A stretch of DNA of 64,000 nt, taken from the NCBI GenBank assembly GCA_030264375.1, contig JASCQW010000032.1, positions 38,513,229 through 38,577,228 on the forward strand, given 5' to 3'. Positions 1 through 64,000 of this stretch are shown in pieces. The notes beneath the pieces are model-generated. The model saw only the letters and a program-made list of their open reading frames with translations. It searched no databases and had not been told where the DNA came from. The DNA is from Carcharhinus longimanus. Taxonomy: Eukaryota. The position numbers and the translations under genes were made by a program. Every line of letters starts with the position of its first letter. Position 1 is the first letter of the stretch.

Positions 1-789
1 ATTCTATTTAGTATTGTGTTAGTGCCACACATCACTGACAGAGATACATGGCCAGTTTGGTATTAGCTATATCTCTCAGGATCTAGCCAACTTGATCAGC
101 AATGATACTACCAAGCAACACTTGCTGATAGGCATTAACATCTCCCTCCTAGAATGCAATCTGTGCCCTTGCTAACCTCAGAATTTCTTCCAAATGGCGA
201 TCTACATGCAAGATAACTGTTACGTCATCTGAGGGAGGGTAGTAGGGAATGGTCATTGAGAGATTTTCTTGATCGTGTTTGACCTGAAACCATGAGACTT
301 CATAGGGTCCGGAGCCAATTTCGAAACCTCCTAGAGTCACTCCATCCTTACTGCTTACTGTTAAGCTACCACCTCTGGTAGATGTATCCTGCTAATAGGA
401 GAAGTTATAGCCAGGGATGGTGATGGAGGAGCATGGAACGTTGTGATTCTCTGAGTAGTTCTATATAAAGTTATTGCTTGCTTATTCTGTGGGGCAGCTC
501 TCCAACTTCAGGCACAAGTCACCAGATGTTTGTGCAGGGGATTTTGCAGGTTGACTGGGCAGGATATATCTTGCTTGTTTCCAGTGCTAAGGTCAATGCC
601 AGGTGGTCCATTTGGTTTCATTTTAACCAGTTTCTTTCCCAATTTGTCTAAATGTGGATTATAGTGACAGTGTTACCTTGAGTTAAGTTTCTCTGCCAAA
701 TATGTTATTGTTATATTAACTTATTCTTAGATATTCTAATGATGAAAGCATTAAATCCTAATCATCTTACCATTAAACTATTTTTAAAG

Positions 790-852
790 TGCCAGAAGTT
801 CCTAAGAAGCCAGTTCCTGAACCATTGAAACCAAAGAAAGAAGCAGAAGAAG
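790..852 (+). CDS. TTN: Titin PEVK exon (63 nt)
   Basis: tttaaag|...|gtattt; phase 1-1; VPEVPKKPVPEPLKPKKEAEE. Confidence 0.92.
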
Positions 853-3800
853 GTATTTTTAATTTTATTATTTTAAGTGCTGGAAATATTTGTGTGAAGC
901 AGATAACTTGATGCTGTTTAAATATTAATATTTTGTTTTTGCTTCGTGCTTTAATATAGTTAGATGCATTGTTACTACCATCTCCAGCAACCACAACTAT
1001 CTTCATTTGTGCTAGTTATATTCCAACCCATAGCAAGCTCTTCCCTGATTCCCATTGACTTCAAACTTGCAAGGGCTCCTTGATGCCACACACTATCAAA
1101 TGTAGCCTTGAGGTCAAGAGCACTTGCTCTGACCACATCTTGAAATCAATATTTTTGACTATGTTTGGACGAGAGCTGAAACGAAGTTTGGAGCCAAGTG
1201 ACTCGCAGAACTCAAACTGAGCATCAATAAGCAAGTTATTGTTGAGTGAATGTTGCTTGACACTTGACAGCACTTTGCAAATGACTGAGAGTAGACTGTT
1301 GTGAGGAGGACTGTGGGTGTAATTGGCTTATTGAATTTTTCCTGCTATTTGTGATACGGCTTACCTGGAAATTTTGTACATTGTCCAGTAGACACGGGGC
1401 AGGGTAGGTGTAGGAAAATGCTTTGTTGAAATGGCGGCGCGGGCTCGTTGAGCCGAAGGGCCTGTTTCCCGTGCTGGGTTGTTCTTTGTTCTTCTTTGTT
1501 CTTTGTAGATGCCCAGGTTCTAGCTTTACTAGAACAGCTTGGGTAGAGTTATAGATAGATCTGAAACAAAAAAACTTCACTGCTAAAACCAGGATGTTGT
1601 TAAGGCCTGTATCAAGTGGCTCAACTTGTTTCTTGATATTATGTGGAATTAATCAAATTGACTGAAGATTGGCATCTATGCTGCTGAGACTTCCAGGAGA
1701 AGGCTAAGATAGATAATCCATGTGATACTTCTGGCTGAAGGTTGTTGCAAATGTTCCAGACTTGGCTTCTACCCCAAAGTGCTGAGCTCTGCCATTGTTG
1801 AGGATGGGAATGTTTCTCCTCCTCCTATTTGATGTTTTAATGTCCACGACCGCCATGACTGAATATGGCAGCACAGCAGAGCTTTTGATCTGATCCATTG
1901 GTTGGGGAATTGTTTAACTGCCTATCATGAGCTCCTTCCACGTTAGCATGGATATAGTCCTGTTGAAACTTCACAGCATTGGCACCGCATTTTTAGCTAT
2001 GTTTGATGCTGCTCTGGGCTGCCTTTCTGCATTCCTCATTGAACCAATTTTGATCCTCCTGGCTTGATGACAGTTAGGAAATGAGGGCTATGGTGGGCCA
2101 TGAAGGGTGGAATTCTCCCATGGCGAGTGCCCAGAGACACTTGCCCTTGAGCGATAATCAAGCAAAAAATGGGTTTCATGGTAAGGGGAGCGCTTGAAGG
2201 CATTGCGTGCTGGCGTGGGTGAGGGGCCAGAGCCCGATATGCACCATCACACCCCATGACAGCCAGAGGCACATCGTTCACCACAGTGCCCTGGTCTCTG
2301 GCGAGGTTGGCCGTGCTGCAGGTATCTTCCACAGGCATCTACGTTCAGACCATGACCAGGCTTTGGAGAGGGCAGACACGATGTACAGCAGTTGGCCATG
2401 GCTGATTTGGTGGTGGACGAGCATGGTGAATCTGTTGGGAACCTAAAAGTTGGAAACCAGCCAGCATAAAATTCTCCCAAAGGCAGATTAATGGCAGATC
2501 GCTGGTAGGTGGCACAAACACCATTTACATTCATTTACATCTCATGATTGCTCACTAAAACTATTGCCCATTGACATCCCATCAGGCCTTTCAATGGGAA
2601 TTTACGTCAGTCTAAAACCTGATTGCTAATGAGTGACATGCGTAAGTCAGTCCTCAGCTCACCAAAGAGTTCAGGGTGAATGTGACCACAGTGGTGTGCT
2701 GCTCCTGAAGCATTGCACACCACTCTGGCAGGACAGACTGGTTCCTGTCTTCATCTCCAAGCTGAGGCTGGTTCTCATGGACAGCACTGTACTGCTGGAC
2801 CCATTGACTTTCCTTTCTCATCATGTTGGATCAGTACTGTGTCTGGGCATGAGGAGTACAGGAGTCTCCTTCCCCCTGGTGACACCCAGCAGTGTCTATC
2901 TGGATAGCACTATGCTGCTGGACACATGCGGCCACCACAACAAAGGTCCAAAGTACAAGTGGGGGTGGAGTATGAGGTGAGGATGTGGGGTTTTGATGTA
3001 TTGAAGACAAGGAGGGCAATGTGGTAGGAGAGTAGTACAAGGGGTGTGGGAATGGAGTGGGCTCATGATGACTTGTACCAAGAAGGTGGATGAAGAAGAT
3101 GAACATTGGAAGGCAGAGGGAAGACCAAGGGGAGAGAGGACAGACCTCAACAAGGCTGCGTGAAAAACTCACAAGCAATGGCGTCAAGAGGATACCACAT
3201 TGTTTACTGGATGGGAATGCGTAAAGACTCCACATGTGGCGGGGAGAGGTCCCAGTGCGACATGGATGCCTCGCAGGTGATGGACTCCAGGAAGGTGGAG
3301 GCGTGGTGGGGGCGGGCAGGCAGGCAGGCAGGGAATGGTGATTGAATCAAGGAACAGAATTCTTCTTGAGTTTGTTAGCCTTTTTCCTCCAGGTTGCTGA
3401 CATCCTGCATGGTTTGGTGAAGACAGGTGGCCTGGAGGGAGTGATATGAGTGAGCTTGACTGGGATTTAAATATGGCACCAGGACCTTTAAAACAGCCAG
3501 GTGAGGGCAGACAGATGAATCAGCTGCCTGCACACTAGGAGATTTGGAGGTGAACTTCCCTGCGCAAAATTAATGACATTCCAAGTACTGAATCTTGGGT
3601 TGGGATCCCAGTATTCTGGCCGGTGGGACAATCACTGCCAGAACCACTCACCACCTCACTGAGTCGCAAAATGGGAGGATTCCACCAGAGTTACTGTTTG
3701 CTGTTGAATACATTCAGTCAATAGTGATGCTCCTGAACCACTATTGAAGATAGACACTGAAAGCTCCCTCCTAGAATTCAACCCGTGTTCTTGCTACCCT

Positions 3801-6800
3801 TTGTACTTCTTTGAAATGGTTTATGAAAGAGTACTACTCCATCAGCTGAGAGAAGTTGGTTGGTGGTAATCAGCAAGAAGTTCCTTGACTATGTTTGGCC
3901 TGATAACATGAAACTTCATAGGATGTGGAGTCAATGTTGAGGATTCCCAGTGTAGCTCCCTCCCCATTGTACACCACTGCACCAACATGTCTGATGAGGC
4001 TGACCTGCTGAAGGGACTGTACATAGCCAGAGATGGTGATGCTGGATTCTGGAACATTAACTGAAAGATATAATTTGGTGAGTGTGATTATTATGTCAGA
4101 CTGTTGCTTGATTAATCTGTAGATAGCTCTCGCAATTTTGGCACAAATTCCCAGATGTTAGCAAGGACAAATTTGCAGTGTCAGTTTGGCTGGATGTGTC
4201 TTTATCATTATTCTTGCTTAGGTCAATGCCAGATGATCCATCCATTTTATTTTAAACAATTTCTCCTGCAATATGTGTACATGAGAATAGACAGTACCAT
4301 TTTGCGTTAAATTTCTCTGCCAGGTAGTGTTATTTTAATTTGTTGTTTAGGTGTATTAATGATGAAAGCATTGTACCATAACCAACTTAATATTGTACTG
4401 TTTATTAAAGTGCCGCAAGTTCCCAAGAAGCCTACTCCTGAACCATTGAAACCTAAGAAGGAGGGGGTTCCTGAAAAAGGTACATTACTTTTTGTTGTTT
4501 TTCACACTAGAAATGCTTGTACGAGGCAAAATCTTTGTTCCTATTAAAGGATTAATATACAATTTGATGTCTTAATTGTTGTTATTGCTGCTACACCTCA
4601 CTTGGACAGTTGAGAATCTAACTTCAAGTCCCCAGAGAGGAAAATATATGCCAGAATTATTGCATCAGCTCATTGAAAGGATGACTGACATTGAAGAACT
4701 TATGAAAATTATTCAGATTGGACGGCATTGAGACTGACCCAGATTCATTACTTGCATCTTTACTAATTATAGTATCAGTATTATTTCATATTAACTGTGT
4801 TGTGTGTGTGTCAAATGTGAGTTTCTTTTTGTATAAATGTTCTTTGGTACTTATTTTAAAAATAATTGTTTTTAAAAGTGCCTGAGATTCCTAAGAAGCC
4901 AGTTGCTGAAGCGGAACCGGCAACTGTTCTGGAAAAAGTTGAGATTCCTGCACCAGAAGAAGGTAAAAACAAAGATTTAATAGAGTGGGGGGAAATGCAT
5001 CTTTGGCAGGGGTACATTATGGGTGTTAATGGATTGGACATCCATTACTTCAGCACTCAATTTCATTTTGTGACCCTGCCAAAATTAAATTCTCTTCCAT
5101 GTTTTATATAGGCACCTCTCAGAAGAAATATTTCTTTATTCTTCAAAGTTTCTTTGTTTTTACTTTTGGATATTTCTGTCATTTTCTTTGAAACGATTTT
5201 CTTTTGTTGGGGAAATGTTCATTGGTATGTGATGTCTTTCAATCGTCATTCCCTTTTCATTACTTTTCAAAGTCTTGCCATGTTTTCTGTTAAAACATAC
5301 ACTGTTCACATTGTAGATCTCAAAACATGCAAGCAGAATTTATATTGTAATTATCTAGTAAATGGAAAATATAAACAATGCGTTATGTTGATTACATGGA
5401 AAATAGGAATAAATGTAATAATTTTATCCTCAAATTTCTTCTTATGACAGTTTTAAAGGTGGTTTGAGGGGAGAAATGTTTGTGCAATGAAATGGAATAT
5501 TGTCCATTTCAAACACTCATAATTAGCATCAAGCACTCAGATAGAATCCCACCAACAATGCCCCTTAGGGATCAAGCTTAAAAGAAAGCATTCTGCCACA
5601 CTTCTTTTTTAAACTTCTCTGAATTATTTTGTTGGCTCAAAGTTAAATTGCCAATTTCATTTCACTAAGCAGAGTTCTGTGCTGTGGGCTGGCGCTCACC
5701 AAGGAATGTAGCTGTAGAACCTGCATACAAACAGCAGTTTTTCACTAATTCAGTCTGGGACTCAATTTGAATCTACGTCTAATTGGCTATATCGTTCAAC
5801 TTTGTCAGATTTTCTAAATTGTATTAAAACATAAAAGACACCTAGGGTAGTTTGATTATTTTTCCAAGTAAAATGCCTTGTAAGTTTAAGAAATTATAGC
5901 ATTCCCTTCAACCTTCCAATTGTATATGAAAAAAAAGCTGTATTGTAAATGATAGTAAACAACATAATTTTATGTTTATTCCTTTATTCTGTTTTCTGTG
6001 TTTTGTGTCACTGTACTTATGTTATCTCTATCTTACCAAATACTTAATTTGTCTTAAAAATAATATTTGAAGTGCTTCAAGTTGACAAGAGAGAAAAACG
6101 TGTACCCATCACTATTTCAAGAAAAGTCTCACCCACTTCAGAAAAAGATAGCAAAGGTACAAACCAGCCTATGAATGATGGTATTTGAAAAAGTGTGCTA
6201 GTGTGAGCATTCTTTTTTTTTTAACTGAATGTTACCAGTGCTTAGCTGGTTCATCAGAATTTTTCTTGCGTCACAGTGGTGTCCTTTGTTTCAGTGTCAG
6301 TAATGTAATTCAGTTATGTCTCAGTGTGTAGTCTTGAAATGTTTGTTCTGTTTTAGAGTCATAGAGGCATTGTAACACCAAAGGGGGCCATTGTGTCCAT
6401 GCTGGCTTGCTGTAGAGCAATCCAGTCAGTCCTATCTTCCACTTTATCCATGTAACTCTGAGGTTACTTCCCTCTATCCAATTATCTTTTGAAATCATTC
6501 ATCATCTCCACGACTGCCACCCTCACAGGTAGTGAGCTTCATGTCATTACCACTTGCTGCATAAACATGTTCTTCCTCATATCCCCCCTTTGTCTCTTAC
6601 ACCAAACCTTAAATCTGCCTCCCCTAGTCCTTGTACCATCAGCTAATGGGGACAGCTTTTCTTTATCTACTTTACTTAAACCAGTCATAATCTTATACAC
6701 CACAATCAGATCTTCCCTCAAGCTTATTGCTCCTAGAATAACCCCAGCTTCTCCAATCTAATCTTTTTAAATTAGAACCTTTCTGGTAATCATCTTTATA

Positions 6801-9800
6801 CCTTTTCAAGGGTCCTTCACAACCATCTTAAAGAGTGGTGACCAGAATTTAACACAATTCTCTAGTTGTGGCCTAACCACATAATTCTTCATATTTCCTT
6901 GCTTTTGTATTCAGTATCTCTAATTATGAAGTCCCTAATCCTAATGCTGCACTAACTATTCTTTCAATATGTTCCACCACCTACACAGATCTATACACAT
7001 GAACCATTATTTATAAAGCCCTTTCACACTTACCACAAACTATATAGTAGCTGCTAGGGGAAATAATTATAATTAATTACAATTAAAAAATGTATCTAGT
7101 TGCTTTGAAGAATCCTTTTGACAACATACATGTGAATATATGTCTAAAATCTCAGATGAATACCATAGCATCCAGCACCTTGCATATTCTGATTGGATTG
7201 AAGTGCAGCCGAGAGATAGCATGGCTGTTTGCACATATTCTGCATTGTTCTGCTTGGCAGCATGAAACTTAAGTACATTCCAAATAGCAGATTGTGCTAT
7301 TTAAAGTCATCCAACATGTGAATAGTGTTAATTAATACCTTGGGGATTTTCTGACCATCCCCTTGGCAGAAACTGGATGAGGGGGGTCAGTTAAAAATAA
7401 GGAAACCAACTTATTCCTAGGGTGCCACAGCATTATGCAGAAATGCATTTTAACCTAAGGTTTGTCAACCAGATTGGCATTGGCCTCTGGCTTTAACTTG
7501 CAGACCTTGCCCTGACATGCAGTTGCTCCTCTGGGCCTCACAAGAAAACCCTACATCTTGCCCCAAACTTTGCCCCAGTCAGTATGCTTTCCCCATTCCC
7601 CAACTGTCTCCTGATCAACCTTCCCCAGTGCTGTGCACTATCCTCATTGGTGGCCTCCTGCCACACAAACTGCCACCTGTGCCAGCCAGCTAGCTAGCTG
7701 GATCAGCTTGGAGGCTGGCAAATTGCATATAAACAAGACCTAGAAGTGAAATTTATTGACTGATGACATTCTGTTCACTCCAAACATGGGCTGGTTAGGT
7801 TGATTGGCCATGCTAAATTGACCCTTAGTGTCAGAAGGATTGGCAGAATAAATGCGTGGGATTGCGTGGATAGGGCATAATTGTTGTTGGTGCAGGGTCG
7901 ATGAGCTGAATGGCCTCCTTCTGCACTGTATGGATTCTATGATTCTATATTCACAAGCATCATGTCAAACAAGAATTGGCTTTAACTGCCAATACTGTTT
8001 ATCTTTAATATTCTGTATTAGCAACTTATTTATCATCTAAAGTATCTATTATTATTAAAGTCCCTGAGGTTATGAGAAGTCATATACGCGAAGAAATTAT
8101 AGAAGTTCGTATTGAAGCAAGAGAAAAAATTTCTTCTCCTAAAGGTATATCAAAATCTTTATGTCTGTGGATTGCTGTCCTCTTAATTCTTTTTGTGTTC
8201 CAGTGCCATGCTGGTTCTTCTACCTAAATATCTTTGATCCCTGTTGTTGTGTATTTTATGTCTTGATCTGCCTGTTGTTATGTTATTGTACAGTTGTGTT
8301 TTGGAGAATATTTTGATGTGTTGTAAGTGTCTGTAATATTCACTAAATTAACCTGAATGTATAATTTTGAGCCATAACAAGCATCTGCAAGACATCTTTA
8401 AAGTTCTGAAATGTCCCAAGCCACATTTCAAATAGGAATCAGGAAAATAACCGGAAAAGAAGGAGGAGTGGAAGGGAACAAATGACAAGTTGGTTGAAGT
8501 GATGGGATTCTCAGACAGTTTTCATGGGAAGAGATAGAATGTAAGAGGAGGGAATTCCAGACAATAGGATTTGAGTGGCTGAACATTCAGGAACTGGCTG
8601 GGTCAGGGGAGAAATGGATGTTAAAAAAAAATTCTATAATCAGAGGAATTGGGCACTAAGGTGGGGAGAGTAGAGAGCTGAAAGGGATTAGAGAGATGGG
8701 ATTGAGATCATGATGAGCTTTGGAGACAAACATGTGGGAGTTGTATCTCCTTAGAGTATTTTTTCATCAGCTGCCATTACAGTGACAGGCATTCAGCTGA
8801 AACTTCAAGATGTACAGAGCAGGAGAAATTCTAAAGACATTTTCCCAATTAGATTTTAAATTAAACACTTTGCAATTGGAAAAGAATGTAAACATAGGGA
8901 CATATGTACTGGATAAGTGAGAATTTGTATGAGAAGGATATTTGCAGCATAGTTTTGTACAATTAGCAGCAGTAGAGGGTGGAGAAAGGAAAGTCCGTAA
9001 AGAGAACTTTGGAGTAGTTGAGTGTGTTGAGTGGAGAAGATGTGTATTTGAAATTCAACTGAAAGTAAAATCAGCCTGAATCTATGTTAAATATATTTTT
9101 TTAACAAGAGACAGTCGCTTCATTGCAATTTTATTTTTGGACACTTGGTTGTTCGAGAAAATACTTGAAAATCTCAGCAGGTCTGACAGCATCTGTGAAG
9201 AGAGATGTAGAAGTAATAATTCGCTGTTATAGATTCTAAACATTAACTCTGGGCTGAATTTTCTGGCCCTCTAACAGCAGGCGAGGGAAACAGTGCAGTG
9301 GCAGTTTCCCACCAGCGTAAAATGATGGTGGGATCTTCTGCACGTCATGGTGGGTTAAAATTTCCACCAGAAATTGGCGTAAAACTGATTTGCATTGCGC
9401 TAATGGAATCCAGATGAAGCCACAATTGGAATTGCTCTCCCTGCCTGATCTGTGGTGCTGCCAATGGGAAATCTCGCCGATATACAGAACACATCTGGAC
9501 CAACATGGTGTACATGTCAGCATTTACCTGAAGGCAGTCTGAAAGCTCGCTGTGACCTGAAGAGGAGACAAAGGCCTCTAGCAACCAGACCCCAGAACAC
9601 CAGGTGCAGCAGTTTGAGGCAGACCCCATTAGGAAATNNNNNNNNNNAGGGGTGGGGAATATCAACCATGTGAATCTTCTCCATATAGCAGCTTCCAGGA
9701 AGTGGTTGTTCTCGGTGAAGCAACTCCTCCCAGGATTTGGATCTACAAGCTGCAGGTGAAAGGCTGCAGGAGGTACTGGTCTGTGCTAAGAATGGGAGAC

Positions 9801-12800
9801 ATTAGACAGGGAGGAAAGGAGTGAAGTGGTGGAGTGGTGGCAGGTATTAGGGGAAAAGGAGAGATTCTGCAACGGTTCTGGAATGGGTGAGCTGGTATGG
9901 AACAGGAGAGTGGGAAAGGTCCTGCTGGAGTGCAGGTGGGGGAGCATGTTGTGCATATATGAAAGGGCAGGGAGGTGGTGTAGAGGTGTGAATGGACTTG
10001 GGAGAGAAGAAAGAGAAGGTTTTAAAGGGAGAGGTCAGTAGAGTCAATGGAGAANNNNNNNNNNNNNNNNNNNNNNNNNNNNNNNNNNNNNNNNNNNNNN
10101 NNNNNNNNNNNNNNNNNNNNNNNNNNNNNNNNNNNNNNNNNNNNNNNNNNNNNNNNNNNNNNNNNNNNNNNNNNNNNNNNNNNNNNNNNAATGGGGAAAG
10201 TGATGCGGATTTTGGGGTTGGCAAGATAAGGGGGCATGTCACTCATAACAGAGGGGATTTTCAAGAAGGTAGAGAACTTTTACATTGACCTATACAGACT
10301 GGAAGTCAATAGGGGAGGGATGACCATGGGGTGATCAAAAGTGAATCCTGGAAAGTCAGTTGCAATGGGAGGAAAGATATGGGTGATGAGGGAAGGGGAA
10401 AAGGTATTAGACTCAACTTTGAAGCCATCGACAATCATGGCTGCCAACTATTATTCAGAGCCTCGTGGCGGAGACCTCATGATGCTGCATGAGGGTTGTC
10501 AGGTCAGGGGTGAGCGGAGCTACTGGTCAGCTCAACTGGACAACTGAAGGTGAACCCCAGCACATAGTGCTTACAATGCTAGGGCCTCAACGCAGATAAG
10601 AGTGTGAAGGTAAAAAGCTCAGTATGAATGGGAGACTTCTTACATATGACTCACAAGGATCCTGGCAAAAACTTTTTTGTCTCCCTGCTTGATTCTGGAA
10701 AATGTTGGGTATTTCACTCTCAAGTTTGAGGACTATCACTCTCAAACCATGTCAGCCATGATTAAAATGCAAGTAAACTAAATTTTTAAAAAGTACACTG
10801 AGCGTAACATCACAGTCACCTGTGCAACACTTGTGAACTCTGAACTTCTTAATTATTCTTTCCCCAATACTTCTATTTACTCCCTCAACATCTGCAGCAG
10901 GGGTGGCAGCAGCCTGCTGATCACTTGGCTCTGTTGTCTTGGATGGCTTTGTCACTTTTTGGGCCTTGCCCTCTTTCTGACACCTGTAAGTGAAAGAGGT
11001 GAAAATGGGTGACTGCATGAGCTACCTCCAACCTGGAAGCACTCTTGACCCTGAGCTTTTTATAACACATATTGATCATTATCCAATGGAGGCTGCAAGC
11101 CAGTCTCTCCATCTCAAATTGATCTAACCTGTCTGGCCCTGCCAGTTGGGTTGCCTACTCCTTGACGTTGATCAATTAATTTGTGGCCGACCCAGAAGGA
11201 AAAGTTCCACCCTGTTTCTCTCTCCATATGTGCTGCCAGACCTGCTGAGTTTTTCCTGTATTTTCTTTTATTTCGGATTTCTAACACCCACTGTATTTTG
11301 CTTTTATTTTATATTAATTACTGGCCTAGATAATCTGCCTGTAGCTATTAAAAATTTGTATGTAGCAATAAGAAAATAATTATTAGTTAGTCGGGAACAG
11401 TACCTGAAGCCATAAAAATACAAACAATTCCTTTTCTGAAGGAATTGAATTGAAAAACATTTATGCTAAACTTGCATTGAACTTTGCTCAAATACCCATG
11501 GAGTACTGTGCACAGTTCTAGTCTCCAAATTACTAAAGAATACAAAATGAAAATAAAATACCAAGCATGATACCAGAACTGAGAGGTCATATATATAAAA
11601 AAAAACTGAACAGGTCAGACTCTTTTCCCTAGAAAACAGAAAGTCGAGCGATGACCTGATGGAGGATTTTATAATTATGAAGTGAATTGATGGGGTAAAT
11701 AAAGTGAAACATTTTTCACTTATGGGGGAGTCAAAAACCAAAGNNNNNNNNNNNNNNNNNNNNNNNNNNNNNNNNNNNNNNNNNNNNNNNNNNNNNNNNN
11801 NNNNNNNNNNNNNNNNNNNNNNNNNNNNNNNNNNNNNNNNNNNGGAGAGTCAAAAACCAAAGGAAACAAATAAGACATAGTCATTAATAAATCCAATGGG
11901 GAATTTAGGAGAAATGTCTTTATTCATAGAATGATTAGAATGTGGAATTTGCCACCACATGGAATAGATCACAAGCATAAGATATTGAAAAGGGCAGCAA
12001 GTTAAGTACCTGAAGAAGAAAGATATAGAAATTTATGCAGGTGGAATTAGATGAAATAGAGTGGGAAGTGGCTGAGACATAAATAGCAGCTGAATGGCTT
12101 GTTTTGTTATTGTTGTTTTGTTACATGAAAATTGCTTTTACCATTATCAAAAACTGTAGGTTCTTGTTTTGCTCTTCAAGAAAAAAATCTTTAATGTGGC
12201 TTACAACAGTTTTGATAATGTCTTTAAAGTGCCTGAGATTGCCAAGAAACTTGTGCCTGAAAAAGTTACTCCAATCACACTTACAGAAAGCAAGGAAATA
12301 GCTTCAGTAAAAGGTACAGAAGTGAGAGTACTTTCACCTGTATGGTTTTCTCATATATGTTACTAATGGTAACTTTAATGTTCCACGGGCTTTTTCCAAT
12401 AACAAATAATATCATCTCTGTTTTTTGTTTTTTCATTGTTTTATGTGGTTTGTTCTGGTGATAATCTTGTGTGGTTTTATCTTTACATTCTGATTTTTGT
12501 ACCAGTCTTTGTAGTAGTGTTTTTGTATTTTATGTGTTAATATTTGTGTCATCTTATTCATCTTATTCTACACTCTTTTTAAACTTAAACTTGTATGTTT
12601 TTGACCTTTATCTAAAATTCTAAAACTTTTTCTTCAACCTCTGAAGCTTTCAAGAAGATTTTACATGAAGAGACTATTGAAGTTGACAAGACTGTTCCGT
12701 ATGAGAAAATTATTGAGCACGATGAGATGATCTTACCTGAAGAAACAATTCAAACTGATGAGACAATTTTACCTGAGGAAATTGAGCATGATGAGATATT

Positions 12801-15800
12801 ATATGAGGAAAGTGCCGAGTACGATGAGATGATATCTGAAGAAACTGTGCAGGATGCTGATAGAATTTTACCTGAGGAAATTGTTGAGGCAGATGAGGAG
12901 ATTTTAGATAAAGAAATTGTTGAACCTGACAAGGTGACTTCATATGAACAAAGTGTTGAGTTCTATATGGGTTTACCTGAGGACACTGCTCAGCTTGAGG
13001 AGATTATTTTACCCAAGAAAATTATTGAGGCTGGTGAGAAGACTTTACATGAAGAAATTGTTGAAGCAACACTTCCAGAAAAAAAGAAATTTATTTCAGA
13101 GAAAGGTATAGAACTATTTATTAGAGGATTATATTTTAATCAGCTGCAACATCTCATAACCAATGGAAATGTCTGTGATTTTTAAAGTTTTATTTATATT
13201 CTCTGTGGGCCCTCTGTTTACTCACAGTACTGCTGTCTACAATATTGACACCTATATTTCAGATGTTCTCTAGTTACACTGGCTCTATTATTTCCTGTCT
13301 TTTATTTTTAATACCGTATTGTAATAGTTATTGAGTAGTGAAAGAGTTTGTGAGTTCAGTCATTTTTACAAATTCCCCAGCAAAACTAAACTTTGCCTAA
13401 CTAGCTAACTAAAAATTCACATAAGTAACAGTTTAATATTTGCCAGATGAAGCAAACAGTCTCTTCCAGTAGGGACATCCTCCCATTATCTGAGCTTGGA
13501 GAATTTAAACCCTGACTTCCAAGAGCCAAAATTGGAGACTAATCAACTAAAACTGTGCAGTGTAACGTAAAGAAGTATTAGGAATCGTCTACCCGCTCTG
13601 AGATCATTTCACATGGTACAGTATTGACTTTCTGAGTACAAATGAAAAAATTCCATGGAGTAACTAGCACTCAAAGGTTATTTGCTTAACATTTTTTGAA
13701 TGAAGTTAAAGAAATATGTTTACTGTTTCTTAAGTATCTCACATGTTCAGTTGCCTGTTTTTAATAATAATAGAAATTTTGTATACATTCACTAAATATT
13801 TAAACAAAATATTTTTTGAAGTGGCTCCAATTACTGAGAAGATTGAACCTAAAGGTGATGTTCTAGTCACTGCTCCAGTGAAGCAAGATTTGGAACCAGT
13901 AGAAGGTATACAAATCAATGTCACTCATTGGCTTGTGTCATTGGTGCAAAATCCATGAAACTTTCAACATTTCAATGTCTTTCACTTCCATTACATCTCT
14001 TCATCTGCATTTCATCTTTCTTGTGGTTCATTATTTCATTGCTTAATTGTCTATGCTTGCTTTCAACTGTTCTTCATTTTAATTCTGTCACTCAGGCCTT
14101 GTTCTTACAATCTAATTAGTAAAGGAGCATTTGTACTGAAAGAAAAATTTTCTGGCCACATACAAGATACGACTATGAAAAATGAAGTTCAAACCCCCAA
14201 CCTATCCAATTACTTATTTTGGTTTGTTTGTCATGAACAATAGTTAGCAGGTTACGTAATTTTAATGTGAGTAATATTTCCTCCACGACAGCAAAGAATA
14301 AACAAGAATTTTAACTGTCCAAGGACTCTATCAAGACCATTGCACAATTGACCAATCATGTGGCGTGCTTAAACCCTAAGGAAAAGTGTACTTCCCAAGT
14401 TTTTCATCCCTCTGACCTGGGTAAACTGGCAAAATTCAGCATCAAGTGGAAAGTTGGGAAACAAATGCTTGTCAAAATTAGACTGATGCTGAACTCTAAT
14501 AGTTTGATGCACCCTAGCTGTTGAACCAGGGAATAATTTGGGATAATATTCCATGTAATTATGCTTTTCAAGAGTTGACTTTAATGGTAATAAAATCTTT
14601 GAATTGTTTTTAAAGTGCCTGAAACTGAAGAGGTACCTGCTACAACACTTCCTATTTCTGCTCCAGGACCAGTCAAGAAACCCCTTAAAGGTACAATTTA
14701 TCAAAAGCTTGAACCTTAATTTACAATGGCAAATTTTAAAATACCTTACTACATAATATGTTGATATACAGTTTAGTATTTTTTTTCCTGAATGTTAAAT
14801 GGTAAAGTTATGCAGAACTTAATTGCACAGATTTCTAAATGTTGTGTATTGGTTGTATCAAATTGTCTTCAGTCTATTTAAAAAGTTACAATTCATGTAT
14901 CTTGTCTCTTGTGATCCCTTCTGTTAATGTGTTTATTTGGAAATTTTGCTGTCTATGGGTATGTTTTACAGTGTGTTTAATTTGGTGAACTCACCAATTT
15001 AGTTTGGAGATGATGACATTGTTTGGTTTTGTTTAAATGTTAGACTGTTCTTTTACGGAATTGCAAAAAAAGTCCTTTTTGATGTGTCACTAAATTATAT
15101 ATGAAACCTTTATAGCTGCAGAACAATTCAAGCCATCTTTGAAACTAAAACCTACAGTCAAAGTTCCAAAGGAAGTAGAAGATATAGAAATTTCAGTACT
15201 GAAGAAAATTAGTAAGCTTCCCAAGGAAGAGAAAGATGAAGATGAAGGCATTATATTAAAAAAGGTGGATAGCTCTCCTAAAGAAGAAGACAAGTACATA
15301 GGGGTAGAACTTAGGAAACCGATTAAAGGTCCTGAGGAAGTGGAAGATGAAGAACATGTATCACAAAAGAAACCAGATGTAATCTTAAAAGAGAAAGAAA
15401 CAGAAAGAGAAATAATATTGCAGTTGGTTGATGAGATTCCTAAAATAGATAAAGATTATGGAAAAGGTGTATCAATAAAGAAATTAGATAAAATTTCTAT
15501 TGAACAAGATGATGCATACAAAATGTTACCAAGGAAAGGTACCAAAGCACAATCCAAAGAAATGGAGGAGGAGCCGGGTACACCACTGAAGAAACCTGAT
15601 AAGATCACTAAGCAAAAGGAAGAAGCGGAAAAGATATCACTGAAAAAGCGTGACACAGTCCCTAAAAAAGAAACATTAAAAGAAAAACGCATAATATCAA
15701 AGAAACTACCCAGTGATGAAGAAGATAGAAAAAAGCAAATAATATTGGAAACAGTTGGTGAAGTGCCTAAAATTGAAAGAGGCATAGAAAAGACTGTGCA

Positions 15801-18800
15801 TTTAACCAGAACAGAACCAGTTCCTATGAAGGTAGAAGACAGAGAAAAGATATCTGTGAAGCGTACCCTAGTTGCTGATACAGAGAAGGATAAGGCGAAG
15901 ATAATCCCATTGAAGGAACCTAGTCAAAGCCCTATAGAACAGAAAGATGAAGACAAACATTTGGCACTGAGAAAAGATAGGACATCGCCTCAGCTTGTGG
16001 AGAAAAAGGAACACCCTAGTCTCAAGAAAGTTGACCTTCCTAAAATTATTCATGAAAAGACCAGGATTGCACCATCTCTTGAAGAAGAGGCACCCAAAAG
16101 TATAGAAATTTACCCAGTCGATAGGATACCCAGGAAGACTGCTCCTGAAGAGCCTGCATCAAAATTGGTACGAGAGGTTACTGCAGAAGAGGCTGCCGAT
16201 ATTACCAAGACAACATATGAAAAGAAAATGGTACCCTCCAAAGAAAAACCTCATGAAACACCTTTAAAGATTGGAAAAGGGAAAGTTCTGGTTTCAAAAG
16301 AAGAACAGGAAACAGCTTTACTGAAAAAAATTCCCTCAAAAGGAAGTGCATTTGATGCAAAAGAACCACAAAAGATTCACAAATTACCTGAAAAGGATGT
16401 GGCAGCTTATAAAGAGAAAACACAAATTATCCCTACTAAAATGGATAAAGGGAAAGTATCTGACGAACAGGAACCAGTGCAGTTAGAAAAATTCCCCTCG
16501 AAAGAAATTCTGTTTGAAGATAAGGAATCAGAAAAAATAAAGAAAGTTCCTGAAAAGACATCAGTGATCCCTACAGCGAAAGTTGATGAAACACATTTTA
16601 AAATTGCAAAAGGAAAAATTCCTGTTTTGGAAGAACAGAAAGATCACATAGAGCTGAAGAAAGTTCCTTCAAAGGAAGTTGTAATAGAAGAAAAGCCACA
16701 GAAAGTACCAGTAAAGAAAGAACTGACACCCAGGGATATATCTGATATTGCACATCCTAAAATTAGAAAGGGAAAAGTACCAGTGTCAGAAGAAAGAGAT
16801 CAAGCACAGGTGAAGAAGATTCCTTCAAAAGAAGCTGCGGTAGAAGAAAAGCCACAGAAAATACCAATAAAAAAAGTACTGACACCCAGGGATATACCAG
16901 ATACTGCACATCTTAAAATTGGGAAGGGAAAAGTACCAGTATCAGAAGAAGAAAAAGATCAAGCACAGATAAAGAAAATTCCTTCAAAAGAACCTGCAGT
17001 GGAAGAAAAGCCACAGAAAATACCAATAAAGAAAGTCCTGACACCCAGGGATATACCTGATGCTGCACATCTTAAAATTGGAAAAGGAAAAGTGCCAGTG
17101 TCAGAAGAAGAAAAAGATCATGTACAACTGAAAAAGATTCCTTCAAAAGAACTTCCAGTGGAAGAAAAGCCACAGAAAATACCAGTAAAGAAAATACTGA
17201 CACCCAGGGATATACCTGATACTGCACTTCCTAAAATTGGAAAGGGAAAAGTACCAGTGTCAGAAGAAGAAAAAGATCAAATACAGCTAAAAAAGATTCC
17301 TTCAAAAGAACTTGTGATGGAAGAAAAGCCACAGAAAATACCAGTAAAGAAAGTACTGACCCCTAGAGATGTGGCACACCTTAAAGCAGGCAAAGGGATT
17401 CCATCAGCTGTTGAAAAAGAATTGGAACTAACACAAATTAAAAAAGTTCCCTCTGAAAGCATCTCAACAGAAGATGACTACGAAGTAGAATCAGAAGAAA
17501 TGTCAATAGAAGAATTACAGGACAAAGGAGACTGGGAATGGGAATTAACTGAAGAAGAGGAGGAATATGGCTCATCTGTTGACTGGGAGCATGAAGATGA
17601 TGAAGAGTTTGAGGGTGCAGTTGAGACTCCTTCAAAGCCTTACAAACAACGAGGTGAGATGGCTGCTGCACATCTACCAAACTGATTGTTCATATCTTGT
17701 GCTTTGGAAAATAGATCAGTGTTCTTTGTTTTTGTTTGTGTTCATCTTTTGTCAAACATCTTTGTTTGTCCTCGCAATGCAGCTTGTGTTTATGTGCATG
17801 ATGTATCATGGTTGTCAAAAGTCTGTCAAAAGGTTGTTAAAATTCATGTCTGTTTCTTGTGTTTGGTCCATGTGGTCCTATGCTTCCCAAAGAAAAATTG
17901 TCTTAATTTGCTTTGTCGTTTGCTATTAACAGAGCTATGGGTGAATTAAAATCATTTTTCATTTACATCATTGAAGGCACAGGCTTCAGCAGACCTTCCA
18001 AATAGTCTGGTTTCACATTTTTCATTCAAAACTAATTATGTCTTTTTCTTCATTTTACATCTCCTCTGGCCGCATGAGTAAACCTTTGTTTAGTGTATTA
18101 AACAAGTGGTAGTGCCATTTTTGATTTTTCTTTTGCCTGTATTACAGATTATCAATATGTAAATATATTTTTCCATCTAAATACAATACACTTTCTGAGC
18201 CTCATTGTTTCCACCCTAAGGTTATAACAGAAGCATCTTAACATATAATAATTTGGAAGGATAGTCTTGACATGCCGATAATTATGTTACTATCTCACTA
18301 CAGATGCTAAGACACCAGCAGATGAAGCCGGCAGGGGTAGAGGCTTCCTCAGAGGTGAGAGGGGATATCAAGCACTTAGTCACAACTAAGGATCCATGCA
18401 TGATTGTACACATATATTTGTTTCACAAGCACTACCAAACATTAAGTTGCAAACACATGCAATATTCCAACATAACATGCCAATTTAAGACAAATCATTG
18501 AATTATACTGCTGTTAAACAGAACTTTATTTAAATTTAATTCATATATTAGTAAAAAGAAATCCATTAAGTGTTATGGTACATTTCAGTTATTTTAGAAC
18601 TTAATTTGTCATATCAATTTGCATGCTCTTCCGATTACAAAAATGATTGTGGCTGCGTAGACTCGATAGCAAACCCTAGATTAATATTGCATTGCTTACT
18701 TTTGCATGAACTGTCCTCTCTTTATATGCTTGCAGCTCCAAAGAGTAATAATTGAAGTTTAAATATACCTATTTACCAAGCATGAGTAATCAGTTTGTAT

Positions 18801-21800
18801 ACTGCACCTGATTATTGGCCAGAACTGATGTTGGTGGAGGAGAACTTAGCATGAAAGCTAAATGAAGAAACATACACAATGTTTCAATGTCCTGATCGCC
18901 TTACTAGAATCTAAAACTTTAATGCATGCATTTCATTTTCTATTTGCGTGAAAACTTGTGTTTCTGGCTGTATTGAGTAGTTCCTACTTGAATAAAATTA
19001 TGCTGCCTGAAGACTGATTATGAATCATTGGTGCTCCTTGGCAAATAGCAAATATACCAGTGCTGAAATTATATTGGCTGTATATTATGCAAATCTTACA
19101 ACCTGAAAGCATGATGAAATGCGTAGACTTTGAAGGATGAGTTTCAATGCACCAATTTACCTCAGAAAACCAAGTTTACAGAGTTTGATCTCTTAGTCAG
19201 TCAGTCACATTGCTCTGCTTGCATCACTCTTTTCTTTTCCAACTGAAAATGGCACATGGCATCTAAATGTCTGGTTCGCATCAAACCATCTTCAGAAGCA
19301 TGCAAAAAAAAGCAACAAGTAAAACTGAATATATTTATGTTCAACTCTAAATTTTAGCAAAAAAGACACCATCGCCTGGAGAGGGAGACAAGAAGCCACT
19401 TAAACCGGGTGGAGGAAGGCCACCCTCAGAGGAACCACCTTTTGCAGGATTCCAGCTCAAAGCAGTCCCACTGAAATTTGTCAAAGAGTTGAAAGATATT
19501 GTGCTGGAGGAAGCTGAGTCTATAGGGTCTTCTGCCGTCTTTGAATGCCAGATCTCCCCATCTACAGCATTAACATCATGGATGAAGGATGGAAGCACTG
19601 TGAGAGAAAGTCCTAAATACAAATTTACCTCCGATGGCAAAGATAGAAAGTTACAGATTATTGACGTGCAGCTTTCAGATACTGGTGAATATTGCTGTGT
19701 TGGTCGCCTCGGCAAACAAGAAAAGACATCCACAGCAAAACTAATTGTTGAAGGTACTGAGCGTTGCTGTTTGAGATATTTCACAGCATAAATCATGAGC
19801 AAGACTGTGCAATGTATTAAAGTTGTGCAACTTAGGAACCCTGCTGAATAGTTACTTTCAGTCTAATTACTAAGGTCAAAAGGTCATATACACTGTTACC
19901 ATGTTATTTCACAAGATTCATCAATTCAGTGTAATCCAAGTACTAGATTTGGATCTTTTAGATGTTATGAAAAGCTTTTGCCATTTTGTATAATATGAAT
20001 ACTTTGTTTTTTTTATCGAAAATTAATTGATATTTTCCCAAAACATTTTAGAATTGCCAGTGGCATTCTTTAAAACATTGGATGAGGAAGTAACTGTCTT
20101 CAAAGGACAGCCCCTGTATTTGACCTGTGAGCTGACCAAAGAAAAACCAGTGGTTTGGAAGAAGGATGGTGAACCTCTTGAACCCACATCTGACAGATAC
20201 ACAATTAGCGTCATTGGGCTGCAGCATTCGATTACCATTCCAAGTTCAGATTTTGAGGATGCTGGAGTGTATTCTGTTGAGACTGCTAACATAAGATGTG
20301 AGGGAAAAGTTAATGTACAAGGTTAGTATGTACGTCTTCATATATTTGAAGCAGCAGTAAAGGGATTTGAGGATTTGGTTTTAGCTTACATATTTTTGTC
20401 CATTGTAGAGATTGTGAGGAAGTGGTTTGTTAAACCTGTTCGGGACCAGCGGGTCAAACAGAAAGAAAATGCCGTTTTTCAATGCGAAATTGCAAAAGAC
20501 ACACCAAATATTAAGTGGTTCAAAGGAGATGAGGAGATTCCAATGGAACCAAATGCAAAAACTGAAATTAAGAAAGTTGGCAAAATTCTTACTCTCACTG
20601 TGAAAAATGCAACACCTGAAGATATGGCTGAATACACAGTGGAGGTGGAAGGACAAGCTTCTACAGCCAACCTGTTTGTTGATGGTAGGTATTCTATTAC
20701 TTGGAGAAATGTGCACTCCTTTGCCCTACCAGCACTGATGATCAGTATTAGAAATAATTTTAGGTGGGGCACACACCACTTGTTCATATGTTTAATCTCT
20801 ACTGTCATAATGTTTAGTCACCATTGTGAATCTCTGTCAGGATTTTCTGTTCTTTTCCTACATGGACTAAAGGAATGTAGCAGCAGGCTTTAGTCACAAG
20901 TGGCCTTTTGAGCTAGATCCTGAACTTCATAGGTACTGACTTGTAGGTAACACTACAGTCAAGTTACTAGTTTAATAAAATGTTTCCTATGTTGCTTATC
21001 ATCATGAAATAGAAATCTCTGATAATTTTTTGACATTCCAATTCTAAAATTAAGTAATTTTACAACCAATGGAAAATTTCAACCTTTACCTACACAATTA
21101 AACCGAATCCTATCTACCCTAGTCCAGTCTTTTTCCAGCAATATCCATGACTCTTTCAATGCCCACAGTCACTTTAACAGTCTCCAATTTTCTAGTGCTA
21201 ATCATCTTCCCTTCACCATGGACATATATTCTCGCAATATCTCCATCCTCCACCAGAGTAGCTTACATTAACACTGCAATGAAGTTACTGTGAAAATCCC
21301 CACACTCTGTTCAGACCAATGCACCTAATCAGCATGTCTTTCAAACTGTGGGAAGAAACCAGAGCATCGGGAGGAAACCCACGCAGACACAGGGAGAACA
21401 CACAAACTCCACGTGGACAGTGACCCAGGCCAGGCAAATCTGGGATCCTGGCGCTGTGGGGCAGCAATGTTAACCAGTGTGCCACCATGCCACCCCCTGA
21501 AACCCACTGGATCTCACAGCTACCTTGGTCATACTGCCTCATTCCCTGTTTCGATAAGGACAGCATTCTATTTCCCAAGATTCCCCGTCTCAATTGCACC
21601 TGATGATGCAACTTGACATGGTACCACTTCTGTGCCATCAGCCTTCATATTCAGTGGATCATCCGCTGCTGTTTGCACTACCTCCACTCACCAAACACCT
21701 CTATCCTCCTCTCAGCTTTCACCACTTCGCAGGAACCCTACCCTTCATTACATTCCTAATTCTAATTGCAGATTGTTGTTGCCAAGTCTGGTATATGTTT

Positions 21801-24800
21801 TGCAAAACAAGTGGAAATCATACAAATCAGAAATTCACAATCAAGAAAACTTGTGTAGACTTTTCAAGTCTGCTTTTGATGGTATTACTTGTGGTTGGAT
21901 ATTTTCAGCCTGCTGTTCTAATGGGAAAATGACATTGAATGTTCTATTTTAGAACGGGAGATAGACATACTTTCAGAATTGCAAAGCGTGGAAGTGTATG
22001 AGAAAGAGACAGCCACTTTTGAAACTGAGATCTCTCAAGACGTTCCAGTTGAGTGGAAGCTCAAGGGAGAAATCCTCCGCCCGTCACCTGTAAGCTTTTC
22101 TTCAAAGCTTGAATCTTTGTCATTAAAAAAGTGGAATTCAAGATTGTAATACTGTTTTGTAAAAATGTACCTAAATTATGATGTTTTTAAAAATTTCAGA
22201 CCTGTGAAATGAAAGCAGATGGTGCAAAACGTTTCTTGATCCTTCACGATGTCAAACTGGACCAAGCTGGTGAAGTTGTCTTCAAGGCACGCAATGCCAC
22301 ATCCATTGCTTACCTAAGAGTTAAAGGTAACTAATAATCCATAAAGAAAATGTCAGCGCAGTTTTATTTATGATGAAAAAAGATGAGAAATTTTAAAGTA
22401 GTTTGTTTTTTGTTTGATTAAAATGTAATTTTGCTTGCAGAAATTGAACTTGACTTTGAGGCACCACTAAAAGATGTGACTGTTCCTGAAAAGCACCAGG
22501 CACGATTTGAGTGTGTGCTTAACAAGGAGGTTCCCAAAATTCTGTGGTCAAAAGGTACCGACATTCTTAAGGCTGGTGATAAGTATGATTTAGTTGCTGA
22601 TGGAAAGAAACACATCCTTGTTATCAATCAGTCAACCTTTGATGACGAAGGAGATTATAGCGCTGAAATTGTGGACAAGAAATCGACTGCAAAGCTCACT
22701 GTAACTGGTGAGTCCTTTTAATTAATTACATTTCATAGTTAAACAATTTGCTGATTTAATGTGTTGGTAATATTTAATTGATCTGACCTCAGTTTGGCTT
22801 ATGGTTTGGTAATGTGATAATGTATTTGTGAAGCCTTACTTAAATATTCTGTTGATGATTTTTACATTGTCTCTAGTTGACTTAACTTCTGTTTTTCTGA
22901 AGCACTGAGAAACCTGTATAACTAAAGATGGAGATCCATCATTCAGAATATCACATACGTAGTATCCTTCTTGTGCAACATGAGGCCATTAAGTTTGCAC
23001 TGACCCTCCAACAGGGCATCTTACCCAGGCCAACCCCTGTAACCCTGCATATTTAGCATGGCTAATCTACCTAACCTGCATGTCTTGGGACTGTGGAAGG
23101 GAACTAGAGCACCCAGAGGAAATTCATGCAGACATGAGGAAAATATGCAACATGCAAACTACATGCATATAGTGACCCAAGGCCAAAATCAAACACGGGT
23201 CCCTGGTGCTGTGAGGCAGTAGTGCTAATCACTGCACCACAGTGCTGCCATATTAGATCAAAGCCCAGGACTGATCCGGGTTTGGGGAGTTCCCTTACTC
23301 TAATGCCAGGCTAGTTAGGCCACTTAAAAAGTACTATATTAAAGAAAGAACTTGTATTTATTTCATCGCTTTCTTCATAGTTTAGATGTACCAAAGCTCA
23401 ATGAAATACTTTTGAAGTGTAGCTCCTGTTGGAATGGAGGGAAATAGCAGGGTATAAAAATGTCAATTTCAGTTGATTTATTAGTTACACGATTTTGAAC
23501 TGTACAGTAACCGATCCATGCATTACTTCATATTTCAGGCATGAGGTTGAAGTTCATTACGCCACTGAAAGATCAGACAGTCAAAGAAGGTAACACAGCT
23601 CATTTTGAATTTGAGCTTTCGCATGAAAATCTCCCAGTGACCTGGTACCGGAATGAAGACAAAATTCACCCAAGCAGAACGGTTCTGATCTCCACTGATG
23701 GGAAGAAGCATGTATTAGAAATTAAAGAAGCAACTCTTGATGATACATGTCAGATACGAGCAGAAGTTGCTCAACTATCCACAAAAGGACAACTGAATGT
23801 CATTGGTAAGAATTTAGTAAAACAATGGTTTGGAATTCTGTTGTGCAGAATGCAATACTAACTGAGGGTGCAGAGAATAAGGCTGAGGGGGCTCCGGCAT
23901 TGACATGAACAGGAAATTCATGTCTGACCTCCAGCATTGGGATCAAAGGTCCAAATTATTCTGGCAGTTGAGGGAAGCAAGCCAGCAAAACTGACACCAA
24001 ACAGCAAGAGGGTAATTTTACTGGTTTAGCACATCCTTATAACTCATTAACATGGAAATTTTTGTGATTGAATAGTAGCTTTAAAATTAACTGTGAACCA
24101 CATGGGATCACGGGTCTTCAGTTGCCCGGTTGTTTAAACTTGAAAGTGAGCAGGCAGTTTAGTCTATGAGAGGAAGGTGAGCCACTTAGACCCGCCTGCC
24201 ATTTTCAGAACAAAGAGGAGGCTATGATGCATCACAGGGAAGATGCAGTCATTATAGAGAAGGTGAGAATCTTTGCAAGAATCTGAAGGTCTTTTGAGGA
24301 GGATGAGAGTCATTGTGGGGAGGTGAAAGGACATCTCAGGAAGGGAGAAGAGTCACTGTGGGAGGACAAGGGCCATCTCTTGGTGGTGGGGAAGGGAACA
24401 AGAGCAGATTAAATTGCCCGCAGGACCTTGGTGACACATTTCAAACACAGGTACCAGGTGTTTCCTGAAGACTAGGGACACAATGAAGGACATATCTTTG
24501 CCAGGGCAGCGTTGCAACATTTGTGAAGTTTTTAGACCTTACCATGGTCTTGGCCTCTTGGTGTTCCTGGAACCCTTAGTGAAGAAGTAGCGGTAGTCTG
24601 GAACTTCAAAGGAACAAATGGTAGGAGGCCATTGTAAAGTGACTCAGCCTGTGGTTGGATCAAACAGTAAGAACTGTTAACAGGAAGCCCAAAGTGATGC
24701 AGTCAGGTGACAACCATTGCTGCGTTTCACAGTATACAGGCCTTGCCTGAATTATCTTCAAATATCAGAGGAATGATGCCAACAGAAGTTCTGAATGTCT

Positions 24801-27800
24801 TGGGAAGCCTTTATGTACCAGTGCGTCCTGCTACAGAATGATCTGCAGCACCTGGAACTTTGAAGAGACCCAATTCCTGTGACTTTGATGGGCTGGTATC
24901 ATTAAACTTCTACGCCAATGGCTGTTTCCAGGGTGTCACTGGAGATGTGTGGCATTTATGAGGCAGCCGCTCACCACTGTGTCATCAAAGTGATCAGTTC
25001 CCTGTTGAAGAGAGCCAGAGAGTTAGTGCAATATACGACTGACAAAGAGAGCCATGCCAACAATCTGTGGGCTTCAGGACCAGTGCAGGATGTTATCCAT
25101 TGAATCCATATGGCAATTAGGGCTCCCTGGGAGCAGCCTGTGCTATTTATCACCAGAAGTGGTCCAGCCCATTCACTTGCAATTGGTGTGGGACCCAGAG
25201 GAAACAAATCTTCAGCTTTGTGCTTCAGGTTTCCAGAAATTTCACAAGATGCATACATTCCACACCCCACCCAGATGCCACAGATCTTCAAGATCACTAC
25301 ATGCCTACACACATATATAATCACAGAAACAATGCACCATTCCAGCCAAGGAGCATTATAATGAATGCCATTGATCAACAAGAGCAATGGTTGAGTAGAC
25401 CATTGGCTTGTTAAAAATAAAGTATCTAGACTGCTCTTGCAGGACTCTACAATTGGTATCTCAGTGTGTCTCTGGGATTAATGGCACCTGTGTGCATTGC
25501 ATAACCTTGCAGCAAAGGGAGGAGGCCTTTGCTGATTCAGGAGCTTGGGGAATCACACTCCTCATCTGATGATTAAGATGGAGAACAGGGAGCAGAACAG
25601 GCAGATCATCAGATTGAAGCTCCTTCACCAGGTGCAAAGGCAATGAAAAGACCCACAAGAGAAATCCATGAGCTCCACACTGACACCAGATTCCAGCAGG
25701 CAAAATGCTTTGACAAGCCTTCTGCTTTAGATCTTATGCTCATGCGACCTCCAAATGTCCTTCCAACAGCAACCATTATCCATCAAGAAGTAACATCATT
25801 CTTGTCACTCCAACCATGGAGAAGTCAATAGTCTGCTTTCACTGATATATACATGCAACTTATTCTGCAAGTACCCATATGGCTAACCAGGGGACAACAT
25901 TAGCATCATCCAAAATACAGAAATAAAGGAAATAAGAATATTTAATCACATGCTATTATAAGCTATCAACATGGTGCATCTACATGTGGTCTCTCATGCT
26001 ATCATGGGTGCTCTGACTTGGTATCACTTCAATGTCAACAGCTGAGGTGGAGAGAGAATGGTTGTGCTCATTCTTGTTGCCCTCTCTGCTTGTTTCTGCC
26101 AAGTTCTGAATTCTCCATAGTGATTCCACTGTGCGATGCCCCATGCCTGCGATGACCTTGGTGACCATCCTTTGATTGCCTGAGCCTAGAAGATCCTGGC
26201 AAGCTGAGGGACTCCTGCCTGGATGCTGATGTTTCTTTCATTGCCATGGTTACTGGAGGCGCTAGAGCCAGTGATTGAGGAGCGGCTGCTCACCTTCTGA
26301 GAGCCCTGAGAAGAGCTTCTAGGAGAGGGAGCCTGGTGCTTCTCCTTCATCTCTCTGCTTGACAGCAGCTCCCTATCCACTTGAGGAAGAGGGAGACCTC
26401 GAGGAATGTCCAGTCATCTCATCCCCCTCTTGCCTGGTCCCTGTTGCAAAGAGCTCATGGCCAATGCAGCAATGACCAGGTCCTGCAATGTCTGCCGGTC
26501 CGAGTACATACCCAGCAGCAACTGAATGGTCTGCTGAATCTGACTCTGCCTGATGGTCACAGCCTCTCCATGGAGAAAATCATGCCTGAGACATGGGCAG
26601 AATGCTTGGTCAGAATAGACTCCTCCATCATCTGCATATGCCTATACATGGCAGTTCTACTAGATGTTCCTCTGTCTGTTTTTCCATCACCAGAAGGTTT
26701 TTATTGCCTGTCACCAGAGACCCATCATCTGCTAGATGCCCTGTTTGGACCTGGCTTCCAACAATCCTCTGACAACCCTCAGCTGTTGAAGCTTCTATCA
26801 GCTGTTCGGGCATGTCTGGTATGTTCATTCAGTCTGATTCTGAATGGTTATCACATTCATCGAGGTGAATGTATCTGCACTGATACATGCACCCCTGAGT
26901 CTTCAATGTTATCCTCCTCAAAACTGAAGGGACATGAATGACAGAGCAGTTCCCTCCAGAATGCAAAGAACACCAGTGGAGAACACAAAGAATTAGATTC
27001 ACATTTTGTTCAGGTGTGAAGGGCCAAATGACCTACTCCTGCTCCAATTTTATGTGTTTTTTATAATCTCACTTCTCATCCCTTTCTGATACATGTCTCC
27101 TTTCTGTCCATTGATGGACACCAACTGGAGACTTCTTCTGTCTCTTCAGTCCCATTTCACTGTCTTCTATTGCTCAGCTGCCCCGCTCTCTGTCCAGGCT
27201 CATTGTCTCCTCCTGTGCTGATATGTGATCTAATGTTAGCCACTGCTCCACCCACCTTTTTTTGTTCTTTGCTGTGTGTACTATGTTTTCCTGAGGACAG
27301 AAGGGGAACAAATCTCTGCCTAATGGACATCTGACCCCCTGATCATCACGCATTCCTCTGGCAAGGTAATGGGGCCTGCTGGTTGTCCATTCTCATGACA
27401 TTTGGACAACAGTGGAAGCATGAACCTTAAACTTGGCGGCCACAGGCATTCAAGCCTCATCTTGTATCTGATGCTGGGCCTTACACTTCTTTCACCTGTC
27501 TTCCTACTCCTTCCTCTCACTGGGGCACATTGCACGTTGCACTCATGAGAGCGATTTTGTTCCAAACATTCAGTTATGCTCACCCTGGAAACATGGAAGA
27601 GGTAGTTGACCCTCTTTCTTCATTCACCTTTGTTCATGTGAGCCATGTGCCACTCCCTGCATGATGCTGATCGCTGATGAGGCGAGAAGTCTGAAGCATG
27701 AACTTGAGATGCTGTTGCAAGAGAGAAAGTTGAGGCTGAAGGCATTGTCAGGATTCCCTTTTGCCTCTGCTACATTGAAGCTTCTGCGTTGTAGTCACTG

Positions 27801-30800
27801 TCACTCAGAAACGGTTCCTGGACCCCTGACTCTATCAGCTGGTTGGCGTCTTCCTTCCAGCTCCCATTGCAGAATTGGCTGGGCCTGGACACCATTGCTT
27901 TCATTATCCAAAGCCACCATGTAATTATAGTTGGCCAGTTATCCCTGCCAGTAATGACAATGTCACTCACTCCAGGTCTGTCGCTGGTTGGCACACTACG
28001 ATGACTAAATTCTGCCTGATATGTTGTGTACAATCCTCTGTGTAACAGAACAGATAAAGAAATGATTTTAAAAAAGAGGGCATCAGGTATTCCTGATGAT
28101 TCACTTCTTGAAATGTTTTAACTGTTAACAGGTGTGAGACTCTTTCTCTTCAGGCAGTAAATTAGCTGTTTGTCTCTCATCCACAGAGGCTGATCCTTAT
28201 TTCACTGTGAAACTCCAAGATTATACAGCTATCGAGAAAGATGAAGTAACTCTTGAATGTGAACTCAGCAAGGACGTGCCTGTAAAATGGATGAAGGATG
28301 GCAAGGACATCATAGCTTCAAAGACAGTTTCAATGAAGGCTGTTGATAAACGCCGTATTGTGACGATCAAAAAAGTTGACAGTAAAGACAAGGGTGACTA
28401 TGAATGTGACTGTGGAACGGACAAGACAAAAGCCACTTTGAATATTGAAGGTATCGAACTTCTGACTGAGTACAAGTAGATTCTTCAACAATTATAAAGT
28501 AACATTCTTTCCAAATGTTCAGTTTAAACATCCATTTTTAACATTGTCTGCAGCTCGCATCATCAAGATAGTGCATCCATTGCATGGTGTAGAAATCTTT
28601 GAAGGTGAAACTGCGCACTTTGAAGTGGAGATCTCAGAAACAGATGTGCATCCTCAATGGAAGCTGAAGGGCGAAAGTTTGTTTATGTCACCTGTAAGTT
28701 GTTTCCTTCATTTATCTCAAAGTTAAGCATTCCTACCTCCTATGTTGGAATTATTTGGTAATAAATGATTTCACTTCAGAATTATGTTAATTTAATTAAA
28801 CATTATAAAATCAACTTCCTAATAATGTTCAGTAGAACTCAAGGCCCTGAATATTTGTTCCTCAAGAAAATTTTGGGGTAAATTTTCTACAAATAAACAT
28901 CAACCTAAAATATCTTGGGTGATTTTGTATTGGCAGCAATGTGAGATTATCGAGGATGGCAAGAAACATCTCCTTACCCTCTACAATTGCAAGCTAAGTG
29001 ATTCTGGAGAAGTTTTCTTCCAGGCTGCTAATGCTAAGTGCGCAGCTAATCTGAAAGTCAAAGGTAATTTTTAATACATTTGGAAGAATTTGTTACTTTT
29101 TTCTGAAATTTGAATAATTGTAATTCAGGCTCGTAATGTAGTACTATTGTTCCATTAATTGTATGTGTGATTTACATATGTTATATCAGCATATTAAAAT
29201 ATATATATAGGTATGTAATACATATTGTATATATCTATTTGAATAATTGGTCATTTTTTACTTCCTACACTCCCATTCAGAAATTCCACTCACTTTCATT
29301 GTACCACTTAATGATGTGAAAGTATATGAGAAAGATGAAGCGAAGTTTGAGTGTGAAGTGTCCAGAGTGCCCAAGACTTTCCGTTGGCTAAAAGGAATTG
29401 AGGAGCTTAAACCTAATGAGAAATTTGAAATTCTATCAGATGGGACAAAACATATGTTGACTGTTAAACAGGCTGCATATGATGATGAGGCAAAATATAT
29501 GTTTGAAGCAGAGGACAAGAGGACAAGTGGCAAACTGATTATCCAAGGCAAGAGAATGGAGCAAAAACAATGTATGAATTCCTTAGTTAGTTTTCTTGGT
29601 GAGGCGGCTTGCATTTGATTAAAAATTCCTTTCTTCATAGGCATTCGACTTGAATTTACCAAACCTCTTGAAGACCAGACTGTGAAAGAGCGTGAAAGTG
29701 CAGAATTTGTCACTGAACTTTCTCATGACAACATACCGGTTGTGTGGTACAAAAATGACAAACGACTGCATCCAAGTAGGTCCGTGACTATGAAAGATGA
29801 GGGTAAAGTCCACTCCATTACATTCAAAGATGTGACTATTGATGATACTTCCCTCATCAAAGTCGAAGCTATGGCTAAAAGTTCGGAGGCCAAGCTTACT
29901 GTAATCGGTAGGTATTGCATATGGAAACGTGTGAATGAATTTTGCTCACCAAACTTTGACACATTACATTTGTTGTTTGACTTTTTCTCTAATTTGCCTT
30001 TTTTTCTGGTTTTCTTAGAGGGTGACCCATACTTTATAAACAAACTGCAGGATTATACAGCTGTAGAAAAGGATGATGTTATCTTCCAGTGTGAGATCAG
30101 TAAATCTGCTGCTCCAGTTAAGTGGTTTAAGGATGGAAAAGAACTGATTCCTTCAAAGAATATTCAGATTAAAACGGATGGGAAGAAGCGTATACTGATT
30201 ATTAAACGGGCTCAGAAGAGTGACCAGGGACAATATTCATGTGACTGTGGCACTGATAACACATCAGCCAAACTAAACATTGAGGGTAAGAGTTTATTGA
30301 TAGCATTTAGATACCCAATATCCTTTGCCCTTTGTATCTGTTTATTGTGGTGAGTGAACTTGCATTTTTAGTAAATTAGATGAAATTATTTTTAGTTACT
30401 AGTAATGTACTTTTCCAGGAAAATAACATTTGCACATTATTTTGCTTCAGAACGTGATATTAAGATATTACGTCCACTGTACAGTGTTGAAGTCACAGAA
30501 ACAGAAACTGCTCGTTTCGAGACTGAAATTTCTGAAGAAGATGTACATGGCAATTGGATGTTGAAGGGGGAGAAATTGCATCCATCTCCTGTAAGTTTTA
30601 AACATTAGACAAGCGCTGAGGTTTCTCTTGTCTTTTTTCTCCATTTCTTTCTTGCTGTCTTCCTTCCTTAAAGGTTTTTCTTTTTTTTCCTTAATTTAGG
30701 ATATTGAGATTAAAAAGGAAGGCACAAAACATTTTCTTACACTGTACAATGTGCACATGGATCAAGCTGGTCAAGTTGAATTCCAGGCTGCCAATGCCAA

Positions 30801-33800
30801 AACCGATGCCCATTTGAGAGTTAAAGGTAAACCTGCTGAATATCATAGATTAAGAATGTTAATAGCCAAGAAATATGCACTTCTGAAATTCTTAAGACAT
30901 TTTGGCATTTTATGAGGGATCTATATTTCTCTGCATGTTATGAATATCCAGAGCAATCTACAATGATGTTTTCCATTATAAACCACTACAGGTTTCCAAA
31001 ATTATTGACCACCTCAATAAACCCTTGATAAAGGGTTACATTGTTGGCAGCTTAAAGCAGAGAGCTGCCATATTTATTGTTTTGTTATTGGATAATCCCC
31101 TTTTTGGCAGCTGCTAAACTGCTGGTGGATGGAATTGGGCAATTGCCAAGCACACAGCTGTTTAACTAAACAGATCTGCCAGTACTCTTGGATGGGTTGT
31201 TCCTCAAGTAGAAATGGGGGGGAACAACCACGGTAAGCAGTTTGAATGTGATGTAGGTCAGGTTTACTGTAAAATTCTTCAGAAAGTAAAATGTCGAGAT
31301 ACAGATTTTGAATTCACCCGTTGTTTTTATGGCCAGGCCTTGGTCATCTGGGTGGTTGAATAGTCACACTCTGTTGGGACAGCTGAAATGCATCTTTCAT
31401 TTTCTTGAGACTAATGGGCACACCCATCTCTTTTGCATTTAAAGCTCGGGTGATTGGTTTACTTCGGCCCCTCAAGGATGTGACGGTAACCGCTGGAGAT
31501 TCAGCTACTTTTGAATGTGAACTCTCATACGAAGGAATTGAAGTGCAATGGTTCTTGAAGAACAAGTTACTTGAGCCCAGTGAAAAGGTATGATGAAAAA
31601 TACTAAAACAAAAATAATATCCATGAGTTACCGTGTGAATGTGCATGGTTGGCTACACTGTGCAAAGCAACCTTTGTTTTAGAGTTTAGAAAAAAAACTT
31701 GAGCTATTAATGCCTGACTACCGAAACCATGATTTTGCAAACCAAATATCCTTAACGTAAATACCCATGATAAACTTATTCCACTTTCAATTATCTGAAC
31801 GTTATATTATCTAGAAAAATAAGGCAAGGCTGAACTATAGTTGAAATAAAGCATTAGAAATTTAAACAATGTTAAATTGATGATAATTTCTTAGTATTTT
31901 GCAACAGTTGAATTACATCAATATCTTTTCAGGTGTCTGATAATCCCCCATTGTTTTGAAAGTTGGAAAAGATAGTTTGTATGAAGACGTGATTGTTATT
32001 TGAACTGGACAGTCGCCTACTTTAAACATGACTTGAATAATCATAAAGTGAATCTATTAATTATATAAAATTCTTATTTTGGATCAGGTTGTTACACGCG
32101 CTGAAGGCAGAGTGCACACTTTCACCCTCAGAGACGTCCAGTTGGAGGAGGCTGGTCAAGTCAAACTCACTGCTAAGGACTTCGCAACATCCGCTAAACT
32201 TATTGTTAAAGGTGCGTAATGCATTATGCCAATTATTTTCTTTCCAAAACGATATACTCGGCAATGTACTTTAAGACTGATGTGCTGAATTTTCATTTAC
32301 ATCTTTTACAGAGCCACCAGTTGAATTCACTAAACCTCTGGAGGACCAGACAGTTGAAGAAGAAGCCACTGCTATATTGGAATGTGAAGTCTCCAGAGAG
32401 AATGCCAATGTTATATGGCTTAAGGATGGAAAAGAAATTCATAAAGGCAAGAAGTATGATATAATTGCTGATGGAAAAGTTAGAAAGCTTATTATCCACG
32501 ACTGCAAGCCTGAAGATGCCAAAACATATACATGTGATGCCAAAGACTTCAAAACTTCCTGCTTCCTCACTGTGGAACGTAAGTAGAATGGTGTCCAACG
32601 TTCATCCTCTCACATTCAGAGTTACATTAATGAAAATGCGTATGTGGCTATTTCTCGACCAGTAAGACTTTGTTTCTTTCACAGCACCTCGTGTTGAATT
32701 TATAAAGCCTCTCACTGATCTTGAGGTGAAAGAAAAAGAAGTGGCCAAATTTGTATGTGAAGTCTCACGTGAAAATGCAAAGGTTTGCTTTTTTGCTTAT
32801 GTCATTCTATCAGTATTTATTTTTTAAGTTTACTTCTTTGATGAAAATTAAAACGCATTTATTTTAATTTAAACAAACTTATGGGTTAAATAACAATCTC
32901 ACCTGCTGCGAGACACATATGCTTTCATTTCTTTATCAATTGCAGAGTGAGGTTACAATTAATGAGACTTCATGGTGAAACAAATGTTTTTGTATATGTT
33001 CCTGTATAATGGTCTCTTCCACCCTTTCGGGTCTCAAAATTAATAAATTATCAGCATTTCCATTTTTCTTGGGGTTGCATATATGTTCAAGGTCATTTAC
33101 TAATCCTCATTTTTCCTGCACATGTGCAGGTGGTGAGCGCTAAATTATACATTCTAGACCTGGTAATAGCCCTGGGACACTCCTGAATCCAACCTTCTTG
33201 CCAAGTGCCATCAACAAGCTCCCCCCCCTCCCCCGCCACCAGTCCAGGCCTTCTTTGCCAGCTCCATCCCGTATACTAACCCCACTCCCATACTGCCTCA
33301 TCCCAGTACCCCAAGTGTCAATTTGCATGTTATATTGCATTTTCAGTACCTTTATAGGAGCCTGGGAATTCCAGGCTTCCCCAAGAATACAGGATATAAT
33401 TTCCCTGCTCTTGTAACTACAAGACACTCAGATTTGAATGTGCCTTGCAATGCTGTCCATCAGTAGCCTGAACGCCTAGATGTTTGTGACAAACAGCATA
33501 ACCTCAGATTTCTTAGGCCTTTTACGCAAATTTAACATTCTGGAATATGTCTCCAAATGTAACTAACCGAACAGAAACCTTCCTTTTTAAGCATATTCTG
33601 TCACCAGAATTGCATGATTGTTTCCAGGAGTTTAATCAATCAACATTCATGAAAATTAGAATTTCTATTAGAACTTGTAGTCAGATTTGTAAAATTGAGT
33701 GTTCACTTTACTCCATGCATTTACAGGTAGATATAAAAAAAGAACCAGCTCAGTAAAGCCATTCAGAGGTGAAAACCAATTTTCCTATTCCACTCTCACA

Positions 33801-36800
33801 AAATGATGTTAATTCTTAATACTCTCTGAAATGACCTTGCAAGCCTTTTAGCTATAAAACAACCACAACGAAGCAGACCAATAAGGGACAAACAAGAAAT
33901 ATTTGCCTAGACCCAGCCAGTAGGTTAGGCCAAAGCTCAGACAACCCAAGCCATTCAACCCTAGGAAAAGAAAACATTTTGCTGATCTCTGGGAACTGAG
34001 TGTTCCTGGGTATGTCTTATCACATTTATTGAAGAGATCTATGGAATAGAGACTACTGGGAGCAGAGGCATAGTTGTAATACTTCTGGATTGGTAATCCA
34101 CAGTCTTGGACTGATGTTCCAGAGATATGGGGCTGGATTTCCCAAATAGTACATGGTCCCATTTCTGGGACAGGGAACAGTTTCCAAGCCCATGCATCAA
34201 CTGAGCCACCAGAAACAAGAAACGCACACCCCCTTCCCGGTCCTCCTCAATAACATCTGACAACTTAAGAATTGGAAGAGCTATCTCAATGACTGACCTA
34301 TGCTACAGAAAGAGGAAATTCAGCTCATCAAGCCCGCATGCCAACAACAATCCCACCCAAACGCTATCCCCATAACCCCACGTATTTACCCTGCTAATCC
34401 CCCTGACACTCAGGGTAATTTAGCATGGCCAATCGACATAACCCACGCATCTTTGGACTCTGGGAGGAAACCAGAGCACCCAGAGGAAACCCAAGCAGAC
34501 ACAGGGAAAACGTGCAAAATCCACACAGTCATCCAAGACTGGAATTGAACCCAGGCCCCTTGCACTACGAAGCAGCAGCGCTAACCATCGTGCCACCATG
34601 CCACCCATGGTCATTCTCAGAGAATCATACCTTACAGCCAATGTCCGAGACTCCTCCACCATCATCCATGGGCATGTCCTGCCCCACCAACAGAACAGAC
34701 CCATCAGAGATAACAGCACAGTGGTTTAGAGTCAGGAGGGAGCAGCCCTCAGATCCTCCATATTGACTCCAGATTGAAAGACATCATGGACAAGGAAACC
34801 TCTTGCTGATTACCACCTAGTGCCCTCCCTCAACTGAGAGATCAATGCTCCTTGATGTTGAAGATCAATTCAAAGAAGCACTGGGGTTGCAAGTGTACAG
34901 GATAAATCTAAAAATGTAACCTAGCCCATATTGTATTTCTTTTCAAATTATATAGCAGCTGATGATTTCCTCAGGGCATGGTGTAGAATTACACAGAATC
35001 TACAGCACAGAAACAATCTTACACTGGCGTTCGTATTCCATACAAACCTCCTCTCACCCTGTTTAGTCTATCTAATCCTCATCTCACTAGATCATATCCT
35101 ACTGTCCTCTTCACCCTAATAAACTTATCTAGTCTCCCTTTAATTGCATCTGTGCCATTCAAGTACTTCACTGTATAGACAGAAAAAGTATCTTCCACAC
35201 ACTGAAGTGGACATATAGGCTTGTGGGTTGTCAGACACGACCACTAATAGTACTACTCCAGATCAATGATTATATTCCACAGGACCTGTCTGGAAATATT
35301 TAGCACCTGGCCACATTCATCTCTGTAACTGCAACAATCTGTGCTCAATGAAAAAATTAACATGACATCTGAGGCGGAATTTTCCCATCCCACCTACCAT
35401 GGGAATTGGAGTGAGCAGAATAGGACCATGCAAAGGATATTGGGCAGGATGTTCTGGTCTTGGGGTGGACATGGATGGAAAATCCCACCCTTGCTGTTAT
35501 TTTGTTAAGGAAATTACAGGGACTTGTGTACTTCTGTGTACACCTGTGTCTCTTTCAGGATCAATAATTCATATAGTACCAGCATGTTAGATTCTAACTT
35601 CCCATGATTAGATTTGCCAAATGATTCTCTAGTAAATAATCTGTATTTTGAAAACACTGCTTTAAATATTTTGAAAATGTTTCACATGGTGTTTTAAATA
35701 AAGGATTTGTTAAATTATCCTGAATAAGGCATTGTGGATTTTCTTTCATTTTAGGTTCGTTGGTTTAAGGACAGTGTTGAAGTGAGAAAAGGCAAAAAGT
35801 ATGACATTGTTGCTAAGGGCAAGGAGAGGATGCTTATCATTCACAAAAGCAGCTTTGATGATGAAGCTGAATATGAATGTGATGCAAGGACAGCTAAAAC
35901 CTCAGGATTGCTTACAGTTTTAGGTAATCAATCAGATCAGAGCAGTACATAGTTTTATCTTTCAGGAACATGTTTTAGACATTATTGATCCATTTGTACT
36001 GACATATGTTGCCATGTTTTGCAGAAGAGGACGCTGTCTTCACAAAGAACCTTACAGATGCAGATGTTACCGAGACAGATAGCATTAAATTAATTTGTGA
36101 AGTTTCGAAACCAAATGCTGATGTAAGATGGTATAAGGGAGACACAGAGTTGCCTGAAATTGGTCAATATGAACAACTTACAGATGGCAAAAAGCGCATT
36201 TTAGTAATTCAGAACACCAACCTAGATAATTCTGGGGAATATAATTGCAGACTTCCAACTGCTCGGACTTCATGTGAACTGAAAGTTCATGGTATGTATG
36301 GTGGTCTATTCTGTTATGAGTTTGTTTAATATGGCCATGTCGTAACTTTATCCAATGTTAATTATCCTCTTGTCTTTATTACAGAATTGGCAGCAGAGTT
36401 TATTTCTCGACCACAGAATCTGGAGGTAGTAGAAGGAGACAAAGCAGAGTTTGTCTGTTCGGTATCAAAGGAGACCTACGAAGTGAAATGGCTTAAAGGT
36501 GGCAAAGAGCTTGTATCAGATGATAAATATGAAATCGCATCTGATGGCAAAAAGCGAATGCTCATTATCAAGGACTCCATACCAAAAGATGAAGGAACTT
36601 ATGTTGCCATGATTGGTACCTCAAAAGCACCAGCAGAACTGACAGTTATTGGTAGGTCATGTGAACTAAATTGTATACGTACAAACAGGTTCACAGGAAA
36701 TAGAAGCATTGCATGTGCACTGTCAAATTACATTGAATGTTGCTGAAAAGACAGACAAGTTACTGAAGCATTTTGTTCATCAAGAATAAATGCAAAAGTG

Positions 36801-39800
36801 ACAAATTTCAAGAAGTCATTTGAAATTTGGCATTCTTGTGTTCTGATGAGTGCAAAACAAAATGCTTCAGCATTATGTTTCTCTTTTCAGCAATATTCAC
36901 ATTCTGTACTATCAAACAATATATCAAATTATATTACTTTAATTAAATAATTAAAAAGAGAAACCTATAAACAGGTATGTTAACTCCCATCATCTTGCAA
37001 AAGCAGGAGCAGTAATGGATTAGGGTGGTGCATGTAATGCTCCATTTGCATGCTGTATCACCTCACACACCCCCCGCCCTCCTCACCCCAAGCTTCCTGC
37101 TGGGTGGCTGAGGCATATTGTCTAAATCAAACAGAAGCCATGTTTGTTTTACTAAATCTGCACACTATTTCTTGCAGGGGCTGATTAGCCCAGTTGGCCA
37201 GATGGCTAATGTGTGATTCAGAATAATGCCAATGGCACTGGCTTGATTCTCATTCTGCCCGAGGTTGATTCGGGGGACCTGTCTCCTTGTTCCACTCCTG
37301 AGAGTGGAAAGCAAACCATGATTGGCAAAAAGTACCAAGAAAGTGGGTCAGGTGAAGCACCAGCAGACATGAGCCAATGACTTGCCTTTGGGCAGAGCAT
37401 ACATCTTGACAATTTTCTCTGTAGGACACTGATGCCATTTTAACTGCCTGCTGACAGAGCAATGGATGCTCTATTTGACTTCATTTTGACTTGACAAGCT
37501 GCATCGAGATGGCAATTTAAAGCTTGCAAGTCACTGCATGCATCTTGGTGAAATCAAGCCCTGGAAATGGGCACTATCAGATGATCAGACAATAGTCAGC
37601 TACCAGATTTTTAAAAGCAGCCCTTGATGTAAAATTCCTGGTGTGTTTCACGCATTATTTCAGATGTTATTTTCCTGATGGAACTTAAATAATTCAAGAA
37701 TGTGAAAATATCAGGTCAAAGGAAGTTAATTTTGAGTTTGAAATGCAATTAAGGGTGATATTAATGCTACATATCCAGGCGTTCTTGGTTCCCTGTCTGA
37801 GATTTTTAAGGCGCTGGAATTAGAGGCTAAGGTCAGCAGGGGATTGATTATTAGTCATGATGTGGATGTGCCGGCATTGGACTGGGGTAAACACAGTAAA
37901 ANNNNNNNNNNNNNNNNNNNNNNNNNNNNNNNNNNNNNNNNNNNNNNNNNNNNNNNNNNNNNNNNNNNNNNNNNNNNNNNNNNNNNNNNNNNNNNNNNNN
38001 NGGACTAACCCAAAAGCTTGTGCGTTTACTATCAAATAAATCGGTTGGACTAAAACCTGGTGTTGTCAGACTTTTTACATTGATTATTAGCACAGTGCTT
38101 TTTTTTGTCTTTCTTGGAGTAGTAAGTTTAATTTCAAGCTTATGAACATTGTAAGTCACCGAGACTAGCCCAAGGCCCCAAGTTAGGAAATGTCACTTCA
38201 ATTATTGGTGTATCCCACCCCTAATAATAATGTTGAGGGAAAGTTTGCTTTCCCCAAATAGACAACTTCATGCAGAAGTATGTAGACTTCAACTATTTTA
38301 TTGTTTTGAATAAACTTGTTTCCTTTCTCAGAACGTCTTAGGATAATAACTCCGATCAAAGACCAGCTCGTCACAGAAGGACAAGAAATTGTGTTTAATT
38401 GTGAAGTTAACACGGAAGGTGCCAGAGCAAAATGGTTCAGAAATGACGAAACTATCTTTGATAGTCCAAAATATATCATGGTCCAGAAAGACTTGGTCTT
38501 TACTCTCAGAGTCAGGGATTCACAAAAGGAGGATCAAGGAACATACTCAATTGCACTAACAAATAATAGAGCTGAACATGCAAAATGTTCAGCAACATTA
38601 GAAGTACAAGGTAAGTGCAATTTCTTGGATGTTAAACAGTTGCACGTACATTATGTTAAGTAAAGTGGCACAAATATTACATAACTCTTCTTCATCTTTG
38701 CAGAGGAGGAACTGAAAATCATTGAACCTCTTGAAGATTGTGAAACAATGGAGAAGAAGTCTGTAACTTTCTGCTGCAAAGTGAACCGTGAAAATGCGAC
38801 ACTAAAATGGATGAAAAATGGAGAGGAAATCACACTTGACAAACAATTTGTGTACAAAATTGACAAGAAAAAGCATTCTCTTACAATTAGAAACTGTGCA
38901 TTCAAAGATGAAGGTGAATACACTGTAATTGCCGGACATGACAAATCAGTTGCTGAACTTCTTATCACAGAAGCACCAGCAGATTTCGTAGAGCATATTC
39001 AAGATCAGACTGTCATTGAGTTTGAAGATGCAATCTTTTCATGTCAACTGTCTAAGGAAAAAGCTGCAGTGAAATGGTACAGGAATGGCAGAGAGCTCAG
39101 GGAAAGCAAGAAGTATGTTTTGTTCCTTTTTACTTTCATTCATAAGAGTTTCATATATGATATATGCATAATATATAACATATGTATCATTCATAATCTT
39201 GTCATGTTGCCAGGTATCAGTTTGAAAAGGATGGTAGTTTGCGCAGACTTATTATAAGGGAATGTCGACCAGAAGATGAATGTGAATATTCCTGTGGTGT
39301 TGAAGACAGACGTTCAAGGGCTAGATTGTTTGTTGAAGGCAAGTGCTGATTTAGAAAAACAAGCATACTATGATTTTAATAATTCAGGAAATGTGAGCTA
39401 ATTATTATTTTTCTCTTTCCAGAAATCCCAGTTGAGATCATTAGGCCGCCACTGGATGTCTTTGAAGCTCCAGAATCAGATGTTATTTTTGAAGCTGAAT
39501 TGAACAAAGACAAAGTTGAAGTCAAATGGCTCAGGAACAATATGATAATTGTTCAGGGTGATAAACATCAAATGATGAGTGAAGGAAAGATACACCGACT
39601 GCAGGTTTGTGACATCAGACCACGTGACCAGGGTGAATACAGATTCATTGCCAAGGATAAAGATGCAAGAGCTAAACTGGAACTTGCAGGTAAGTTAGTT
39701 TAAATTCTTTGAGCATTCTTGAGACATATTTTCTATCACTAGGAGCTGTGCTGAGAATTTGACATATTCGCAACTTGTGAATCTTTTCATTGTAGCGGTA

Positions 39801-42800
39801 CCAGTAATCAAGCTGACAGATCTCAACCTTGTGATCGATGCTGGAAAGCCGTTCACGATGACACTGCCATATGATGCTTACCCACGTGGTGAAGCTGAAT
39901 GGTTCAAGGAAGACACTGCTACTGCTGAGTATGTCAGTCTGCCCAAACGGAACATTGACACAACTGCAGAAATCACTAATTATAGACTTTTTGATCCAAA
40001 GAGAACTGACAGAGGAAGATACAAGATTGTGATTCAGAATAAACATGGAAAGGGTGAAGCATTTATAAATTTGGATGTTATTGGTAAGTATTCTTTGTTA
40101 CACATATGTTTTATAACTGTGTTATTGTGAAAACTATTCTTAAATTTTTTTCTAAAATGTGTTTCCTGAAACAATATCACCTTTCCGAATTTACAGATGT
40201 GCCTGGCCCAGTCAAGAATTTGAATGTAGTAGACACTTGTGATGGTGAGGTCAGCCTTGCTTGGGATGAACCTGACACTGATGGTGGTAGCAAAATCCTT
40301 GGCTATGTAGTAGAACGACGTGATGTGTTGCGCAAAACATGGACCTTAGTTACTGATCGTGCTGACAATACTGAATTTACCGTGACTGGTCTCCAAAAAG
40401 GAGTAGAGTATCTATTCCGTGTCAGTGCAAGGAACAGAATAGGCACAGGTGAACCTGTGGAAACTGATAAACCCGTTGAAGCTAAGAATAAGTTTAGTAA
40501 GTATCAGATTGTCTTCATTCACTAATTTAAGCTCTGAAATCCAATTCATTGCTATGGGTCAGTGTCAGAAAATAAGAATATTACTACCTTTTTCCACCAG
40601 GTGTACCTGATGCACCACTGAACGTCCAAGTGAAAAACGTGAACAAATTTGGTGCCACCATTACATGGGAACCACCAGAATATGATGGTGGATCAGAAAT
40701 CACAAACTATGTTATTGAGTTACGTGACAGGACCTCTGTCAAATGGGAACCAGCTATGACAACCGGAGCAGATGAACTCACCGCTCAGCTGAATGATGTA
40801 GTAGAAAACAGAGAGTATATATTCCGTGTCAGAGCAGAAAACAAAGCCGGTGTAGGAAAGCCCAGTGCAGTTTCACATCCTGTGAAGATCATGGATCCAA
40901 TATGTTAGTATCGGATCAGAAATATGTGTAGTAAATGTTCTTCAATTTTTATGTTTGTACGTTCCCTCATATGATTTCTCCTTTTTTCAGACAAGCCAAG
41001 TCCACCTATTGAATTTGCTCATTCAAAGCAAACCAAAGAATCTGTACAGTTGAAATGGGAACCTCCTCTAAAGGATGGAGGAAGTCCAATACAGGGCTAC
41101 ATTGTTGAATTATGTGAAGAGGGCACAGATAAATGGAAACCCTGCAATATAAGACTTATTCCTGAAACAACTTTCAAGGTTATTATCTCTCATGTAATTA
41201 ATTTGTTAAGAATACCCCTGATGACCTAATAAGAGCTAGAGGCAACTGCTTTCCTAATGGTTATTTTAGAGGTGCAATTCACCCACAATCCATCACCAAG
41301 TCACAGTTTAATTGTCAGCTGATGGTAATAGTCCCTGGGCAGCTGATTTTCCTGGACCTGTGATGTGCTCGGTGAGATTCATGAAATAGCGTTTCAAGTA
41401 GGAGGTGTTAATCAGCATTAAGTTTCATTCACAACTTCAGTGCAGATTTTTTGTGAATGGATTTGCAAATTTGGTACATGGTATCTGTACCATTCAATGC
41501 AGCATTGGACTAACTGATGGGTCACATGTTTAGGGGACATCAAGGACATGCTTTCTCTTCACATGATTGTGCATAGGAACTCAGCCAGAGAATATGTGCT
41601 TTGTTGCTAGGTCATATGGAGAGTTTAAAAATCAATGGTTTTAAGTTTATTTATCATTGTCACAAGTAGGCTTACATTAATACTGCAATGAAGTTACTGT
41701 GAAAATTCCCCAGTTGCTACACTCCAGCATCTGTTTGGGTACACTGAGGGAGAGATAGCACGGCCAATGCACTTAACCAGCATGTCTTTCGGNNNNNNNN
41801 NNNAACTGGAGCACCCAGAAACGCATGCAGACACAGGGAGAATGTGCAGGCTCCACACAGACAGTGACCCAAGCTGGGAATCGAACCTGGGTCCCTGGCG
41901 CCGTGAGGCAGTAGTGCTAACCACTGGTTCTTGAGTTCTGAGCAATACTGTTGATAATCTTGAATCAACCACATGGTACAGGACTGGATTGACAGAAGCC
42001 AGACTAGGTAGGGTTGCAGGTTCACAAATATTTGAAGATGAGATTTTTTTGAAATCATTTCTTCAGGAATAAAGATTTACAGGATTTTATGTAGGATAGG
42101 ATGTAGGTCAGAAAATTCTGAAAGAACTGAGGTTTATCAAGGATGGACTTCAGGGAATTAGTGAAGAAAGCATTAGAGAAATGAAGGCTTGAGGTGTTGA
42201 AGGATTTCACAATTTTATTACTGATATGGATGATAAGATAGACAAGATAGAAATTAGACTCTATACTCTAACTGGGAGTGAGTGGATGAAGAGACAGACA
42301 GAGAACTGGATATTGATAACTTCTGAAGAGAAAATGGAGATAGATGGTGGAGAAAGTTCAGAGGAATCAAGATAGGTTGAGTTTTGATAGATATTTATTG
42401 TTTTAACTCTAAAATATTTGTGACCTTATACTTGCTGATGGTTGAAAAAATGTGCTCAGAATACTTGTACTGTTTTATATTACACGGCTTTTCATTTTTG
42501 TCATTCCAGGTTACTGGTCTGAAACCAGGAGTGAAATATTATTATCGGGTATCGGCAGAAAATGCAGCAGGTGTTTCAGATCCAGCTGATGCCCTTGGCC
42601 CACTAACAGCTGATGATCCTCATGGTAATGGAAGTCCTTTTCTAAATACAAATATATTAAAGGCTACAAAATTGAGCTTTTTAAAAAAATTATGATATTT
42701 ATAGCTTTTCAAGACTGATTGCACTTATCTCTTTCAGTGGCTCCTACCCTTGACCTGAGCGCATTCAAAGATGGTCTTGAGGTCATTGTTCCAGAACCAC

Positions 42801-45800
42801 TTAAGATTCGCGTTCCTATCACTGGCTACCCTATACCCACTGCAAAGTGGGCTAAGGATGAAACGCCTGTTGAGAGTAGTGATCGTGCGAAGATGCAAAC
42901 AACTGCTGCATATACACTATTGGTCATTTCTCCCAGTGAGCGCCCTGATAAGGGACTATACAGCTTGACACTGGAAAACGATGTGTCGTCTGTCTCAGGA
43001 GAAATTAAAGTGAATGTAATTGGTAAGTATCTGAATATTTTCAAAAAAATAAACATTTTAATTAATTGTTCCAAGAGAATTTCACGATAGTTTGTATTTA
43101 TGTATCACCTTTAACACTGAAAACATCTCAAGACTCTTAACAAAGACAGGAAGAAAATAAATACATTATGTGGGCATGTGCCATGCCTTCAACCTGCAAG
43201 TTAGGAGAAGTTATTGAAAACGTAATTAAAAGGACGGGTTTTGAAAAGGTTTTTAAAGATCGGGAAAAAAAGCGAAGACGAGAAAAGATTTAAGGAAAGC
43301 ATTTCAGAAAGTGGGGTTAAACCACCTGAAGGTGCTGAAAGTAATGATGAACTAAAGGGACTTCAAAAAAAGGAGAAAGCGAGATACAAATGGTCAGCGA
43401 GAACGACTGACTGATATAGAAAGAGTTCTAATCCTTGGAGAAATTGCAGAATAGGACATGCAAAGCTGTGGAAGAATTTGAAAAATGGGATCATTATTTT
43501 AAATTGCAAGCATAATACAATCATGGAATCAGAGTTTGTCAGAAATGCTGTGGATGATGGAAGAGTGCAGTTGATTACTGGATAGGAAGTTGTTTTTCAC
43601 AAGTTGGATTGTACAGAGGGTGAGGAGTGGAAGACTGGCATAAAGATATCATCAAAAGAGTGAGCCTAGAAGTATGGCGAAGGAGTTCAACAGGAGTAAA
43701 TAGACGTGGAGATAAGCAATGTTGAATCAAGTGGTCTTGCTGGCATTGTAAGAATGGATACTGGTATGAAGCTCAGCTCCAGATCAAATGTGATGGTGGC
43801 TTTTCACAGCCGAGGTGCCTTGAGAGGAGAAAGGAATCAGTAACAAGGGCGTTTATGACATGGTTATAAAACAACAAAATTATAAGACATTTAATTCTTC
43901 ACTGTTTTAACTTCACAGAACGCCCAAGTGCACCAAAAGACTTGAAAGTGTCAGAAATTGGTCGAAATACCGTACATTTGATGTGGGAGATACCAGATAA
44001 TGATGGTGGAAGTCCATTGACTGGATATCTTGTTGAAAAACGTGAAGTTAACCGCAAGACTTGGACCAAAGTAAGTCATGAACCACACTGGTCTAATTTT
44101 ACATTTGGTACAAACCCACAAATATTGAACTTGCGGTTCAAAATTGTCACCCACTATCATTAAAGTTGCTAATTTAGACTGAAAACAAAGTAATTGCTGC
44201 CTATTTGGAAAAATGATTTTTGTAAGTTATAAGTTCAGAGACTGAGATACTGAAGGAAACAAACAAGAATAGAGCTGTTCAGATGTCAGTACAAGTGCTG
44301 CTCCATTATTACAAAGAACAAATAACAATACAGCACAAGAACGGCCCACCAAACCTGCACCAATTCCTAGTCCTTACATAGACATTATTGCCCATATTGC
44401 TATGTAGTATATGTAACTAAACATAGACGTCAATCCTATGTCCATACCATTCTGCACAGTAAATGTTCACTATAGATTTAAGCCGTTCATTCAAATTCTT
44501 ATGCAGAATTTTCTGTTTTCTTTGAGTCCTTGTATTACGTTTCTCCAGTCAAATCAGTTTTCAAAACTCCTTGGGAGCACTAATTTCCCCAGTGATGTGG
44601 GAAGGAGAGGACAGGCAAGTCAGGCTTTTTCCCTTTCAGTTTGTTTTGGAATGTCTCAGGTTCTTCATACAGGCAATGCTAAGCCTATACTTACTGTCAT
44701 CAGAGGATCAGATCAAGCCATGGCAATGAGGTGGGTGCTAACAGCCCATTTACCTCATTTTTTTCTAAAAAGAAAATCAGTTTTATGCTGGTGTGAATTT
44801 CCCACAGGATCTTCCACTGCTGCCCACCGTGGCAGATCGGGAAGCCTGCTGGTGGCTGGCATGAAACGGATTTGTGTCCTGCTAATGGGATGTATATGAA
44901 GCCCTGACCAGAGTCTTCTCGCCCACTCTCGACTCTCCGTGAGGCTAATGGGAAAGCAGGCTGGTTTAGAACATGACTGAAATAATGTGGAGTGCAGAAG
45001 TTGGGAATTACCTGAAAAATGATTGGTGTTATCCCTGGAGTTTGGGGTGGAGGCTGTCAGCGACCCTGGACCCTGGAGTATCACAGCAGTGGGTGGGAGG
45101 AAGCATCTATTAGGGGGACCATCCAGCTTCAGTGTTATTGAGAAGGTCCATCTTCTCGCCTCAGCATCTGCCTGAAGAGCCATCTTCTTTCTCAGGAGGT
45201 CCATCTTCTTTGTTCAATGATGGGTCAGTGCTTTTGGATGTCTTTTAAATATGGCATCCAGGTATAATAGCGGGACACATACAATCAAGCACATTCAGCC
45301 ATGGACTATGGTGCAAAACGTTGGATGCATATGTAATGAGATCAGGGCTGAAAGATATGGTGTGGTTTCCCACCAGCCTTTGCAATGGGAATCACTCCCC
45401 ATCCCCGCCTCCACCATGGAATTTAGTCCCAGATTGGAGAATTCTCCCTTTGTCTTTACCAGCCTCTCACTGCCTGGAACCCTTCTCATGGCTGTTCCCC
45501 AATGGCCTCTCCAGGGGCTAATGCAAGATCTGCAGTTAAGATATGTGATGAAGCTGCTTGTCAAACAAGTTCTTCAATCTTTTATACATAATTGATGATA
45601 GGAAAAAGAGGATTTTGCTGTGTTTAAGAAAGAGGTGGCAGTATTTTTATATTTTGGATTTATTAACATTAATGGATCATCATATTCTCCCACTTCTAGG
45701 TTATTGAGGGAGTGCAAGATTTGGAATTTACTGTCCCTGACCTCTTCCAAGTAAGAGACTACCTATTTAGAGTTTCTGCCTGTAACAAATGTGGTCCAGG

Positions 45801-48800
45801 GGAACCTGCATATATTGATGAACCTGTTAATGTGTCTGCACCAGCAAGTAAGTATTTAGCTATGTTAATCATCCAGCTGGAATGGTAGCTTATTTCCTTT
45901 GTAAGTAAAGCCAAATAGATCTATTTGATTCATTTTTAAATGTATGCAGTATAGTTACTCTTTAAATATTTCATAGTGTTTCACTAGTCACATGCTAAAA
46001 TATATCATGTTAAAACATTTGTAGTGAAAGAATTTGCATTGCAAGCTCAGATCTTTCCAAAAATGACTTAGCAAGCATTTTCATAGAACAGCTGTATAAA
46101 GTTGAGATCTAATTTAAGCTAAGCATGTTTTCTTCTCCACTCTCTTAATGGATGAATTTTTCTGGTTTTTTTCCAATATTGTCTCAGGTGAGGAAATCAG
46201 TATGCATCCTGTCAGCTGCATTGCTGGTTTTTCCTGCCAAACTTTTAAATATTTGGGGAACAAAAATGTTAGCAGCATATCCCATGCCGTCATGCTGGTG
46301 GAGCAGGCTCTGAATGAACCCACAGTGTCCCCCCAATCTAAAAAAACAATAAGGAAAGGATCCCCTTAATGCACATGGGACCCCCGCCCACAGACACATT
46401 CCCCCCCCATACCTCTGGGAACACTCCCTCCTGAACCTCCCCAATGGAAGCACTTCTGGGCACTGCCCCTGCATTCATGGGCAGTCCCAGGGTACTGCCC
46501 AGGCATGACCCTCTCCCCACTGGGGACACTACTCACCTGAGTGCCCCCAGCAGAGACTATTTGCCAGGATCCTGTTTTACAAAAGCTGTGGTAAACGTTG
46601 GCATGAGGGGAGTCCTAATTTGGGGGATAATAGAGCGGGGAAGCCTGCTAATGGTTTTAAAATGTATGGTAATGGGTTTCCCATCATTGCATGACGGGAA
46701 CCTTGTTACATTGTTGGTGGGGAGGCAGGGACAATCCAATTAGGAAATCCCACTGGTGTGAAAGCCATTTTGGGGTTCCTGCTGGATTTTCTGACCCGCC
46801 NNNNNNNNNNGAAAACAGGGGAAGAAAATCCCAGGTGATGTTTTCCCATCTGGATCATCTGTGGATTTCCTTTGGCTGGCATCAATTATTCTTTCAGTCA
46901 GGTACCTTCCCCTATTTTGGAGAAGATGCCTGTGCAAACACAAAGTTTTTCAATGATGGGCATTCAACTACTCGACTTCTCTTTTTCACTTCCCTTCCCT
47001 TTCCCTTCTCGTGTAGGTCTCAGTCACAGCTGAGGTCTAACAGGGTGCCAATATTCTACCTTCTTTAGCAGCCTCTTGGGCTGTGGCAGTAGCCCTACCA
47101 TGAACCTGCCATAATTTGACTTGTGAAATCACTTTGGTGGTGATGATGGATGGAGCTTAAGTCATGTCCTACTGCAACATTGACTGGAAGGAAAATCCCA
47201 CCTTTTAAACAGGATTTGCCAGCCCTGCCTGCCTCCAGGATTGTCTGCCAAACCTTTTGGCTAGGCCACTGAATCTCCTGCAGATGCCCCCCCACAATGA
47301 AGTGGGAAAGTCCCAGCCTATTGTGACTCACATTCATTAATACTACCAATCCCCATATATTTCATAAAATTATCATTCAGAGAATCGAACATCATTTGCA
47401 TTGAACCATTTGAGCTGTATTAGCATCAAACATAAACTGATTTAGACCCTTTGAGGAAATTTGTCTTAAGTATGTTTGATGAGTTTTTTTTTAATTTTTG
47501 GACTGTAGGTTTTAATTTGTAATTCTGCACTTCACAGCTGTTCCAGATCCTCCAGAAAATGTCAGATGGAGGAACCCATCTTCCAAAGGAATCTTCCTTA
47601 CATGGGAGCCACCGAAATATGATGGAGGCTCCAGAATTAAAGGATATATGGTAGAAAAATGTCAACGTGGTGCTGAGAAGTGGGAGCTCTGTGGAGACTC
47701 AGTCAATGAATTGAAGTGAGTTTTGTATTTAATTTTCTGATGTTTTCTATGTTTTCAATAGTACACAGTAAATACTTAAACTGCTGATATGTTAAACAGG
47801 ATGGAAGTGACCGGTCTCAATGAAGGGGAATGGTATTCATACCGTGTTAAAGCTTTGAACAAACAAGGGGCCAGCAAACCAAGTAAACCCACAGATGATA
47901 TACAAGCAATCGATCCAAAAGGTGCATTGTTATTGATATAAATGTATTGTTCCAAAGCTGTATCATTTTAACAAGCTTTATTCAAATACTTCAGACCTAT
48001 TGAAAATGTTGATAGATTTATTTCACAAATATGCTCATTGTGTTAAACTTTGTCACTGCTGCAAGTTTAATTGCTTTACAAGGAAATAGAATGTTAGTTT
48101 TTTCAGTAACTTACTATAATGCATTTACAGCTGAGATATATTAATAAATTCAGTGAGCTTGTGCAACAAACAATTCTAATTTCCCCATTAATTCTTATTA
48201 ATATTTGGGAGCCACGAATCAGGCATGCAGTTTTCAATGCCTGATTCTCCAATCAGTAATCTGTCAAATGTGGCTTTAAAATGGAAGCAGAGCCTTACTG
48301 AATTGAAACCATATTTTCTATTTTAATTACACAACTTTTTGACTAAAATTATAACATTTCCCCCCCAACCCCCAACAGAGGCCCCGGAGATTCATCTTGA
48401 TGTTAAGCTATTGGCCGGCATTACTGTGAAGGCTGGGACAAAGATTGAGCTCCCAGCTTTTATCTCTGGCAAACCTACTCCAAAAATTACATGGACAAAA
48501 GCTGAGCACTTGCTGAAGCCTGATGACAGACTAACTATCGAGACAAAGCCTGATAGTTCCACTGTGACAGTCGTAAACACCAAAAGGAGTGACAGTGGTC
48601 CTTATCTTATTGAAGCAGTAAACACCAGTGGCCGTGCCACTGCTGTTGTTGAAGTCAATATTCTAGGTAATTCAAATGTTAAGATTCCTTTTATCAACTT
48701 AAGTAAAGCTTGAAATAAATTAATTCTCTTAAACATGTACTGACTGGTTCCTTTGTTTACAGACAAACCTGGACCACCAGCTGCATTTGACATCACTGAT

Positions 48801-51800
48801 ATTACAAATGAAACCTGCACCTTGACGTGGAATCCACCCAGAGATGATGGTGGTTCACGCATTACAAATTATATCATGGAATGTAAGGCAGGAACTAGTG
48901 AAATATGGAATAAGCTCTCATCCACCATCAAAGAAACCAAATTCAAGGCAACAAACCTTACACCATTGAAAGAATATACATTTAGAGTTAGTGCTGAAAA
49001 CATGTATGGTGTTGGAGAACCATCTCAGCATGCTCCAATTATAGCTAAATATAGTTTTGGTAAGGAAAATATAATTTTCTGTATTATAATTGTAACATTT
49101 ATTACATAATTTGCACATAGTATGTCATTTTGATTTTTTAAATTCCCGGGAAATGTGATTGTCTGTTAGATCCACCTGGTCCTCCAACGCGTCTACAAGG
49201 TTCAGATATTGCCAAGGATTCTCTTACATTGACATGGTATGAACCAGATGATGATGGTGGCAGCCCAATCACTGGATATTTTGTTGAAAGATTTGATCCA
49301 GAGACTGACAAATGGATTAGATGTAATAAGGTTCCTGTCAAAGATACAACTTTCAGGTATTTATGACAATGATTTACACATGAACCAAATTTTATAAAGC
49401 TCAATAATAGGTTATGATAACTGTCATATTATAATAATGATTTGATTAGAGGTAGTTAATCTCCCATGGCAGTTCTCTTGGTGAAACTTAAAAAAAACTT
49501 CCTCTATAAAGGGCTTTTTCTTTCACATGTTAAAGTCTCTCTTTTTCTCTTCACTTTGATGCATGCTTATTGCCTTGTCTATCACCCCTAATTCAAAGCG
49601 GAGGCCCCTACTTGGAATCTTAATGGCTGAGCTACTCATATGATCTGACAGGTGTTAATTGTTGCACAAACCAAATCCCATAGGAAAACTTGGCTCTGGT
49701 AATAAGATGATAAATTTACTGAATTCAGAAGCCACAAATTCCAGCTACCCTTTCCGAATTTAAAATATCTTATCAACAGAAGAATTCTTATCAACAGAAG
49801 AAAAAGAAAACTTAACACTCAAGATTACTTTTACACGGCTACAATTAGAACATAAGAACATAAGAAATAGGAGCAGGAGTAGGCCATCTGGCCCTTCGAG
49901 CCTGCCCCGCCATTCAATAANNNNNNNNNNNNNNNNNNNNNNNNNNNNNNNNNNNNNNNNNNNNNNNNNNNNNNNNNNNNNNNNNNNNNNNNNNNNNNNN
50001 NNNNNNNNNNNNNNNNNNNNCTGGCACCCTTCTTAAACAACGGCGTAACATTAGCCGTTTTCCAATCTTCCGGCACTTCCCCGGAATCCCCGGAATTATT
50101 CGTATAAAACATTCTCCCAAAAAGACTTCTGACTTGGTCAGGCTCACAAGTAAACACTCTTTGCATAACAATCTCTTTTAACTATAAACATTTCAGTAGT
50201 ATTACTATAAACCAAACCCGCAATTACTGTAGGAAATATATATCTCAGGGCTTCTCACTCACTCCCACTCTACTGTGGAAATCCAAGAAACTTCAAAACA
50301 AAGCCCTGCTTTCTGAGAAACAGGCACTGGCTGGAATGGTTCCTTTAGCTCTTTTCCCAACACAGAGCAGCACCCCAGTACGTCTCATACAGCCACTTCA
50401 GTTATGCTCTCAAAAAGTCTACTCAAATATTCCTTTTTCTTCTTTCATCTTTTTTTGCCCTGTTAATGCACCTTGGGACATTTTACTTTATTAAATACAT
50501 TATACAAATATAAACTGTTTCTAAGTGATCTTCTGATTAATTGCTGAACTTATGAATGGTGACTTATGATTGATTAGTTTTATTAAGGCACGAAAGGAAG
50601 AAAGGTTTAGTTGGAATGTGACTGGTCAGAATTGTTTGCGCAGCGGTGGAATGTAATTGCTGAAAGCTGCCAACAATTAACCAATTAGCAAGAACAAAGA
50701 CAATCTTGCCATTATGGTCATTGCAGATGTCAAAGAATTAGATAGATACTGTGAGACAAACTAATGTGTGCCCATACATTTTTGCAACCAACAGAGTGAA
50801 AGGACTAACTCCGAAGAAGAAGTATAAGTTCCGTGTTTTGGCAGAGAACCTAGCAGGCACTGGCAAACCTAGCAATGAAACAGACCCAATCCTAGTGAAG
50901 GATCCTATAGGTATGTATACAATTGGCTTATCAAATGAAGTCTCATAACATTTTATGTTAGGGTAAATTTTGCCAGACCCTTCGCCAGCAACATGCAACC
51001 AGCCAAATCAGAAATTCACGTAGTTTTTCATTATGCACTGGCTCTGTGCAAGGCCTGATAGAATTGACCAATATTTTTCCTGTAAATTCATTTATAGACC
51101 CACCATGGCCCCCTGGAAAGCCTAATGTTAAAGATGTCATGAAGACTTCAGCGTTCTTAACTTGGAATAGGCCAGAACATGATGGAGGGGCAAAGATTGA
51201 GTCTTACGTTGTTGAATTGCTGAAGAGTGGAACAGACGAATGGGTGAGAGTAGCTGACGGCATTCCCAGCACTGAATATTTCTTGAAAGGGCTTATGGAT
51301 AAACAAGAATACTCATTCCGTGTTAGAGCTGTTAACAAAGTTGGGGAAAGCGAACCCAGTGAACCCAGCGATCCTGTGCTGTGCAAGGACAGATTGAGTA
51401 AGTTGCACTCAATTTATGTATCTTGTATATCACATAGCAGCCTTCAATTACCAAATTAATGCAAAAAGTCATAATCTTTTGAGTGTGAGGATTGTTTTCT
51501 TCTCCACAGATCCTCCTTCGCCTCCACGCTGGCTTCAAGTTGTTAATATCACAAAAAATTCTGCGGATCTTAAATGGACAGCTCCAGAAAAGGATGGTGG
51601 TTCTCCAATAACAAACTATATTGTGGAAAAAAGAGATGTAAGAAGAAAGGGTTGGCAGACTGTTGACACAACGATAAAAGACACCAACGCTACAGTTACA
51701 CCTCTTTCAGAAGGTTCCCTGTATGTATTCAGGGTCGCTGCAGAAAATGCAGTTGGACAGAGTGAATACTGTGAACTGGAAGATTCAGTACTTGCCAAAG

Positions 51801-54800
51801 ATACCTTCAGTAAGCTAATTTATGCATATTATTTCCCTGTGTATAATAATTTATTTCTTTGAATTATTTTTATCTTACATACACATTTTGATTTTTCTCA
51901 AGCAACACCTGGACCACCTTATGCTCTTACGGTTGTTGATGTAACCAAGAGGCATGTTGAACTGAAATGGGAAGCTCCCAAAAATGATGGTGGAAGACCA
52001 ATACAGAGGTCAATATCATTTTTTTATCCAGTGCATTTTCTGAAAATCTCTTTCTTTCTGATAATGTGCATTAATGAATGCTATTGAATGTTCATATAGG
52101 TATGTAATTGAAAAGAAAGAGAAGTTAGGAACTCGCTGGGTTAAAGCTGGGAGGACTCCAGGACCAGAATGCAACTTTAGAGTCACTGATGTTATTGAGG
52201 GCACTGAAGTACAATTCCAAGTCCGTGCTGAAAATGAAGCTGGCTGTGGACATCCAAGTGAACCAACTGATCTGCTTACAATTGAAGACCCAACTAGTAA
52301 GTAGAAAGTGATATTAAGAATGTTATAATATGAGTCCCCTTAGTTTGAAAACAAATAGCAGATAACATTTAATTTTTATTTTGTGTCTAGGTCCTCCATC
52401 TCCGCCTCTTGAATTACATGTTACAGATGCAAGCAGAGAACACATATCGATTGAATGGAAGCCACCAGATAAAAATGGTGGCAGCCCTATTATTGGTTAT
52501 CATGTTGAAATTTGCGAAGCAGGAACAGAGAAGTGGATGAGAATTAATTCTCGCCCAGTAAAGGAACTGAAATACAAAGCAGTAGAAGGCATTATCCCTG
52601 ATAAGGAATATGTCTTGAGAGTTAGAGCTGTTAATGCCATTGGAGCAAGTGATCCATCAGAAATTTCAGAAAATGTCATAGCAAAGGATTCTGACTGTAA
52701 GTACAGCTTTCTTTTGAAATTATCCCTTTTTTGGTCTTAAAATGTTGATTTTCCATAAATAGAATTAACTTTTCCAATAGACTTAAAAATATACTTATTT
52801 TAATAGGTAATCCAAGTATCGAACTACAGACTCAAGATATAACTGTTGTGGAGGGTGAGAAATTGAACATCCATGTACCTTTTAGAGCTGTACCAACACC
52901 AACAATTTCATGGTTTAAGGATGGAAAGGAATTCAAAACAGATGACAGAATGACCATGAAGAGCGCCTATACTCTTGCATCCCTTGAGATTACAAAGAGT
53001 GTTCATGCTGATGCTGGTGTCTATACTGTTACTTTGGAGAACAAACTGGGTTCAACGACAGGAACCATTCATGTTAAAGTCATCGGTAATAATCTGAAGT
53101 GAAACGGAGGGAAACTTCCTTATTTATTACCTGGTCTGAAAAGTTTATTTTCGGATTAAGATATGTTTTCCTTTGTTTTAATTCAGGATTGCCTGGTCAG
53201 TGTAAAGATATCAAAGCAAGTGATGTCACCAAGAGTTCTTGCAAAATCACTTGGGATCCTCCAGACTATGATGGCGGCAGTCCAATTTTGCACTATGTTC
53301 TTCAACGTCGGGAGGCTGGTAGAAGAACATATACACCAGTAATGTCGGGTGAGAATAAACTGAGCTGGCCGGTAAAGGACCTTATTCCAAATAGTGAATA
53401 CTATTTCCGTGTAAAGGCTGTTAACAAAATTGGTGGTGGTGAATACACTGAGCTTCGCAACCCAGTAATTGCAGAGGATCAAAAGCGTAAGTATTTTGGG
53501 GGAAAAAGTCATCACTTAACAACATGTATCTATTTAGCCTGCAGTCATTGTCACATTTTGAATCTGATTAATTGATGCTTTAAATTTTCCACAGAACGCC
53601 CTGATCCACCAGTTGATCTTGAGGTCCAGGATCCAACATCAAAATCAGCAACATTGACGTGGAAACCACCTCTTTATGATGGTGGCTGTAAGATCACGGG
53701 CTATATCATAGAAAAGATAGCTAAAGGAGGTGAAAAATGGGAGAGATGCAATGAGTACTTGGTTCCAGTTCTGTCATATACTGTAAAAAATCTTGAGAAA
53801 GGAAATGAATATCAGTTCCGTGTGCGTGCTGAGAATATTGCTGGAATTAGTGATCCTTCAAGAATTACACCAGGAATCAAAGCTGTAGATCCGGTTGGTG
53901 AGTATTTTTTTTCATGTGAAGCTTTGGAAAATCATTAACTGGATCAAAACTTGATTCCTTCATTTTTATAAATGACCAGCTGAGAAAACAATGTGCACCA
54001 ATTTCAAGGCTGAACAATTAAATAATGGGAAATCAATATNNNNNNNNNNNNNNTGCTTTTCTGTACAGATCCACCAAAGGTCTTCCTCGTTGGAAACCTT
54101 CAGTTTGGATTAAATGTCAGAAGGGGTGATGAGATTAATCTTCTAGCCCGTATATCTGGTTCTCCTTATCCAACTGTGACATGGCTTCGAAATGATATAG
54201 AAATCAAACCTGAAGAAATCAAAAAGAGAGTAACAAAAATATTTCCAGTTAGGAAGAAGGAAGATGTCGTAGAGGAGGAGGTCTTTTCTCTCAGTTTACC
54301 AGAACGTTTAACTGTTGATAACAGCAGAACAGGAGAGTCTGAAATTATGGTTCGGGATTCCATCAGGAAAGACTATGGAAAGTTTACAGTCAAAGTAGAA
54401 AATGATCATGGTGTTGCCCATGCTAGTTGTGATGTTAATGTCCTCGGTAAGACCTTACACAAATTCTTTCATGGACGTAACAATATTATTTTTACAAGAT
54501 ATTGAAAAGGTGCAAAAATTTACTGCTGTTACTACGAATGTAATTTATGAATTTTGTATTTGGCGTTCTAGACACACCTGGCCCACCAGTCAACTTCATA
54601 TTTGAGGAAGTCAGAAAAGATTCAGTCATCTGTAAATGGGAGCCTCCTTTGGACAATGGTGGCAGTGAGATTCTTAACTATATCTTGGAGAAGAAAGATA
54701 ATTCCAAACCTGGAATCAGCTGGATTACTGCAACAACAACTCTTAGACACTGCGTGTATCACGTAACAAAACTTATTGAAGGAAAAGAGTACCTTTTCCG

Positions 54801-57800
54801 TGTGGCAGCTGAAAATAAATATGGTCCTGGTCCATTTTGTGTTACAAAGCCTCTTTTGGCCAAAAATCCATTTGGTAAGCTTTTCCTGTTATTTGTCAAA
54901 ATCAACATAGTATAAGATGCAATACTTAAATGTTATGTTAAAATTTTATTTGTCACAAACTTTGTTTAAAAAATGACCTTATTGATATTATATAGTTTAC
55001 AACTACATTGCCAATGATATTTGATGTTAGGTTGTTAATACCTGTACAGCAGTATACATATCCTTGTCATTCCTTATTTAGAACCTCCTGAAGCACCTGA
55101 TAAACCTGAAGTGGTGGATACTACTAGAAATAGTATGGTTGTTACATGGAAAGAACCAAAAGATAACGGTAGTCCTATTATAGGCTACTGGATTGAAAAA
55201 AGAGAAATTAACAGCACACATTGGACTCGCGTTAATAAAAACTTGATAAATGCTCTAGAAGCAAAGGCAGAAGGCCTCATGGAGGGGTTAACGTATCTAT
55301 TCAGAGTCTGTGCAGAAAATGCAGCTGGTCCTGGAAAATTCAGTTTACCTTCAGATCCCAAGATAGCACGGGACCCGATTTGTAAGTATTGGTTCAACAA
55401 TAGCTGATAAACTAAAAAGCACATTTTAATGCATTTCTTATTTATTTTACAATTAATAATTTTTTTTCACTTTTAAGTGCCACCTGGGCCACCAATACCA
55501 AGTATCCTAGATACAAGCGCAACATCAATAGATGTAACCTGGGTTCCTCCTATCTATGATGGTGGTGGTGACATCATTGGTTATTTCGTCGACAAGCAAC
55601 TTGTTGGATCAAAGGAATGGTCACGCTGCACAGAAAGACCAGTTAAAGATTGCAAGTTTACAGTCTTTGGGGTTAGAGAAGATGCAGATTATATTATTCG
55701 CGTGACAGCAGTCAATAATGCTGGGGAAGGAGCTCCTGGCCTCACTCAACCTGTAACTGTAATGGATCCAAAAGGTATTAAAAATTAAGCAATTATCTAG
55801 TAACTAGTTTATATCTTTCGGTTTTCTCTCTGTTTTTAATAAAACACATCTTGTTTTAATAGAGCCTCCAGTGGTAGAGTTTGATGAAAGCGTAAGAGCA
55901 GGCGTCCTAAAACAAGCTGGAGAAGTACTCAGACTTCCTGCCACTGTAACAGGCCGACCAACTCCAGAAATTAAGTGGACCAAGGATGAAGAAAAAGTTG
56001 ATGAAAATCATGTTGTTATTGAAACAGTTGGTACCAGGACAGAGTTAATTATAAAAAGTGCACAAAGAAGCGATTTTGGCAGATATGTGGTCAGTGGAAC
56101 AAATAGTAGTGGCTCCAAATCTGCATGGGCTCGAGTGGACATCGTAGGTAAGTCACATGCTAAAGAAACAGACATAAAATAGATTGGAATTCTATGTAGA
56201 TACCTTCATTAAATCTAAATGGTATCCCACCTTTTTCTTTCAGATGTGCCTGGCCCTATACTGGATCTAAAACCTGTTGTTGTTACAAGAAAGATGATGT
56301 TACTTAACTGGTCTGAACCTATTGATGATGGTGGTAGTGATATCATTGGCTATGTTATTGAGAAAAAGGATGCTAAAATGCACTCTTGGAGACAACCGAT
56401 GGAGACAGAGAAATCCAAATGCGATATTGTTGGTCTTCTTGAAGGACAGGAATATATGTTCCGTATTTGTGCTAAAAATAAATATGGCTGTGGTCCTGCT
56501 TCTATACTTGGACCTATTGCTGCAGTTGATCCACTAAGTAAGATATAAGAAAAGTAGGAAAATTAAATAATTTTTGTTCATTAATGTCACATGTTTGAAT
56601 TGAAAATGTATTTTGATTATAGGTCCACCAACATCTCCTGAGAAATTTACATACACAGACAGGACAAAGTCAACAGTCACACTTCAGTGGAAGCCTCCAA
56701 GAAATGATGGTGGCCGACCTGTTTTAGGGTACTACGTTGAAAAGAAAAGACATGACCAGCCTAAATTTGAGAGAGTTAACCAAATAGCTTGCCCTGATAC
56801 AAATTTTGTGGTTGAAGATCTAGAGGATCTAAACATGTATGATTTCCGTGTCAGAGCTGTCAATGAAATTGGAGAAAGTGAACCATCAATTACTATTAAT
56901 GTAATTGTGCAAGATGACGAAAGTACGTGCATTTAGTTGTTATGTCTTGTGCTATTGACCTTTTCATGTATGATTTTCTTTCAAATTTTAATACTTTTAT
57001 AACATTTTTGTTCATATTTGATTTGCTTAACAGTGCCGCCAATTGTGAGACTGCAACTGAAAGGTAAGAAAACCGTTATAGCTGTGAAAGCTGGTGAACC
57101 AATTGACATTCCAGCTGAAGTGGAAGGCCTTCCTTTACCCAAAATTGAATGGAGTAAAGCAGAGACTGTAATAGAGAAACCAACTGACCGACAGAAGATA
57201 GGAACTAAAGTAGTATCAAGAACGAATGCGCTGACCAAGTTTAGTATTCCTGCCACTGATCGAAAGGATACAGCTACTTACACTATTACAGCCTCCAACC
57301 GCCTAGGAACAGCATCCCAGTCTGTGGATGTTAATATTCTAGGTGAGAAAGCAAAGCAATTGCAACAAAGAACTTGAGAAAATATTATGAAGCTTGTATA
57401 ATAAATTCCCCAAAATGTACTACTTTGTTTAAATATTGATTTACTTGGCACTTTTCTTAACTTTAGATAAACCTACACCACCAAGAAACGTTAAAGTTTC
57501 GGATATCAAAGCAGAATCCTGCCATCTGACCTGGGATGCCCCTGAGGACAATGGTGGTAGTGAAATAACTAACTACATTGTTGACAAGCGTGATGCAAGC
57601 AAGAAGAAATCTGAATGGGAGGAGATCACAAACTATATTATTGAAAGACGATATGGGGTAATGTTTCTTTTTCATATTACTGCATTAAACCAACATTTTA
57701 ATAAGCTTCTTAATTGAATTTGGTGAATTTTATGTGTGTAACCAAAGCTTTCTTCTATTTAGATATGGAAACTAACTACAGATGGAGAATATCAGTTCAG

Positions 57801-60800
57801 AGTTAGGGCGGAGAACAAATATGGAATTAGTGATGGTTGTATGTCTGATAAAGTGACAATAAAAGATCCATTTGGCCTCCCAGGACCACCAAGTAAACCA
57901 AAAGTGTCTGATGTTACAAGAACCTCGATGCTTGTATCTTGGGATCCTCCAATGGACAATGGTGGTTCTCCAATCACAGGTTACTACATTGAGAAGAGAG
58001 AGGTCGGTGGCGTGTATTGGTCACGCGTCAACAGAGCTCCTCTGACAAAACCAGCTGTAAAAGGCCTAAACTTCAATGTCCTTCGTTTGATTGAAGATGT
58101 TGAGTATCAGTTTAGAGTCATGGCAATAAATGCTGCTGGAATTGGACCTCCAAGTGAACCTTCTGATCCTGTTTTGGCAAGTGATCCTAAAAGTAAGTTT
58201 CACTCTGAGATATGTGTGTCTCAGTTAAAGAAATAGCTGTTGATCAAAACTATCCTAAAATAATCCATATACAGTAATAAATATGGTCATATTTTAATAA
58301 ATTTAAACAAGATGAATCTGTAACATGGTAAGATATATTTGACATTTTGCTACACTGCTTAAAGCAAGCAAGTAGCACAAAGGCATATTCAAACATACTA
58401 AAGAAAATAGATCAACCCAAGTATGATTTTGTTTTTCTTTGAAGATCCACCAAGTGCTCCATCCTGTCCTGAAGTCACTGACAAAACCAAGGATACCATA
58501 TCGCTTAAATGGAATAGCCCAGCTAAAGATGGTCATAGCCCAATTCAAGGTTACGTTGTTGAGATGCAGGAGGAGGGTTCACCTGATTGGACAAGAGCAT
58601 CAGATCCTGATAAATTAGTTCCCAACTGTGAATATGTGGTGCCCAATCTAAAGGCTCTGAAGAAGTACAGGTTCCGTATTAAAGCTGTTAATGCTGCTGG
58701 GGAATCTGAACCAAGCTTACCAACTTCAGAAATAACTATGAAGGAAATTCTAGGTATGTACCTCTACATTTAGAATTTCAGAATATCAGAATACATTTTG
58801 TAAGTTATGATTAACATATTTTTCTTCATGATTTACAGAGGAACCAGATGTTACATTGGAAGTCGGTGCACCAGATTTTCTCAATTGCTATGCTGGTAAA
58901 CCTTTGAGAATTCCAACTGTTGTCACTGGCCGTCCTACTCCAAAGATTACTTGGGAGTTTGAAGGACTAGCTAAGACAGTGATGAAGGTATGAAGTTTCC
59001 TAATTATATTTAGATATGTATGTCTGTTCCAGGAAGAATTTTTTTCAAAAATGTATTTATTGGATGTGGGCATCGCTGGCTGGGCCAGCAGCTGTTACTC
59101 ATCCCTAATTGCCCTCTAAGCTATCCAAATTTAAAATGCCTTGGACATGTGGGGCTGATGATGATCATACTTGGTGAATGTGCTCTAGAAGGTTACAATA
59201 GAGAATTGCATTGCAAAGCTCTGGTATGACGAAATAATAATTGGCTGGCATGGTGGCACAGTGGTTAGCACTGCTGCCTCACAGCACCAAGGAGCCGGAT
59301 TCAATTCCAGCCTTGGGTGACTGTGTGGAGTTTGCATGTTTTCCCCAAATATGGGTTTCCTCTGGGTGCTCCAGTTTCCTCCCACAGTCCAAAAATGTGC
59401 GGGTTAGGTTAATTAGTCATGCTCAATTGCCCTTTGGTGTCAGGGGGATTAGCTGGGTAAATACATGGGGTTATGGCCTGGGTGGAATTGTTGGTGAANN
59501 NNNNNNNNNNNNNNNNNNNNNNNNNNNNNNNNNNNNNNNNNNNNNNNNNNNNNNNNNNNNNNNNNNNNNNNNNNNNNNNNNNNNNNNNNNNNNNNNNNTG
59601 TCAGGGGGAGTAGCTGGGTAAATACATGGGGTTATGGCCTGGGTGGAATTGTTGGTGCAGGATTGATATGGGCCAAAAGGCCTCTTTCTGCACTGTAAGG
59701 ATTCTATGATTTTAGGAATATACTGCTACAATGAAAGAATTGTTTAATTCTGTTCGGTGTTCCTTGATAACTGTTGTCTTTTTATTTGTGAGGCTGGTGA
59801 AGTTGATTTGATTTTTGCTCCATCTGGCTTGCACTTATAAGACTGCTATGAGTGGCATGAGAGGTTCTCGACCTACTGATGCTTCCCGTGGAAATGTTTT
59901 GTTCACAAACTCTGTACCAAAACATGAAGAATCGTGCCAATTCATACAAAACCTTGGGTGACCAGTAAAGAATATCCTTAGGGTGGATTTCATCGGTACC
60001 ACCAAGTTGTGAACCATCCCAGGTGCAGGGAGGCAAATGTGTGTAATGCAGTTTACCTTAATTTTTCTTCCAATTAAATTAAAGGAGAAAAATTAGACAG
60101 ACTCCATCTATTAGGTGTTCAAACCTCCCAGCTCAGTTCTTCTCCCTGAAAGAACATCCTGATCTCCACATGTACCCCAAAGTTCATTGAGCAACATTTA
60201 TCCATCTCAGTTATACAGTTGCAGACTGACCGGGTCTAAGTAGATACCTTTCTAATGGCTGTTTTTGTCACTAATTACCACTAATATAGTATCAGATATT
60301 GGTTCACAGAAATGCAACAATACATTATGTTACATATATCAAATATTAGAATATGATACTATCTTGCATACAACACTGCTCCCCATATTTTTGGTTCTGC
60401 TCACACTGTAAACTACTGCAAGAGCTATTCTAATTGCTCCATATACTAATTTTGGAAGTCAAGTGGAAAGTTAACTAAAGGTTTTCAATGTAACAATTGA
60501 ACATGTCAAATTTAAAGTTAATTGAAATGTACAAATTAGCATACATAATTCAAATGAAAATTCCTAATTTTGAAAGATTGCAGGTATCAGAGGTGATTAA
60601 GTACATTCACAATTGGCAGAAATTGAGGGATATTACTCCAGTTATTTAAGGTGATACCAGATGAAATGATTTCTATGATTGTTGGCCCTATTGTACAGAG
60701 AATTATCTCCAACAAAGGACTCTGAAATGCAGATGTGCCTGATAGTTCACTTCTTCTTTTGGTGTTCATGTGCAATCATGTACAAAACAAAGGGGAAAAT

Positions 60801-63800
60801 GTCAACAATTGTATTGCATTACGTTTGGGTGATGTGCCTGCTGTGAATATCTGGAAGTATATGGAAGCTATGAGGCGTGGGTATGGGGTTGGCTGTATTG
60901 GTCAGTGTGTGAGGGAGGATTTGGAGCATCTAAATGTTAGGTACGTGTCCCAATGGNNNNNNNNNNAAGTTGCTAGTACAATGGATAGGGATTTAATGTG
61001 AAGATGCATTTGCTGACCTTAACCACCTGCGTAAAAGCATTGAACTTTTTGTGGCACTGAGCCGGGTTGTCAGACAGACTCTGGGAATTGACATCCATGA
61101 CCACATATTCAGAAGGTAGACCAAGAAGGCCTCCTAACCTCCAATGGAGACACCACTTTCTCCTGTCTACTTTCAACACCAACGCCTTCACCGTTTAACA
61201 ACCCAGTAGTCTCTCTCTCTGGCCTGTTGTCCCATTTGCAATCTTCCTTCTTCCAAAGAAAGACTTTGGTGGGGATTTTAATGCAGTTTGCAAGAGCAGG
61301 GACCATGGCATGTGGGTGATTCAATTAAAGATTTCAAAGAGGCATTAAACTGTTATCTGAAAAGGATGAANNNNNNNNNNNNNNNNNNNNNNNNNNNNNN
61401 NNNNNNNNNNNNNNNNNNNNNNNNNNNNNNNNNNNNNNNNNNNNNNNNNNNNNNNNNNNNNNNNNNNNNNAATGGCGGGGCAGGCTCGAAGGGCTAGATG
61501 GCCTACTCCTGCTCCTATTTCTTATGTTCTTATGTTCTTATGTAATGGTCTCCTTCCTCATTGTAACAATTCTGTGATTTGTAAGTTAGTTTTCATTTTT
61601 TAAATCCTCAATGTCTTCCACAAACAATGATCCCTCCAAATTATCATCTCCAACTGGCAGCATTTGCGTTTTTGGCCAGATAAGTTATTTTCATGTTTGA
61701 AGTTGATTTTAAGTTGAGTAAAAATGAATGGAACCAATATACAAGCCCAGGCTGAAATTGATGTGTGGACTCATCCAGTATGGCATCATGAACAAAATAG
61801 TTGGGGGGAAAGTTTAACTTGAACAAATAAAATATCAATGATCATAGTTTTTCCTAAATAAGGATTAGACAGATTTTGTAACATTTGATGTTTTACTGTT
61901 TTGTGTAGGAGGAAGGACATAATCTCCCAGCTGATGCCCAGGTAATAATATGGTTAATGATTATTTTAAAGTATCATTTTGGAATCTAAAAATGGAATTT
62001 GAATATTACATGCTGCTTAATTATTAATCTTCTTGTCTTTAATAGGTTGAAAGCATCAAAAATAAGTCAACTGTGATTATTCCAGAATGTAATAGAGGTC
62101 ATTCTGGTCGATATAGTATTACTGTGAAAAACAAAGCTGGACAAAAAACATTAAATGTCAGAGTAAATGTTCTTGGTATGTAATCGTTTTATTTGATTGT
62201 ATTTGATAAAGAATGAATTGTAGTAGTTTAATGTGATTATTAAATGAATTATTTTTGGTTACAGATATGCCAGGACCACCAAAAGACCTCAAAGTAAGTG
62301 ACATTACAAGGAGTTCCTGCAGACTCTCATGGAAGCCCCCAGACAATGATGGTGGAGATAGAATTAAAAGTTATGTTGTGGAGAAAAAGACTGTAGAAGG
62401 AAAGGCTTGGGTAAAAGCGAACGCTGCCTGTGCAGGCACAACATTTGTTGTGCCTGATCTTATTGAAGGGCAAGAGTACTTCTTCCGCGTCCGGGCAGAA
62501 AACCGATTTGGTGTTGGTCCGCCAGTAGAAACCATTCAGAGGACCAAAGCTAGAGATCCAATTCGTAAGTTTATAGTTTTAAAAGCGTATACCTATCTAG
62601 TTCAGAGATCAGTATTATTTATTTCAGTGAAGATGCTTCTTGATAGCAACTTTTTTTGATGACTACTTTTATATTTCAGATGCTCCTGAGCCTCCAACAA
62701 AACTCCGAGTTGGTTTGGTTACTAAGAATTCTGTTTCACTTACTTGGAAGCCACCAAAGAAAGATGGCGGGGCTCCAGTATCACATTACATTATTGAAAG
62801 TCTTCTCGTGGATCCAACTGGCCAAAAGAAGGAAACTTGGAAGCAATGCAATAGACGTGATGTGGAAGAAACCAAATTTACCGTAGAAGATCTTATTGAG
62901 GGTGCACAATATGAATTCCGTGTGAAAGCTGTAAATGAAGCTGGTGTGAGTAAACCATGTAACTCTGTTGGACCCGTCACTGTGAAAGATCAAACATGTA
63001 AGTGTTGACACAATTATGGCATAACACAATGTAACAATTGAACATATCAAATTTAAACCTAATTGAAATGTACTAAATTTTCGCATGCCCAGGTGCACCT
63101 GAAATTGAACTTCAAGAATTTTTGGAGGCAGAACAAAATACAGATATCAGCATTGTAGCCAAAGTCAAGGGCACACCATTCCCAACTTTGACATGGTATA
63201 AAGCACCTGCTCATAAACCAGAGGAAAAATCTAAAGTAGAATATGATCAACACGTCAACAAAATTGTGACTGAGGATGGGTGCACTTTACTAATTCACCA
63301 GTCCCTCCGAAAAGACACCGGTCTTTACACCCTCACTGCGACAAACAATTTGGGAACCGCTTCTAAGGAAATGAGGCTCAATGTTCTTGGTAATTATTTT
63401 TATTAGCTATCTCATTAAATTCCTAATTTTGGCAATGCAATTATAATTGCAATCCTGTCACTTGCTATAGTGAGTGCAACGGAAAATATTTATATTTTGA
63501 CTTGTTTTAATACTTAGGTCCCCCAGGTCCTCCAGTTGGTCCTATTAAGTTTGAAGGAATTAGTGCTGAACAGATGACTATATCATGGCTCCCTCCAAAA
63601 GATGATGGTGGCGCCAAGATCACTAACTATGTTGTTGAAAAGAAAGAAGCAAATAGGAGGACTTGGATTCAAGTTTCCAATGATGTTAAAGAGTGCATTT
63701 GCACAGTGCCCAAGTTGTTGGAAGGACATGAATATGTATTCCGCATCATGGCTCAGAATAAATATGGTGTTGGGGCACCTCTTGACAGTGAACCAGAGAC

Positions 63801-63817
63801 AGCAAGGAATCTGTTTA
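790..63817 (+). CDS. TTN: Titin (connectin), partial multi-exon CDS: distal PEVK, distal tandem Ig, I/A junction and start of A-band D-zone; gene extends beyond both window ends
   Basis: About 65 AG/GT(GC)-bounded exons join in one reading frame. They encode PEVK motifs, then Ig domains (including ...FQLKAVPLKFVKE... and an I27-like domain), then the titin Ig/FN3 pattern (PGPP...W.PP..DGGS.I..Y.VE...Y.FRV.AEN..G). Confidence 0.99.
1030..4240 (-). mobile_element. Degenerate LINE fragment(s), interrupted by a DNA transposon at 2105-3687; related fragment at ~60-620
   Basis: Decayed GC-richer sequence resembling a common chondrichthyan LINE on the minus strand; part of it recurs at 290-620; family recognised from memory, not searched. 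Confidence 0.5.
2105..3687. mobile_element. PIF/Harbinger-like DNA transposon relic with terminal inverted repeats
   Basis: GGTGGAATTCTCCCA (2106-2120) vs TGGGAGGATTCCACC (3672-3686): 14/15 inverted match; GC-rich decayed interior. Confidence 0.65.
4411..4479 (+). CDS. TTN: Titin PEVK exon (69 nt)
   Basis: attaaag|...|gtacat; VPQVPKKPTPEPLKPKKEGVPEK. Confidence 0.92.
4879..4962 (+). CDS. TTN: Titin PEVK exon (84 nt)
   Basis: tttaaaag|...|gtaaaa; VPEIPKKPVAEAEPATVLEKVEIPAPEE. Confidence 0.92.
6073..6156 (+). CDS. TTN: Titin PEVK-region exon (84 nt, divergent)
   Basis: tttgaag|...|gtacaa; open, phase 1-1, 28 codons; VLQVDKREKRVPITISRKVSPTSEKDSK. Confidence 0.78.
6355..6990 (-). mobile_element. 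CR1-type LINE 3' fragment
   Basis: Minus ORF 6539-6721 REDLIVVYKIMTGLSKVDKEKL...RTRG...F matches the CR1 ORF2 C-terminus. Confidence 0.85.
7785..7947 (+). mobile_element. tRNA-derived (HE1/V-type) SINE, 3' fragment
   Basis: GGTTAGGTTGATTGGCCATGCTAAATTGACCC...CTGCACTGTATGGATTCTATGATTCTA, similar to the 3' half of the copy at 59247. Confidence 0.75.
8061..8144 (+). CDS. TTN: Titin PEVK-region exon (84 nt, divergent)
   Basis: attaaag|...|gtatat; VPEVMRSHIREEIIEVRIEAREKISSPK. Confidence 0.82.
11400..12105 (+). mobile_element. CR1-type LINE 3' fragment (with gap)
   Basis: Decayed LFSLE.R...DL.E.F.IMK..D.V...F..GESKTKG motif. Confidence 0.75.
12230..12313 (+). CDS. TTN: Titin PEVK exon (84 nt)
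   Basis: tttaaag|...|gtacag; VPEIAKKLVPEKVTPITLTESKEIASVK. Confidence 0.88.
12647..13105 (+). CDS. TTN: Titin Glu-rich PEVK-region exon (459 nt)
   Basis: ctgaag|CTTTC...GAGAAAG|gtatag; 153 codons, phase 1-1; overlaps ORF 12727-13185; E-rich ~12-aa repeats. Confidence 0.85.
13822..13905 (+). CDS. TTN: Titin PEVK exon (84 nt)
   Basis: tttgaag|...|gtatac; VAPITEKIEPKGDVLVTAPVKQDLEPVE. Confidence 0.87.
14616..14690 (+). CDS. TTN: Titin PEVK exon (75 nt)
   Basis: tttaaag|...|gtacaa; VPETEEVPATTLPISAPGPVKKPLK. Confidence 0.87.
15116..17653 (+). CDS. TTN: Titin giant PEVK-region exon (2538 nt, 846 codons; K/E/P/I-rich repeats plus acidic tail)
   Basis: tttatag|CTGCA...CAACGAG|gtgaga; matches the 848-aa ORF 15139-17685; length divisible by 3, phase 1-1. 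Confidence 0.9.
16267..17420 (+). repeat. Coding tandem repeat, ~159-bp (53-aa) unit, ~7 copies
   Basis: Units starting K(I/M/A)xKG at ~16267, 16438, 16600, 16759, 16915, 17074, 17233, 17383; consensus KIGKGKVPVSEEEKDQxQLKKIPSKExxVEEKPQKIPVKKVLTPRDIPDxAHL. Confidence 0.95.
18304..18354 (+). CDS. TTN: Titin microexon (51 nt) at PEVK end
   Basis: ctacag|ATGCTAAG...CTCAGAG|gtgaga; phase 1-1; DAKTPADEAGRGRGFLR. Confidence 0.75.
19358..19753 (+). CDS. TTN: Titin PEVK end + Ig I84
   Basis: KKTPSPGEGDKKPLKPGGGRPPSEEPPFAGFQLKAVPLKFVKE...AKLIVE; 396 nt. Confidence 0.97.
20052..20321 (+). CDS. TTN: Titin Ig I85
   Basis: LPVAFFKTLDEEVTV...GKVNVQ; 270 nt, AG/GT. Confidence 0.96.
20409..20684 (+). CDS. 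TTN: Titin Ig I86
   Basis: IVRKWFVKPVRDQ...ANLFVD; 276 nt. Confidence 0.96.
21255..21491 (-). mobile_element. tRNA-derived SINE
   Basis: Reverse strand GGCATGGTGGCACACTGGTTAACATTGCTGCC head and GGGTTTCCTCCCGATGCTCTGGTTTCTTCCCACAG core. Confidence 0.85.
21953..22089 (+). CDS. TTN: Titin Ig I87, first half
   Basis: EREIDILSELQSVEVYEKETATFETEISQDVPVEWKLKGEILRPSP; 137 nt. Confidence 0.94.
22200..22326 (+). CDS. TTN: Titin Ig I87, second half
   Basis: TCEMKADGAKRFLILHDVKLDQAGEVVFKARNATSIAYLRVK; 127 nt. Confidence 0.94.
22441..22707 (+). CDS. TTN: Titin Ig I88
   Basis: IELDFEAPLKDVTVPEK...AKLTVT; 267 nt. Confidence 0.96.
22985..23250 (-). mobile_element. tRNA-derived SINE
   Basis: Same head and core as the other copies (GGCAGCACTGTGGTGCAGTGATTAGCACTACTGCCTCACAGC on minus strand). 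Confidence 0.8.
23539..23805 (+). CDS. TTN: Titin Ig I89
   Basis: MRLKFITPLKDQTVKEG...GQLNVI; 267 nt. Confidence 0.96.
23870..28040. mobile_element. Decayed PIF/Harbinger transposon (HARBI1-like transposase relic on + at ~24850-25520)
   Basis: CGIYEAAAHHCVIKVISSLLKRA...VQDVIH*IHMAIRAP...FITRSG..HSL and downstream IGLLK and LHNLA remnants match Harbinger DDE transposase motifs; outer limits approximate. Confidence 0.75.
28187..28450 (+). CDS. TTN: Titin Ig I90
   Basis: ADPYFTVKLQDYTAIEKD...ATLNIE; 264 nt. Confidence 0.96.
28554..28693 (+). CDS. TTN: Titin Ig I91 (I27), first half
   Basis: ARIIKIVHPLHGVEIFEGETAHFEVEISETDVHPQWKLKGESLFMSP; resembles human I27 LIEVEKPLYGVEVFVGETAHFEIELSE. Confidence 0.96.
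28937..29063 (+). CDS. TTN: Titin Ig I91 (I27), second half
   Basis: QCEIIEDGKKHLLTLYNCKLSDSGEVFFQAANAKCAANLKVK; 127 nt. Confidence 0.96.
29281..29547 (+). CDS. TTN: Titin Ig I92 (GC donor)
   Basis: IPLTFIVPLNDVKVYEK...GKLIIQ; 267 nt ending G|gcaaga. Confidence 0.94.
29641..29907 (+). CDS. TTN: Titin Ig I93
   Basis: IRLEFTKPLEDQTVKE...AKLTVI; 267 nt. Confidence 0.96.
30019..30285 (+). CDS. TTN: Titin Ig I94
   Basis: GDPYFINKLQDYTAVEKD...AKLNIE; 267 nt. Confidence 0.96.
30451..30590 (+). CDS. TTN: Titin Ig I95, first half
   Basis: RDIKILRPLYSVEVTETET...KLHPSP; 140 nt. Confidence 0.95.
30700..30826 (+). CDS. TTN: Titin Ig I95, second half
   Basis: DIEIKKEGTKHFLTLYNVHMDQAGQVEFQAANAKTDAHLRVK; 127 nt. 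Confidence 0.95.
31015..31213 (+). promoter_or_regulatory. Candidate internal (Cronos-like) muscle promoter / 5'UTR
   Basis: CAGCTG E-boxes at 31108 and 31155, TGATAA at 31026, GGATAA at 31090 and A/T-rich CCATATTTAT at 31068, directly upstream of an in-frame ATG and donor; intron has no recognisable TE. Confidence 0.6.
31214..31232 (+). CDS. TTN: Candidate Cronos-like alternative first coding exon (MGGNNH + G)
   Basis: gaaATGGGGGGGAACAACCACG|gtaagc: strong Kozak (G at -3 and +4) and consensus donor; phase 1 joins 31445 to give MGGNNH-ARVIGLLRP. Confidence 0.72.
31445..31587 (+). CDS. TTN: Titin Ig I96, first half
   Basis: ARVIGLLRPLKDVTVTAG...LEPSEK; 143 nt. Confidence 0.96.
32088..32211 (+). 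CDS. TTN: Titin Ig I96, second half
   Basis: VVTRAEGRVHTFTLRDVQLEEAGQVKLTAKDFATSAKLIVK; 124 nt. Confidence 0.95.
32312..32578 (+). CDS. TTN: Titin Ig I97
   Basis: PPVEFTKPLEDQTVEEE...CFLTVE; 267 nt. Confidence 0.96.
32685..32782 (+). CDS. TTN: Titin Ig I98, first part
   Basis: PRVEFIKPLTDLEVKEKEVAKFVCEVSRENAK; 98 nt. Confidence 0.94.
34310..34603 (-). mobile_element. tRNA-derived SINE
   Basis: Minus strand GGCATGGTGGCACGATGGTTAGCGCTGCTGC head; core shared with the copy at 59247. Confidence 0.85.
35372..35490. mobile_element. Small MITE-like element with Harbinger-type TIRs
   Basis: GGCGGAATTTTCCCATCC ... GGATGGAAAATCCCACC imperfect inverted termini, similar to the TIRs at 2106/3672. Confidence 0.55.
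35755..35923 (+). CDS. TTN: Titin Ig I98, second part
   Basis: VRWFKDSVEVRKGKKYDIVAKG...SGLLTVL; 169 nt. Confidence 0.95.
36025..36291 (+). CDS. TTN: Titin Ig I99
   Basis: EDAVFTKNLTDADVTETD...ELKVH; 267 nt. Confidence 0.96.
36385..36651 (+). CDS. TTN: Titin Ig I100
   Basis: LAAEFISRPQNLEVVEG...AELTVI; 267 nt. Confidence 0.96.
37855..38080. mobile_element. Young shark short repeat (Penelope-like terminus) spanning a gap
   Basis: GATGTGCCGGCATTGGACTGGGG...AAATAAATCGGTTGGACTAAAACCTGGTGTTGT; family from recall only. Confidence 0.45.
38332..38610 (+). CDS. TTN: Titin Ig I101
   Basis: RLRIITPIKDQLVTEG...ATLEVQ; 279 nt. Confidence 0.96.
38704..39112 (+). CDS. TTN: Titin Ig I102 + first part of I103
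   Basis: EELKIIEPLEDCETMEKK...WYRNGRELRESK; 409 nt. Confidence 0.96.
39214..39338 (+). CDS. TTN: Titin Ig I103, second part (GC donor)
   Basis: YQFEKDGSLRRLIIRECRPEDECEYSCGVEDRRSRARLFVE; 125 nt ending G|gcaagt. Confidence 0.94.
39423..39689 (+). CDS. TTN: Titin Ig I104
   Basis: IPVEIIRPPLDVFEAPES...AKLELA; 267 nt. Confidence 0.96.
39796..40083 (+). CDS. TTN: Titin Ig I105
   Basis: VPVIKLTDLNLVIDAGKP...FINLDVI; 288 nt. Confidence 0.95.
40197..40496 (+). CDS. TTN: Titin first FN3 (I/A junction)
   Basis: DVPGPVKNLNVVDT...EAKNKF; 300 nt. Confidence 0.96.
40601..40903 (+). CDS. TTN: Titin FN3 (I/A junction)
   Basis: VPDAPLNVQVKNVNKFG...KIMDPI; 303 nt. Confidence 0.96.
40991..41178 (+). CDS. 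TTN: Titin FN3, first part
   Basis: KPSPPIEFAHSKQTKESVQLKWEPPLKDGGSPIQGY...TTFK; 188 nt. Confidence 0.94.
41643..41925 (-). mobile_element. tRNA-derived SINE
   Basis: Minus strand GTGGTTAGCACTACTGCCTCACGGCGCCAGGGACCCAGGTTCGATTCCC (A/B-box-like); tail shared with the copy at 21255. Confidence 0.87.
42510..42624 (+). CDS. TTN: Titin FN3, second part
   Basis: VTGLKPGVKYYYRVSAENAAG...ADDPH; 115 nt. Confidence 0.95.
42738..43022 (+). CDS. TTN: Titin Ig (I/A junction)
   Basis: APTLDLSAFKDGLEVIVPEP...IKVNVI; 285 nt. Confidence 0.96.
43919..44070 (+). CDS. TTN: Titin FN3, first part
   Basis: RPSAPKDLKVSEIGRNTVHLMWEIPDNDGGSP...KTWTK; 152 nt. Confidence 0.95.
45700..45847 (+). CDS. TTN: Titin FN3, second part
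   Basis: VIEGVQDLEFTVPDLFQVRDYLFRVSACNKCGPGEPAYIDEPVNVSAPA; 148 nt. Confidence 0.95.
47538..47715 (+). CDS. TTN: Titin FN3, first part
   Basis: VPDPPENVRWRNPSSKGIFLTWEPPKYDGGSRIKGY...; 178 nt. Confidence 0.95.
47800..47921 (+). CDS. TTN: Titin FN3, second part
   Basis: MEVTGLNEGEWYSYRVKALNKQGASKPSKPTDDIQAIDPK; 122 nt. Confidence 0.95.
48379..48666 (+). CDS. TTN: Titin Ig (I/A junction)
   Basis: APEIHLDVKLLAGITVKAG...VEVNIL; 288 nt. Confidence 0.96.
48763..49059 (+). CDS. TTN: Titin FN3 (1 of 6 tandem)
   Basis: DKPGPPAAFDITDITNE...AKYSF; 297 nt. Confidence 0.96.
49170..49356 (+). CDS. TTN: Titin FN3 (2 of 6), first part
   Basis: DPPGPPTRLQGSDIAKDSLTLTWYEPDDDGGSP...; 187 nt. Confidence 0.95.
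49847..50095 (-). mobile_element. Young CR1-type LINE (gapped)
   Basis: Minus ORF GEVPEDWKTANVTPLFKKG (CR1 ORF2 motif) and (TAAGAACA)n tail. Confidence 0.9.
50795..50910 (+). CDS. TTN: Titin FN3 (2 of 6), second part
   Basis: VKGLTPKKKYKFRVLAENLAG...VKDPI; 116 nt. Confidence 0.95.
51098..51397 (+). CDS. TTN: Titin FN3 (3 of 6)
   Basis: DPPWPPGKPNVKDV...CKDRL; 300 nt. Confidence 0.96.
51510..51809 (+). CDS. TTN: Titin FN3 (4 of 6)
   Basis: PPSPPRWLQVVNITKNS...AKDTF; 300 nt. Confidence 0.96.
51903..52008 (+). CDS. TTN: Titin FN3 (5 of 6), first part
   Basis: TPGPPYALTVVDVTKRHVELKWEAPKNDGGRPIQ; 106 nt. Confidence 0.95.
52100..52296 (+). CDS. TTN: Titin FN3 (5 of 6), second part
   Basis: YVIEKKEKLGTRWVKAG...IEDPT; 197 nt. 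Confidence 0.95.
52391..52696 (+). CDS. TTN: Titin FN3 (6 of 6)
   Basis: PPSPPLELHVTDASRE...AKDSD; 306 nt. Confidence 0.96.
52807..53085 (+). CDS. TTN: Titin Ig, start of D-zone super-repeat 1
   Basis: NPSIELQTQDITVVEGEK...IHVKVI; 279 nt. Confidence 0.96.
53187..53486 (+). CDS. TTN: Titin FN3 (D1)
   Basis: LPGQCKDIKASDVTKSS...AEDQK; 300 nt. Confidence 0.96.
53595..53897 (+). CDS. TTN: Titin FN3 (D1)
   Basis: RPDPPVDLEVQDPTSKS...AVDPV; 303 nt. Confidence 0.96.
54069..54446 (+). CDS. TTN: Titin Ig with charged insertion (D1)
   Basis: PPKVFLVGNLQFG...KPEEIKKRVTKIFPVRKKEDVVEEE...CDVNVL; 378 nt. Confidence 0.95.
54572..54874 (+). CDS. TTN: Titin FN3 (D1)
   Basis: DTPGPPVNFIFEEVRKDS...AKNPF; 303 nt. 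Confidence 0.96.
55082..55381 (+). CDS. TTN: Titin FN3 (D1)
   Basis: PPEAPDKPEVVDTTRNS...ARDPI; 300 nt. Confidence 0.96.
55478..55774 (+). CDS. TTN: Titin FN3 (D1)
   Basis: PPGPPIPSILDTSATS...VMDPK; 297 nt. Confidence 0.96.
55863..56147 (+). CDS. TTN: Titin Ig, start of D-zone super-repeat 2
   Basis: PPVVEFDESVRAG...ARVDIV; 285 nt. Confidence 0.96.
56244..56537 (+). CDS. TTN: Titin FN3 (D2)
   Basis: DVPGPILDLKPVVVTRK...AVDPL; 294 nt. Confidence 0.96.
56623..56922 (+). CDS. TTN: Titin FN3 (D2)
   Basis: PPTSPEKFTYTDRTKS...VQDDE; 300 nt. Confidence 0.96.
57034..57342 (+). CDS. TTN: Titin Ig (D2)
   Basis: PPIVRLQLKGKKTVIAVKAG...VDVNIL; 309 nt. Confidence 0.96.
57467..57657 (+). CDS. TTN: Titin FN3 (D2), first part
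   Basis: DKPTPPRNVKVSDIKAES...ERRYG; 191 nt. Confidence 0.95.
57763..58192 (+). CDS. TTN: Titin FN3 second part + next FN3 (D2)
   Basis: IWKLTTDGEYQFRVRAENKYG...LPGPPSKPK...ASDPK; 430 nt. Confidence 0.96.
58445..58753 (+). CDS. TTN: Titin FN3 (D2)
   Basis: PPSAPSCPEVTDKTKD...MKEIL; 309 nt. Confidence 0.96.
58839..58987 (+). CDS. TTN: Titin Ig, start of D-zone super-repeat 3, part 1
   Basis: EPDVTLEVGAPDFLNCYAGKPLRIPTVVTGRPTPKITWEFEGLAKTVMK; 149 nt. Confidence 0.95.
59247..59712 (+). mobile_element. tRNA-derived (HE1/V-type) SINE
   Basis: GGCATGGTGGCACAGTGGTTAGCACTGCTGCCTCACAGC head, GGGTTTCCTCTGGGTGCTCCAGTTTCCTCCCACAGTCCAAA core, GATTCTATGAT tail. Confidence 0.9.
61320..61543 (+). mobile_element. 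CR1-type LINE 3' end (gapped)
   Basis: (TTCTTATG)n tail; reverse complement of 49847-49916. Confidence 0.85.
61909..61941 (+). CDS. TTN: Titin 33-nt microexon inside Ig (D3)
   Basis: tgtgtag|GAGGAAGGACATAATCTCCCAGCTGATGCCCAG|gtaata; phase 0-0; EEGHNLPADAQ. Confidence 0.88.
62046..62175 (+). CDS. TTN: Titin Ig (D3), last part
   Basis: VESIKNKSTVIIPECNRGHSGRYSITVKNKAGQKTLNVRVNVL; 130 nt. Confidence 0.95.
62265..62564 (+). CDS. TTN: Titin FN3 (D3)
   Basis: DMPGPPKDLKVSDITRSS...ARDPI; 300 nt. Confidence 0.96.
62680..62997 (+). CDS. TTN: Titin FN3 (D3)
   Basis: APEPPTKLRVGLVTKNS...VKDQT; 318 nt. Confidence 0.96.
63093..63389 (+). CDS. TTN: Titin Ig (D3)
   Basis: APEIELQEFLEAEQNT...MRLNVL; 297 nt. 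Confidence 0.96.
63518..63817 (+). CDS. TTN: Titin FN3 (D3)
   Basis: PPGPPVGPIKFEGISAEQ...ARNLF; 300 nt. Confidence 0.96.
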
Positions 63818-64000
63818 GTAAGTATTGAAATATACAATTCCTCCTGCTATTCCATAATTTGTTATTCCTGATCTTATGAATCCGTGCTGTCCAATTCTAT
63901 ATGATCTTACACCTGATCTTTAAACGTTCTACCTGTAATTTCAAAGTGACTGTCAGAATATAATTGGGTTACCTTCTTTTGTAGATTTAGAAAATACTAA

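Follow-up and report, generated by a model that had tools for sequence, protein, structure and literature searches.

The giant exon and its place in shark titin

The window, that is the whole stretch of 64,000 nucleotides from Carcharhinus longimanus that was analysed, holds the distal PEVK part of a shark-type titin gene, and the host of the giant exon described here is this gene. The exons concerned are the following.

12647..13105, + strand: acidic (polyE-like) PEVK exon, 459 nt, D/E 49/153; present in a contig that skips the giant exon
14616..14690, + strand: upstream PEVK exon, 75 nt; spliced to 18304 in transcripts without the giant exon
15116..17653, + strand: giant cassette exon in the distal PEVK of titin, 846 codons, AG/GT, phase 1-1; RNA skipping and RNA cover
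18304..18354, + strand: downstream PEVK exon, 51 nt, seen in RNA contigs
19358..19753, + strand: final PEVK stretch together with the first distal Ig domain (contains FQLKAVP), Pfam I-set E 1.8e-13

Along the locus, the N2A exons (stretch L007) are followed by small PEVK exons (stretches L006-L003 and the window) and then by the Ig exon at 19358, whose best PDB matches are titin structures. The giant exon lies between the small PEVK exons and the first distal Ig domain, a position that counts in favor of its reading as a spring. Its 2,538 nt (translation of 15116-17653) form a stop-free frame bounded by an acceptor, ...TTTATAG/CTG, at 15116 and a donor, GAG/GTGAGA, after 17653, with no further GGTRAG donor-like site inside. 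A first-pass annotation had proposed a single symmetric exon of 846 codons, and the splice sites, phase and open frame bear this out; the end that it gave (17420) was 233 nt too early. Its description of the neighbors as 63-84 nt long does not hold for all of them, as the 459-nt and 51-nt exons are among them.

An assembly artefact was considered and rejected, since the repeat copies differ by ~14%, the exon is free of N, and an independent RNA run aligns at ~96%. About half of the sequence words of the 5.2-kb stretch are also present in other organisms' DNA runs, which counts against an artefact as word sharing without alignment.

Repeats, charge and motifs

Along its length the giant exon is made up as follows.

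15145..16074, + strand: N-half, residues 11-320; ~17 degenerate 18-19-residue units in ~55-residue blocks; net charge near-neutral
16075..16266, + strand: less regular spacer, residues 321-384, from the translation
16267..17454, + strand: C-half, residues 385-780; seven ~53-residue units and a partial eighth; net charge +22
17455..17628, + strand: acidic tail, residues 781-838 (58 residues); 28 D/E vs 1 K/R; 3 Trp

Both repeats named at first sight, a degenerate one of ~18-19 residues in the N-half and one of 53 in the C-half, are recovered by autocorrelation (N-half peaks at 55, 18 and 19 residues, z ~5; C-half peaks at 53, z 18, and at 19 and 34), the latter also by TRF (period 159 nt, 4.9 copies, 86% matches, 16592-17360). 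The seven C-half units share 44-84% identity with the reference unit, and each is composed of ~19+17+17 residues; the last five each carry one LKK(I/V)PS-type and one (I/V)KK(V/I/E)LTP-type motif. Nine of ten N-half block pairs beat most shuffles (0-17 of 500), and one does not. No sign of a shared origin emerged for the units of the two halves (4/4 units align no better than shuffles), and a genome search found the repeat in the giant exon only. The acidic tail at the exon's end had been missed in the first-pass annotation.

P, E, V and K make up 50.5% of the giant exon, to be set beside a 40% rule (PMC12063666), a PEVK_Finder cut-off of 0.54 (PMC6469411) and ~70% in human PEVK (PMC12241362). 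The charged fraction is 0.40-0.46, Pro accounts for 8-11% and S+T for 10%. Charge alternates every ~18 residues along the whole exon, with a period of 18.0 in the N-half (reached by 2/500 shuffles) and 17.7 in the C-half (0/500). The chain is predicted to be disordered, in line with its composition: AlphaFold2 single-sequence models are mostly coil (pLDDT 49 and 48, pTM 0.12 and 0.14), which, run without an alignment, lend this prediction weak support.

The motif [LIV]KK[IV] occurs 15 times in the giant exon (shuffle mean 1.04; 0/5000 shuffles reach 15) vs 0 times in 880 aa of small-exon candidates, while PKK and VPE are found once each vs 21 and 25 times. Looser patterns give 16 ([LIV]KK[LIV]), 19 ([LIV]KK) and 23 ([LIV][KR][KR]), and strict LKK[TV] only 3; an initial estimate of roughly 20 hydrophobic-KK-hydrophobic motifs was therefore slightly high. 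The motifs are not independent, as 12 of the 15 lie within the duplicated C-half and stem from repeat copies; residues 1-345 hold 3 vs 0.46 expected (49/5000 shuffles). FQLKAVP, which had been cited as a similar motif, lacks KK and aligns to the Ig linker-and-entry of the solved titin tandem 7AHS, and was thus rejected as a different motif.

These counts agree with the proposal that the exon is distinct from PPAK-type exons. Its periods of 18, 53 and 55 residues and its modest Pro content differ from the 26-28-residue proline-rich PPAK repeat, and it has hydrophobic-KK rather than PKK/VPE at a P/E/V/K content of 50%. Pfam has no match in the giant exon, PPAK included, which for PPAK is a weak test because a small PPAK-like exon of the same genome was also missed.

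Comparison with actin-binding motifs

The giant exon resembles WH2 and beta-thymosin in its hydrophobic-K-K-hydrophobic core, its tandem repetition and its disordered chain (disorder predicted here), and had been annotated as carrying a WH2-like signature, although an LKK(T/V)-like core is present in a loose sense only (the 15 and 3 motifs above). In WH2, most of the affinity is supplied by an upstream amphipathic helix of 9-10 residues. The helix pattern is seen in 18/18 WH2 hits of the shark's own genome vs 0/23 titin motifs, a comparison that is partly circular as the 18 hits were selected by the Pfam model. Genome WH2 and titin motifs also differ upstream of the core in L/I/M/F count (3.4 vs 1.1) and helix cost (0.41 vs 0.69), and in the titin motifs the 12 upstream residues have means of 1.3 for Pro and 3.4 for acidic residues, vs 0 and 1.2 in WH2; Pro or bulky residues stand immediately after the giant exon's core. 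With E values up to 10 admitted, neither Pfam WH2 nor Thymosin matches the full exon; nor do they match 7 pieces of it, in a piece search in which a control WH2 reached 37 bits. The giant exon is not among the 18 places returned by a genome-wide WH2 search, and with a profile built from own-genome WH2 hits the titin motifs score at most 6.0 bits (21/23 scored) vs 12.7-35.9 in leave-one-out. As judged from sequence, a WH2-type identity of these motifs is not supported.

A tether that dispenses with the helix has to be weighed separately. Here ~20 hydrophobic-KK motifs would lie on actin's acidic surface, contacting it like the LKKT half of WH2, spaced to successive actin subunits and jointly acting as a viscous brake. 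The enrichment of [LIV]KK[IV] in the giant exon and its absence from the small PEVK exons speak for such a tether, as do the net basic C-half and the finding that the first three motif positions are untouched by the 21 X1 differences listed (see below). The motif and the 18-residue period are common to two repeat families that cannot be aligned; the fixed hydrophobic residue before KK in both has no obvious need in a plain spring and counts against that reading. Actin subunits are spaced at ~5.5 nm, and 18 extended residues would span 5.6-6.8 nm, although this match is purely arithmetic. In WIP, KK lies at actin D24/D25, E99/E100 and E334, but a WIP fragment with LKKT and without the helix binds actin more than 1000-fold more weakly (PMC7407642). 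Together with the upstream Pro and acidic residues, the low profile scores and the scarcity of LKK[TV], this makes the helix-less tether unlikely. We hold just as doubtful a more elaborate form, a splice-switched 'LKK-only' actin ruler, whose ~20 motifs at an 18-residue pitch would match successive actin subunits and, through their avidity, zip the distal spring to the thin filament; S/T residues beside most motifs would serve as an off-switch. If true, a sequence-defined repeat that binds actin would be at hand for the first time in a vertebrate PEVK, and tests of the titin-actin brake would gain a natural reagent.

The S/T residues could also be read for themselves. Hydrophobic-K-K-x-x-S/T is a CaMKII/PKC/PKD-type consensus, and the repeats might form an array of basophilic kinase sites of these types that alters chain charge and stiffness. 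S/T stands five residues past the hydrophobic residue in 15/23 motifs, in an exon with 10% S+T; however, 12 of these 15 are in the duplicated C-half (N-half 3/9), and such kinases usually prefer Arg at -3. Phosphorylation by PKC-alpha and CaMKII stiffens human PEVK (PMC8553726). The array, which would be compatible with a spring instead of replacing it, seems to us less probable still than the tether.

Splicing, selection and a probable switchable spring

RNA contigs of one study (X2, X4, X5) skip the giant exon exactly, joining 14690 to 18304, so that its optional nature, already suspected, is supported. Skipping was established by contig bookkeeping: the unaligned gaps of X4/X5 (211 nt) and X2 (51 nt) have the lengths expected under skipping, and the 51-nt exon shows matching bin depths; uncovered exon parts in these contigs were not taken as evidence. 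Inside the giant exon, this study has only a 172-nt and a 155-nt piece (depth 2.4-3.9), which weighs against a spring. In run X1 (a second study, of a relative), at least 982 of the 2,538 nt are covered among the pieces listed, at depth 2.6-9, compared with 4.5-5.8 over the Ig exons and zero in three purely intronic bins nearby. In-frame alternative splicing, a mark of PEVK exons, is seen on the skipping side; for inclusion, the exon-body cover, in which no inclusion junction appears, could partly be pre-mRNA and to that extent counts against a spring. X1 contig 6, with ~57 unplaced letters upstream of the 51-nt exon, was counted as neither inclusion nor skipping. The RBM20 core motif TCTT is not clearly enriched in the flanking introns (upstream 4 vs 3.8; downstream 11 vs 7.1, 47/500).

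The exon might also be a near-neutral repeat expansion, rarely included and of little functional weight. One study's main contigs skip the exon, which fits this, as does one X1 contig with a 12-nt in-frame deletion. Among the X1 differences listed (40 of 66), the non-synonymous share is 11/21 in the giant exon vs 0/8 in Ig exons, which also fits; set against sites of 1:3.76, however, the giant exon's 10 synonymous and 11 non-synonymous changes favor a functional spring, with X1 contigs possibly aligned to the wrong repeat copy. Homologue searches gave no match among proteins of 1482-4230 aa and 465-1481 aa, nor among 1.84 billion representatives, which is no proof of novelty because neither size range takes in full-length titins and the exon may be missing from cluster representatives; a repeat profile run against PDB sequences gave 3 chance matches only (E 1.6). 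Elephant shark connectin, likewise a single cartilaginous-fish titin, whose PEVK is spliced and whose 6-Ig middle segment is expanded, differs in its sequenced PEVK forms of 372-424 aa (heart) and 634-774 aa (skeletal), too short for such an exon, and a giant PEVK exon is without mention in the available text and supplement of that report (PMC12241362). Against near-neutrality stand 2.5 kb without a stop, an old and diverged N-half, X1 cover at the depth of neighboring exons, and dN/dS between C-half copies of 0.11-0.49 (<0.5 in 6/6 pairs), a rough value given related copies and small counts. We consider this the least probable of the alternatives.

We suggest instead, with a probability of roughly 0.6, that the giant exon is an all-or-none, add-on disordered PEVK spring that lengthens and softens the I-band where it is included. 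Inclusion would add ~300-320 nm of contour, or roughly 80% relative to the ~1,000-1,100 residues that the remaining PEVK exons supply together, as totalled by an automatic scan that made a small number of over- and under-calls. In the ~18-residue basic/acidic alternation, which may in turn set chain stiffness and solubility, the conserved hydrophobic-KK positions probably form the basic half. On the thin filament, such a spring would likely exert weak, electrostatic, salt-sensitive drag, at most of the ordinary PEVK type and not WH2-type docking; F-actin binding by PEVK needs no canonical motifs (PMC12295887). The recently duplicated, regular 53-residue unit offers a clean substrate for asking whether PEVK binds actin by sequence or by charge alone.

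PEVK length is tuned via splicing (PMC12063666), and the giant exon resembles vertebrate titin PEVK in gene and place, phase-1 symmetry, predicted disorder and alternative splicing, and in a P/E/V/K content that passes one published cut-off and falls below another. It differs in being a single exon of 2,538 nt where that segment has numerous short exons, with a mean of 93 nt for mammalian PEVK-N (PMC6469411). Drosophila Sallimus, an insect I-band titin, offers an architectural analogy only: its giant single PEVK exons 31 and 32 are splice-switched, and exon 32 (~1700 residues) sets I-band length, its deletion shortening the protein by ~0.5 um (PMC12063666). While vertebrate titin tunes its spring through dozens of small exons, here one splice choice would shift PEVK length by ~80%, in an insect-like manner; I-band length and passive stiffness would then be expected to fall into two classes across shark muscles or stages.

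Structure and sequence class of the giant exon

On its + strand the window carries titin exons: those of the distal PEVK region, followed by Ig and FN3 exons. The PEVK features discussed here are (window coordinates):

15116-17653, +: giant exon of 846 codons (2,538 nt) between AG and GT, with phase 1 on either side
17455-17628, +: acidic tail, 58 residues, terminal part of the giant exon
12647-13105: acidic PEVK exon, 459 nt, in the same RNA contig that skips the giant exon

The large symmetric exon of the first-pass annotation was borne out, as were its two repeats: residues 11-320 (N-half) have a period of 18-19 residues with an overtone at 55, and residues 385-780 (C-half) a 53-residue period, composed of about 19+17+17, with seven alignable units and 86% DNA identity among the last five. 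As described, most neighbours measure 63-84 nt; exceptions are a 51-nt exon and the acidic exon, in which TRF detects a short repeat of its own, degenerate and with a period of 18 nt, at 12721-12776. An automatic scan, with a few over- and under-calls, gave 31 small PEVK exon candidates (880 aa) containing no [LIV]KK[IV], 21 PKK and 25 VPE; the giant exon has 15, 1 and 1 of these and therefore forms, as proposed, a sequence class apart from PPAK-like exons.

The giant cassette exon is real, has its own repeat family and was probably undescribed before. Protein, cluster-representative and PDB searches, mostly out of full-length-titin range, gave no homologue, and no giant PEVK exon or LKK repeat in titin was found in the open literature, covered mainly through listings and abstracts. 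The sole cartilaginous-fish titin paper, in its accessible part, gives PEVK forms of 372-774 aa from PCR clones (PMC12241362); such elephant shark clones likely favour short forms.

Near-identical small PEVK exons, at least six (L003, another stretch of this assembly, 4203-8902; window 790-852 and 4411-4479), indicate recent duplication, and within a 159-nt PEVK exon at L004:4014-4172 a 6-residue unit occurs in six tandem copies. In organism A, RNA contigs link additional small-exon copies that run "back" relative to the window order, which suggests more copies there, or another order.

Splicing and selection

RNA contigs came from four of 11 listed runs and from two studies: X2, X4 and X5, the last two apparently one data set, and X1, from the other study and a relative about 96% alike. 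The exon had been called optional, which holds for skipping: a 1,415-nt X4/X5 contig spans small exons and the acidic exon through to an Ig exon with 211 unaligned letters, the sum expected with the giant exon skipped, and an X2 contig has a 51-letter gap, likewise the skip length. Some transcripts thus skip the exon. Its inclusion in mature mRNA is likely: five listed X1 pieces cover 982 nt at depth 2.6-9, compared with 4.5-5.8 for Ig exons and zero in three purely intronic bins nearby. In X4/X5/X2 short pieces lie within it (depth 2.4-3.9 versus 7.5-12.8 for the skipping contigs), among them a 155-nt X4/X5 piece over the acidic tail. No inclusion junction was present among the alignments listed for the four runs. 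Very high RNA depth in PEVK introns (about 7780-7950, 9150-9210 and 11220-11310) is due to an interspersed repeat that is probably a SINE.

Comparison of repeat copies and of X1 argues that the exon is under selection as a protein. Between copies, which are related and give small counts, dN/dS was 0.11-0.49 in six of six pairs. The 21 X1 differences listed within the exon (from 40 of 66 rows, with contigs that can align to the wrong repeat copy) comprise 10 synonymous and 11 non-synonymous changes, at sites of 1:3.76, and leave the first three positions of the motifs untouched; in Ig exons, all eight differences examined were synonymous. A near-neutral repeat expansion would agree with the skipping and with the absence of homologues, but the dN/dS does not fit, and we consider it very improbable.

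The hydrophobic-KK motifs and WH2

The roughly 20 hydrophobic-KK-hydrophobic motifs first reported compare with 19 [LIV]KK, or 23 in the broadest form, [LIV][KR][KR], with 15 [LIV]KK[IV] (1.04 in shuffles) and with 3 strict LKK[TV]. Twelve of the 15 are C-half copies, and the first 345 residues hold 3 versus 0.46 in shuffles. FQLKAVP, noted as similar, was rejected as a further copy, since it belongs to the entry of the first distal Ig domain.

As far as the accessible text goes, the WH2 hallmark is a 9-10-residue helix ahead of LKK(T/V), and a WIP fragment with LKKT but without the helix binds >1000-fold more weakly (PMC7407642). Of the 18 places that a Pfam WH2 search of the whole genome listed, none is in the giant exon. 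The two-hydrophobe-plus-one helix pattern lies upstream of the core in 18 of 18 of these versus 0 of the 23 titin motifs, where prolines and acidic runs take its place, and a profile built from the 18 gave its own members 12.7-35.9 bits in leave-one-out scoring and no titin motif more than 6.0 (21 of 23 scored). The HMM check proposed in the first-pass annotation, run with Pfam on the exon and on seven pieces of it, gave no match above cut-off, with a control WH2 at 37 bits. We therefore reject WH2 membership, and the label is unearned; weak actin contact via lysines is compatible with this.

Immediately 3' of the last IKKV, the acidic tail carries a pair of tryptophan-acidic motifs, spaced by about 15-17 residues. 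These recall WASP VCA regions, which end in an acidic Trp segment, and paired kinesin-light-chain motifs; no central helix is evident.

A proposed spring extension and the wider titin locus

Composition (50% PEVK; charged fraction 0.40-0.46; N-half near-neutral, C-half +22) and AlphaFold2 models from the single sequence (mostly coil, pLDDT 48-49) fit a disordered polyampholyte. Its basic patches alternate with acidic ones at a period of 18.0 residues in the N-half and 17.7 in the C-half. Taking 0.35-0.38 nm for each residue, the exon would add 296-321 nm of contour, an estimated 80% or so on top of the roughly 1,000-1,100 residues of all other PEVK exons. We suggest, with a probability of about 60%, that it acts as an all-or-none spring extension, which would make the I-band softer and longer where it is included. 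Fly Sallimus exon 32, of about 1700 residues, is a precedent in architecture; its deletion leaves the protein about 0.5 um shorter, according to the available part of the report (PMC12063666).

A multivalent, helix-free tether to actin would better explain why two mutually non-aligning repeat families share hydrophobic-KK and an 18-residue pitch, for which the spring model accounts poorly, and a stretch of 18 residues, when extended, is 5.6-6.8 nm long, close to the spacing of actin subunits; we nevertheless think the tether unlikely. Still less probable is an array of kinase sites, to which S/T at the sixth position in 15 of 23 motifs would point, but which only 3 of 9 N-half motifs share. 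Under the spring reading too, since PEVK binds F-actin without canonical motifs (accessible portions of PMC12295887 and PMC8553726), some thin-filament drag is expected, special motif or none.

The 200 kb upstream of the window hold Z-disc, proximal Ig, large unique, middle Ig, N2A and small PEVK exons. For the middle segment, a regex count gave 55 Ig motifs. Grouped by eye, allowing for a few gap misses, these make up one 10-Ig repeat and about eight of 6 Ig, the pattern published for a shark; elephant shark carries six 6-Ig repeats, human and zebrafish three (PMC12241362, accessible part). The source is therefore probably an elasmobranch. The internal promoter of Cronos, known in zebrafish, mouse and human (PMC4720518, as partly available), may, if conserved, sit in a distal Ig intron at 20000-40000. 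Other titin unique sequences carry DFRxxL-type motifs with basic residues after them, at L007:5937, where the first N2A Ig exon ends, and at L017:2993-3130, in the large proximal exon. They resemble the DFRxxL motif by which smooth-muscle MLCK binds actin.

Elsewhere in the assembly, on various contigs (L028-L039), lie a dozen actin-like genes, some as tandem pairs, in which a single open frame holds all or most of the coding sequence. One, on a 0.9-kb contig (L030), gives the impression of a cytoplasmic actin of non-vertebrate type and may be contamination.

Follow-up and report, generated by a model that had tools for sequence, protein, structure and literature searches.

A candidate spliced first exon in the orthologous Cronos promoter intron of shark titin

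Does the titin gene of the shark Carcharhinus longimanus contain an internal start comparable to Cronos, and in which form would such a start be written in the genome? Cronos is a titin of ~2.3 MDa whose separate N-terminus lies at the I/A junction (PMC7478974), and it is supported by RACE, by open, H3K4me3-marked chromatin and by protein data (PMC4720518). It is needed for zebrafish skeletal sarcomeres (PMC4720518) and is unable to maintain adult mouse sarcomeres (PMC7478974). Cronos is a proposed reason for the position-dependent severity of titin truncations, and its role is disputed. We analysed a window of 64,000 nt of the C. longimanus genome, for which a preliminary description had proposed a Cronos-type start with a short first exon in one titin intron.

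The titin intron upstream of I96

The intron in question (30827-31444, GT..AG) lies at a phase-1 junction, as the exon 30700-30826 ends in phase 1 and the acceptor AG occupies 31443-31444. Its length of 618 nt, read at first from the letters, was confirmed by the contigs of three of the four RNA-type runs, in which it is spliced out. The exon 28553-28693 matches the PDB structure of titin I27 (E 6e-16). Since we take I27 to be I91, counting the domains onward from this exon places the intron between I95 and I96, in agreement with the earlier assignment. The distal I-band Ig domains (21943-32210) form repeating four-domain blocks that share one exon pattern (I87-90, I91-94, I95 onward). The features at the junction are as follows:

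30700-30826, plus strand: titin exon encoding the second half of Ig domain I95 and orthologous to zebrafish e115 and human e239; ends in phase 1, with RNA joints; its end fits the primer peptides QLRVKAR and SSAHLRV
30827-31444, plus strand: orthologue of the Cronos promoter intron, 618 nt; RNA splice in 3/4 runs, single-copy, identified by primer mapping
31445-31587, plus strand: titin exon encoding the first half of Ig domain I96 and orthologous to zebrafish e116, mouse e223 and human e240

The primers published by Zou et al. (PMC4720518) translate to QLRVKAR at the e115/e116 junction, SSAHLRV upstream in human and mouse, and PRVIGL downstream, and the zebrafish guides translate to DYTAVE (e113), VRPLYS (e114) and CELSY (e116). 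All six peptides land in order on the exons I94, I95 and I96 of this locus. At the nucleotide level the fit of the primers is modest (14-17 of 20-23 positions matching), and one primer fits a paralogous exon better, since the region is built of repeats; the mapping is settled by the peptides and their order. The zebrafish-type leader MSSPESK, described below, is joined to the I96-orthologous exon in three records (P0020, P0023 and P0028). These translated sequences identify the intron as orthologous to the one with the Cronos promoter, zebrafish e115-e116 and mammalian e239-e240, which upholds the orthology proposed in the preliminary description.

The intron occurs at one place only in each of the two DNA searches of the genome that covered it, so no repeat was found in it, and a search for tandem repeats was likewise negative; the view that it holds no recognisable transposable element was thereby sustained. 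Only one strong titin match was present in the genome. The comparison with the zebrafish-type Cronos intron that had been proposed at the outset was run with the teleost copy, and revealed no similarity (score 22; mean of shuffles 26). The protein encoded by the three flanking exons is closest to Callorhinchus (106/130 identical residues), followed by starling (101), frog (99), catfish (94) and grenadier (88). This modest lead among the five labelled taxa fits a cartilaginous-fish source.

Known Cronos starts and decay of the ancestral leader

Transcription of known Cronos starts 110 nt upstream of the exon in zebrafish, 257 nt in mouse and 256 nt in human, and the Cronos Met stands 7 (zebrafish) or 12 (mammals) residues upstream of the exon (PMC4720518). 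The zebrafish probe primer of the same paper encodes MSSPESK reading into the acceptor, and a fish-type genomic locus (L002) contains a branch point, an ATG and MSSPQSK directly before the acceptor AG. Read in this way, known Cronos runs unspliced into the exon and is without a separate first exon; the word "unspliced" is our reading of the primer and of L002, and is absent from the available passages of PMC4720518. Among 141 related ORFs, namely 148 protein-search matches minus 7 normally spliced models, a contiguous Met was present at codon -6, -7 or -12 in 126 and at -10 in none, in a set that is biased to ORFs having a start, whose members are related, and in which the taxa of unnamed records are inferred. 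The Met positions were trusted despite this bias because their sharp positions equal those of PMC4720518. These data contradict the statement in the preliminary description that known Cronos has a short first exon adding a few residues, as its unique residues correspond to an unspliced 5' extension of the exon.

A contiguous Met leader rich in Ser is likewise present in a second fish-type titin copy of RSIGLL type (L003 1-260; proteins such as P0056, P0065 and P0139), probably the ttnb/ttn.1 paralogue, so that both teleost paralogues may have a Cronos start. Some tetrapod-type records (P0004, P0005 and P0098) carry both a -12 and a -6/-7 Met, and may mark an intermediate step towards the start used in mammals.

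The age of this start can be approached from Callorhinchus milii, in which UniRef100_A0A4W3IPV7 (98 aa) starts with MFSPTSK-ARVIGLL, with a Met at -7 and 5/7 residues as in zebrafish MSSPESK; the entry is an unreviewed fragment named only as an Ig-domain protein, a model rather than a demonstrated transcript. We scored leaders with a profile of 69 distinct bony-vertebrate leaders from which A0A4W3IPV7 was held out, and used leave-one-out for the 62 full-length leaders. The Callorhinchus leader scored 12.8 bits, in the mid-range of true leaders (-0.6 to 20.6, n=62) and far above the best of the ordinary phase-1 titin acceptors of the window (3.1 bits, n=17). The resemblance of MFSPTSK to MSSPESK is the strongest indication in this analysis that Cronos existed before cartilaginous and bony fishes diverged and is of jawed-vertebrate age. 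The dating of Cronos to the jawed-vertebrate ancestor in the preliminary description is therefore supported by this leader, and the mini-exon on which it had been based is not its support.

The corresponding position of the shark locus reads differently:

31423-31443, plus strand: codons -7 to -1, where the ancestral Cronos leader stood; PISFAFK in this genome, without Met, leader signature lost

PISFAFK scored -1.3 bits, under all 62 true leaders and fourth among the 17 phase-1 titin acceptors. In this genome, a Met upstream of the I96 exon was sought at -6, -7 and -12 and none was found, and one is present at -10. The Ser/Pro-rich leader of MSSPxSK type, a criterion derived here rather than taken from a paper, is absent at this locus. 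Judged by this sequence, the ancestral unspliced start peptide is lost in this genome. Because Callorhinchus is as distant from the bony vertebrates as C. longimanus is, the loss is lineage-specific. Protein searches for further shark starts returned no close relative, and a control exon matched a single cluster at 85%, with nothing higher than 90% across the whole query; this blank means little, since sharks are barely present in the searched proteins. A metagenome scan returned two fish-type loci and two weak non-orthologous matches.

The Met at -10, absent from the preliminary description, raises the possibility that Cronos persists here in its usual unspliced form. The features concerned are the following:

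31345-31385, strand not assigned: E-boxes CATCTG (31345) and CAGCTG (31380), both within the 212-nt first intron predicted for the spliced start
31411-31416, plus strand: branch-point-like CTAAT overlapping the in-frame ATG 31414; unspliced product MGTPISFAFK-ARVIGLL, C at -3

A promoter near the E-boxes at 31345 and 31380 would then serve a start at ATG 31414 (MGTPISFAFK-ARVIGLL), and the ATG and donor further upstream would be chance. This start would have the architecture of all known Cronos, and the frame from ATG 31414 matches that of titin and stays open across the I96 exon. The start has also moved before, as seen in the -6, -7 and -12 classes, and the mammalian exchange of the -7 Met for a contiguous -12 Met is a simpler route, which the Met at -10 makes available here too. 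However, a comparable unspliced ATG occurs in 22% of shuffles and in 3/22 introns, which is chance level, and ATG 31414 overlaps the branch-point-like CTAAT. Its -3 base is C, whereas both teleost loci have A, none of the 141 ORFs uses -10, and the leader signature is lost. Moreover, seven ATGs between 31192 and 31388 (within 222 nt) precede it, the ORF from 31329 overlaps its start, and the RNA contigs show no intronic depth. We consider this unspliced start unlikely.

The candidate first exon and its putative promoter

The second candidate start in the intron requires a splice:

31214-31232, plus strand: predicted first exon, coding part; gaaATGg in strong context, MGGNNH plus 1 nt (19 coding nt)
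31233-31238, plus strand: predicted splice donor ACG|GTAAGC, 10.8 bits

Joining 31232 to 31445 reads MGGNNHARVIGLLRPLKDV and stays open without a stop through the I96 exon (MGGNNH-ARVIGLL). The strong Kozak context of ATG 31214, the consensus donor at 31233, the phase match and the reading frame that the preliminary description had recorded were all confirmed; traced through the I96 exon, both the spliced ATG 31214 and the unspliced ATG 31414 are in frame with it. With a matrix built from the donors of the window itself, excluding the GC donor of the junction 29547-29641 and the dubious junction 20209-20462, donor 31233 scored 10.8 bits. It exceeds 21 of the 22 real donors and is the best of 13,286 intronic positions, and the real upstream donor scored 7.6 bits.

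The chance of such a pattern was estimated with 20,000 dinucleotide shuffles, the strict pattern being a G|GTRAG donor with an in-phase open ATG in Kozak context. The strict pattern occurred in 1.5% of shuffles and the relaxed one (without Kozak and -1 G) in 17.7%, and these figures overstate the case somewhat because the motif set is post hoc and the relaxed pattern is common (18%); the intron itself, unlike the motif set, was fixed beforehand by the literature. In window tiles, which include real exons, the strict pattern was present in 4/92 and the relaxed pattern in 26/92. Among the 22 annotated introns (14,306 nt), the strict mini-exon was found in the intron 30827-31444 only, and the minus strand of the 64 kb gave 0, 1 and 0 matches by phase. 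The introns at the equivalent position in the domain block, after 22326 and 29063, contain neither CAGCTG nor a mini-exon. The mini-exon of the preliminary description is better than expected by chance.

A strong donor may also belong to an internal cassette of full-length titin, either a 21-nt microexon (31212-31232) by which the I95-I96 linker would gain EMGGNNH, or a poison exon of 122 nt (31111-31232) that shifts the frame. TAG 31209-31211 does give an open in-frame 21-nt exon, and the acceptor before 31111 reaches 6.0 bits compared with 3.1 for the real I96 acceptor. The microexon acceptor, in turn, is weak at 1.9 bits, with only 2 of the 22 real acceptors lower, and neither exon appears in the contigs of the three runs. 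As a cassette would also leave the Kozak ATG and the loss of the old leader unexplained, we regard it as very unlikely.

Upstream of the candidate exon lie the motifs behind the promoter reading of the preliminary description, at the positions it had given, together with a CAATTG that it had not listed:

31026-31095, plus strand: TGATAA (31026), CCATATTTAT (31068) and GGATAA (31090); present, at chance level
31108-31160, strand not assigned: two CAGCTG E-boxes (31108 and 31155) with CAATTG (31140) between them; putative core of a muscle promoter

This reading was retained in part. The CAGCTG boxes at 31108 and 31155 are present, and a third at 31380 had not been mentioned. A cluster of at least three CAGCTG in 618 nt is rare: it arises in 0.1% of shuffles and 1.4% of sliding windows, and window density puts it at 0.6%. 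A muscle promoter likely has its core in the stretch 31108-31160. The GATA and A/T motifs had been over-read, and were rejected as evidence since they stand at chance level: WGATAR occurs in 82% of shuffles, two GATAA in 44% and the CC-A/T element in 71%. The CC-A/T element CCATATTTAT was also considered as a CArG box and is not a true one, and a MEF2 consensus sought in the intron was not found. The CAG of the first CAGCTG (31108) also reads as a splice acceptor. Such clusters are not unique to this intron: elsewhere in the 64-kb window, at least three CAGCTG within ~600 nt cluster at 26039-27175, 40786-41340 and 45874-46213.

A start site ~256 nt upstream of the exon, the distance in mouse and human, would fall just 5' of ATG 31214, which stands 231 nt upstream. 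ATG 31192, upstream of 31214, has T at -3 and would open an out-of-frame 36-residue ORF after splicing. The predicted first intron (31233-31444, 212 nt) contains six further ATGs.

RNA evidence, proposed explanation and comparison

RNA was examined as assembled contigs of 4 of the 15 RNA-type runs, three of which cover the locus. The contigs show canonical splices only, without intronic cover, and one run has a depth of 245 across the canonical joint 30826-31445. The 31232-31445 junction proposed in the preliminary description did not appear in the contigs of the three covering runs, which lose minor forms and cannot show starts, and these contigs contained no depth in 30913-31417 and no loose end at 31445. 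This negative is weak because contigs drop minor forms, the tissues are unspecified and slow muscle of the mouse lacks Cronos (PMC7478974). In run X8, a joint from 30799 to 29639 was considered as a back-splice and rejected; its loose end resembles the exon 22200-22326 and is read as a paralogous-exon match.

The same RNA data bear on the possibility that Cronos was lost in this lineage, in which case decay would have left an ordinary acceptor in place of the leader, and the other motifs would be chance or relics, possibly an enhancer. The decay of the leader, the canonical splice alone in three RNA runs and the failure to align with the teleost intron agree with loss, which is plausible because in the mouse Cronos is insufficient to maintain the sarcomeres of adults and does not occur in slow muscle (PMC7478974). 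However, loss needs a mini-exon of ~1.5% probability together with an E-box cluster of ~0.1-1.4% to have arisen by chance in the very intron named by the literature, and a constitutive titin intron would be liable to mis-splicing if it kept so strong a donor unused. Loss is, in our judgement, rather unlikely.

As the old start is gone and the mini-exon pattern occurs in the same intron, the spliced first exon is favoured. We propose an orthologous Cronos intron in which the ancestral start peptide was lost and a likely muscle promoter would give rise to a shortened titin whose first exon is new and spliced (ATG 31214, donor 31233), an explanation that we consider somewhat better than evenly supported. 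It is built on the observed intron identity, the loss of Met at -6, -7 and -12, the decay of the Ser/Pro-rich leader, the open and phase-matched MGGNNH-ARVIGLL and the strength of the donor. Myogenic bHLH factors would bind the E-boxes at 31108-31160, and transcription would start at ~31165-31210, near the mammalian start-to-exon distance. The weak-context ATG 31192 would be passed, or never seen, by ribosomes, so that translation would begin at 31214, and 31233-31444 with its six further ATGs would be spliced out. The predicted product begins at I96, without the Z-disc anchor and the spring region, and like Cronos it would be located on the thick filament. On this view, an exon that served both as first and as internal exon would have given way to a dedicated first exon once the lineage had separated from chimaeras.

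Because known Cronos is without a spliced first exon, the mini-exon is not orthologous to any known exon and therefore, if real, would be a lineage-specific replacement. No spliced precedent was seen among the 141 ORFs, although such a search would miss a spliced start. The broader claim, that Cronos is at least of jawed-vertebrate age and that this shark lineage abandoned the leader sharing the acceptor sequence and evolved a dedicated spliced exon (MGGNNH) 231 nt upstream, we hold to be evenly balanced.

Compared with Cronos titin of Zou et al. 2015 (PMC4720518), the shark locus has the same intron, phase and downstream exon, and the same predicted C-terminal titin from I96 with a few unique N-terminal residues. 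In contrast, Cronos as presented in that paper is read unspliced into the exon with its Met at 7 or 12 codons, whereas the shark locus is without that Met and the Ser/Pro leader, and its best candidate needs a splice. Cronos is further documented by RACE, chromatin and protein data (PMC4720518), whereas the shark start is predicted from sequence. Callorhinchus milii (A0A4W3IPV7), a cartilaginous fish with the same exon and the closest of the five taxa, keeps a contiguous MFSPTSK, unlike the shark locus. In the sense of hybrid first/internal exons, as far as these are set out in the accessible parts of the reports (10.1101/2021.05.27.446076; PMC11797052), we read the known Cronos exon as internal in full-length titin and first in Cronos, and the shark locus would be such a hybrid resolved into a separate first exon and a plain internal exon. 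The candidate is an above-chance feature in the right intron; by its start architecture it is not Cronos, but in function it is likely similar to it.

If the spliced start is real, ~450 million years of retention and a start rebuilt after loss of the leader would indicate that the isoform was selected and the leader peptide was not, and the shark form would be the earliest known case of a Cronos that has a dedicated exon and junction. Since the spliced form has a unique junction, RNA-seq could count it directly and separate it from retained introns and the T2 breakdown product. In the literature searched, no paper joins Cronos, titin and shark, and the word Cronos is absent from the main text, as far as available, of a 2025 paper on elephant-shark titin (PMC12241362).

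Three further features of the window were observed. The intron 29548-29640 between I92 and I93 appears to be GC-AG (AAG|GCAAGA), and an RNA loose end fits this junction. The intron 29908-30018 (111 nt, I93-I94) is in frame and stop-free (ORF 29619-30353) and is spliced out in two runs; its retention would add 37 residues. The intronic stretch 34419-34766 may resemble a tRNA-derived shark SINE.
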